Source: Leucoraja ocellata (taxonomy: Eukaryota). Taken from it: DNA of 64,000 bases. Made by a program: the position numbers and the translations under genes. How positions within the stretch are numbered: position 1 is the first letter of the stretch; each line of letters begins with the position of its first letter. The notes under the pieces were generated by a model, which had not been told where the DNA came from, ran no database searches, and saw only the letters and a program-made list of their open reading frames with translations. The DNA lies in contig JAWMAR010000024.1 of the NCBI GenBank assembly GCA_036785375.1, positions 5,518,001 to 5,582,000 of the forward strand, written 5' to 3'. Below are positions 1 to 64,000 of this stretch, in pieces.

Positions 1-1299
1 AACATATTAAAAATTAACAAAAGCAGAGAAGGCCTTAAGTCCAATGCCTGAAGCAAAATGCTTTGACAAACCTAGCAGCTCTTTCTGTGCTTTTCCAAAT
101 GCACTTGTCACTCAGTATTATCCATCCTCATTAATGACAATGGGAAAGTTTATCTTAGAAACAGGTTTTAAATCATCTACTGTTTACAAGGGGAGCATGA
201 AATCTCCTACAAAACAGAAGGCGGGAACAACTTCCACAACAAAATCACTTTTGGCAGATATAATGTCTAAATCACATTGCATGTTAAAATTTGAACTTCT
301 TGGGTTTCATATTTTTTAATGAAACATTCATTATTGATTTGTGACTGACAGCAAAAATAATTTCTAATGTAGTAAAAGAAACACCCAGATCGAAGGTGTG
401 GGAAAGTTATTTCTAGCCATAGTTTTTGTGCAGATGTAAACGCAGACAAGCAGAGATAGCCTGTGGCTACAGTGTTGTAACAGAATGGATGAACATTCCT
501 CCATGTATCAGCCCAGCCCAGATAATTAAACAGCTCTACAGTAATTGCACTTGTTTGAAATCATCTGCAAAGAACTGGGCTTTTGCTAGGCATGATAGAA
601 TTACTAGTTATTCATTTTGGTTGGGTGATGAATTTTCAAGCCTCAAAAAAAATCTAACATGCTCACAATATGAACATCAGTCAATGTAGACTTTTGCAAA
701 TAAATCGTAAGATTCAACATATGAAGCAGTAATCAACTGAAATATTTGAAACAGGTACCAAACAATATTTCAAACACTCAACCTACATTGCAATGGATCT
801 TCGTCACAATGTTACTTGAATCTCAATCAACATGTGCAATAGGGAGTAAAGTTAATGCTTTTAACTCTACATTTTCATGACTCCCTCTAGCACGCTAATT
901 CAGCATTCACATCGCTGCACACTTCCCATTTTCCTGAAGGCATAAATTTCTTTCAGAATCATGCCCCACAGCCTCCTGATATCTTGCATTACCTCCTCCA
1001 AGTGGTCCTTTTTCATTCAACAGGCACCAAATATCAGCAGCTTCCATAGTAATGCTAACTTTAACACTCAAATACATTTTCCACTTGGAAGTGCAAGCAA
1101 AAGGAAGGGACTACAAAACCAATAATATTTTTGCAGAGGCCATGCTATGTGGAATTTAAATAAAATAGAACAATGGAAGATCTGAGTTGGCTAGGCTGTA
1201 TCCATGGAAGCATGAGGTGTAAATTGACATTAAGGTGAAGATCATGCATCAGGACTGAATGGAAGAGAAAACATTGCTGGTAGGTAGCACTATGAGAAT

Positions 1300-1575
1300 G
1301 GAGGTTGGGGCAGAGGCAATGTAGGTGATAGATGGAACAAGATGGAGAAGGGATGACGGGTAAATGGAACCAGTCAGGTAGGAGAACGGGAGAGATGATC
1401 AAAGGTTGAAGAGAACTACTGGGTGTCCTGAAATTGTAAAATTCAATATTCATACCATTGGATTATAGGCTGCACAAATGAAAAATGAAGTTTTCTTCCA
1501 ATTTGGCCTCTCGGTAGAGAAGGCCAAGGTTAGACAGGTCAAAGTGGAAGTGGTAAGGAGTGTTAAAATGAAATG
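1300..1575 (-). mobile_element. Old Penelope 3' fragment
   Basis: MNIEFYNFR aligns with the MNIDFSNFR C-terminus of the younger copies. Confidence 0.65.
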
Positions 1576-3394
1576 CAGTGGAAGCTCACAATACAAAGAA
1601 CTTTAAAGTTTCCTGAATTCTATGTACAATTATAAAATATTTTGTCTGTTTTGCATACTTTAATTACATTTATTTCTTAGCTAAGGGCGAGAGACAATGA
1701 CATTTCTTAGACAATTTTGACAGCATCCCACTGTAAATTAATTTTCCGAAAAACTATTGGTCCACTTTAGAATGAGCGAGATTTTAAATTACATTTGCTT
1801 TTCTCTTCTTCAGTTGCATTCACTTCTTCCAAATGTTGTGGACTATCCATCAATAATACATCATCCTTGCAGCATAATGGCTGAATCTGGTCACCAACTT
1901 CCTTGACATGAATGGTTTGTTCAGGTTGACATTCAGGGTCCTTATATGGTTATCAAGTATAAGAATCCTAGTTATATTTGATAACAGCTATATCCTCATT
2001 ACAAAGATATTCTGGGATAAAGTATAAGTCCTCTATCACTGCCAATAGATAGAAATCTCAGAATGGAACTGACAATATTCCTGGTCTGCAACAACTTAAA
2101 GAATTTCAAATAATGATTGAGAAAATAAAAGAATGGATACAAGTTTGTAACCAAGTTCATCCAGAACCAGAATGGATAGATAATCCATATTGTCTTCCAA
2201 TTGACCTCCTCACCTCCTACATGCTAGTCTTCAGCCAAGTTGATTTGCTCTATGGAATATTGAGACGTGTCTGAACTGAAATGCTCATAAACTCCTGGAT
2301 CAGTGTGTTTGCTCTATGTAATCTGCTGGTGCTGTACAACATTGTCCAAAAATAAAGATCCTGGAAACTGTGGAGCACAGGACCCTCTGCTCAACAAATA
2401 CGGATGGAGCTGATGAAGTTAATTGCAGCCTGCATTGCAACAGTTCAGCCTTTAACCATCTGCGAAGCAGTAAAATGAAGGAGAAGTGTCGAGGATGGCA
2501 TGGGGAAGAGCAAATCGCTCTGCAGGAACTGATGGCATGGAACTAATAGCCTTCTTCTATGTTGTAATGAGTGTTTATCCAGTTGCAAATCCTCTATTAA
2601 TGAAGCAAGTTCTGGCCTGAAATGTGGCAGATAATATCCTTACTTCTTAAGTGCCAGGGGATGACCACCATCAGTAACACAGAGTCCCATCAGCTCCCTA
2701 ACAATTTTCAAAGCTTGCATTTGCATGCTCTTTGCTGGGGTACATACTATATGGTACAGTATGTATTAACAGCACATCAGTGATGGATGATATCAAATTT
2801 TAGCCAGTGTTAGCTAACTAACATTATGCTGAATATTAGCTGGACTCCTGATGTGCCAAACTGGTTCAGTCTGGTGTAGTCTAAGCTTTGTACATGGTGA
2901 AATGGCTATAGGGAGTTAGCTGAGCAACAGGTAACATTCACCAGGAAGTGAACCACTCAACATAGAATGTTCCAATTATTTCATTTATAGAGTCACAGTT
3001 CTAATCATTACTAGGATACCAAGTGCATGCTCTATGCCATTCTGCGAGGAACACCGCTGTGGTATTGACTATCTGAAATTTTTTGGTGCCCTCCTCTCTC
3101 TGACCTGATTTCATCTGAATTAGCCATACTTCATATCCTTTCTGGTTCAATCTTGACACTGTTGTTAAAATTACAGACAAAGACATTGATATTTATTGAG
3201 CAGATATCTGTTGAGCAGGCTGAATACCAACACCCAACACCACACACTAATATTCTCTGGTCACTGAACTTTAAGCCATCGTTTTGTCAGACTTCACCTA
3301 CTCTAGCAAATCTGGTTGCCAAGGCCTCAAACATCATTGTCCCTGCAACCACCCCTCTCCTTTCCCACCCCACAAACATTGAAGTTTAATTTTT

Positions 3395-3790
3395 TTGATA
3401 ATTCACCAAAAGTGTTGCTACGGAAAACACAATGTGTCAGCCTGCTTTTAAATTACAGAATTTAATTATTCACGCCTTAACTATTTTTACTCCTCTTGTT
3501 CAGTTCCTTCCAGCCTGAAACTTTCTGATGCCTTCCACGTGCATTAAAAAATAAAGTTTCTGAGAAGTAATAATCTCCTCCAACAGTTTCCCACATCCAG
3601 AACAGGACAGTTTATGTGTTTTCCACAAACAAAGGCATGACTAGCTTGCATCCATCACCACTCACTTCCTGCGCAGCCTGGCTGAATTTGATCTTATGTT
3701 GAACAACTCGTGTTGACATCTCTCTTGACTACACCTGCCTTTTCATTGAATAAACAGAATAATACGTGGTCAACCACAGACAAAAAAAAA
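3395..3790. promoter_or_regulatory. Candidate enhancer with Pax6-like site
   Basis: tttaattaTTCACGCcttaact with nearby TGTCAG and ACAAAG motifs in unique sequence. Confidence 0.4.
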
Positions 3791-4104
3791 GAGCAGGCAG
3801 GTTGTTCACGAGACCCTTGAGGGCATCTTGCTCTCTAACCAGTAATCAGTTATGAATAATGATGGTGGAGAGGATTCCCCTGGGGAATGTAGCCAGGGCC
3901 AAGGCCATAATGCCATGGGTGGATCGGTTGTACAGGGAGCAAAGTAAAAGGTCAAGAAAGCAATAGTTAACGGGATTTTGCACTTAGAGGTGTAGGTAGG
4001 CATTTCTGCAATAGCTCATGTTATTCTACAATGATGCATTTCTGCTTGATGTCAGGATCAGGATATCACAGCACATCTGTCGAACATTATGGCTTTATGG
4101 CAAA

Positions 4105-5055
4105 GAAATCGTAGATGGGGCGGAGAAATGGCAGATGGAGGTGGAGAAATGGCAGATGGAGTTTAATCCGAGCAAGTCTGAGGTATTGCAGTTCGGGAGG
4201 TCGAATGCAAGGGGAAAGTATTAAAGATTATTAAAAGCATTGACATACAGAGGTATCTTGGGGTTCAAGTCCATAGCTTCCTGAAAGTGACAACAGAAGT
4301 AGATAGAGTGGTACAAAAGGTGAATGGTATGCTTGCCTTGATCAGTTGAGATATTGAGTATAAGTCAGGATGTTGTGATGCAGCTCTATAAGACTGGTTT
4401 GGCTACATTTGGAATATTGCGTGCTGTTGTGGTCGCCCCATTACAGGATGAAGAGACTTTGGAGATTACAGAAGAGGTTTACTAGAATGCTGCCTGGATT
4501 AGGGGGTATTAGCTACAAGGAGAGATTGGACAGACTTGGATTGTTTGTTCTGGAGCATTGGAAGATGAGGGGAGAACAGATAGAAATATATAAATTTACA
4601 AGAGCCATAGATAGGAAGACAGTCAGAACATTTTTCTCCAGGGTGAAATGTCAAAGACTATTGATTTAAGGCGGGAAGGATAAAGTTTAAAGGGGATGTG
4701 TGGGGCATTACACAGAGTGGCGGGTGCCTGGGACATGCTGCCAGGGGTGAAGGCAGGTGATAGGGGCTTTTTAAATAGGCACAAAGTCATGCAGTTTGAA
4801 GAAGGGTCTCAGCCTGAAATGTCACCCATTCCTTTTCTCCAGAGATGCTGCCTGTCCCACTGAGTTACTCCAGCATTTTGTGTCTACCTTCGATTTAAAC
4901 CAGCATCTGCAGCTCTTTCCCTCACATAGGGAATTGAGAGATATGGATCATGTGCAGGCAGATAAGATTAGTTTAACTTGGCATCATGTTTGGCACAGAC
5001 ATTGTGGGCAGATGGGTCTTATCTTGTGTCACACAATTCTATATTCTACGTTCAT
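4105..5055 (+). mobile_element. CR1/HER1-like LINE 3' part
   Basis: WQMEFNPSKSEVLQFGRSN, EYCVLLWSPHY, LQKRFTRMLPGL. Confidence 0.9.
4796..4925 (+). mobile_element. Short Penelope-terminus-derived element nested in a CR1
   Basis: tgaagaagggtctc...agatgctgcctgtcccactgagttactccagcattttgtgtctaccttcgat, same as 56144-56270. Confidence 0.85.
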
Positions 5056-5415
5056 TCTGGAGGAGAAGACTAAGCTGTGAGGGTTGTCATCAATACTGAA
5101 AACAATGGTAAAAAAAGAGTTTGTAAAGAGATTTAGAAGTTGCACTTTAAAGGTAGTCCTAGATCCATGCACCAGCCTTGACCAAAGAAGGTGAATAACA
5201 CAGATAGCTAGAGAATTAATACAGTTGTACAAAAGCTCACATTTAAAATCTATGTTTAATAACAATTCAGTCTGTTTTTGGTTTAGAAACAGCTTTGTCC
5301 CAATAAACCAGACAGCTAAGGAAACGCATTCCCAGACAATGGAACCAGCGCTGTGGAACGTGGAATCTGTACAGGCCAGTAAGAGCCAATGTCATCACAA
5401 GTCATCTTACCAGTA

Positions 5416-6496
5416 CAGGTGCACAACCTTTTATCCGGAGTTCCGGAAACCGAAAAACTCCGAAAACCGGCCATTTTTTCCAGGATGTCGTCTGCACACC
5501 AAAGCTCGCATTTGGCGCCAAACTTGACCCGAAACGACCCACGGTCAACCCAGGTCTGTACTACTGTAGCGGCTGCCTCCTCCCCGGAGACCGGGGAGAC
5601 ACTTAAACATCTGTAAATCATTGCTTAAATGTTAGTCAGTTAGTTTGGAGGGCTTCTATGTGAAGGGGGGGGGTGAAGGGGGAAACTTTAATTCTTAGTC
5701 CGCTACCTGGTCGGAGAGGCGGGGAGCGGTCAATGCCTTACTGGGTCGCCGTGCAGTAAGCTCCGCAGCGCTGTGGCCGCCAACTCCCAGCTGGGGCTGC
5801 GGGCGTCCGGCAACGGGCGGCGCCGGTTGTAGCTCCGACCCCGGCAACTCTACCTCTGGCTGCGCAGCGCTCCAAATCCATCGCGGCCCGACGCCCGCAG
5901 CCCCAGCTCCGCGATGTTGTGTGTCGGCGGCCACAGCGCTCTGGAGCTTACCGCACGGCGACCCGGTAAGGCATTGCCCGCTCCCCGCTGGTATCCCAGC
6001 GCTGTGACGCCGCCGATTCCCAACATCGTGGAGCTGGGGCAGCGGGCGACCGGCCGCGAGCGGTGCTGGATTTAGAGCGCCGCGCAGCCAGGGGTAGAGT
6101 TGCCGGGGTCGGAGCTCCAACCGGCGGCGCCCGCGGCCGGACGCCCGCAGCCCCCAGCTCCACAATGTTGGGAGTCGGCGGCCATAGCGCTCCGGAGCTA
6201 TGGTAAGGCATTGCCCGCTCCCCGCCTCTCCGACCAGGTAGGCGACTAAGAATTAAAGTTTCCCCCTTCCCCCCCCCCCCCACATAAAATCCCTCCAAAC
6301 TAACTGACTAACATTTAAGCAATGATTTACAATGATTCCCCGGTCTCCGGGGAGGAGGCAGCCGCTCCAGACTTTTCAAGCCGCCCGCGCTACCTACCTA
6401 ATCTACGCTAAAAATCTTCCATTCGGAAATCCGAAAAATTCCGAAATCCGACAAGTGTCTGGTCCCAAGGCTTTCGGATAAAAGGTTGTGCACCTG
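5416..6496. mobile_element. Non-autonomous Tc1/mariner-pogo (Tigger-like) DNA transposon with large internal inverted repeat
   Basis: Perfect 22-bp TIR CAGGTGCACAACCTTTTATCCG, TA on both sides (5414-5415, 6497-6498); no transposase. Confidence 0.9.
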
Positions 6497-6631
6497 TACT
6501 GCTACGTTGGATTTAAAGGGAAGGGAATTCGAAAGCTGAGCAAAGATTCAAATGGAAGGTTGAAAACTAAAGCGATATTTTTAAATGAAAAGGAACAAAA
6601 AAGATTGCTAATCTGCTTAATGCCAATATTT

Positions 6632-6714
6632 TTGTTTTAGTTAAGTTTTAGAGACACCGTGCGGAAACAGGCCCTTTGGTCCACCGACCGCACCAACCAG
6701 AGGTCGCCGCACAT
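6632..6714 (-). mobile_element. HE1-like SINE 3' tail fragment
   Basis: tttagagacaccgtgcggaaacaggccc resembles 32445-32480. Confidence 0.7.
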
Positions 6715-6717
6715 TAA

Positions 6718-7160
6718 AGGGCCCGTCCCCCTGACGCGGATTTACAGCGACTGTCTTCGACCTTCAAGCTCGAGGGCACTCGCCTGGAAAACCTCGAGCT
6801 GGATCGACAGTCAGCGATGAAACAGCGAGCGAGCGAGCACACAAGTCCTTTAGAGAGCACGGAGCGGGCGCGGGGGAGGGGGGGGGGGGATGAGAAGGAA
6901 AGAGAGGGGGAGAGAAGGGGAGAGTAGGGTGGGAGAAGGGGGGAGAGAAGGAGTGGAGACACTTTTAAGAAGCCAGACAACATAACAAAGTTTAGTGGGC
7001 ATTTAAATTACCGGTCGGTTTTCCATGTTCCTGAAAACTCCAATGAGCCAATTAAAATGCACGGTCAGCGAAGGAGATTGCCTACGGCTGCCCTCAACTG
7101 CCTATAAGTACATAGCGACCCCACTCCACTGCACTACGAGTTCAAAAGAATGCCGACCAA
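6718..7160. mobile_element. Truncated Harbinger-like MITE
   Basis: taa|AGGGCCCGTCCCCCTGACGCG resembles the 33386 TIR; right end not seen. Confidence 0.55.
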
Positions 7161-8349
7161 TTTTTATTTTTGTTTAATGCTTTTTTCCGGACCTATGTAC
7201 CGTTGGCAAGGTCAGCATGTACTGCTCAACCTTAAATGTCCTCCAACAGAGTCACTTGCTGGTTATTTCAAAGGACCTTTAAGAGTCAACCACATTGCTC
7301 CAGGTCAAGAGTGATCTATAGGCCAGGCTGCATAAAGAATCTCAAATCTCAGGAATGTTACAACGACCATCAAGAAAAACGAAACAATAAAGATGCACCA
7401 CAGACCGCAAGCAGTCTGAAGGAAATAAAAAAACAAAATTATAAACACATTTCTGATAAATGCAAAAACATTAGGGTAGTAACATGTGGGAATTTAATTT
7501 ATCGTAATATTAACCAGGATACTGTCTGTGTAAACAGTTTCAAGAAGCTGCAGATTACAGAAGAACCCTTTAAACCAATTACCAAGCAAGACTAACTAGA
7601 GGAGTAACGAGGGGAAATTCTGGCTTTAGTTTCTAGGAAATGGTTGGATACATGGAATGAGTTTTAGTTTGAGAGCATTTTTGACATCATTCAGGTTTAA
7701 AATAAATAGAAATAAAGTGATTAAATTAGAATCAGCCCAATTGTTCAAGATTGCAGCTTACTTCAGAACTTTTTCCAGGGCAATTGGTGATAGGCAATAA
7801 ATGATGATCCTTGGTAGTAAGATCCCAACAATAACAAAGTCCTTTTTGTCTTTCATACCTTCCATGTTACAGTAGAAATCAGATAATCTGGCATCTGATT
7901 ATTCGGAAATCCTAATGGTCCATCATCTGGTTCACTCATGGAGCTGGGGTTCTAGAATGCATATACAGTACATGCATAGGGTTTGCATGGGGTCTATGGC
8001 CAAAGCCATAGGGTAGAATATGGCCAAAGCCAAAGCGTAGAATGCATAGGGTCTATGGCCAAAGCCAAGGGTCTGGAGGGTAGCCAGGGCTGGGGATAAG
8101 GTGTGTGGGTGGAGCTGGGTTGGTTCTGGCCTACCATTAGTTACAAATACAGCCAGGGACTCGAGTGCTTGTACATTTATCACTCCAGTTTAGTTCATTG
8201 GATTCATTGGGAAATTTGTTGTATGGCTGTGTAAAATAGAGGGTATTATTTGGAGTAACATCCAATAATCTGGAAAGTTTGCTAGTCTAGAATCACCAAT
8301 GTTGAGTTTTATTGCAATACAAATCTTAGGTTTTATTCTTTCCTTATTA

Positions 8350-8555
8350 TGCCCCTGTCCCACTTAGGAAACCTGAACGGAAACCTCTGGAGACTTTCCG
8401 CCCCACCCAAGGTTTCCGTGCGGTTCCCGGAGATTGCAGGTAGTGGAAGCAGGTAGGGAGACTGACAAAAACCTCCGGGAACCGCACGGAAACCTTGAGT
8501 GGGGCGCAAAGTCTCCAGAGGTTTCCGTTCAGGTTTCCTAAGTGGGGCAGGGGCA
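8350..8555. mobile_element. Palindromic MITE, PIF/Harbinger-like
   Basis: TGCCCCTGTCCCACTTAGGAAACCTGAACGGAAACCTCTGGAGACTTT arms almost perfectly inverted; TTA on both sides. Confidence 0.88.
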
Positions 8556-9018
8556 TTACCCTTACCCACTCCTTCATCACCACTTTCCCAGCATCTATAC
8601 TTGGTTGCTACTTCTTTAACATTTTCCAGTCCTAACAATACATATTGGGCTGAAATCTGAACTTTATTTCTCTACTTTATTTTATCCTTTCCTTTACTGG
8701 AAAAAAAGTGATATTGATCATGATAATCACCTCTCACTCTGCTGTCAACAACACATGCTAGATCAGGTGTACATTTTCAGGTACGTTATCCTTGGCTCTT
8801 TACAATCTACATACCGAATTGATACCAAAATATAATGCTGTGTAATTTCAACGCAGACTTATTATTGGAAATATCAAGTGGTGGTGATTCACATGTTTAT
8901 TGGCTAGCAAACGCCACTGCATTTCAACTCATGCCATTGACCTCAAACATAATAATGTCCAAATTCATCTAGAAGTTCAGTCTGTTCACTGTGCCCTATT
9001 TCACTCATTTCTCATCCA

Positions 9019-9102
9019 GGGTCTCGACCCGAAACTTCACCCATTCCTTCTCTCCAGAGATGCCGCCTGTCCCGCTGAGTTACTCCAGCATTTTGTGTCT
9101 AC
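9019..9102 (+). mobile_element. Short Penelope-terminus-derived element
   Basis: gggtctcgacccgaaac...; perfect 13-bp TSD catttctcatcca at 9006-9018 and 9103-9115. Confidence 0.9.
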
Positions 9103-9139
9103 CATTTCTCATCCAATGCTGCTGTGTTTCTGCTCGAGT

Positions 9140-9455
9140 TAGCATGTACCAAGATATAGTGAAAAGATTTGTTTGCATGCTATCCAAGCAAATCATATCA
9201 TACACGGTAAAATCAAGCTGTACACAAGTATCACAGGTATTGTGAAGAGAAAAATACCAGAACACAAAGCATTAAAGCATTACAGTTCCAAAGAAAAAGT
9301 GCAAGGTCCACACTCAGGTAGGTTGGAAGATTAATTTATGGGAGGACCATTCAATAACAGGCAAGAAGCTGTTCCTGAATCTGGTGGTATGTGCTTTCAA
9401 GCTTTTATATCTTCTGCCTGACGGGAGAAGGGAGAAGAGGGAATGACCGGATCGA
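9140..9455 (-). mobile_element. Rex1/Babar-type LINE 3' end
   Basis: GHSLFSLLPSGRRYKSLKAHTTRFRNSFLP (ORF 9314..9514). Confidence 0.8.
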
Positions 9456-10479
9456 CACACAAGTTGAAAAAAAAAGCCACCATCAAGGACGGCGATGGTG
9501 GCTGTTTTTTTCAAGCTGTGTGAAGTGCAGATGGAGTTTGGAAGATATTGCCATCTCCCATAACAATGTTTTGTTGATGGTACACAGTGCCTCCAAAGAG
9601 TAGGACCTGAATATGTACTGTAACTAATTGGTGGTAAATGTGATGAAAGGTTCTATAATGAATGAAAATCTTTCTTTCTTATTAAATGCAGTGGTTCTCC
9701 ATGATAGAAATGCAAACTAGAATACTAAAGTGGGAAAATACGGTAACATTTGCTGCTGTGGGAACAGAGTCAAAGCAGGAATGAATATGCGTATCTTCGG
9801 TATATCTGGCCCTCAGCAGAGACAGAATTTTACAGGACTAGGAACAAGGGATAAGATCCTGCACTTGAGAAAAAGATGGCCTAGGGTACGGCAAATAATA
9901 TTTTTTAGGATTTTTGTTTTCAATTTTATACCATTTCAGATGTTTCCTCTGCAAATCAGTGATGAAATAGCAATGTGTACCTGAGAGTAGATGTCACTTG
10001 AATTTATTTTTGGTTACAAACTTTAAACTCTTGTTTCTTACTTCAATCCAACTATCTGCCTTCGTCTCTTTTGTTTGTTCACTTTCCTGCTCTTTGTTTA
10101 TAGCTGTATTTTTCCAAACTCTCCCATCATTTTCTGACTCATTCTGCTCCCTCATTCTTTGTGTTGCGATGACTGTTTAAGCTTGGAACATTTATGCAGG
10201 CATACATATACTCTTGCTGCTAATGAATGACAGAAGATAAAATAACCAAAATACAGAAAAAGAAAAGTTACCTTATTAAGATGACTATTCTTTCCTTAAT
10301 TATAGGTGAACAAAACTGAGAAAGGAGCTGTTATAAATTGGTACAATTCCACTACCCTCCCCCTTCTGCTTAAGGGTGCTGAGTTGTGGTATAGGCAGCT
10401 CAGCCTAAATTATATCAGGATCTCTGAAGATACTTGAATGATGCTAATGTGTTAACTATTCTGTAATTAGAAAACATAC

Positions 10480-11950
10480 AATGGCATACGTCATAGCTAA
10501 ACACTCCAGTTTATATTGAGGAGTTTAGAGGAAGGCAGGATTCTGTGGATATAATACAACAAACATGTGCCACATTATCTTGGATACTTATAACCTCAGT
10601 CAAAACGTCAATAACACGCCTGAGAATGTGGCATGTGTGCATGCGCACGTAAGCAAAGGAGTTAGAGAGCGAGTATGTGCTTATGCATGAAGGAGAGTGG
10701 TATGTTTGTTTGCATTATTTGTGGCATCAAAAGTCCTTTGGTCCATCAAATAATATGCATTATGTCAGGAAACGTAGCAGCAAACACGCTGAGATAATGC
10801 ATATCATCTGATAACTCAAGAAACTTTCAATAAAACTTCAATAAAGCTAACACGCTTGCGCTCTCTTTGTCTCAAACAAAACCACATTGGAGATTTTGAA
10901 TAGGATTCTAAATATTAAAGGTTATGTGACAAATATGCTGATTGATACAAGTAGCTAAATTACGAATCAGAACAAAGCTGTGGGTTAAGGCCCAATTTTT
11001 TGAAGTTTTCAGCTAAAATTCATTACCACCAAAAATTTGTATAGCTGTATATATACAATTCAATCTCTATTAGTAATATGGCAGTGACTACTTTGTCAAG
11101 TTGTGTCAGAAGCTTCCATGTTCTGCTCCGTTTAAAGCCAGTTGGAATGTGTAAGAGACACAAGTTAGGGAAGCCTGCAGCAGCCTTAGGGAAAGTCATT
11201 GGAATGGCAGTTTTTCTTGTTCACATCAACACCAGTGCTGCTGTAGGCTGTTCTTAAAATGGAAACATTGTGGCATTACCAACCAATAACTAAACAGGAA
11301 ACAAAATACAAAAGTGAGAGACAATTAAGCAACCTAGGCAGGAGGAGTTCCAAAGGTATTCCATAACATTATTAGAAGATCATAAGAAAAATGTGGTAAG
11401 TCGGATCCTGATGATCTCATCACAGATGTCAAGTAAAACCTATTATCTTGGCCTTCATAATAAAAAAAAGCAAAAATGTTTTAGATAGCGTTCAGCTTAC
11501 CTAATCGGGAAAGTTTGAGTATGTGTCTAGCTGTATAGGCATGCTTTGGTCAATCATCAGAAAATCAAAGGCAATTGGCATAACTCAACTGAAACTTTAA
11601 TGCCGCATGATTGTGTCGTGTAAGCTCGTTTTGTGCGAGGGGCATTGCAGTTTAGCAGGGAGATTAACAGACGGACCAAAAGTTGGCCTCCAAACCTTGC
11701 CCTGCTGATGCCTCAAGCCCTTTGAAGTCTGACCATCATACCTGGCAAAGCAGCAGTGGGAACTAGGCTGGTGTCAGCTCTAATCACATTGCCTGCCTCA
11801 GCATGGCTAACTACAGGGTGCACTAATTGGCCCAATTGCGGATTATACCTTTTGCTACAGATTCAAGACAATAATTTAGTCAAATGATGGTTTTTATCTC
11901 CTCCTAATTAAGATTCCAAAGTGGAAAGAAATAGGATTAGACAGGCAGAC
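10480..11950. promoter_or_regulatory. Candidate PAX6 long-range enhancer block
   Basis: Repeat-free with retained CpGs; CTAATTGG, GGATTA, TAATCA and TGTCAG motifs; lies in ELP4 intron 9. Confidence 0.5.
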
Positions 11951-12339
11951 TTTTTTGTTGTTTTTCCCTCGGTCTTTTAATACTCTGTTCACTTATGTAT
12001 GTTTAGTTCAACATTTCATTCCCCTTTTTTAAAAAACTTACAAAAACTTTTCTCTCGTCATGCAAATGCACTACTTGCATAATCCCTTAATAACCTTATG
12101 TTTAGTAAAACAGCAGTCTGCAATAGAAACTTGTGAAATAAACTAGTTTGCAGTGATCTTATAACGTTATACAACAAAAGCTCATTAGTCACAAAATGGA
12201 CCTTTTAGTAACATGCCTTCAGTGTATGTGGTGGAATGTATGGAAAGAGGTAATGCATAGCTCTCTAAAGTAAAACTGCACTACTGTGTTGAATGTGCAA
12301 ACATTTATAGGTTTTTAAAGACATGTGGAGTGTTAATGG

Positions 12340-13141
12340 TCGACAAAAATGCTGGAGAAACTCAGGGGGTGAGGTAGCATCTATGGAGCGAAGAAAATAG
12401 GCGACGTTTTGGGTTGAGACCCTTCTTCAGACTGATGTGGGGGTGGGGGCGGTAATAAGAAAGGACGAGGCAGAGACAGTGGGCTGGGAAGGGGAGGGGA
12501 AAGAAGGAGAAAGCAAGGACTACCTAAAATTGGAGAAGTCAATGTTCATACCGCTGGGGTGTAAACTACCCAAGCGAAACATGAGGTGCTGCTCCTCCAA
12601 TTTACGGTAGGCCTCACTCTGGCCATGGAGGAGGCCCAGGACAGAACGGTCGGATTCGGAATGGGAGGGGCAGTTGAAGTGCTGAACCACCGGGAGATCA
12701 GGTTGGTTATTGCAAATCGAGCGGAGGTGTTGGGCGAAGCGATCGCCAAGCCTACGCTTGGTCTCACCGATGTAGAGCAGCTGACACCTAGAGCAGGGGA
12801 TGCAACAGATGAGACTGGATGAGGTGCAGGTGAACCTCTGCCGCACCTGGAAAGACTGCTTGGGTCCTTGAATGGAGTCAAGGGGGGGAGGTAAAGCGAC
12901 AAGTGTAGCATTTCCTGTGGTTGCAAGGGAAAATGCCAGGAGAGGGGATGGTTCAGGTGGGAAGGGACTAATTGACCAGGGAGTTACGGAGGGAGCGGTT
13001 TCTGCGGAAAGCTGAAAGGGGAGGAGATGGGAAGATGTGGCCAGTGGTGGGATCCCGTTGGAGGTGGCAAAAATGTCGGAGGATTATTTGTTGGGCGAAA
13101 ATGTTGGAGGATTATTTGTTAACGGAGTGTTATTGTTAATA
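12340..13141 (-). mobile_element. Penelope-like retroelement 3' part (GIY-YIG + terminal repeat)
   Basis: ORF 12520..12846 LLYIGETKRRLGDRF, closely similar to the 55.7 kb copy; 15-bp TSD gtggagtgttaatgg at 12325-12339 and 13142-13156. Confidence 0.93.
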
Positions 13142-13599
13142 GTGGAGTGTTAATGGCTATTTAAGATGCTACCCAAAAAATTCATAATAAAAGCTCTATT
13201 ATCTGGTTACATTTGCATTGTAGTCGTGGAACTTGCTAAGCACAAACTGGTTGCCTCATTTTCTACATCACAAATTGATTCTGTAATACGCTTTGGTTCC
13301 TGATATCGTAAATGACAAACATAAGATACATCTCTTATAATACATGATTTTTTTTGGCCTGTATGAGTCAACAACTCCCTTTTAGTATTTTGCCATAGGT
13401 TTAAATCGACATGGATAGAATAATAAGTATGTTGGGAAACTGTATTTGTATTGGTAAACTGAGGGATGCATTTTAGCATTCAGTTTTATTTGATCTAGAT
13501 TGCAGTTTATGCGAAAGAAATGAATAATCAAATTGTATTTGCAATTTTTGTAAAGGAATTCAGAATAAATTAACACTTTCAAATATTTACCTTTTCCTC

Positions 13600-15080
13600 T
13601 GGAGAACACCAGCATGCTTCAACATTTTTATTGCTGAGCGTGAAATATCTCCATTGAAAGTAAGTTTGGGGAAGTGCAGCAGAGTAGCTGATTAACTTGC
13701 ACACAGCAACATTTGGGATGTATGCAGGAGACTAATCAACTGTTTGCTTTAGGTCACCTTTGTTTTTGGTCCTACCAAATTTATTGAGGCAACCACATGA
13801 TTTGGGGGGGGGGGGGGGGGGGGGTCTTGTTTAAATAATTTCACTGGAATTTAAACTGACAATAAAGATTCAGCAATGTCAACAAATCTGAAAAAGTAGA
13901 TTTAAAATACTCCTTAAAATATCCTAAATGCATTTTTTTAATTCAATTTTGCAAGTAGGACATAAAGGTAGAAGCCAAATGTTTGATTTGAACTTTATAA
14001 ATGAATTCAATACAGTACCTCAACTAAGCTGGGTAAATGCACGTTACAACTTAAAAAAAAATCCCATGTATGTTATTCAACATGAAACTCTTTAAGAATC
14101 CTAATTTTATGGAAAATTACATTAATGCGTTAAGAAATAAAAGAGTTATCCCTGACAGACACTTAATTTTATGACTGCTACGCGAGTTGCTAAGTGGGTA
14201 TAACAGAGAGGAATCCCAATCAAAACATCTTCAGCACTGCTCCCAAAGTGACCCAATCAGACAATTGCCCACCCGATTAACTATTAACCATTCTCAATGC
14301 AATTAAATAATGAAAACCACTGATGACCATTAATTAAGAAAAGGGCATCCTAATTGTCAGTGGACTGAGTATTTAATGATTAATAGATTTTTTTTAAAGG
14401 GTGGATTGGGCGGTTGTAGAGGTGGGAGCATAGAAAGCAAAAAAGGATAGAAAAACTGAAAGAAAAAGAGGGATGGTGACAACAGTTGCCTTATCAAGTG
14501 GTTAGTTAAGAGGCCAGAGGGTCATTGAAGGGCCACAGTGGTCACTCCAGGGTGAAGTACCAAACACCAAAGCGATGCCAACCCAAATTGACCAGCAGCG
14601 AGTGAATAAGACAAAATATGCTAATTTATTTGTGCTGCATTCCCTTGTATAAGCTGAAATAGCCAAGACAAGTGGCCTGCTTAAATGCTTTCCACTTGAC
14701 AGGAGATTAAATAATATGGTTTGTCAGGGCTGCCCACTTATTTTATCTCCAGTGAAGACTCTACACAAGGACTAGAGAAGAAATAATTATCACATCACAA
14801 AAAGCCACTCCTCAAATACGCACTCACCTTTTCATGCTTAGTTAATTAATACTTCAGCCTTAATTGGTTAACAGTTGTATGCATTTGCTATTTAGTAACA
14901 GAGGAAAGAGGGAATGGATTCATTTCACTCCTAACACGTCAGGATTACAAACACTACAAATATCTTGGATCACTGCTGAAGTTTGAATCCGGTAGAACAG
15001 GAGAATTAACCTCTATAATCATTTTTTAAATATTCCCAGGCCAGCCACATTTAGGTTAATAATACGGAGGAAAATAATTG
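13600..15080. promoter_or_regulatory. Candidate PAX6 long-range enhancer block
   Basis: Repeat-free; clustered TGACA, TAAT/ATTA and GGATTA motifs plus a TTCACGC paired-domain core; lies in ELP4 intron 9. Confidence 0.55.
13804..13825 (+). repeat. Poly-G run (22 nt)
   Basis: Homopolymer. Confidence 0.95.
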
Positions 15081-15741
15081 TAGCGGCATTTACAGCAGAA
15101 AATATGTTCACAGTATATTATGTCTGTTATCATTCAGCTCACAATGCATGTTAAACTATTTTCTAAAAACGAATGTAGACATGAGGAATTGCAGATGCTG
15201 CTTTACAAAAAAAGACACAAAGTGCTGGTGTAATGCCCTAGTTAATGCAAGCATGTGATCAGTAGTAGGAATTTGTAAATATTAACATTACTACATTGAG
15301 ATTTCTATTATTTTCGTTCAATACAACATATGCTAGGTATTGCAAATGATTAATAGCAAAAATTATTAATGATGCCAGACTGTATTTTGTTGCAAAGATA
15401 TTTTAATTCAGATCTACAGCAAAGAGATGGAATAAAGTACCATCCAATCTAAGCAATTAATTTGACAAATGACCCGCAGACATATAATAGTGCACATCCT
15501 TGCCTTAGTTTATTCACAAGAGTTACAGAAAAATTCTTGACCCACAAACTGAAAGTGTAGCAAAGAGTTCTTTGCCCTCCCCCACCCCAAACGCTTCTTC
15601 CTTTTGAGAAGATAATAGCTTCTATGAAAAATAACTTTCTGCACAGTCAAATGTAAGACATAGCTCATTTTGTTATTAACTTGCAAAACAACTTATTCTT
15701 TGGTAGATTTATAAAATAAAGTAAACCTCAGTGTTTCCTAC

Positions 15742-15848
15742 CTCAATAGTGAACAATTTTCGTTTCAATTTGAATGCAAGATCCTTTGTATCAGGCACAT
15801 CAGAGATTAAACAATTAAGCCGAGGAAGCTGACGAACATGGAATAAAC
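15742..15848 (-). CDS. ELP4: ELP4 coding exon 9, 107 nt, phase 1-0
   Basis: (G)[35 protein letters not shown]; [14 protein letters not shown] is an ELP4 motif; acceptor ttttccttaAG, donor GTAGGA. Confidence 0.97.
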
Positions 15849-16873
15849 CTTAAGGAAAATTTAAATTAAGAAAAAACATGCTATCATGCAGCTGCATAAA
15901 TTAAACAAGCTGATAGCAGAACTCTCCACAATTACATTCCTCACTGTCCCTTTTTAAACCAGGGATCGCCATCAGAAGCAATGAAGCAAGCAGTGTGATT
16001 ATGCCCAAGTAATCAAGCAGAATAAGATAAACAAAAATCCTTGTTCAAGTAAAACTAATTATATTTAGGTACAGATATGACATCCACAAAAAGAATTCTG
16101 ACGGTTGTCAAAACGGAGGCCCATTTGTGATATTTTCTCTTATATTTACAGTAAGCAAATGTGGCTATCACCTTGCTTGCTGCCCAAAAGCATTGCTGAA
16201 TGATCTTTATTTTATTAAATGCACCAGTAAGCAGCCACAAAAACATGGCTTATGGGTTGGAAACCTTGACTGACTGCAGCTTTTATAAATTAAATGTATT
16301 TTGAGGCTTCAGCCATTGACAAATTGTCACATGTTGTTGTGGTAAATAGCCCTTAAAAGGGGCACAAAATTCAGAATGGATGTGTAAAATAAATGAATAT
16401 TTGGAAATGAAGCTCATTTATGACCGTTAGGAACTGGTGTATACATGAGGTCTGCTTTTAGCTTCGAGCGGTGTGAGCTCAAATCTAAGCTGATCTTTTG
16501 TGACAGGAACATTGGCTGAGTTGGTGCAGTCTAGTCATGGTTAAGGGAATTGGTAAGCTCACTGGCCGAGTGGCTGCCTGGCTTCCTCTGCGTGAGTATT
16601 CCCAAAAGCCTGCCTACAATGATGCACATCTGATTGAGCACTGTCTTGGTAATTTGGCTTGACAACATGCGAGTAGTTGCCATGTTACTTTCACAGTCCT
16701 AATGCACAGTAAAAGATAAACAGTCTGACCAATAGATTGCTACATTGGGAGACAGTCAAAATGCAGATTCTGAAATGAAATCAATTACTACCTTATGGCA
16801 GACAAACTAATTAAAGAGCAAACTGTTAAATATCTATAAATCACTTGGGTACTTTGGACACAATTAGACTTAC

Positions 16874-16982
16874 CATGATAGTCCTTGTAGATTGGATTGG
16901 TTTCTCTCTCAGAAGCATTAAATGATTCAAGACCAATCACCGTATCTGATAATTTTACCACACGGCCTATAACTGCTTTGTT
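16874..16982 (-). CDS. ELP4: ELP4 coding exon 8, 109 nt, phase 0-1
   Basis: [36 protein letters not shown](G) (inside ORF 16788..17090); acceptor tatcctctacAG, donor GTAAGT. Confidence 0.97.
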
Positions 16983-19900
16983 CTGTAGAGGATAGAAGAA
17001 AATAGATTTAAAGAATTTAAAAAAAGGAGAAGAACAGAATAAGTTGAGGCTAACCCCATAAATAAATAAAGGTAACTTAAAGCTTATCAATGATTAGATA
17101 GTTCCCGAATTCATCTTTGTTAAGATTAAAATTTTAGTGGTAAAAATATTTTAGTTACAAATACATAGTATGTTGATTTATGTGAAGTAATGAAATTAAG
17201 TGAATACGTAGTTATTATTTGACACTTAAATATTTCAATTGCATTAAAAGTCACATTACTGCTGTTAGTTTTTTTTTCACTGTTAGCTTCCATTGAGTAG
17301 ATTTTATGGACAGCATAATGCTTTCTTTCATGCCAATTCATCTGTTATACACCAATTGTAAATGGAAAACAGCTTCAAAGCTGCAAAGTCATTGCCCTTC
17401 AATGCATCGTTTCTTGGTGCATTTTAATAAAAGAAAACACAAAGCGTACAAAGTGTCCTGCATTAAATTATTACTGTTTAGGATGGATTGCTATTGCTAA
17501 TCTATCTCTAAAGATCTTCATGTTCATGTAAAATTATCTCTCCTGTAATGCTACGTATTAGGAAGAAAATGTACAAATAATTGCAGGCTCTACGAAAGCT
17601 GACATCTTAAAATATAACTTAATTTCGCAGGATTCGTTTCTTGTTTTGTTTCTTACTGTGTCCTTTTTGTTTTATGCCGTGCCTGCCTTTTATCTATTAA
17701 GACAAGACCACATTTTAGGCTACTTTATATTATTTCGGTTTTTACGAAACGTTTCCCATTTCTTATACTATTTCCATTTAAGTTGTTTGAGTCTTGGCTC
17801 CTATTTTTTTTTTTATTGTTTCAGCATGATTTGATTTTATACACTGGACTTTTGAGTTGCTGTTGGCTCAGGTTGGGGGAAGTAGGGAAATAAGAGAACT
17901 AACTGGACATGGTATTGCTGAGGCTGGGCTGGAGGCAGCAGTGCTGGCAACCAGTACTGAGGTGCCTCATGTGCAAAATATATTGGTAGGCAAGGCCCAG
18001 CTGAAGGGTGAGAGCTCCAGGAATACAGCAGAAGGCAAGCTTAAGGTCCCCGAGAGAGGGAAGGCCTGCACAGGAAAAAGCTGTTGGAGGTATTGAAAGA
18101 TTATGCATTGAGTTGATTAACAAAAAGACCAAGGCTATCATGGTTAAAGAAGATAATTTAAAGTATAATTTAGGGTCATATTGTCAACACGAGAACATTA
18201 AAAGGAGGTATGCACAAAACTATTTCATTTATATAGGTGATCGAAAAAACGAAAAAAAGGAAAATAACATCTGCTTTATTCAATATAAAGAGATTCACAC
18301 AGCCAATAATTTTTCAAGGTTTTAAATTGTCTGCAGATAAATGATTCTTGGTTATAAAATGGGTTTAGCTAATTTTTCTGTTATATAATCATCTAGTACT
18401 TTGTAACGGAAATCACAATGTTTTCAATGCACATTCCTGATATAATATTGGCACATACAACATTTTGTTAGTCATGAATTATAGTATTTGACATAATCCA
18501 GTGCTGCAACTACATTAAGCTGTAAAGCTGTACAAATGGACATCATTTACAAAGATAGCTTAAAGCTGGATGTGCATTATGATGGGAGATAAGACATGTA
18601 CATTGATAAGTCAATTTGTAAAATAATCAACTTGCAATACATGTAATTCTACTCACTTAATCACCATTTTGTATTACCAGAAAATACCTTACTATCCTGA
18701 TTAATAAGTTCATGCCCAAAGGCAGTGTTACATCGCCTTTTAAGAGAACATAGTTTACCCTTTATTCTGGTTTATATTAAGAGAGATCAAAAATTATTGA
18801 GGGATATCATATGTTCCAAAATAAAGTAATTGTTTGGAAGGCTAGTCAAAATTATGCAGTTGTTTTTCTTTAGGGAAAAAAAATTCTAACGTGCTCTAAT
18901 GTACTTAGGTGAAAGCAGAGTTAGCAATAAATGACAATATTCAGGGTGTTGCACAAGCATTGAAAATAAATAAAACTTTATACTTTGGTGTTAAAAAAAA
19001 TCTATAGTTTACACAAATGATTCATAATTCAAAAGTCAATAGAGAAAACCCCCCCATAATAAATCTGTGAATCCTATGACACTCTTCAGATTGTAGGTAC
19101 CGAGGTGATTTACAGTCTTACAATCACAGTGCCAATATTATGCACCATCAACATTCTATTTATTCAGTAGAAGAATATTTGTCATCAATAAATCTCTGAC
19201 TTGATAACCAATTATGATAAAAGATACAATTCATTTTCTGGGTTCATATTGTCAAAATCTCCCAACTGAATTAATTGGTTGAGTCTTTTCACATTTCCCA
19301 CTTTTGCAACGATGATTAGCGATTTTTTATTGTCAGTCTATGCTTGGGCTGTGGAAAAGTTCCTCCATAAATAATGTTATCAAACTATGTGAAATGACTT
19401 AACATGAAGATAGTCGATGATGCCATCTTCAATTTAATGTCATCAATTCCCCGTGTTATCAAGATCTAAGTGAATGTACAGAAAATTACCATCAAGATGG
19501 TACCATCAGTGTATAACTCTAAATGGACCATGGGTCAATAAACAGACAAATCAATTATTTAAACCTTGTAAACTCAAGACTGTTAAAACAAAACAGGGTG
19601 AGATGAAAATATTCAGACTAACGTAAGCAAGTAAATACACAAAAGCTGTTCAAAATTTAGGAGGCAATAAAAACAGCTGACTCCTGTAATGAAGGTGCTG
19701 GCTACAGATACTGAAACTTCCAAATGAGCTTATACTAATCCTGTACCAAGTGTTCGCACGTTGATGGGAGAAAAATTATAGCCTGTCATCAGAAGCAGAC
19801 AGGCAGGCCTCGGTCCAGATGGGAGACTGGCTGGAAGAGGGGGCAGGTGGGAAGAATGATGGGAATGTGCTGGTATACAGAAGACTACTCCCTCTGCTGG

Positions 19901-22900
19901 CCAGATTGTCACCTGTTATGATTTGAGCAGCCTTGTGTACACTGACATGAGTAATATTAGTATTCTACGATTCTTTAAATAATATTCTGCACTGCCCATC
20001 CCCCTCCCAGTCTGAAGGAATTAAAAAAAAAATATTTCCTTTAGGCTTTCAGATAAAAACAGCCCTTTACTGTAGTGGAAACATCCACTTCACTCCTTCA
20101 ATCAAGCTAACATTTAAGTCAATGTTCTGTTTCTAGGGATTAATTACCAGCAATATGTGAAATGATAAAGTTGCTATTAATTAAGTTAAAAAGGGCATTA
20201 ATACCACCGTGATGCTCATTCACTACTTTCTAAATAAATCATTTCATCTCTGCACAAGAATTCTTTAAGTAATATGTTATTATCCACAATGATTTATACC
20301 AATTCAGTGATGAGCATGATAATTAAGACATCCAAGTCAGCCGAATGTGAAAACTAATAATACACAGATGTGACAGTAATGCAAGTTTTCTGTATTTTGA
20401 TGGATACAAAGAGCATATTGGACACAGGAAAAATACAAGTGAGTGCTCTTAATTACAGCTACAATGAAGCATTTCTTTGATTTTTGTTCCCAGAAGCAGC
20501 CTTTTTCTTTGCCCCCTCCTTTGCTTGCCAGGTTATTAGGGCTACCAGTGCCTTCTGTTACAGGATCTAACTGCACTTCTGTTTCATGAGATTTTGGCCT
20601 TAAACCAGCATCTCCCAGAGCAGGAGGGATCAGCTTTTTCCCCACTGTTTTCATATAAAGCCTGGCTTCAAAGTTACTCCAGCTCCTTGCTTTCCAGAAG
20701 GTTCCATCCCAGGAACTCTCGCCTGCCATTTGGTTTGCTTTCTCATCTCAAAGGAATTGGCTTGCAGTGTTTCCCGATGTTGAACTGGCATTTGCTCTAT
20801 GGAGTGAGTTATTATTAAACTTTTAGGTCAATTGTGGCACTAACAACTCTTCAGAAGCTTTCAGACACACAGTACAATTTGCCTGCTAATTAAATATTAA
20901 TATAAAGTGGTGCATTTGTAGATAAGAGCTTTCAGGCTCTTTCTTCTCTTTCAGATGGGGGAGAAACGTTCTAAAGCACATTTCAAGAGTTCTATATTGC
21001 AATACACACTTCAGCCTGTGAAAAAAGCCACATGCTTGTGCAGTAAAAATACTAAAATGAAAGTTAAAAATGGAAACAGGCAAAACAAAGAAAATAGAAT
21101 TTTCATCCTGCTCCTATCTATCAGGACTTTCAATTCATGGATAAGCAAATATCCAGTAGAAACAAAATTTGTATGTCCATATTATGTTGTATAATGATGA
21201 CACGGACAAGACACAATCAACAAACCTAATACTTGAAAGTCAGTGCCATATGTATACAATTTCATATACATGCATTTTGGCTGCGTTTCTAAATGGGGCA
21301 AATCCAGAGGTTGTTTTGTCCCCTTTGTTCTGAATAGTTTACCAATGACCGAGATTCTGTGTAATTACCGACTGTAGAGTATGGAAGCCAAAGATTCCAT
21401 ATGCCTGAACAGATGACTATTCCCACACCATGATGAGAAGTTGACTGACTCAGGCTTACATCATTTAGTTGTGGACCTTAAAACACCAGGCCTTGTTCCC
21501 AGATATGTTTTGTCCAACTCTATTTCACTTATGTATATTTAGACAAATTAATTGGATGATGTTGCACAACTAAGTTTAATCCCGGGGAATCTTTTACAGG
21601 TGCTTCTAAAAATGTCTGCACTTTTAACATTGTGGAAATTTCAAAGAATTAATAAATGACTGAATAATAGTAACACAATATCTAGTGAGCATAATGTTGT
21701 TGCATTTACTTGATCCGCATGTTACTTCAGAATAAATAATATTAAATAAACATGGGTTGAAATCAGTCCCAGACACTTGCAATCTGACTCTGACCCCATT
21801 CGGATAAGTAATTCCATTCAAAACTGCTGCTGTCAGTTCTATGGGCACCCATCAGGTTCCAAAAGAGAGTTGAATATGGAATCTATATCTCTCTCAACAC
21901 TTTGAAGTAAGTACTTGAATGAACAATCCTATACTTCATGTTATGCGAATTCTCTTTGTGTACCAGATATAGATGCTTAGTCTTGTAACCAGCAATAAAG
22001 AAAGCTATCTGTTGAAAGGGTATACTTATTTTAACTAATTTCCCATTTATATTCAAGTAACGTTCCATGACAAATAATGTTGACACTGATAGCGCCTTCC
22101 CTACATGTTTTCTTTTTTCTGTCATAATCATTGCAAAGGAAATAAAACAGTATGCTAGATGTACGGTTATGAGATCCCACACTGTCTCCAATGATTGGAG
22201 AATTAGCAGCACGTGATGTTGTTTGAAGCTGTGGCAGAGCAGGAGCAGCAGGGGAGCTCTCTACTTTCCAATAAAAAGGCAAGTTTCTGAGGAATCGTTC
22301 TTCTTTTCATCATTTGTGGAACTGAAGAAAACAAAGTTGTTCAACAATGTGAACAGCTGCTATTATTAAACTAAAAGTCCACCAGTGCTTGAGACTGAGA
22401 GGCCCACATGTTCAGCTGTCCTCTCATCTTGCCATCCTATCCAATTAACTATTAACATGGAGGGCTTTACACATGCTCTCAGGGACTCTTTAACAGGCTT
22501 CTTGGAGAGTTAAACAACTGCACAGCAGGGACTCTGGGAACTGAGTAGCACTGACTGCATGAAAATTCTTGCCAGCTTCACTCCACTTAATGACAGCTCA
22601 CTCTGCAGTTTAGTGTTTGATTGAGACGGTCAGAAAATTTAACCATTTTTTACAAAACAGGTCTGCCTATCAGAAACTTCTGCTTGTAAAACTAAACACA
22701 GTAATTCTTAACAAATACATCTGCCCTTTCAAAACATTGATACAACAGTGGAATGCAGAAATAGTTATTTTTACTGAGGCTAATAATGTATCTACATTTA
22801 CAGCAACATTAACAGCTGTCCATGCAACCAATAGTGAGCACAGCTGGAGTCTGAAGTATTCAATTTTTGGTGCATTTAAATTAGCTTAACGTTTATGGAT

Positions 22901-23966
22901 TATTTGATGTAGAATGTTCCTGCAACCATCGTATTTTCAAAAGTAAATTTGAATGCCCATCAACAGTCCCTTTATATGGATTTGATTTGGTTATTCACTC
23001 TTGTAGTTTCTTGATTTGTTACAAATTTCTCCAAGTAACCAGGACATCAATTTCTCACTGACTTTGCCAATACAGGTAGTCACTTTGACAATACTTTGAA
23101 TTCTTGACTTTTTTTTTAAAAGGAACTTGATAATTTGCAGATAGAATAAAACTCCTTAAAGAACTCATTAAATGTTCACAATATTTGCTTGGCATGTCTC
23201 CAATATGTCTTTTCCCTTCATAAGGAACATTAGAGCACTTCCTCTGAATTTCTAAGAAACCCCATGAGAACCAAAACAGTTCAACGTCTTAGGATTAGTG
23301 CAGTCACTGCCACTCAAACAGTAGTATCAACTGAATCTTAAGTGAATCGAAGTTAATTTTAGAGAGGATTGGAACACAACTTAGAAACTACCAAATAACA
23401 CCGTCCAATTCCGATGTACTTTATTTGTGTATATATATATTAAGCTAAGCAGCCATCAAGTTAAGGTGTTTTTTACTTTAATTACTAATTATTTTGTACA
23501 GATTTTGAGCATACATCATAATGAAAGGCCAGGGCAGGTTGTAAAATATTAGAAAGTGTAATGCCAAAATAGTTGGCAATTACCCTTGTAAGCCATTGAA
23601 GGCTTCCAGTCTCTGCTAAGGTTTCTCTTGACTGCACTCTTGACATTGGCCACAGGGTCCAGCAGTGGAGCGTAACCTTGAGGCTATAGCCTCGTGGCGA
23701 TGCTGGGAAATCTGCTTAATAAACCTGAAGCAGGAACAGCCCATTAATTCCAATGAAGAAGAATGGCCGATGAGAACCAGGATTTTAATACATTTTTCTA
23801 CTTCTTATTAATTGGATTTTTGTGCTCTTGTTAATTGTATTTTATTGTTTTTTTCCCCCCAGTGTTTGAGGGTGTTCAGATTCTTTAAAGCTCTTGACAT
23901 GTTTCATAGTCATCAAAGACTTGGGACATCGTTTAGCTGACTTGCAATGTTTTTCAATTATTTTGA

Positions 23967-24132
23967 GAGCATCTCTGGAGAAAATGGACAGGTGACGTTT
24001 TGGGTCAGAGTCTGAAGAAGGATCCCAACCTGACACGTCACCTATCCATTTTCTCCAGAGACACTGCTTGACCCACATAGTTACTCCAGTATTTTGTGTC
24101 TGTCTTTGGTATGAACCAGCATCTGCAGTTTC
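23967..24132. mobile_element. Short Penelope-terminus-derived element with inverted partial copy
   Basis: Minus-strand fragment 23967-24008 joined to plus-strand ctgaagaagg...ccagcatctgcag. Confidence 0.8.
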
Positions 24133-25149
24133 TTTTTATTACAGAACCATTTTCTTGGAATGCACAAGAATAGACAACAGTGAATGAAAATCAAATTCAA
24201 TATTTTGTCTTTCATCAGAAATGATCTGCTGAATATTTTCAAAGTTTTGTTTTTATTTCGGATTCCTAACATCTGCAATGTTTTGCTTTTGGATTACGGA
24301 ATAGGCAGAAATTGTTCACAGATCATGCTGTCTATCCAAGAAAATAGTTGTTGCATTGTTGCTGGAAAAAATAGCTCTGTGAAGCGGACTACATTTATAT
24401 AAACAATTCAATCAATCGAAAATAATCATTTAATCATTTCAGGTAGAGTTCATGACTTGTTGCATGCGTGTGTGTGTGTGCGTGTGCCTGTGTCTGTGTC
24501 TATGTGTGTGTGTCTGGCATTTAGGTCCCGTTTCCTGCTTCACCATTCAATAAATTAGGGTTGATCTTTTATGTCATTGACATTTTCCCATTCTAAATTT
24601 GTACCTCTTGATTCCTTTAATGTTAAACAAATATACTAATCTTTTCCCAGGGTATACTGGATTACTGAGCCTCCACAATCCTCATGGTTTTTTTTTTTCC
24701 TTTGAAGAAATTTCTCATTCATGTTATGACTGCCCTGTAAATTTGAAACCTTGGCCATTCCATCTACCCTATCCAAAGAAATGTAATTCCAACCTTGCAA
24801 ACCAAACTCCTCCTAAAGCCTTTTACCCAGATACAGACTGCACTTCAATGTAAATTCCAATCATCCATCCCAATAAATTTTCAAATATGTAAACTTCTTT
24901 AAAAAAAAATAACAGTGAAACAATGGAAATATACCAAAATAAAGGCAGAAACAGAAACTGTGCTTTCTTGAACAAATCTAAAACTGTCACCTCTTGGTAT
25001 ATGTTAGAAGATTATGAAATAAAAATCACTAATTTGCTGAGTTATTTCCTAGCGTGGCAGACGTAAACTATTTAGAGTTCTATTTGCTGAAGAGAAAAAA
25101 AGAATACATCACAAAGTATTTCTCCTTAACTGGGTTTATGATTACTGCT

Positions 25150-25755
25150 TAAATGGGTTGGTTTGCTTGTTTGCAGAAGAAACAAAAATTGGAATTGTGG
25201 ACAATGAAGAAGGCAGTCAAAGGATACAGCAGAATATAGATCAGTTAAAGATATGGGGGGGGGACACACAGAATGGTAGATATAGTTCAAGTACAGGCAA
25301 GTATGAGATGTTGCACTTTGTGAGGTCAGATGTAAAAGGAAAGTATACAGTTGATAGCAGGACCCTTAACAGCACTGACTGTGACAGGGATCTTGGGGTC
25401 TAAGTCCATAATAGCTTCCTAAATGTAGCAACACAAGTAGATGGAGTGGAAAAGAAGGCGTACAGTATCATCGGTAGGGGCATTGAGTTTAAAGTCAGGA
25501 AGTCATAATGCAATGAGAACTTTATACATCTGTGGTTAAGCTGTATTTGGATTGTCTGCAGTTCTGGCCGATCCTTTACAGGGAGGATGTGGAGGCATTG
25601 GAGAGGGTGCAGGAGAAGTTTACCAGAATGCTGCCTGGATTTGAAGGTATTAGCTCTAAGGAGGGATTGGACAATCTTGGATTGTTTTCTCTGGAACATC
25701 AGAGGCTGAACGGAGACCTAATATAAACGTATAAAATTATGAGAGCCAAAAGACA
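25150..25755 (+). mobile_element. CR1/HER1-like LINE fragment
   Basis: LFAEETKIG, QFWPILYREDVEALERVQEKFTRMLPG. Confidence 0.9.
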
Positions 25756-26816
25756 AGGTAGTATTATATGTAATTATCTCATTGTTTCATAAAAATTCTG
25801 GTGGATAACTGGAAAGTGATGATAATGAAACTTCCATTGAATGTCAAAGAGTATCACATTAGCCCTATTATAAATTCCAGTAAATTCTGCAATTGAACAA
25901 AGACTCATTCACTGCTCGGAAATAGTTTATGAACATTGGTAATTGATAATGCAAAAAAATAGAAAATCTCCCAAGTCATAGTTGTTGTTTTACAGTGAAA
26001 GAAATGTGAACCCAGAGGCTGACTTGAAGACTGTTGTGAAGTGCAGTGCCGCAAGGAAATACATCACCTTATTGCTAATGTCACATTAATAGATGGCATG
26101 TTATTTTACGGAAAAGACTTCAATCTGAAGTCTTGTCCTTTACAAATGCACCGCTGATTTAATACATTCAGAAGCAGACATGAATTGAAAATGACATTGT
26201 TAAATATTATTGGAGAATATTCTCAGAACCTCATTTTAATTCAGACATGTTTTGAATAATCTTCATATTAGTGTTAACAGATGAAAATGATGAGTTCTGG
26301 CTTCTGAGTTTAAGTTTATGTAAGGGTAATTGGTTAAAATGTTAGCTACACCAGGCACAGGTCTCAATTCTCGCCAAAAATTTCCAGAATGCTATGGAGG
26401 CAAGCATCTATAGGGGAAAAAGTAGATTATCCCAGAAAGTTACAGAACGTAGCTGCTTATAACTGCACCGAGGCAAAGCAACAATAGCATCCCGAAATAA
26501 GTGTGGAAGGAACATGAACTGTATAAATATTAACATTCATATTTGGTATTTGCCAAATGGTTCTTTGAGCACCAATCAGCATCTGGGATGTCAGCATTAA
26601 TTCTTGATCAGTAAGGGTGTCAGGGGTTACGGGGCAAAGGCAGTAGAACAGGGTTGTGAGGGAAAGATTGAATGGTGGAGTAGACTTGATTGGCCGAATA
26701 GCCTTATGAACATTGGTAAAAAGGATGAAATGGTAAACCGCAACTGTGACTCTTGACATGAGAGAACATAGAACAGTACAACACAGGAACAGGCCAAACA
26801 TGATGCCAAGTTAAAC

Positions 26817-27594
26817 GTTGGATATCTTGAACATACCAATTTATTATTCTTAAAGTCACATACACTGAAGTTCACCGATCTGGTTAAATTTAAGACTGCG
26901 CAAATCATGTACAAAGCAAGAAATAATTTACTTCCAAGAAATATACAAAAACTGTTTATGGAAAGACAGGGTGGGTATAATTTGAGAGGGGAACATAATT
27001 TAAAAAAAACTCAATGTCAGAACAACTCTTAAAAGTATGTGCATAGCAATCTGTGGTGTGAATTTGTGGAATGGTCTGGAACAGGAGATAAAACTTAGCA
27101 CAAGCATAATTCAGTTTAAAAAGATGTACAAAAACACTTGTTTAAAAGGATATTGGGATGAGGATAGGTGATTGTGAGTGGGATATTTGTTATACTGATT
27201 GTATTGGGAATGGTGATTATAGAGTGATGAGTTGTATATATGACTAAGATACTGTATAGAATATGAGGGTTTTTTCTTTTCTTTTAATTTTTTTATTTGT
27301 TGTATGGCTTTGTAAATATTTGATTAGTGTATAAATGTAAATAATTCGGTGTACATATGGTGTACATATAGCTGCTAAATTTGTATAAGATAATTACAAG
27401 CAGTTGAATAAGGGATGGGAATTAATAAGCTTTGGCTTCTTCCTGCTCCTTTTCAGACACATATGATTTCATTTATTTATAGATATTGTTTATGACACTT
27501 TATAAATATTTTTGTTTTTGTTTTTTGTATGCTGTTTCACACTTGCTTTTTATTTTTTTATTCTGTTCGAAATAAATAATAAAATAAATAAATA
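26817..27594 (+). mobile_element. Young L2/Crack-like LINE 3' end inserted into a CR1 tail
   Basis: EHTNLLFLKSHTLKFTDLVKFKTAQIMYKARNNLLP...GVNLWNGL; (aaat)n tail; 9-bp TSD aagttaaac at 26808-26816 and 27595-27603. Confidence 0.8.
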
Positions 27595-29982
27595 AAGTTA
27601 AACTAATCTCATCTGCCTATGTGATCTATATTGCTACATTCTCTGCATATCCTTGTGCTTATCCAAAAGCCTCTTAATCCCATACCATATAGCACAGAAG
27701 ACCTGGTGGTTTACCCGTTGAGTTATTAATAAGTTATGCACAAGATGATGAAATACATCATCTATATATCACACTTTGACTACCGAGGTTCAAATGACCA
27801 TGGCACTGGAATGCAGTTGCTATTGGTTGAACAGTTTCCAATAGTTCTGAAAAATCAGTTCAAATCCCAAGGGGAAGTTTGTTGGAGGTAAGATGCAACA
27901 CTGAGGTGAAAAAATGAGGAAAATCCTCACCAATTATTAATTAACGCATATGAGGCGATGGGCCTTAGACCCAACAGCTGTGAGAGCAACCAATTCCCAC
28001 TGTACCACACTGCCCTCTGACAATTAAAAAAAAAATCACAGCTAGATCTTGGAAAATATGAACCATTTACATACATAATCAAATGAAAATCACTATCTTC
28101 TCCTTGGTTAATGTCCCTAGCATTAAAAACCTTAATTATTCTTTGTCGGCAATGTTGGGCTGGCTGTGTCATTCAACTCCTGAAACAGACAATCTATTGC
28201 ATGCCCTGTTATGGCAAATTACCCGGTTGGGCCCTTGATTTATTGAAAAGGAGCATTTGAAATGTAAAAATAACAATCTCAAACATTGTATTGATCAGTA
28301 GGAGGATGAAATACCAAATATTGATTAAAAGCAGGTTACATGTGGTAATACTCAGCAAATCATCCCAATCTGTCAAACAAGGTATATTTAACAGCTCAGT
28401 CAAGAGTCAAGAGTGTTTTATTGTCATATGTCCCAGATAGACCAATGAAATCCAATCCAATCCTGAACGTTCTATCAGACCATATACTAATCTGACTGAG
28501 TCCACCAACTCGGATCATGTCCAACGTGACTCAAATTGGGTGGCCAGATTCTATACTAAAAAAGTGATGTTCATCGACGCTTAGCCCTCCTTTTATTGCA
28601 GATCCCAGTCCCATCTCCCATCAAGAATGCCAATAATCCCAATTTCACTGGATTGCTATCAATTACGAAACGTACACATCATGCCTTGAAACTTCTGAAC
28701 TAATACCATCAAGGGGTCATCATCATCATCAGAAGCATTGAAACAGCAGCAACAATAATGTGGATGTACATAGCAGTTAGCATGAAGCAGTAAGTTAACA
28801 AGGCATCAAAACAATTCATGAAAGATTTATCAGGACAAATTTGACACAAAGCACGAAGACCTTTGTAAAAGAGGTGGGTTTTAAGGGAGACAATTACAGA
28901 AATGTTTGAAGATCTCAGCATCTGTGGAAAGAGAAAAAAAAATGTCATTGGAGCAAGGAAGACATCTTCGTTAAGGGAGACATGCCTGGAAGAGAAGCCA
29001 CAGTGAATTTAACAGTGATAGAAAAAATAAAACTCTTAAATACTGGAATTTGAAACAGAAATTCTGGATAAACACAGCCAGTTAAGCAGCATTTCTGTCA
29101 TACTGCACAAAACAGGCCCTTTGGCTCAACTCGTCAATGCCAATCAAGATGCCCTACCCATGCTCGTCCTGAGAAAAGAGAAGCCATTTAACGGTTTACA
29201 TTGAAGAGTATTCGTCAGAACTGAGGAAGAGAGAAAGCAATTGGTGTTAAGGAGAACAGGAACTATGGAGACGCTGCTCAGAAAGGGGCAATTTAGACCA
29301 TTGTAACGATGCTGACTGAAAATTAAATTAGATTTGCTCATTAGTTTCTGACACCAGCCCTATAAGCACATCAAGAGTGGGGAATGGGGTTAGGAGGGAG
29401 AGATATTTCCGCCATGATTGAATGTCCTAATTCTGCTCCTATTACTCATGACCATAGGTGCTCATAGATATACTTTTGTAAATGTGATAAGGGTTTCTGC
29501 CTTCAGGTATTGAAAGTGAGACATGCAGATGTTTAGGGAAGGGATTTCTAATTTAGCTAGGCAGCCAAAGGCATTAGGAATGCGCTAGGTCAACCTGGAG
29601 GATCAAACAAAATTAGAAAGATTTGTGGGGGTGGATTCAGTTACAGAGAAAGGATAACAGGGCAACCGAAGAATTTGAAAACAGATAGGAGAACTTTAAA
29701 ATCAACGTGTTGATTTTACAGTGAACACAATGATTTGCTGTACTCTACATGGGCAGAGTTTGCTAACAGCTCAGGTTTACTTGTATGCATAGTGAAAGGC
29801 CAGAAAAGTGCATTTTAAAAGCACAGGCAAGATGAAATAGCCCAAATATTTATGAAAGAGATAAAGGCATTTAAGAGGAAGTATCACTTTGCTGGTAGCC
29901 AAGAAGAAGCAAGAGGAGTTGTATATGGGCTCGAAGAAAGTGTAAATGCAGAGTATACCATAAATCAAGAAACTAAAGGTGC

Positions 29983-30352
29983 ATAGAAACATAGAAATTA
30001 GGTGCAGGAGTAGGCCATTCGGCCCTTCGAGCCTGCACCGCCATTCAATATGATCATGGCTGATCATCCAACTCAGTATCCCGTGCCTGCCTTCTCTCCA
30101 TACCCCCTGATCCCCTTAGCCACAAGGGCCACATCTAACTCCCTCTTAAATATAGCCAATGAACTGGCCTCAACTACCCTCTGTGGCAGAGAGTTCCAGA
30201 GATTCACCACTCTCTGTGTGAAAAAAGTTCTTCTCATCTCGGTTTTAAAGGATTTCCCCCTTATCCTTAAGCTGTGACCCCTTGTCCTGGACTTCCCTAA
30301 CATCGGGAACAATCTTCCTGCATCTAGCCTGTCCAACCCCTTAAGAATTTTG
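29983..30352 (-). mobile_element. Young CR1-like LINE 3' end
   Basis: ORF 30073..30363 KILKGLDRLDAGRLFP...FTQRVVNLWNSLPQ; (tttctatg)n tail. Confidence 0.92.
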
Positions 30353-30863
30353 ACATATAACACAACACAATAATCAGAGGGGACTTTAATTTAGATCGGG
30401 CAAACCAAACAAACAGTAAAATTGTGAAGAATAATTTCAATCATTGTTAAAGAGCTGATTTTCTAGATCAGTACAGTTAGGTACCAATGCAGGAAAGGGT
30501 TATTTCAAATCGAGTAGCATAATGAACAAGGATTTATTAGTATTTATGGATTTAAGGAGCCTTTAAAGCACCGTGATCATAAAATGATCAGAATTTACTA
30601 CAAAAATTGAAAGTGATTTTGTTCGGTCTATTGGGGAACAAGTAAATGGTTGAGAAATAAAACAAATATTTTGTGTCTGGTTTTAAATGCAGCATTACAA
30701 ATGTCCCGGAAATACTGGAGAACAGCAGCTCTGGAATGAGGAAATAAAATAAATTCAAAATTTATTAATAAGGACAATTAATGCCATTCAATGATATTAA
30801 AACCTAACACATTTATCCTCGGATTTTGAAGGAGATGGTGTTTAAGGAGATAGTAAATGCATT

Positions 30864-31255
30864 AGTCAAGTCAAGTTTATTTGTCACATACACATACGAG
30901 ATGTGCAGTGAAATGAAAGTGGCAATGCTTGCAGACTTTTGTGCAAAAGACAAACAACCAAACAACCAAACAAACTATAAACACAATCATAACACACATA
31001 TTCTTTTACATAATAAATAATGGAAGGAAAAACGTTCAGTAGAGTTAGTCCCTGGTGAGATAGGCGTTTACAGTCCGAATGGCCTCTGGGAAGAAACTCC
31101 TTCTCAATCTCTCCGTTCTCACCGTATGGCAATGGAGGCGTTTGCCTGACCGTAGCAGCTGGAACAGTCCGTTGCAGGGGTGGAAGGGGTCTCTCATGAT
31201 ATTGTTGGCTCTGGAGTTGCACCTCCTGATGTATAGTTCCTACAGGGGGGCAAGT
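30864..31255 (-). mobile_element. Rex1/Babar-type LINE 3' end
   Basis: IMRDPFHPCNGLFQLLRSGKRLHCHTVRTERLRRSFFPEAIRTVN; (gactt)n tail. Confidence 0.85.
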
Positions 31256-31279
31256 GAAGGCACTCACTGGGGACACTTA

Positions 31280-31725
31280 ACATTTTAATGGATGTTGCCA
31301 GGACTAGAGGGTGTGAGCTATAGGGAGAGGTAGAGTAGGCCTGGTCTCTATTCCATGGATCGTAGGAGGATGAGGGGAGATTGTATAGACGTATACAAAA
31401 TCATGAGAGGAATATATCGGGTAGATGCACAGAGTCTTTTACCCAGAGTAGGAGAATCGAGGACCAGAGGACATAGGTTCAAGGTGAAGGGGAAAAGATT
31501 TAATAGGAAATTGAGGGGTAACTTTTTCACACAGTGGGTGTATGGAACAAGCTGCCAGAGGAGGTTGTTGAGGCTGGGACTATCCCATTGTTTAAGAAAC
31601 AGTTGGACAGGTACATGGATCAAGCGTAGGCAAGTGGGACTAGGGTAGCTGGGACATTGTTGGCCGGTGTGGGCAAGTTGGGCCGAAGGCCTGTTTCCAC
31701 AATGTACCACTCTATGATTCTATGC
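31280..31725 (+). mobile_element. CR1-like LINE 3' end
   Basis: ORF 31355..31648 RRRMRGDCIDVYKIMRG...TRGHRFKV; tail ctctatgattctatg. Confidence 0.9.
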
Positions 31726-32427
31726 ATGTTAATTATAAAAGGAAGCTTGACTGGCAATGATATTTACACTGATCAGGGCATCTAAATCTGGGATTACCAG
31801 TTTCTTTATCAGTAAAATAATTTTTTTTATCCTGCGAGAAATAAATATTTAGAAATCTCTGGCTGAGATGACTGAGGAGGCCAAGTTGCTGCATATGCTC
31901 ATGGACAAGATTGATAATTTTTTAGATATTAAAGAAACCAAGGGATAATTCAGGAGAATTGTGTCACAATCTCAATGAATATCAAAGCAGGCATGAAGAG
32001 TGAATGGCATACACTTTCTGGGCCAGTTCCTCATATGCTGGAATTCCCTGAAATGTATTTATTTCTTCTTTGAAAATTGCCAATGAGCTTTCCTCCACAA
32101 TACTCTAGCATATATAATTCCAGCAATTCACTGCATATAACAGCATTTAAAAGATACTTGGACAGTTAAATGGACAGGAAAGGTTTAGAGGGATATGGGC
32201 CACATTTGGGGTAAATGGGACTAGTTTAGATAAGGCATCTTGGCTGGTATGACTAGTTAGACCAAAGGGCCTATTTCCACACTCAATTACTCTAAGAGAT
32301 TCCTATACGCCAGTAAATGCCCGTCTGCCCCACCACATCTTCCTTATATTTTAACCATGGAAACTGGTGGTTTCAGGAGTAAAAAAATTGGGTCAGGCAC
32401 TCAACTGAAGTGTCAAGTCGTATTATT

Positions 32428-32745
32428 TAGTTTTTTTAGTTTAGTTTAGAGATACAGTGCAGAAACAGGCCCTTCAGCTCATCGAGTCCGTGCCAGCCAG
32501 TAATCCCCGCACACTAACGTTATCCTACACTCACTGGGGACACTTAACAATTATATCAAGCCAATTAACCTACAAACCTGTGCGACTTTGGAGTGTGGGA
32601 GGAAACCGGAGTACCCGGAGAAAACCCATGCAGGTCATGGGGAGAATGTACAAATTTCATACAGACAGCACCTGTAGTCAGGATCGAACCTGGGTCTTTG
32701 GCACTGTTAGGCAGTAACTCTACCACTGCGCCACTGAGCCATCCT
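32428..32745 (-). mobile_element. tRNA-derived V-SINE (HE1-like), full length
   Basis: A box TGGCGCAGTGG (32723-32733), B box GGTTCGATCC (32681-32690), V-domain, CR1-like tail with (ctaaa)n; 11-bp TSD gtcgtattatt. Confidence 0.9.
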
Positions 32746-33385
32746 GTCGTATTATTGTTGGATGATGTTGTTCAGGGGCAGCATGTAATTGAGAACCAAG
32801 AGATGTGTATACAGCGATTCCTTTGAGGCTCCAGAGGTGGCTCTTTCTCAGAGAACTAGGGATGAGCAGTAATGAGAGCTTATCAGTATTGTCTATATTT
32901 TGATCAAATTGTCTCAATGGAAAACAGACAAAATAAAATGCTATCAATCAAAGTAAAGACATTGTTGTGTTTTTCAAAGTATTTAAAGTGAATGATTTTT
33001 TTTAATTCACCTCAAAAATGATCAGGTGGTGCTCCACTTTCTGAACAGTTCATTTACCTTAAAAGACAGCTGAAAAACATTTACTGCCAGAACATACTGG
33101 ACTTTAAATAAATGAATATACTCAATAATTATCTGCTACATTAAGCCTTTGTAACAATTAAATGTGGTGGCTATAAGTGCATATTCCCTTATTAATGCGT
33201 TAATAGAATTCATAAAAAAGTTATTCCCTTCTGAAGCCATTGCCAAGCCAATTTATCCACCACAGAAAATGTAAAATTATAGCCACCTTATTTGTATCTT
33301 CTTTTTAAAAGATATTTTGATACGCTGATTTATTATTGCTGCAAGAAAGTCAGGGAAATTGTGCCATTCCTGGTTGAGAACATAA

Positions 33386-33576
33386 AGGGCCTGTCCCACT
33401 TACGCGACCTTTACAGGCGACTGCCAGCACCCGTCATAGGTCGCCGAAATTTTCAACATGTTGAAAATTCAGCGACGACCAGGAAGACGCTACGACTCTT
33501 TAGAGACCTCTCACGACCATACAGCGACATGTGCCGGCAGTCGTCTGCAAAAGGTCGTGTAAGTGAGACAGGCCCT
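33386..33576. mobile_element. Palindromic MITE, PIF/Harbinger-like
   Basis: TIR AGGGCCTGTCCCACTTACGCGACC / GGTCGTGTAAGTGAGACAGGCCCT; TAA on both sides; central ttttcaacatgttgaaaa palindrome. Confidence 0.88.
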
Positions 33577-33714
33577 TAAGAGATCACTTGTCCATAATGT
33601 CAATTTAAATCATCTTTGTTATCAGACATCCACCGAATTTCACTAAATCATCACAAAAACAGTTTTGGGACAGTGTAAACAAACCTTCAATTCCAAAGTG
33701 AAAATTAAAAAAAA

Positions 33715-33832
33715 TTGCAGATGCTGGAAAAATGATAAAGTTCTGACAAAGGGTCTTAGGCCTGAAACTGTAACTTTGTGTTTCTCCTGACAGATGTGAC
33801 CTGGCACTCTAAGAGCTTCCAGCATTTTGTGT
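33715..33832. mobile_element. Degenerate Penelope-terminus-derived element
   Basis: gcagatgctgga...ctgacaaagggtcttaggcctgaaac...ccagcattttgtgt. Confidence 0.6.
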
Positions 33833-34328
33833 ATTTATTTTATCACCCTAATTTCAAAGTTCATTTAAAAACAATTTACAGCTACTCCACTGTATCAAAT
33901 ATAAAGTGCACACTTTGTTGCTCGACCAATGTCCATGCAGGACATGGTTTACTCTGGTTTATTATGACCAGAAGTTTATTCACAACTCTGGTTCAAACTA
34001 CCCTTTTTTTCCCCAGACATGACTCATCTCGTCCCACCATCATCCTGTGCAGTAACAGTGACATTCAGTCTTTGCACCGTACCCTGCTGAGAAACATATT
34101 CAGTATATGAAATGGTGACAACATTTTCTTGCAGTTTGAAACGGCAGGGTAATAAAACTTGAAAAAAAACTAGAAATAATTAGCTTTTTCTCAGGCATTG
34201 TTGCTGGAAAACCATGCTGAGAAATCTCAAAATGAAATAAGCAAGTTTGCTCGAAGGAAATATGGTCTTATGACTCCTAATAAACAGAAAAGATAATTTG
34301 AATAACTATTCCACTTAAGGAGTCTAAC

Positions 34329-34517
34329 CTGAATAAGGTATGCTGGCACAGTAATCATGCAGGCAGAAAGAGATGTTCTGAGAAGTCCACGGAGTGCATA
34401 GAGAAATCTCGTGAGACTGTATGCAGATTCTGGGTTTTCATTAAGGCCAACATCGTCTCCCCATAACACTGAGCCAAGTGAGTGGATTCCTATTCGCAGG
34501 ATGTTCCTCTGTTTAGT
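34329..34517 (-). CDS. ELP4: ELP4 coding exon 7, 189 nt, phase 0-0
   Basis: [63 protein letters not shown] (inside ORF 34227..34550); acceptor ctcttcctgcAG, donor GTTAGA. Confidence 0.97.
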
Positions 34518-35109
34518 CTGCAGGAAGAGAGGTGCAAATGAATGTGACAAAACAGCAGGGGGTTGCTTATAAATGACACCCTTCCTACCCAGTTTGCATT
34601 CTAACTTACAAGATCTACAACAGCTACTGGACAGGTGACGAGTCTTTGAAATTTCTGTCTGGACTTGCTTTCCAGCTGCCTAACGGCTCATAAAACAGCT
34701 TGTTTCCTTGGCATATCAACAGGGAAGGATACCAGTAGAACCTTAATAAGAGCTGTACTTTTGCAAAAGCCTACATAGCTGCTAGCAAAGTGCCAAGAAA
34801 GGATCAGCGTATGCTAGACTTCCAGCTGGTTTGGGCTAGGATTCTGTTAACAAAAGCTGCCTGTGGTATCACAAACGATTCATGCTACCAAAAAGGATAG
34901 CTTATTCTACACTTTTACTTACATGGAGAGACCAGTTGCCTAGACACACAAAAAGCATTGTGCAAATTTTTGTTTGATCATAAGCGACTGGTTGTGACAA
35001 AGAGTCAAACTGAGATAAAAATCAGAAGGAAATGTGCACAAATTAATTGCTGAAAAATATATCCAATAAAATACACATAATTGAGAAAATCAGATGAGTT
35101 TGTGAAAGA

Positions 35110-35110
<1 letters not shown>

Positions 35111-35190
<80 letters not shown>
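35111..35190. repeat. (TG)40 microsatellite
   Basis: Perfect dinucleotide run. Confidence 0.99.
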
Positions 35191-35193
<3 letters not shown>

Positions 35194-36031
35194 ATACATA
35201 TGGATTCACCATATATGCTGTCCGTTTTTGACATTCCCTGCTTTGGAAAACCTGTCATCTTGCTACAGAAACAGCTCGGCACACTGTACTGTGGGAACTG
35301 TTAAGACATGCCTGTTGCCATGGTTACTACTGGGAAGGGGAGAGGTGTCTGTCAGGGACCAATTTACTTCCCCAAAGGGGTTTTGCCTCCACAGGGAAAG
35401 GCAGCCTGTCCAGATCTGTGTCGAAATCTCAGTAGAGATTGCGAGCTGAGCAATAACAAGCTAAATTAAGACACAAGTATTAGTAAAGCTAAAGTTGCTA
35501 TGAAGTTTTTCTTCAGTCAGAGGCTTGGGCTCAGCCAATTTAGTTAACATTTTGATGAAATGGTGACTGAACAGCCTCCTACAAACTTAAATTATCAGAT
35601 TTTTCTCTGTAACAAAACAAAGATTTTCTTGGTCATGGTTTTGTCAAGGCTACAAGTTTTACAACATGGATATTTTCATTATATCAATGAAAAACGCCCA
35701 ATGTAGCTTAATGTGAAGTCAGGCTAAGCCACTTTCTCGAATGGACAGCTCCTTTTTAGGTGCTCAGTGACTAATGATGCCAGAGCACACTGCTTATGCA
35801 CATCAATGCTTGTACCCAATAGAGTTGAGGAAAGCTCAAAACGTGAGGCAAATGCATATTAACATATGACCCATACTCTGTCTTTGCAATGCTTGTTTAC
35901 TTCATCTATGCTTAGAAACAGCTTGTTCATTGTTGATTATTCCAAGCCCTTCCGGCTGCACCCTGGAGAGCGCTATGAAAACAACATTAGTTACTTGATT
36001 ACAGAAGACACGAAGGGCTTGTGCACCATAC

Positions 36032-36116
36032 CTGGGGACTGGATCCATCAAATCCTTCCTCACGGATGACTCTCTGTATGGCTCGAAGCAGCTTGACGTA
36101 ACCCAAGTTCATGTTA
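36032..36116 (-). CDS. ELP4: ELP4 coding exon 6, 85 nt, phase 2-0
   Basis: (S)NMNLGYVKLLRAIQRVIREEGFDGSSPQ; acceptor acttttttttgatAG, donor GTATGG; phase fits exon 5. Confidence 0.96.
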
Positions 36117-38699
36117 CTATCAAAAAAAAGTGTGAAAAGGAAGTCACAAATTTAAAACATCACTTTAGCACCCTGTTGGTAGTTTTATGCTAATGAACGA
36201 TGGGACTCAATCCACTACTTTGTACATGGCCATTCTCTATTGACAGAATCTGGGGGGAAGTTGATGAGAAAGTGGGGAGAAAAAAAATGAGATTAATGTA
36301 GAATTAGTGCGTTTGGGTGATTGACGGTTGGCGTGGATTCAATGGGCTGAAGGGCCTGTTTTTGTTCCATATCTCTCTATGACTCTAATATCAAAGTGCA
36401 TGTCTTTACTCCAAAACAACCTGAAGGAAAATTGTGATCTTTACCCTGTCTACATTAGTCCAGAAGAATTTCATTTATCCAAACTGAGAAACTTTCAGTT
36501 CAATGCCAATATAGCTGACTTATGATAAGCACATAACATTATTAATATTTTATTAATATTTTGCTTTGGGTTACAATTATAATTGGAAAACCACCAATCC
36601 ATTAGATGCAAATGAGGGTATACTTTGCGTGGACCCAATATGAATCTATTACAGATTTGTTAAAAACAAATGAAAAACTAGCCGGAGTGTTTTTTATTTA
36701 ACTTGCGGACTAATTACGAAGATTTGCCTAAATTGGGAGTGCTCAGATTTTAGTGCAATACAAAATACATGTCTTTTGCCTTACATCAGGTTTCTGCAGT
36801 ACTAGTTCTATTTATAATCAGTGGTCCCAAGCCAGAGCAAAATCTTAATTTCATTCTAAACTGCTTAAGTGAAAAATAAACCGAACTAATAAATTGAGTT
36901 CACAGCACAGCCATATAAATAAAATGCACCCTGGGAGGCAGCATTCATTCGCTTGTATTAACTACCTCAGTGACCTGACACCATATGAAAGGGATATTCT
37001 GCAGAGACAAGGATGCCTTAATTATGTCAGGCTCACTTACCTCCTAGAAAATTAATGATTTAATGAAGCAACTTAAAAGATGAAACCACTACAGCATTTC
37101 TGTGTTAAATCATAGATTAATTAACATATCGTTAATGAACTGCCACAGCAAGCACACCTGATCAAAGTCCTAGTCACCTGAGCTTATCTTGTTGAAAATT
37201 TGTAATTTTAATAAAAACATTTTGCAAAATGTTTTTTTCCCCCATCAATAATAAACTTGTTTGTGCCAAAATATGTTATTGTTCTAGTCAAGAAAATTAA
37301 AATAGAGTGACATGCAAATATCCATTTTAAACTACATCCAGGTGAAGGCCAACGGAACAAAAATTTACATAAATGGAGAAAAATATGCTCCAAAATTATA
37401 GATGTATAAAGTTAAACAACATACATGTTATAACCTGATGTATAAAATAAATGACAAATGTCATATGACACATTGTTTTAAAGTGTAAAACAAAGAATCT
37501 ATGCTAAATAGAACACAGTAAATGAAATGAATATATATATATATATTGGTAACTAAATGATTAAATAGCTCAGACAAAAGGCACAAATTTAACATTCATA
37601 AATTTAAATTATATTTTTGTCAGTTCCAGGTCCCAAGAACTATCCATTTCTTTTGAAGTGAAGAGAAACTTAAAACCTTCAAATGTGTGGATAGAGAAAA
37701 TAGTGAACATGTTTAGGCTATGTTAGTAACATGTAACATATGGAAATAACAGAAATGTTTGCTTAGCTCTTATCATACTTGGAAAATAAATCTGCTCTTT
37801 CCTTCGCTTGGCAATGATGTTCTCCCCCAATCTTCTTCACACTCATCAAGCAGATATCAAAAGTTGATGGTATTACTAAGATTAACAGACCCAAGGTGAG
37901 CATAAGGGACACAATAATGCTGCAATGTTTCAAACGGATTTACAAGAAAAAAACATCAATCATTGAGAAGTTTATGTTTTCACCTCCATTTACCCAAACG
38001 ATAACTAACATTCCAATTACCTGTGAAAATTTCATTGAGATGAGGTCTGATCAGAAAAGAACAGCCACTGCAGTTTGGTTATGAAAACTTAAGTGTCAAT
38101 TCAAATTGATCTAAAAATACCGTGCCAAAAGTCTTGGTTTGCACTGTACAATAAGCCTGTGCTAAGTAATAAATGCAAGTTACGAATCCTGAGGTTCTTT
38201 AGATTAGATAATCATTATTTTAAAACTGTTAACCAATTAGAAAATCAAATCAAGAGATCAAGTGGAGTTGAGCCTGAGTACTGATATCTGGAAATTACAA
38301 TATTAAGGTGGGGGTAGGTGTTGGGAGGGAATCAACCCATTTAGAGGAGGACTAGCATGAAACTATTCACCTTGCAACACTTATCCTCCGGAACCATGGT
38401 CACTCCAACTTCAGTCACTGAAGTGCAGCGAGTAGGTAAAGCAGGATTATGCACAAACTTCAAGTTATTGTCAATTGGATCACTGAAACATACAGAAGAA
38501 TAAGTCCTATACTTAACATATGTAAAACAAAGATATTCTACTGAACTGCCTATTTGTAGAACATTGCCCTTCAATAATATAGGTGCATACTAAAACCCTG
38601 AAAATACACTTCCCATATCGTAGGAGTCTTTTCCCAATGATTTCAGACACTGATGACAAACAGTGCCCTCACATTGCTTTTGGCCAAATAAGGAGAGGA

Positions 38700-39000
38700 G
38701 TGTTTGAGGTTTAAGACCTCTAAGCAAGCACAAAACCTATAGCCTAGAAGACAGCAGTGATCTGTCCTCCTGAGTGGTTTTAAGATATGGATATCTATAG
38801 CAGGTACCGAAGATACCATCAATGCTGTCTTGTCAAACTTCACTGGCATGTGAAACAATCCAATGTCAGCATCCTATCCCTGATCAACATCCCCAGAATT
38901 GAGGTCCTAACTGCATTTGATTCTGAAGGGAAGGTCCCATTGATCTATATCCGGCACCCATGCTTCTGAAACTGTCTACACTGAACACGATCATGGAAAG
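38700..39000 (+). mobile_element. Old RTE-type LINE relic
   Basis: HQCCLVKLHWHVKQSNVSILSLINIPRIEVL resembles the RTE HQRCLR...TN..VL..A.IPSIE motif. Confidence 0.55.
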
Positions 39001-39254
39001 AGATTACCAGCTACATGAAGAAAAAAAACCCAAGAATAATACTCTTTGATAAATACAATGCATGTTCATCTTAGTCTGTTCTGTCATATAATATGATTAA
39101 TCAAAAATGCAATAGCATCCCTACCAACCTTTGTGAATCTGTGTCCCATGGTTATTGAAAATAGAAAAATATATTATAATACTGAAAACCAATGCATAAA
39201 TGTGGTGTAAGGTACTAGTTCTCATCACCTCTGCCTGGATAGTCTACAATCAAA

Positions 39255-39770
39255 AGGCATGAAGAAAGTATTCTTCAACTTCAGGTAACCCAATTCCTCT
39301 CATTCCCTTTCTGTCTTTCTTATCTATCCATTTAGCCCTTTCCAATCACCCCATCAGCCTCCATTTACAAGGGTTATTTCCCCTCCTCTACACTCATCAC
39401 CTACACATTGTTCCCACTAGGTCCCCTTCTCTCCGTCCATTGTTCCAATCTGCCCATTTCTCCCTTATTACATTCAACTCTTCCTTTCTTATGTACCATA
39501 ATCTGCAGCTCTTTGTTGTCTTCAATTATCCACTCCCAGCCTCTGTCAGTGTTTCCACGTTTCCCTCCCCACCTGACTCCATTTGCCAATTGACCTCTCC
39601 TCATTTCGATCCACCAATCGTTTGCCAGCTCGTGCAAAATCCTCCACCTCTTTATACTGTTCATCTTCCCCCTACTCTTTCAGTCCAGATGAAGGGTTTT
39701 GACTGTCCATTTCCCTCCACAGATGCTGCCTGACTTGCGTTCCTCCAGCAATTTGGTTTTTCCTCACACA
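39255..39770 (+). mobile_element. Old Penelope 3' end with degenerate terminal repeat
   Basis: ttcaacttcaggtaa, a pyrimidine-rich UTR, then cagatgaagggtttt...cagatgctgcctgac...ctccagca. Confidence 0.6.
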
Positions 39771-40248
39771 CTGCATGCATCTCCTAAACCAACTGCGGCA
39801 TAGATTAAGGGTTCCACCATGGCTCCATCAGCATTTTCAGAACCGGTGTGGAAGCAAGTTAATCTCAGTCCTGGGGAACTGTTTAAATTAATGACCATCG
39901 GGTCTTCTGATTAAAAAAAAACTGTTAAGAAAACTGCATGTTATATGTACCTATGTTTGTTGAATGTTTATTTTTCAATCTTTGTTCTGAGAATAGTTAC
40001 CTTCATCACAGATATCCACTTTGTTAATACACATTGCATCACCTACAAAACAAGACTATAACTACTTAATATCACACGTGAATTTAGTGTATCCTTAAAT
40101 GGATGCCTTGGAGTGGGTTAACAAAGAATATCAGTTGCACAATTGTTGTAAGCCATTAAATTTGTTTGAAATCAAATGAAATTGTAAGTAATTGTTCAAA
40201 ATTGCTCATCCTCCTCCACTCACTCCCATTCCCTGCCCCAGCACCTAC

Positions 40249-40473
40249 CCAGGACGTAGAGCAGCGCCAGGGCCTGGAACTCGGCCTGGTTTGCATACTC
40301 GGCCCGGCCCTGGCTGTAGGTGGCCGAAGCACTCGTGGACCTGGGCCTTGACGGAGCCGAGCTCGCTGTGTGGGGGACTGGGTGAGGGTGGCGGGCGGGC
40401 GGCCAAGCCAGAGCTGCCCACAGAGCAGGAAGCGGAGGCTGTGCTGCAGGATCAGTTCAGCAATGCCCCTTCC
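40249..40473 (-). pseudogene. SAC3D1-like (SAC3/GANP domain) exon fragment, frameshifted
   Basis: Three frames join to GIAELILQHSLRFLLCGQLWLG.../HSELGSVKAQVHECFGHL/TYSQGRAEYANQAEFQALALLYVLG, resembling recalled SAC3D1 (QAQVQEGFG..Y....Q..FQ.L.LLYNLG). GC-rich against AT-rich flanks; ends in G|GTAGGT. Confidence 0.75.
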
Positions 40474-40667
40474 TGACTGACAGGAGAGGAGACCAATCTG
40501 CATGGCGGTGACGAAAAGCAATCTGCGCATACAAAGTTTTTACTATTTTAAAACATTAATAACTTTTAAAATATATAACTTTTAAAATATATCATCGATC
40601 GGAACGAAACTTGTTGCACTCGCAGCACAGGAGAACGGTGAGTAAGCTGGCGAAAAATCATAGCGCA
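40474..40667. mobile_element. Interspersed repeat fragment abutting the SAC3D1-like piece, possibly the interior of a non-autonomous Helitron
   Basis: CpG-containing block (gatcggaacgaaacttgttgcactcgcagcacaggagaacggtgagtaag) recalled as a skate repeat; diagnostic termini not present. Confidence 0.4.
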
Positions 40668-40849
40668 GCATGTTCCAGGTACCCACCCTAAAAACAGCCC
40701 CGCACATCTCCTTTAAACATGGCCCTCTCATCTTTAACCTTTCAGTACTGAGTCCATTATACACCTAAGGTACAAAACCTGCCTTATAATATGCATAATA
40801 GTACCATCTTTGTAATTCACCTTCTAATAATGACTGGCTCATTATTAGA

Positions 40850-41199
40850 AAATACCGTTTGACCTGTTTTTACAAAATGTTAAATGGCCAGCTCGACATA
40901 GATTACAAAACCTACAACAAACCCAAACCAGGAGCAGACGAGGGCATTCGATCCAGAGGGCATTCGATCCAATTGAGGTACCAGCTACCAAGACAGATGT
41001 GTACAGCAATTCATTCGTCTCCCGCAAAATTGAAGTGTGGAATAGTCTTCACCCTACCATAGTTACCCAACCAGATGCAACTAAATTTAAGGTAGATCTT
41101 CCTTCCCAAGAACCCTTTCTGGCTTAAGTCATCCCTCCACCACCTCCAGTTTAAATTACATTTGGAATATTTTGGAGGACCAGGAAACCAAGAACCAAG
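40850..41199 (+). mobile_element. Non-LTR retrotransposon 3' end (CR1/Jockey-group-like)
   Basis: RLTCFYKMLNGQLDID...RGHSIQ...NSF...WNSL; (aaccaag)n tail; internal duplication gagggcattcgatcca. Confidence 0.75.
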
Positions 41200-43914
41200 G
41201 CTCCCTACTATCCATATCGATTCCTATTTTACAAAGCTGATCACCTAGCGATCATAATTAACGGAAGCATAATTTATTTTAAAATAAAAGTCTGAGGAGT
41301 GAGAAATCTTTTTAACCAGCAATGACTTACAATATTAAACTGTCAAATACAAACAGTAATTGAAGTGATTATCAAAGGCACGTTACGAGAAAGCAGATGT
41401 ACACAGGAGGTAAACGATGAAAAGGATGTTTCTTAGAATTACTTTACGATGGCAAATGTATTGGTTTAGGCCAGTTGGACAGAAAGTAATTTCTGGGTAT
41501 ACATTTTATGTAATGTCAATAAATTATAACAAAAGAAATGTACACATTGCACAAGACTCGATACATAGATACAGTTAGAAGACAACTTGCAAACCTTTGT
41601 GAAAAAGAAACATTTTAAGATATTAATTTTACAGATAGGATTAATGTTGCCAATAATGTAAAATTTACTCTTTCAGCTGCTCAGTTCGTTTTAATTATAA
41701 CTGAAATTTTTGTAAAAAATTACAGTGACACTTTATTTTGAGTAAACTGTCAACTGATAAAACGACAGCAAGCAGTTTGGTATCCTGGTAACAAACAAGT
41801 CTTATGCTGTTCCACTATGCTGTTTCCAAGCAGTTCCCCAAAGCAGAGCATCAAGAACATGACAAATAGAGTCATTATCTTTTCATAGATCACATTAGAA
41901 AGATTTTTAGCTGATTTAACTGTTTTTAGTTTAAGATGTGGCTATAATGATAATCTATGTCCATACCAATTTGAGGTGTAATCAAGACACTTTTTAGTTA
42001 TCTTTACACAATTTATAAATAAAATGGTTCCAATATTTTCAGTCCAAATCATGTCATAGAAAACAATCTGTATTACAAACTCAATTTAAGGGGCAGAATA
42101 GTCAACAATCATGCAGTTGGTTGCAAATCCAGTGCAAAAGGACCCAGTCGTCAAGAGGCAATGATCAATGTAATTGCCAAAAGAAAAGAAAACTAATTGT
42201 TTTTAATGCATGAGATCCCATTATGTTAGAACCAGATCACTGCAAAGCATCATGATTTTATTATGAATGCATTATGTTTCAAGTAGCATTGGTCATTTGT
42301 GTAACATTAAACCACTGGCAGGTAAAACAAAGAGCACTGCAATTTATGGCTAAACATTTGCTTGTTTGATATGATTTCTCGATAGAATACAAAACAAAGT
42401 TTTGCAAACTGTCTGTACTTGTACAAGGTTGACCTATCTGTACTTGTACAATGTGTCAAACATTCCAAGAAATTTAGGATGGATCTTCAGTAGTACTGAT
42501 TTAACTAATCCCAGCTGGGGCACCACAATTAGCCTCAGCGTCTTCAGGTTAGGCACATGCTTTATCACTATTCAATGGCTCAATGCTGCAGGTTCGTAAG
42601 GGTGAAACTTGGTTGAGGTCAGGGCTCAACTGTAGAGGCCTCTATGGTCAAAATTCATGTAAAATTTATGTGCAGGGGCCACACATATAAAAAGAAAACT
42701 TGGAAAAGAAGTGCAGAGAGACAGAAATTTGTAGAGTAATGCTCCACCAAGGAATTAGCAGTTTCTGGAGAATTATAGAAAAAATAGCAAGAAGAAAGCT
42801 CTCAAGTAGTTTTAGTGACAATTGGAATTAATTTTAATACAAGATTTCTTCCTGAAAATACTTGTTTCAATGAGAACGTACTTATGACATTTAAGACCAA
42901 ATGGCTTGGAGGAGTCACTGTTTTCAACAATACAAGAAAGCTCAAACAAGAGAGTTAAAATGACAGGGTTACTGAAGCATCGTGAATTAATTACTGCATT
43001 TCTACAGATTTAATTCAGCTATCTCGCTGTTTGGCATGGTAGCTCCTCCCATCTAATTCTCCCAATTATGTTCTTAACATTCTTTAAATAAAACTTACAA
43101 AAACAGAACAAAAAAAGTCAAATTTAATGAAGTTAATCAGAGTTCACATATGGTTTGACCTTTAAATGGTGACAAGATTACGCTTTTATGATCCAACCAT
43201 TAACATGAATGTATAAGCCACCATTACACAATTGTAAATCTTTCTCCATCTACTGTCCAACTTTTAATTACTGATTAGATGAATAATTTCAATGCAAACT
43301 GAAACATATGTACTTTCTTTCTTCACAGATGCTGCCTGCCTTGGTGAGCCTTTTCCAGTTTTTTTCTCCGTTTAAACTCAGACGTGTATCAAGCAGGACT
43401 TTGTTTATGATAGAAAAATATCCTTATCTGCTTTATTACAGATAACTGCAGCAAAATTCTATGTTTGCCAATTATTTTAAATGACAGTCAATGTCAGAAA
43501 GTTTGGTAAATATCCTTGCGTGTCATAATGCAATCTGAGGAGGTTTGGGTGGCTGAATACAGAAAGTTCTTGATATTATTAATGGTGTAGGGAGACTGGA
43601 AATCTTGTTGGCAAGAATATATTGGAAATTGATAAAAGAGATGAGAAAGGATGAAGCAGATTGCAATCAGTCATACCAGTTCCTTAAAGCTGTGCTATAC
43701 CTTATCAATGCGATTTCATCCAGTTGCCAGATGTTTTGAACCATGCTCAGAGAAATTAGCAATGAACTTGATGAACATTTGAGAATCAACCCATCAAGGT
43801 GGTTGGCCACTACCACCAATCCCATGAGGATCTCCTTTATATACATTGCTAAGAAATATTGGGGCTATGCATGTAAGGCATTTGGGGTCAAGATTTTTTT
43901 ATTTTGAAATGTCA

Positions 43915-44113
43915 GCATCCATTCCCTGTCTTATCTGCAGGTAAGGAGCCTGAAATCTGCAACATCCAGGTTCAGGAATAGCTGCTGTTCCCCCACAGCC
44001 ATCAGGCTATTAAACTCAACTAAAACAAAACTCTGATCATTAATTGCCCATTGCACTTTATCTGTTTATTGTCCTATCAGGGCACATGACAATAAACTCT
44101 CTTGAATCTTGAA
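43915..44113 (+). mobile_element. Rex1/Babar-type LINE 3' end, short
   Basis: aggagcctgaaatctgcaacatccaggttcaggaatagc...gccatcaggctattaaac; tail cttgaatcttgaa. Confidence 0.7.
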
Positions 44114-45694
44114 ATTTACTACTCGAGAAAGTAGTTGAGAGAAACAGCCTGGTATGTAAATTAAGAAGATACAAATAGACGTTGGGAGAGGAAAGGCGTA
44201 TGAGTGGGCATGACTACAAGCTTGAACTTGTTGAGCAGAATTGGATATTTCTGTACATACTACACAAACATATTTAAATTAATATTGATAAATAATATTA
44301 GCAGGTTATGAACGGGTTAGGTGAAGGAATTCCAAAATTATCAGTACTGATCTAGGAAATACCAGCAATGTATAAAACATAAAAGTTATTTATTCACAGA
44401 TTTCTTTGATATTTAGTGCTAATAATGGATACTATGTGATACTTACACCATTTTGGGATTCAAGAAATTCTGAGCCCTTTCATTTTTTTAATATCCAGCC
44501 TAAAACTAGAAGTGTTAGAAATTTAATCTCATTGGCAAATGCTTTTGGAGTTTGGATGAAATTGCCAATATGACTATTACCAACTTCATGCTACAAAACA
44601 ATCTTTTGGATGGCTATCCAATGTAAATGGAACAATTTTAAAAGCCTGTCAGTAGTACAAAGTCAAATTACACTGTCTGTATGTGAGAGAGGGAAATATG
44701 TTTCAAATTTCATAAAAATACATATTTCATAAAAATATATATTTCAGTTCAAAATGACTAGCAGAATTAATAATATTTAATATTTTCCATTACATATCCG
44801 CCTTACCTTTCAACAAAGATATTCAGCAATACCACCATAATAAATAATTAACAGTTGTTTAACAAAATCTTCATATTGCTGTTACAAATAATTAACTAAC
44901 GTTTAATAAAAGCTGCTGTAACACTGCAATAATCAGTTAACAATATTCCTTAAATACAAACAACTGCAACATTTGCTAATTGTTCATAGGTCAACAGTTT
45001 TGCTGAAAATTGATCATGGAAGCTCCTTTATAAATATTTAATAACCAACAATTAAGCTGTTAATCACTTGTAGCTACAGTGCAATTAAATGTATAATGCT
45101 AGCTCAGAATTTCGCACTTAAAATTGAAGTGTTTCTAGTTGGAGCTACTCTGAGGTTAGAAATATTGGAGGTTATTGACCAGTTTCTAGATTGCAATGGC
45201 AAAGATCTGATGCCATAAAATCACTATGCCCTTACATTGCCAGAAAGCTTTGGCAGATATATTTTATAAAAAATGTTGGGTATAATTGATGTTTTGTAAG
45301 CCTGGCCATCTCCAAAGCATTACACCTGGCTGGAATTGGAAATATAATTCAATTGGATCAAGTTGGATTGGAAATATAATTCACAACTAAAGTTTTAGAT
45401 TTTTTACCCTATTTCAATGCCATAGAATGCAATGCAATAGAAACACACTTGTAGATTGCATGTTAAGAATTATTTGGCCATAACTCCCAAAGAAAACCAT
45501 TGTCACATTAACTTGAAATGGAGGTATAAACACTCCGAAATCACAAGTGTAAAAGTTCAGAGAAAATTTCTAAAACCATTCTTCAGAACGTGGCCACTTT
45601 AGAAAATATTAACAGGATTAGACAAAATCAACATGGATTAATGAAAGATAAATTAGATTTGAAAATCTACTAGATATTTTGTGGATGCATCAGG

Positions 45695-47610
45695 AGTCAA
45701 GCTTGACAATATCTTTCCAAAACGGTGCCCAGAACTGAACACAATTATTCAATTATTCAACTGCTGCAATCTTTCACAACCATCTTCACTATCTGCAAAA
45801 CCACTAACTTTTGTATCATCAGCAAACTTGCTAATCTTGCCCTGTATGTTCTCATCCTAATCATTGATGTAGATGGCAAACAGTAACGGGCTCAGCACCG
45901 AACCCCGAGGCACACCACAAGTCACAGGCCTCCAGTCCGAGAAGCAACCTTCTACCATCACCCTCTGCTTCCTTCCATTGAGCCAATTTGCTATCCATTC
46001 AGCTATCTCTCCTTGGATCCCATGCAATTTAACCTTCCAGAGCTGCCTCATGCAGAACCTTGTCAAACGCCTCACTGAAGTCCATGTACACAACATCTAC
46101 AGCTCTGCCCTTATAAAACATTTTGGTCACATCTTCAAAAAAATCAATTAGATTTGTGAGACATGACCTCCCATGTACAAAACCATGCTGACTATCCCTA
46201 ATCAACCCTTGCCCATCTAAATGGCTGTACAACCTATCGCTCAGAATACTCTCCAGTACCTTCCAACTACATATTTTTAAGCTCACCGGCCTATGGTTCC
46301 CAGTAGTTTCCCTGCAGCCCTTCTTGAAAAGAGGCACAACACCAGTCTTTCGGCACCTTTCCTGTATTTAAGGATGACTCGTAAATTTCAACCAGGGCTC
46401 CCGCAATTTCTTCTCTAGTTTCCCCGCTATGTCCTCGGATATATCTGATTAGGCCCTGGAGATTTATCTACCCTCACACAACAGTACCTTCAGTACTTCT
46501 TCAACAGTAACCCTGACTGCTCTCAAGACACTTCCAGTGACTGCTCCAATTTCCTCCCTGTCTTTCTCCTCAGTAAATACAGAGGAGAAATACTCATTTA
46601 GGACCTTACCCATCTCCTGTGGCTCCACACAGAGGAGATAGCTTTGATTCCTGAGAGGTTCCACTATGTCTCTGGTAACCCTTTTCCCCTTTATGTGTTT
46701 ATAAAATATTTTGGGATTGTCCTTAATGCTCCCCACCAGAGCTATCTCCTGGCCCCTTTTTGCCCTTCTGAGTTCCTTTTATAGTTTACTGTCACTTAGT
46801 TCCCAAAACTCCTCCAGTGATGCATTTGAACCCAGCTGTCTATACCTGTCCCATGCATTCTTCTTGTTTTTGACTAACTTCTCAATTTCCCTCGTCAGCC
46901 AAGTTTCCTTACTTTTTGCCTGCTTTTCCCTTCACTCTAACATGGACGTACACATCCTGAACTTTCTTCAGTACTCTTTTATAAACAGCCCACGACCGAT
47001 ATTCCTTTCCACTCAAATAACCTGCTCCAGTCAACTTGAGCCAGATCTTCTCTCATACCTTCAAAGTTGGTCTTACCCCAGTTGAGCATTTTAACATGTG
47101 GACCCGCTCCATCCCCATCCATAACTTTCTTAAACCTAATCGAACTGTGGTCACTGGTCGCAAAATGCTCCTCCACACACACTTCATTAATTTGCCTTTC
47201 CCAATTTCCCAATACTAGACCCAGCATTGCTCTCTCACGTGTGGGGGCCTCCACATACTGCTTAAGAAAACTCTCCTGAACACTTTTGAGGAATTGTACC
47301 CCATCTAAACCTTTCATGCTATGATTTCCCCAGTCTATATTCCCCCTACTACAACTATCTTATTTGACCTGCAATCTCCTGGCACATTTGTTCTTCTAAT
47401 TCCCGTTGACTATTCAGGAATAGTACACCCCCAACAAGGTGATCATCCCTTTCTTGTTCCTTAGCTCCACCCATATAGCCTCACTAGATGAAGTGTCCAT
47501 AATGTCACCTCTGAACACAGCCATGACATCCTCCTTAACCAACAATGCAACCCCACTCCCCCTCCTCTTTTTCCCCCACCCGTCCCTCCTGAAACTCTTG
47601 TATCCTGTTT
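45695..47610 (-). mobile_element. CR1-like LINE ORF2 fragment (endonuclease + RT), decayed
   Basis: SDHSSIRF, KDNPKIFYKHI, SQHGFVHGRSCLTNLIDFFEDV, VVYMDFSEAFDKV, GVPRGSVLSPLLFAIYIND. Confidence 0.95.
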
Positions 47611-47659
47611 AAATAGTGAAAGAATGGGAACCTCAAATGAGAAATACTTAATATGTCCT

Positions 47660-48170
47660 TGTATATCAGTCACTGAATGCAAACATGCAGATGAAGCAGA
47701 TAGTTAAGATAGCAAATGGAACTTAGGCCTTTAGAGAAAGCAGCTTTGATTACAGGATCAAGGATAATTTACTGCAAATATACGTCAAAGGTGAGAACAC
47801 ACATGGACTATTTGGCACATTTCTGGTCTCCATACAGGTAGTTCACTAGATTGATTCCTGCAATGTCATGACTCTCTTAAGAGGTGGGGCTGTCTTGTGA
47901 GGTGGGATTAGCCGACTAGTTATGTATTCACTGGAAATTAGGAAAATGAGAGGGGATCTCATGGAAAAGTTCAAATTCCTGACACGACGACAGTCTTGAT
48001 TCAAGGAGGATGAGGGCTGATTATATTTACGATGATGATAAATAGTTTTCTGGGCACAAAAGGTGTCAAGCAATATGGGGAAAGAGCGGGAATGTGGCAC
48101 CGAGAAAGAGGATGAAGCATGATCGTGCTGAATGGTAGAGCATGTTCAAAGGGCTTACTCCTGCGTGTAG
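47660..48170 (+). mobile_element. Old CR1-like LINE 3' part
   Basis: Degenerate match to CR1 C-terminal coding region and 3' UTR. Confidence 0.65.
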
Positions 48171-49429
48171 GTTTCAGCTTACTTTATCTTGGGTATTTTG
48201 AAAGGGTCAAAAGTGTTGACCATCACCATCTTATCATGGTTTTTCATATAATTATTTAAACTATGGGTGATCAGAAGTAAATTAACTTATGTTTGAGTTT
48301 CATTCCTAGACAGGAACAACTTTCCATTGTTTAACCATTGAAACGTTAAATGAGAGTTGTTTTTTAAATGTGCTGTAGAAATAAAAGTGACTTGACTTGA
48401 CCATTTTTAAACTTCCCCCCAGAAACAAATATTTATTTGTGTTACTTGCAATTTTAATATATATTCTGCTTATGATGCAGCTTTCTTTACACCAGAGAGC
48501 CTAAACACACATTGAAGGACACCTTAATTTTAATGTTTCAGCTGTGATATGAGATATCCCACTCCCAGCATGATCTTTCAGACATTGAAAGAACTTGTAC
48601 CTTTCGTATTGTTCGTGCGGCTCAATCTATTGCTATTGTCCAACAGACATTGGCCTCCCAAATAATTTTAATACAGCTCAAGGAATCTCACTAAACAGCA
48701 CTTTATCTTTTGTTAAAGGAGTGCACAGCCTTCTAAAAATGAGAGGAACATTTTAAGATGACTGTCATATTTAGATTTCTCTTTATTGGGCTCAAATTAT
48801 ATGTAAACCTCCCATTCTCACATTGTCCTTTGCCTTGCCAGATTATCCTCTTATACATTCCACTTTCTCAGAGATCATCCCTTTTGGTTTTACCTCACTT
48901 TCTACGGCTACATTTCCATTTTTAAAGTTTTATACATTTCTATAATTCCCCTATTCTTTGGGGGATTATAAAACAAACACCCATTCACCTGTAATAAGAT
49001 ATAAAGCAATTTAGTATTTACTTGAAGTCAAGTGTCCCCTGCCTCTAATTTGAAGTTGACGGATTTGAGACGGACTTTAGGGACAGAAAGTTTCATTGTC
49101 CTGTCCAATTTCACCTTCAACTCGCACAACAAAAAACTATTAATTGGACATTCCTGTTTTTGGAACCAGCACAGAAGCAAGTTGATTGCTCTCTTCCTAT
49201 ACATAAAGAATCACAGCAATAGTTATGTGGCTGTAAAATGATTTGGGTCACATGGATATTGCAAAAGGTACAAGTTCTTTGTTTTTTTAATATATTCCTC
49301 ATTGTTGTGGTGCAAAGATCAATGGTCACATTGGAAGAGTTATAAATCTGCCCTCGAAGTTCTGTGGCAAATTCAATTACGTCCTTTTTTAAGAAATTGA
49401 ATCTGAAGCCCTGAGCCTTGCACCTGGTT

Positions 49430-49696
49430 NNNNNNNNNNNNNNNNNNNNNNNNNNNNNNNNNNNNNNNNNNNNNNNNNNNNNNNNNNNNNNNNNNNNNNN
49501 NNNNNNNNNNNNNNNNNNNNNNNNNNNNNNNNNNNNNNNNNNNNNNNNNNNNNNNNNNNNNNNNNNNNNNNNNNNNNNNNNNNNNNNNNNNNNNNNNNNN
49601 NNNNNNNNNNNNNNNNNNNNNNNNNNNNNNNNNNNNNNNNNNNNNNNNNNNNNNNNNNNNNNNNNNNNNNNNNNNNNNNNNNNNNNNNNNNNNNNN
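49430..49696. other. Assembly gap (267 N)
   Basis: N run. Confidence 1.
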
Positions 49697-49999
49697 CCAC
49701 AACTAAATGCAAACACATAAAAATAGCATTAGGCATGCAGCCTCTTACCCGGCCCTACTAGTCACTGATGAACTACTACATCAACTTCAATTTACTGCCC
49801 TAATCCCATCCGTACCGCTAATATTAAGGCTTATGTATACTGATAAACTGAGTAAGTTCTACTTGAAGAACCAGAGCCACATGAGACAAAAACACATTCA
49901 GAAAATTAGAGGGAATGGTGCATAGGGTGAAGATGAAAAGTGGGCCAAAGGGCATGTTTCCATGCTGTATCTTTATATTTCACATGCAACTACACAAGA

Positions 50000-50138
50000 T
50001 GAGTGCTGGAGATACTCAGTGAGTCAGGCAACATCTGTGGTGGGAATACCTAGATGATGTTTCAGGTGAAGAAGGGTCCCGACCTGCCCATTTCCTAATG
50101 ATCCCACAGATACTGTCTCCAGTTCTTTGTGTTTTGCT
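50000..50138. mobile_element. Degenerate Penelope-terminus-derived element, inverted arrangement
   Basis: tgctggagatactcagtgagtcaggc (minus) then tgaagaagggtcccgacc...ctccagttctttgtgt (plus). Confidence 0.6.
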
Positions 50139-50149
50139 CTTTCTTCTTT

Positions 50150-51420
50150 GTACTACTTTGGTAAATTCCATCTACACCCTTTAGAAAAAAAATAATAGTC
50201 TTCCTATTGTTTGATGCTTATAATTGAATGCACCTCTAGCTGAGGTTTTTCTAATCACCGTTTTATAAAGCCTTGTCTCTCTACATTATGAAATGCTTTG
50301 GACTTCACATGCTTTTTTTTTTAAAGCCTTTACAGGAAATTCTACACACATGTTCCCTGCTCTCTCTGTTTCTGCATTCAATTTAAAATACTATCATTTT
50401 CATAAAATTGTGTTTTCATATTCATTCTAACAATAAATCTCTCTTTAAAGTGTTGGTGAATTTCATTTGACATATGTTTATCCATTTCACCAGTCTATAT
50501 CCATGTCTTTCTAATGCCAATTATCATTGTCCTCATTGTTTATTACATGCCCAAATGTAGTCTCAATTATTTCCAGATCATTAAAATGAATCAAAAACAA
50601 CAGTGTCCCCGTTACTGACCCAGAGGGAACATCAAAGCACACCTTTTTTGTGTCTGAAAAACAATAGTTCACAACTCCTCTCTGATTTCTATACCCTAGA
50701 CAATTTTGTATCCATGCTGCCACATGCCTTTAATTACTTGGGTATTAATTTTAGTAGGTTTATTTTACCATAATTTACCATTGTAAATCCAAATATCAGC
50801 CCTTTACAGTATTTCATCAAAGATCTTAATCCAAAATCACATCCCAATTCTGGTCTTTAAAATTTACAATACTACCAACATTAGGCTGCAGTTGACAGGT
50901 TTAATCCTCTCTTTTTTCACATATGGGGAGAAAAGGATCACCAAACATAAAAAAGAGATATAGAAAATTTAAACCAAAACTTCTACTATTGTCCTCCAAA
51001 GTTACATAGGACATATACCAAAAAGACCAAGTGATTATTGTTCTCCCTTTGACATCATTTAAGCACCTCCTTGTTATCCTACCCAATACTGTAACCACCT
51101 CCTCCATTAGCAATATTCTCTTCTCTACTTAAGACAGATGCAACATGCTTGGTTGGCACATTAGCAACACTTTCTGCCTCCATTACAATATCTTATATGT
51201 TGTCCCTAATTGTTTCCTCTGTTCCATTGACTAACTTTTATGCTCTGCGTGTTGTTAAAAGATTCTGATTTCATGCCAATCTCCCTTATGCCAATTCTGC
51301 CCTGTTTGATTCATTTTTAAATCTTCTCAGTACATTTTATTTTTGTGGTCCCATCAATTTTAATATTATGAAATACATACATGCAGTGTGCATTACAAAC
51401 ATTTACCTCAAAAACCACAG
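50150..51420 (-). mobile_element. Old CR1-like LINE fragment
   Basis: ORF 50511..50723 WIQNCLGYRNQRGVVN...VPSGSVTGTLLFLIHFND. Confidence 0.7.
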
Positions 51421-52892
51421 TGAACACACTTCACCTCCAAAAAAAAAATTACTTGAATATATTTTAACCATCAATAAAGCAATTTGACAATTTTTTGGTG
51501 AATGTTAACTGTTAATAGTTAGAGGATAAATGTGTCCTTAACATTTTGGAAAAAAAAAGTGTGAATAATTTTTCAAAATGAAACATCTCCATTTTATATA
51601 ATTATCACCTTCTTTATTAGATTACCACCCCACATTCCCACGGAGAATTTTAAGTGTTAATATATGGGATAAAATGTGTTAATGGAGAGAGGCAGAATTC
51701 ATTTCCAACATATGTAAGTTTTGCAATGAACAGATGATTTCCTATATGTTAAATCACACAGAATCTTTCTAATTATTATTTTCTCAGTAAAAGCACAATA
51801 TGAAGTTTGAAATACTGCAGAATTTCTGCCATTTTAGCTCAAGAATGAATTGTGAAAGGAACTCATAATGATTCTGTTTATTCCTCACTTAAATAAGGAT
51901 TGTTGTTAAGAATGGCATGAGTCATTTAATATGAATAGTTTCCAAGCACTTACAGGACAAACTCACAATACCAATCCTCAGAAAAGGACTCGAGTTTATA
52001 AAGATTTATACTGGGAATGTAATCTCTGTGATTGTAATTGATTTTCAATATTTGTTTCAAATACTTTTCAAATATTTGTTTTATTTGCTTTCTCTTTACC
52101 TCAGAATAAAACAATCCAGCTACTCTATCAAAATGATTTCGTATCCTGGCCGTTTGTATCAACAAGATTGTTAGATTGCTGCCAATTCTTGTGCAGTGGA
52201 TTGGTGCCTACGTAAGCTGAATTGAGAGAAAGCCTAATGTTCTTTTATTCATGACATCCATGATGGAGAACATCATCTGTTCATTTCTATTTGAGCTGAA
52301 TGATGGAATACAGGTCACAGAGTTAAAAGGATGATGCTTCAATGTGTTGTACCAGTTCCTAAACCATTCTTCTAACAAGCCACAGTTGGCACCAAAACAG
52401 ATGAACATCAGCGTACATTATTCATACTGCAGTGAAAAGTAAATCTTAGTTTCTACAAACTGGGTACATTGACCAATGAAGGTTTAACAAGTAAAATTCC
52501 CCATTAAACAAAACTATAATCCAGAAAATCTATTTTCAAGAGTAATTTAAAGAAACTTCAGAAAATTAGAGAGTAAGTCTGTTTTTGAAAAACTTGATGT
52601 CTTTCTTTCAAATAAAGATATAATAGAAACTTTCCTCTGGGAAGGAAAATTGCAAGACAACTAAATGGAATAATTGATCCTGAAGCAATTAATCGCCACC
52701 AACAATTCTTAACAAGCTCCAGATGGAGTCACACTTTCATCATTATCCTTTCCCCACTTGCCCTGAACCAGACAGCTTATGATTTCTGTTTTCTAAGCAG
52801 GGTGCAGACTGCATAGCCTCTTCATTAAAAAGCATTTTCACTGACAGTAATTTTTTTGCTCTCTACCCTCTCTCATCCATTCTAATTTATCT

Positions 52893-52992
52893 GAATTAGT
52901 CTGAAGAAGGGTCTCGACCCAAAACATCGGCCATTCCTTTTCTCCAGAGATGCTGCCTCACCCGCTGAGTTACTCCAACATTTTGTGCCCAC
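52893..52992 (+). mobile_element. Short Penelope-terminus-derived element
   Basis: agtctgaagaagggtctcgaccc...; 11-bp TSD ctaatttatct at 52882-52892 and 52993-53003. Confidence 0.9.
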
Positions 52993-53699
52993 CTAATTTA
53001 TCTCAGTATTTTTCTGAAAACATCATGGATGTAGTTTCCCCTCACCAGACTTTACTATTTCTCCACATGTATGCTGGTATCCTTCTCCACCAATCTCCTC
53101 CTACCACCTAATGGCTCCCAAATCTTCAGAAACCCCAATCACCTTTGACCACCGTTAATATCAGTCCATCCAGAGCCCGACTTTTACGCTCTGGAATATC
53201 CTCTCAAAAAAACTCAATTTTCTTAGAATTTCTTGGACCACTTAGGCTTTTGGGTGCTGCTCCCCAAATCTCTTCCATTGACAGCCTTTATGTTTTGATT
53301 ATGCCTCCGTGAAGTGTTTTGGGACATTTTTCACTACGTAAACATAAGCTGCTTCTGAATCCCTAACCAATATCCAGCTCCTAATTAATAATTAACCTCC
53401 CTATAACAAATTGCTTGTTAAATGTTAACAAAAAAACAAAAAACAGACTCAAAGCAGGATTTTGTTGTTTCATAGCCGTCCACTAATTAATTAGGAAGGA
53501 CGAATAGAGATTCACCATTGAATGAGGTCACCAGTCTGCCTGCAAATACATTCAACAATGCAAATATGTGAGTATTATTTAAAAAAAAAAAATCCTACAA
53601 TGTATTTTTATTTTTAATTCCTGGGCGTTTTTTTTTACATAGTCAACTTAACTGATGAATAATATAAACATAACAAGGAGCAGAAATGTTAACAATTGT

Positions 53700-54690
53700 A
53701 GTCTTATGATATAATTGACTAAATTCATACATTTGCAGAGAACACAAAGATTGGTGGTGTTGTGGACAGTGGAAAAGCAGGATGTAGATTGGTTACAGAT
53801 ATGGCCGAAGAAATGACAGATGGAGTTCAATTGTGAGGTGTTGCATTTTGGGACGTCTAGTGTAAGGGGAACGTATAGTTAATGGTAGGATCCTTGACAG
53901 CATTGGGGTACAGAGTGATTGTGGGCTCCAAGTCCACAGCTCTCTAAAACTAGCAACACGAGTGGATAGAGTGGTAAAGAAAGCATATGGTATGCTTACA
54001 TTCAGGGTATTGAGTATAAGAATCAGTCAGTCATATTGCATCTATGCAAAACTTTGGTTAGGCCACATTTGGAGTATTGTGTACAGGAATAATGTGGAGA
54101 GTTTCGGGAGGGTGCAGAAAAGGCTTATCAGGATGCTGCCTGGATTAGAGAGTATTAGCTATAATGATAGGTTGGACAAACTTGTTTTCTTTGGAGTGTT
54201 AGATGTTGAGTGGGAGACCCGATGAAAGTTTGTGAAATTACGGGAGGCATAGAAAGGGTAGACAGTCAGAAGATCAGTCAGACACAAAAAGCTGGTGTAG
54301 CTCAGCGGGACAGGCAGCATCTCTGGAGAGAAGGAAAGGGTGATGTTTCAGGTCGAGACCCTTCTTCAGTCAGAGCCTTTTTATCTGGCTGGAAATGTCA
54401 AATACTATAGGGCATAGCTTTTAGGAGAGAGGGAGGAAATTTTGAAGATGTGTGGGGCAAGGTTTTTTTCCACAAAAAGGGGTGGCAGGTGCCTGGAACA
54501 CACTGCCAAGAATGATGGTGGAAGTAGATACGATCTTGGCGTTAAAGAGTCTTTTAGATAAACACATGAATGTGCAGGGAATGGTGACATATGGATCATG
54601 TGCAAGCAGAAGGAAATTACTTTTCACATTATGTTCGGTACAGACATCATGGTCCAAAGATCCTATCCCTGTGCTGTTCTGTTCTGTGTT
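53700..54690 (+). mobile_element. CR1/HER1-like LINE 3' part
   Basis: DRVVKKAYGML, RVQKRLIRMLPGLE, GVAGAWNTLP; tail gtgctgttctgttct. Confidence 0.9.
54280..54370 (-). mobile_element. Short Penelope-terminus-derived element nested in a CR1
   Basis: Reverse copy ending gtcgagacccttcttcag; cagtcaga repeated on both sides. Confidence 0.85.
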
Positions 54691-54719
54691 CTTTGTAAAA
54701 AGTACTGATAATCTATTCA

Positions 54720-56272
54720 CCAGACTGGGTGATCAAGCCTGCCGACAAGGGAGGTGCCGTGGTAGTCTGGCGCGGTGATCTCTACAAGGCTGAGGCCACT
54801 CGCCAACTCTCAGACACCTCCTCCTACTTATCCTTGGACCATGATCCCACAGATGAGCGCCAGGCCACTATCTCTAGCACTATGATGGACTAAATCACTT
54901 CCGGCAACCTGCCCTCCCAAGCCTCCAACCTCAATGTTCCCCACCCCCGCACAAGGCGTACCAGGGCCTTATCCCCAAACTCTACCTCCGCTACATCGAC
55001 GACTGCATTGGTGCTACCTCCTGCACCCACACACAACTCACTGACTTCATCCATTTCACCACTAACTTCCATCCGACACTCAAATACACCTGGACCATTT
55101 CCGACATTTCCCTACCATTTCTAGTCCTCACTATCTCCATCGCAGGGGATAGACTACTGACCGACATTCACTATAAACCCACTGACTCCCATGGGTATCT
55201 GGACTACAGTTCTTCCCATCCTGCTTCCTGTAAGGACTCCATCCCCTACTCCCAATTCTTCCGTCTATACTGCATCTGCACACAGGATGAGGTGTTCCAC
55301 ACCAGGGCATCGGAGATGTCCTCAATCTTCAGGGAACCGGGGTTCCCCTCTTCTACTATAGATGAGGCTCTCACCAGGGTCTCTTCTATACCCCGTAACT
55401 CTGCTCTCACTCCCCATCCCCCCCACTCGTAACAAGGGCAGAGTCCCCCTTGTCATTACCTTCCACCCTACCAGCCGTCACATACAACAAATAATCCTCC
55501 GACATTTTCGCCACCTCCAATGGGATCCCACCACTGGCCACATCTTCCCATCTCCTCCCGTCTGCTTTCCGCAGAGACCGCTCCCTCCGTAAATCCCTGG
55601 TCAGTTCGTCCCTTCCCACCCATACCACCCCCTCTCGCGGCATTTTCCCTTGCAACCGCAGGAAATGCTACACTTGTTGCTTTACCTCCCCCCTTCACTC
55701 CATTCAAGGACCCAAGCAGTCTTTCCAGGTGCAGCAGAGGTTCACCTGCACCTCCTCCAACCTCATTTATTGCATCCGCTGCTCTAGGTGTCTGCTGCTC
55801 TACATCGGTGAGACCAAGCGTAAGCTTAGCGAACGCTTCGCCCAACACCTCTGCTCAGTTCGCATTAATCTACCTGATTTCCCGGTGGCTCAGCACTTTA
55901 ACTCCCCCTCCCATTCCGAATCCGACCTTATTGTCCTGGGCCTCCTCCATGGCCAGAGTGAGGACCACCGTAAATTGGAGGAGCCGCACCTCATATTTCG
56001 CTTGAGCAGTTTACACCCCAGCGGCATGAACATTAACTTATCTAATTTCAGGTAGTCCCTGCTTTCTCCTCCCCTTCTCAGCTCTCCCTCAGCCCACTGT
56101 CTCCGCCTCTTCCTTTCTTCTTCCCGCCCCAACCTTACATCAGTCTGAAGAAGGGTCTCAACCCAAAACGTTGCCTGTTTCCTTCGCTCCATAGATGCTG
56201 CCTAACCCGCTGAGTTTCTCCAGTGTTTTTGTCTACCTTCGATTTTCCAGCAACTGCAGTTCCTTCTTAAAC
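54720..56272 (+). mobile_element. Penelope-like retroelement, 5'-truncated with internal deletion (RT + GIY-YIG endonuclease + terminal repeat)
   Basis: IKPADKGGAVVVW, YLRYIDDCIG, HYKPTDSHGYLDYSSSHP, NLIYCIRCSRCLLLYIGETKR (ORF 55729..56055); imperfect 13-bp TSD gataatc(ta/ga)(t/c)tca at 54707-54719 and 56273-56285. Confidence 0.93.
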
Positions 56273-57078
56273 GATAATCGACTCAGTATACTTCACAAAG
56301 ATAAAATGTAATTTATGAATTGTTTTGAGTAAAATTGCAATAGTATACAATTTGTCTTTTGGAAATTATTCACCATGAGCTCTGCTTCTAGGAATTTTGG
56401 TTGCACAGGCCCTGCATCCAGCTTGCATTAAGTTTGTTTGACAATTCATGTAAGTGGCCATAGGTAAAAGAAATAGATCAATGTACAGAAGAACTCAGCA
56501 TCTTTTGATGTTTGACTAGGTTGAAGAAGCCCTACAAATTCAGGTTATTGCTACATTACTTCCACAATTGCGGAGCACAACATACACTTTCAAAATTGTG
56601 CAATGACAATATAGATTAAAGATTCTGGTTTTGCACTGCATCATCTTCATCCTCATTTCAGTTTAGAGTCTGTATAATAGCGGTAACAGAATAATTTGAA
56701 TACCGTGAAAACTAATGAACAAACATCTTTTGGGAAAAATGCACTCTGAGGCAGCTCCTGGCAGTCAGCCAATTTGCAGAAGATTTAACCTTAAAGGCTC
56801 CTAATAAATAGAGGCGATAAATGAAGAGGCAGGTTACAGTGGTTATTAGATGAAACACAAATCAACAAGCAAATTAAGGACAGTGAATGAGTGTTGTGGA
56901 GCATGCTAATCAAGTTGTACACTGCAAAGTGGACTGGTGAAACATTGTAGTGGTGACTCAATTGTTATCTATTTCAACTATGCTTGCTCCTCTCCTCCCA
57001 ATCCCTTTCTTCAATGAGTTGGATGACCTCAGGATGAATTGGGCAAAAAAAAGCTCAACTGCCACTGTCAAGTGGTAG

Positions 57079-57227
57079 AAAGAACTGTAGATGCTTGTTT
57101 ACACCGAAGATAGACACAAAATGTTGGAGTAACTCAACGGTCAGGCAGCATCTCTGGAGAAAAGGAATAGGTGACGTTTCGGGTTGAGATCCTTCATCAG
57201 ATTACTCCAGCATTTTACTTCTATACT
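57079..57227 (-). mobile_element. Short Penelope-terminus-derived element with intact hammerhead-like core
   Basis: Minus strand CTGATGA AGGATCTCAACCC GAAAC GTC; 16-bp TSD cactgt(c/t)aagtggtag at 57063-57078 and 57228-57243. Confidence 0.88.
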
Positions 57228-57859
57228 CACTGTTAAGTGGTAGCTGATGTGACTTCAGTATACAGGAAATAGATTAAAAACAAGTCACTCCCAGTAAGGA
57301 TCTTCAGAAGATCGCAGCTTCACTAGAGCAGAATTCTTTCTCAAGTTACTCCCCATTAACACTTGAAACTAGATATCATCAAATCAATTTTGCTCGCCTT
57401 CGTGACCATCCACAATTATAACGTTCCTCGACCTTTGGTATTAAGCAAATTGGTGATAGGCATAATCGTTTACTTGCTCGTCCAGTCACACAAGGTAAGA
57501 AGCAATTCTTAAGACTGGCAGAAGAGAGCACAGGTAATTTGTTACAAAGTTACATTTCACATTAAAACTACCAGCTCTTGTAACAACATTCCCTTTAATT
57601 AAAAATACATTAACATTGTTATGGATTCCAAATTTAAAGCAAACTCCGTTTAGTCCTATAAACTCTATCAAAGCTATAAATAGAAAACAATAGAAAAGTA
57701 ATATGAAAAATCTGGCCCATATACCCAGAGTATCGACAACAGATTACTTACTATACAATAAAAACCTTTTACAAGTACAAAGACATATTTGAATGCAATT
57801 GTGTTAAAGCAATAACATGATCATGAAACAACTATATCTGCTGCACTTAATATCAATTT

Positions 57860-58040
57860 AGAGATTTAGATTTTAGACATTAGGTGCAGGAGTAGGCAAT
57901 TCAGCCCTTCGAGCCAGCACTGCCATTCAATGCGATCATGGCTGATCATCCCAAATCAGTACCCCGTTCCTGCCATCTCCCCATATCCCCTGACTCCGTT
58001 ATCTTTAAGAGCCCTATCTAGCTCTCTCTTGAAAGTATCA
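57860..58040 (-). mobile_element. CR1-like LINE 3' tail
   Basis: taggtgcaggagtaggc...tgatcatccc, same family as 29983-30352. Confidence 0.85.
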
Positions 58041-58143
58041 AGAAAAGCATCTTGAAAGTATCAACTCTCTTGAAAATTTTGGGCAACATAATAACATAAT
58101 GGGCAACATAAAGCTCTCACCAGAGCTCAAGTGAGGCACCTAC

Positions 58144-58286
58144 CTAAATTCAGCAGCTGCTAAATCCAGGGGAACTTCATCAGGTCGGAAAAAGCTGTGG
58201 CAGTTGACTGAGTGCTGAAGTTCGGGACTCATTGTTTTAGAAACATCGTAATAATGGCCAAATCTTGAGGAGGATGTCAAAGCTGT
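58144..58286 (-). CDS. ELP4: ELP4 coding exon 5, 143 nt, phase 0-2
   Basis: TALTSSSRFGHYYDVSKTMSPELQHSVNCHSFFRPDEVPLDLAAAEF; SSRFGHYYD is an ELP4 motif; acceptor ctcttcacttgacAG, donor GTAGGT. Confidence 0.96.
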
Positions 58287-58794
58287 CTGTCAAGTGAAGA
58301 GCAACACTTTAGAAGTCATGTGGAAATCATTCAAAATGTAGTTAATTGAATGTGAGGGAAATATCATGATGGAATATTTAGAAGCACATTTTTAGCTTGC
58401 CATTGTATAAATGCTAATACTCCATTATGTTGAATATTGGTTTCACAATATCAGAACCACAAAAAAACTAATAATCATTATAGTAATCATGGCAATGTAG
58501 AACAGTTACTGGTTTTACTTGAGATTGCTTTGCATTGGGTTGAGACCAGAAATGGTGATATTCTGGGTGGAATTAGCAGAACTCTGTCTGCCAGAGCAGA
58601 AAATGCAAATTATGTCACTGAACTGAGGATTGTTAAACACAACTGCCAAACACGATGGGTGTAATTTTAGAAGATGTCATTCTTGCCTGAAAGAGAATAC
58701 TGTGGGTTCACAGCCTGCTCCATAGATATACGGTAAGCAAAAAAATCTGGATTAAACTGGCCAAGAAAAGATTTTCTAAATTAGAAATGAAAGG

Positions 58795-59050
58795 AAGCTG
58801 GTCTGCCCCTTCAGGTGAATGAAAAATATTCTGCAGCACTATTCGGAATGAATTCAGAGAGTTTGAACGATTTAGATAGCCAATCCTCACCTGACGTAAG
58901 TTTATGGCACCTCCTGGTGCACCAATTAACTCTCACCTTTCCGACAGTATTTCATGATTACACCACAGAAACAACTTCATTGGCTGCAAAGCAATCTTGG
59001 AAATGTTATAAGGTTGTGAAATATGCAATATAAATGTAAGAGCTTCCTTG
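58795..59050 (+). mobile_element. DeuSINE (SacSINE1/AmnSINE1-like) relic
   Basis: gtctgccccttcaggtg...gcactattcg and acttcattggctgcaaagc...ggttgtgaaa...atataaatgtaag resemble the recalled Deu-domain and tail consensus. Confidence 0.6.
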
Positions 59051-62000
59051 AATCCAGTTCACCCATTCGCAGAAGTGTGGGCAGAGATGAGACACAATCC
59101 CGTGTAGGTGAATAAACTAGTGGAACTTGCTGTCCTGCATCTCAAATGCAACAAAACAAGATGGGTTACGGATGTGACTCGGCCCTGAGCATTAAGAGAG
59201 CTTCTTAAAGCAACTGGCATAAGTCTTCAAAAATAAAATCACAAAACCTAATAGTTGGTTGTGTTGGATATTCAGAGTTTTAAGACAGAAATCGTACATT
59301 AGGCGACAAGCAATGTTTTGTATCAATTGATACGTATTGTTTTAAGTGTTTCAAGTAAAAATAATGTGAAAGAGAAATAAGTAGCTACTTTAATGGTAAT
59401 TCTACCAGTAGATTCTACTAGTAGGTTCTGAATAACATTATCTTCTGAATTCATACTTATTTCTTCACTATTGCAGTATCAATACAGAACATACATCCAT
59501 GCTTTTCACCAAGAAATGCTGTTATATACAACCCGGCAGAGTGAACATTGACTTATTGTAGTGCAAGCTCTGAAAACAAATTATATTGCAGTTGTCCTTT
59601 GGGCTGTATAATCTGGCCTTTATCTGGATTACCCATCACAATGTTTTTATTGCATTCTCTGCTAGAGCTCATCTTTTCATTGTGTACATCCTAGTCTCCT
59701 CAACATTTTAGCAAGGCCCTGACTAACTGAACCTTGATCTGATGTCTTCATTCAGGAAAGCACCAGGTAGTCTATTTCAGATGCAAATCCTCACTGAGGC
59801 CCCAGTAGTGATTTCTAAGACAGCAAAGAGAAGAAACAACATTTCCAGGACCCACTCAGAGGATCCCAGGGCACACTGATGTCCTTAATCCACAACACTA
59901 TATGGATTAAGGTGGAGGATAACTCTCTTTTTTTTAAATTCACAATAAAGAGCACTGCTTCTACAAGCTGGGTGGGGACAGAACTTACTATAATAAAACA
60001 GTATGTAATAAAAGCATGTTCTGTGTTGGAGAATTGTGAATGGGCCTCACTTTACAAATTCCCAGGCCCTGTGGGAAGCTTGCCAAGGCCTACCTGAAAT
60101 AACTAACTGCGAGTAATCGGGCTTAGTTGAATGGCTACGGCAAAGCTTTTCTTTGCTTAGAAGTTGCAAGGTTGATAAATTTATTATTAAAGGCAGTACA
60201 ACTTGTGCTTGTCCCCCTCTGCTTCAGCATGGAAAGACTGGAAGAGAGGAACAGGCAGTAGCTGTCAGATAGCAGACTGCTGGCTTTCAGTCTACTGTCT
60301 GCTGCTAAATGTTTCTAATTGCAACACTAATGTGTTAGAAATCTCAGATTCAAGATGAACCTAGGCAGAAAATTGATTTCATGCTGTGACAGCTTATATA
60401 TTGCCCCAAGTACACAAACATGTCATTGAGAAGCTTTTGCATCCCACAATTCTGTTTACAGATGAATTGCAGTTACTTTAGTAACCTGAGATAAAACGAC
60501 TTTTTTGGTTTTTAAGAGCGCCTGCAGAGTAGGCTACTAGTGGACGTTTCTGCCTGCATTATGGAGCCATCTGCAAGATAACAGTACAGCGCCTTTGCAA
60601 TAAATGCCAATGAATCATTCACGTTTCAAGAGCTTATTTAAATTTTAAACCTGACATTGCTTCTGATTTGTGCAACTATCTGTAGAAATAACTGGGACTT
60701 ACAAGCGTGGGAGAACTAGCTGGTGGGCCTTAAGGGGGCTAGAGCCTGCGGTCATTTTATGTCACTAGTACGTTATCTTCACAATGATTAGATTGCTATG
60801 ACAATGAAGCTGATACATTCTCAAGTGCTTTCTTTACTCATTTAGCACATGGATAAGCAAGTCAATTGCTTGATTCAGTGCTTTCCAATTGACAGATCAT
60901 ACTACCTCTGTCAAATCTTGTTCAACCATATTTGATTCAGTAGCGGGTTTCGTGGTCTTGTGGCAGTACATGGATTTTAGATGGAATAAATACAAACTAA
61001 TATGCCTTTTACGTTTTAACCCCATGACTTGTGTCCGAAAAACCTCCATGAGGTATTTTTTTAAATACCAGGAAAAAAAGTACTTACATTTGCCAGAAAA
61101 AAATTAAAAAATGAAGACTCGCCAGTACATATCTGGCAAAACATTAGACACAATTATGTATTGAAGTAGTAAAAAGTAATATTTTTAAATGAAACAGTTA
61201 GATGTGGGCTGGGCAAAGTTTATTATGAAGTGGGACCATTTAGGTTGAAATCTTTACGTAATCTCGAGCACTGTGAAACACCAAAGATCTAGCTTCAAAG
61301 TTGAAAAATATAATGACACAATAATCTCATAAACACTGTAAAATCTAATACATATTTTTGAGGTGACATCAGGCAGTTCCACTCCATGGAAAAATGTACG
61401 GATGGTGAAGGGAAAGCATGACGTAAAATTGAGAGGCATTTCTGAGAAGCACTGAGACAAAGTCAAACACTTTTCTTTAGATTATTAAGGATCCTGTGAC
61501 AATTCAGTGTAAAAATATTTCTCTGTTAATTGTATTGAATGTTTTGAAGTGAACTTCATGTATTCAATTATTTGCAATAGCCTTGTGGAAACACCCAGCA
61601 TCCTTCGAGTTAAGATCAGAGTGCTTCAGAGGTTAATAAACCTTTAAAAAAAAATAACTTATTCACTTAAAAACTTAGATGAAACATTTTATTTTAATGT
61701 TATAACATGCTGCTATATTAATAGGTCTGAACAAAGCAGATTATTTAGTTGGTATGCTTTATTTGATAATACACCAAGAAACCAAAAGCAATTTACATTT
61801 GAATAGAGCTTGTAGAAGCAGTACTCCTCTGCTAAATATGTACCAGTAATTTCACACTGTGAAATGGACTAAAGCCAGCACAAAGCAGGGATGAAATGTG
61901 ATTTTGAAGATAAATTATGCTTGCCTTAGCCCTTCTTGCACTGTATTTTTGAACATTTTTAAAAGTTGTGTTTTATTCTCCACCAGCCCCCAGAGAATGG

Positions 62001-62689
62001 ACATATAATGGCTTTTAGTATCCTGATCTTTGACCTTGGAAGAATGCTTACGAATGTACAACCTGGTTTATTAAATCTTATTAACACAACAATGCCTTGT
62101 AAAGTGAATTTAAATTATTAATTCAAGTATGTGGAATACATTAACACAGTGTCTCATTCTGTTCCAGCCTGAAAAGGGGCCGGTTTGCTGCCACATTAAA
62201 GTTGGAAAGAAAGGCATCCACATTCACTTACTTGTCTCATGATTATTTCTAGTCGAGCTTCTCAATATGTGGAAGATGGTATTTGCCAGGGATTGTTTCC
62301 TTTCACCCGACTGATCACAGTTCTTTTTAATGGGTGGGGAGGGAGCAAAGTAGTTGAGGAAATTTGAAGATGTTGGGAGGGCTGGTTCGAAAATGTATGG
62401 AACAGCAGCAGTGGGAATGATTCTATAAGATTAACAGTTTTTCATATAGGTCATGTGGAATTGGCAGTTTTCATTATTTGTGTATAGCTCTAACATTAGC
62501 AATAACAATTCCCACATGATCTACTGACTGAGTATACAATTGAAGTAGCTTAAATCAAAAGTTTCAATAGAAAATACGAAACAATCTCTCTAAAAGTTAC
62601 CCAAAATCCACAAAGTGCTTCAGTTAAGGAAAGATGGTATTTCTCTTTAAAATTAATCAGAACAAAGAATCAATCGCAGATCATGAAAA

Positions 62690-63075
62690 GCACAAGAGAG
62701 GATGCAGGAGAGATTCCCAAAGATATTGTGAGGGTTGTAGAATTTTAGTGCAGATGAGACTGATTTATTATTTATTTCAATTGAGGTACATAAAATAAAA
62801 GGCTTTGACAGAGAAAAGAGTGAGGATCTGTGTCTATTTACTGAGATTGAAAGCTTGGGTGCACGGTGGATGGACTGGGGAGGAAAAACCACCCAAAGAA
62901 TGATAAGGGTCAGGAACCTACTGTCTGAAAGGGTGGTAGAGCTTGAAACCTTCAATTAGTTTAAAATGATGGAATTTATAACTAAATTAGTGAACAAATC
63001 AGATCTGAATAGTCAAAGTTTTTGGGTATTTTCACATGTTGGGCCTGGGGTAATGGCATATCTTTTGTGGGACGG
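62690..63075 (+). mobile_element. Old CR1-like 3' fragment
   Basis: Degenerate CR1 C-terminal pattern. Confidence 0.55.
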
Positions 63076-63079
63076 AACG

Positions 63080-63181
63080 TTGGTTTAAACTGAAGAAAGA
63101 CACAAAATGCTGGAGTAACACAGCGGGACAGGCAGCATCTCTGGCGAGAAGGAATAGGTGACAATTCGGGTCGAGACCCTT
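63080..63181 (-). mobile_element. Short Penelope-terminus-derived element
   Basis: gacacaaaatgctggagtaacacagcgggacaggcagcatctctgg...cgggtcgagaccctt. Confidence 0.85.
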
Positions 63182-63259
63182 ATCCTGTTGACTCAATTAA
63201 CAACACCTTTTGATTTCTTTCTTTCATTTGCTCATTGTTTAAAGAAATCAAAACTGTAC

Positions 63260-63409
63260 CTGTACTACTGGCAAGTTTTGGTATCGCCATGCTATTGACA
63301 TGGAATCTTGGAGTCCGACGGCAGAAGTGATATCCGCCAAATTGTCCTCTGTCTCTTTGTTAGATTCTTTAATCTCTATCACATCATCAAGCAGAGGGGC
63401 AGGAAGCTC
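63260..63409 (-). CDS. ELP4: ELP4 coding exon (exon 4 by human numbering), 150 nt, phase 0-0
   Basis: Translates ELPAPLLDDVIEIKESNKETEDNLADITSAVGLQDSMSIAWRYQNLPVVQ, matching the ELP4 ELPAPLLDD...IAWRYQ motif; acceptor ...ttttcggaattaatAG, donor GTACAG. Confidence 0.96.
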
Positions 63410-64000
63410 CTATTAATTCCGAAAATGAAAAAAGATTAAAAAAAATCACAATATTTGTTGCAAAACGCATATAAACCAAACTTATCTATATTAAATACAT
63501 TGGAAAATTCAATACAATTTCAATATCATTTGAAAATCTCCAGGGGAGGGGCAATCTTCCAAAATAAAGGTAATCTTTTTCACAACCTGAAATATGATAG
63601 AAGAACGTGAATAAAGTTGAAGAAAATCTCAATAAGGTCAGTCACAATTTAATCTCATTACTGAAAGGTCTAGGAATGTAATGTGAATTAGAAACATTCA
63701 TAAATGAAGTAATTCTAGGATTTAACATATTCACTCTTGCTTTAGTCCTCACTCTAATCTATAAATATATAAAACTAGACAGTAAACTGCATTTCCGAAT
63801 TTTGGAGAGAAAAACTTTGCATTGGTTTAATCTACTGCATTCTTCAATTTCAAAGAGTCTTAAAAAAAGTTTCCGTGCCCTGAAATTCAGTAAAACAAAA
63901 CATTGGCAACAGAAGCCATTGCCTTCAAAATAACACAATTTAACAACACCTGCAACGTTTTCAGGCAGTGTTGTCTTCATTAACCTTGATTATCCAATGC

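Follow-up and report, generated by a model that had tools for sequence, protein, structure and literature searches.

Introduction

Gene capture by Helitrons is known in plants as well as in animals. Helitrons are defined by a 5' TC, a 3' hairpin with CTRR, and insertion between A and T without target duplication (PMC4778049). In bats, 110 of 645 Helitrons carry host sequence, which has been amplified to 12,382 copies and is biased towards the first exon and intron (PMC4224331), and in Xenopus laevis the Heli1Xen1 family holds 19 fragments in 64 insertions, with at most 17 copies of any one fragment (PMC12001565). Among cartilaginous fishes, Helitrons are present in the whale shark (PMC8455134), the elephant shark is described as having few DNA transposons (PMC6817897), and the repeats of the little skate are described as LINE-dominated in a main text that contains no 'helitron' (PMC10115646). 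The word 'shark' is absent from the main text of a survey of Pack-TIR elements (PMC8277862), the main text of HELIANO contains no shark or skate (PMC11417382), and in PMC10468316 'helitron' occurs in the references only.

A literature search found no report of transposon gene capture in chondrichthyans, and an initial annotation of the DNA described here likewise knew of none; supplements and Repbase/Dfam may already hold the family. A search of the same literature for SAC3D1 exon structure found no paper. Here we describe a 64-kb stretch of DNA (the window, meaning the whole stretch analysed) in which the initial annotation had placed a SAC3D1-like fragment, abutting a repeat, within an intron of ELP4.

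Results

Identity of the island and its host gene

The island and the intron that holds it comprised two main features, given by window position and strand:

58143..36117, minus strand: host ELP4 intron, 22,027 nt, phase 2 (Pfam PAXNEB exons and splice sites)
40249..40452, minus strand: decayed copy of the skate SAC3D1 coding region for residues 214-284 of protein P0001 (frameshift-aware alignment)

GC content was 67% at 40205-40473 against 30% in the left flank, as expected from the earlier description of a GC-rich island in an AT-rich intron, and the three peptides read at that time were all present on the minus strand of 40204-40667. Their assignment to SAC3D1 was borne out by protein search, Pfam, PDB ranking and frameshift-aware alignment. 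When the last peptide (31 residues) was searched exhaustively with HMMER against 1.84 billion proteins, the sole match was P0001 (XP_078252027.1; E 2.9e-4, 88% identity), a 444-residue protein of the skate Rhinoraja longicauda named SAC3D1-like. P0001 matched Pfam SAC3_GANP (PF03399) at 4.7e-69, was closer in PDB to human SAC3D1 (8e-51) than to GANP (1e-24), and its nine other matches were every one a ray, skate or shark SAC3D1; the best protein match of the island was a SAC3D1 orthologue, not GANP or another SAC3 protein. Searched singly, island peptides gave no Pfam match (0 of 4) and no meaningful PDB match. Word-indexed protein searches found nothing for the 51-residue frame or among short proteins matching SAC3D1 residues 200-290, and ESM Atlas returned no usable match for the 31-residue piece.

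Frameshift-aware alignment of the island to P0001 scored 253 (23-37 for eight shuffles) and gave 56 identities in 66 aligned residues across two frameshifts, one of 4 extra nt near 40401-40390 and one of about 11 missing nt near 40319. The peptide extent first proposed stood from I214 (40452) onwards, but 'AEL' at 40461-40453 was not parent-like and was ruled out as part of the homology by this alignment. Because the first frameshift lies at about 40401-40390, the frame of the first peptide as originally read differs in its last residues only. Compared with skate SAC3D1 (P0001), the island covers only 71 of 444 residues, is frameshifted, and has neither start codon nor downstream exon; it is not a gene. 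The piece contains skate-only extra residues that are missing from Pristis, Mobula and shark SAC3D1, and its source was therefore a skate gene.

The SAC3 domain of skate SAC3D1 proteins (P0001-P0004 and P0013-P0016) is interrupted by a proline/glycine/alanine repeat of variable length, an insert that Pristis, Mobula and sharks are without. The SAC3D1-like records of Rhinoraja longicauda (P0001 versus P0002/P0003) lie one on a 6.6-kb contig and one on a 32.8-Mb contig, and represent either a duplicate or an unmerged haplotype. A public spliced SAC3D1 (P0017) has an odd, unrelated start and carries Q where seven other aligned proteins have E. This Q (Q216) is common to P0017 and the ELP4-intron piece, and P0017 may join SAC3D1 to an element copy, either as a true chimera or as one created in assembly.

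ELP4 was confirmed as the host gene by PAXNEB matches on either side of the intron, on the same strand as the piece (profile positions 136-165 upstream and 193-261 downstream). The label 'intron 5' presumes human numbering. A 28-residue exon at about 36116-36032, which had no Pfam or PDB match, is presumably part of ELP4, judged by motif and splice phase. The same intron contains a 267-N gap at 49430-49696, 9 kb from the island.

Donor-like junction

Two further features adjoin the coding piece:

40243..40248, minus strand: GTAGGT, a donor-like hexamer where protein similarity stops (alignment; same hexamer as the ELP4 donor at 58143)
40205..40248, minus strand: purine-rich, intron-like post-donor stretch that other copies also have and with which the parent intron likely begins (high depth; contigs collinear across the donor)

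SAC3D1 similarity ended at the first base of codon Gly284 and was followed by GTAGGT, while the parent protein continued with unrelated residues; the fragment had been said to stop at G|GTAGGT and run on into about 45 nt of intron-like sequence, and the alignment end agrees. G|GTRRGT occurred at 1.1e-4 per base in the window, a figure that overstates the case for a donor because the letters could partly come from parent Gly-Ser codons and because a weaker donor candidate lay 4 nt further on. Among the 32 contig pieces listed, five crossed the donor with 20-41 differences (records 2 and 3 of run X1; records 10, 11 and 12 of run X12). Other copies therefore carry the exon and the 45 nt of post-donor sequence together.

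No joined next exon after Gly284, no poly(A) and no target duplication were found at the island. The initial annotation had argued against a processed retrocopy from the kept donor junction and the lack of poly(A); both points held, and the next residues of the parent were absent. Since the donor and the sequence after it are retained, and neither poly(A) nor an Rfam or Pol III head was found, capture very probably took place at the DNA level.

Copy family

Contigs of four of the 24 listed runs were aligned to 39900-41100 at 80% likeness: X1 (organism A), X4 (organism B), X12 (organism D) and X19 (organism H, RNA by guess). The left flank was single-copy in the three DNA organisms (depth 32 in X1, 18 in X4 and 7.3 in X12). 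Depth relative to this flank (X1/X4/X12) was as follows:

40228-40268: 1384/921/2314
40269-40309: 837/602/1268
40351-40391: 26/32/43
40392-40432: 99/89/124
40474-40514: 1020/951/1179
40597-40637: 10204/7479/7554

Over the SAC3D1 piece, depth was 26-2,300 times that of the single-copy flank in three organisms, where summed contig depth is no copy number, as repeats are overcounted and short overlapping contigs inflate it. Distinct contigs numbered 104-112 at 40254 (counting up to 128) and 16-35 across 40349-40379. We read these figures as a family of the SAC3D1 piece that numbers tens of copies at the least and probably hundreds or more; depth and distinct contigs in the three organisms both point to many diverged copies. 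The fragment is real, but the ELP4 copy is a secondary, cut relic of a large family, which the initial annotation had not seen, and not the capture event itself. Across the island, depth dropped roughly 50-fold, and many copies may therefore contain the 3' part alone.

Fifteen majority letters at 40242-40420, taken from 40 listed of 242 differences, restored eight parent residues without moving any away, so that identity rose from 56 to 64 of 66; six of the 15 were CpG decay in the ELP4-intron copy. This return to the residues of the parent shows that the contigs over the piece are true homologues, and low-complexity matches were for that reason rejected as the source of the depth. Other copies had about 20-41 differing letters per 150-250 and several deletion variants, which suggests many independent loci. 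The SAC3D1 piece is almost certainly a multi-copy captured gene fragment.

None of the listed runs was given as an RNA run; run X19 had contigs over parts of the island and the repeat, which show neither transcription nor splicing. One SAC3D1 piece occurs within the window. Pattern scans for further copies or a full element found none in viral contigs, in prokaryote genomes or in a first metagenome scan; two matches in a second metagenome scan were of 22-23 nt only and were taken as chance.

Adjoining repeat

The piece is separated from the repeat by a short linker:

40453..40473, no strand assigned: short linker, not SAC3D1-like, likely a deletion junction of the ELP4-intron copy (contig stops; alignment)
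40474..40666, no strand assigned: high-copy repeat piece, likely the carrier, with depth reaching some 10,000 times that of the flank (contig depth; most family contigs run on past 40666)

The repeat originally placed at 40474-40667 proved to be high-copy, as is the island, but its right end is 40666. A joint from 40280 to 40470 was present in one contig each of X1 and X4, so at least one other locus links the SAC3D1 piece to the repeat; the link suggested between the two was seen at one other locus in two organisms, among the 15 of 81 joints listed. We hold with considerable confidence that the piece was carried together with the adjoining repeat.

Eleven of the 32 listed contig pieces stopped at 40450-40452 and continued with other letters, which suggests a deletion there in the ELP4-intron copy. 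Beyond 40666, contigs ran on with one consensus (205 in X1, 217 in X4 and 178 in X12), of which 30 letters are listed, and the ELP4-intron copy is therefore cut inside the family. Go-back joints near 40473-40508 in other copies point to internal tandem subrepeats in those copies, a feature common in Helitrons. The repeat piece (40474-40666) showed no sign of a SINE, having no Rfam tRNA/5S/7SL match and no A or B box; a snoRNA match in Rfam (E 0.2) fell below the gathering score and was rejected. CpG observed/expected was 1.42 in the repeat (40474-40666, 38% GC), 0.46-0.59 in the SAC3D1 piece and 0.15-0.24 in the flanks.

Flanks and age of the ELP4-intron copy

The copy lies between two flanks of different kinds:

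39900..40204, no strand assigned: left flank, single-copy and found in each of the three DNA organisms (contig depth)
40665..40718, no strand assigned: right flank, a truncated part of a different repeat with 75% likeness to 4685-4741, joined via a 2-nt GC overlap (repeat comparison)

We take the right-flank repeat to be LINE-like. Unique contigs of X1 and X4 both ended at 40234, 30 letters past 40204 and one short of the bridging rule. The left-flank contig of X4 differed at 3 of 321 letters, and the orthologous copy appears to be X4 record 30, which covers 40306-40465 with 6 differences. The left flank in X12 stopped at 40201 and was followed by 220 other letters, and its right flank, with 61 other letters, began at 40666 (orientation deduced from the numbering of other minus-strand records). 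Organism D, represented by this one run, had the family, neither junction and no clean empty site; this suggests that the ELP4-intron copy was acquired after organism D had branched off and that host DNA was lost with it.

No target duplication was found at the edges of the island and repeat, and a 5-nt word at 40193 and 40671 was rejected as one because it is not flush with the edges. In the ELP4-intron copy, cut at 40666, neither edge showed a hairpin or CTRR, a TC end was lacking, and no inverted repeat joined the two edges. As this copy is cut short, these absences name no family; its right junction is moreover secondary.

Elsewhere in the window, an element of about 1.1 kb at 5414-6498 has 35-nt terminal inverted arms (5403-5437 and 6475-6509), apparently TA-flanked, and several nested long inverted repeats in its GC-rich inside; its look is, we assume, that of a Tc1/mariner-type MITE. 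Repeat copies at 12338-13093 and 55485-56237 are 89% identical, have a weak GIY-YIG match (E 0.095) and are likely Penelope-like elements. The open frame at 54878-55432 had no Pfam match and contains what we take to be a reverse-transcriptase-like motif.

Possible effect on splicing

One feature of the repeat bears on splicing of the host gene:

40472..40498, minus strand: pyrimidine tract with two AG (40477, 40473), a possible cryptic acceptor (located in the repeat; sense shared with the donor and with ELP4)

Candidate exons in the ELP4 frame stop after 7 or 4 codons, and the candidate cryptic exon may for that reason be a poison exon at most. The ELP4-intron copy is most likely neutral debris.

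Discussion

The multi-copy depth, the majority letters that restore the parent, the copies that cross the donor and the second locus joining piece and repeat make the SAC3D1 piece most likely the cargo of a non-autonomous transposon, taken up as DNA. That the carrier is a Helitron, and that this holds jointly with a multi-copy fragment, carriage with the repeat and DNA-level capture, is on balance probable. A Helitron is favoured by skate repeats with a similar inner stretch, which presumably start with TC and end with hairpin-CTAG, by the internal tandem subrepeats, and by the cargo itself, since high-copy exon and intron cargo is typical of Helitrons (PMC4224331).

A carrier of the Pack-TIR or MITE type (e.g. 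hAT, PIF), with the fragment taken up as DNA by gap filling or template switching, was weighed against this. An element with terminal inverted repeats and a GC-rich inside is present in the same window (about 5414-6498), and the ELP4-intron copy is cut, hence its TIRs could be lost; however, that copy has no inverted repeat across its edges and no target duplication, and the go-back joints near 40473-40508 point to tandem subrepeats of the sort common in Helitrons. Animal multicopy Pack-TIRs favour GC-rich cargo and show microhomology, but only four multicopy cases are given for the surveyed reference genomes (PMC8277862). We regard such a carrier as unlikely.

Still less probable is an RNA route, in which unspliced SAC3D1 pre-mRNA would have been reverse transcribed by a LINE into, or together with, a non-autonomous retroelement and then amplified. 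The LINE-like piece that we assume in the right flank would suit it, but the SAC3D1 piece ends at the point at which the next exon would be spliced on, there is no poly(A), tandem tail, target duplication or Rfam tRNA/5S/7SL head, and only two one-mismatch B-box-like words were seen, none of them in the repeat. LINEs dominate skate repeats (PMC10115646), and in bats mRNA has been retroposed into elements that then amplify (PMC4224331).

About as improbable is tandem or satellite amplification of a unit containing the SAC3D1 piece, with occasional dispersed copies laid down as repair filler. Contigs cannot separate tandem from dispersed copies, depth is very uneven along the island, and the ELP4-intron copy, which breaks off within the family on one side or both, has a 2-nt overlap and seems to have been accompanied by a loss of host DNA; Helitron-derived arrays occur in Xenopus (PMC12001565). 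Against an array, the 20-41 differences per 150-250 letters and the several deletion variants suggest many independent loci, and the ELP4-intron copy is a dispersed one whose left flank is unique. A one-off duplication of SAC3D1 beside an unrelated repeat by chance, or an assembly chimera, would fit the sole copy in the window but is largely refuted and very improbable, given more than 100 distinct contigs at 40254, high depth, a second locus joining piece and repeat, and a left junction found in contigs of two organisms, though with just 30 letters beyond it, one short of the bridging rule.

Under the favoured reading of Helitron cargo, the end of a SAC3D1 coding stretch and about 45 nt of likely intron would have been captured as DNA in the skate lineage while the element was copied by rolling circle, through either end bypass or gap filling. 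The cargo-bearing subfamily would then have multiplied, to tens of copies at the least and probably to hundreds or more. After organism D had split off, one copy, comprising an internal part of the element, would have entered the ELP4 intron, either by transposition followed by deletions or as break-repair filler that also removed host DNA. It would since have decayed neutrally, by CpG loss and frameshifts, and would have no coding function.

A bolder reading, which we consider distinctly unlikely, is that skates harbour a large unreported Helitron-like family whose cargo acts as a cassette exon (pyrimidine tract and AG from the element, donor from SAC3D1), seeding poison exons and possibly silencing the parent, with P0017 as its trace. 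If true, hundreds to a thousand or more intronic copies would seed poison exons, shared small RNAs could silence parent SAC3D1, and P0017 would be the trace of a chimeric RNA.

With this finding, transposon gene capture reaches cartilaginous fish, a group described as having LINE-dominated repeats, and the copy number of a single fragment seems well above those reported in Xenopus. The SAC3D1 piece provides a probe with which an apparently undescribed skate element family can be found, classified and dated, and presence or absence of single copies could mark phylogeny among skates. Copies can also inflate SAC3D1 read counts and confuse assembly and annotation.

Comparison with known systems

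Transposon gene capture is itself known; new here is a multi-copy captured gene fragment in skates, likely the cargo of a non-autonomous Helitron. Animal Pack-TIRs are alike in DNA-level capture of GC-rich exon and intron pieces and in junction microhomology, but they are defined by TIRs and target duplications, neither of which was seen in the skate copy, and are mostly single-copy (PMC8277862). Heli1Xen1 is alike in placing host coding fragments inside non-autonomous elements of a non-mammalian vertebrate, whereas depth in skates suggests a much larger family for a single fragment (PMC12001565). The bat Helitrons have mapped TC and CTRR ends and empty sites, whereas the skate piece is known without ends and its cargo is the end of a coding stretch only. 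They are alike in that copies decay and in that cargo splice sites may act on host genes, and HelibatN217.1, which carries TMBIM4's 5'-UTR together with its first exon and part of its first intron, likewise holds a short exon and partial intron in a high-copy, non-coding element (PMC4224331).
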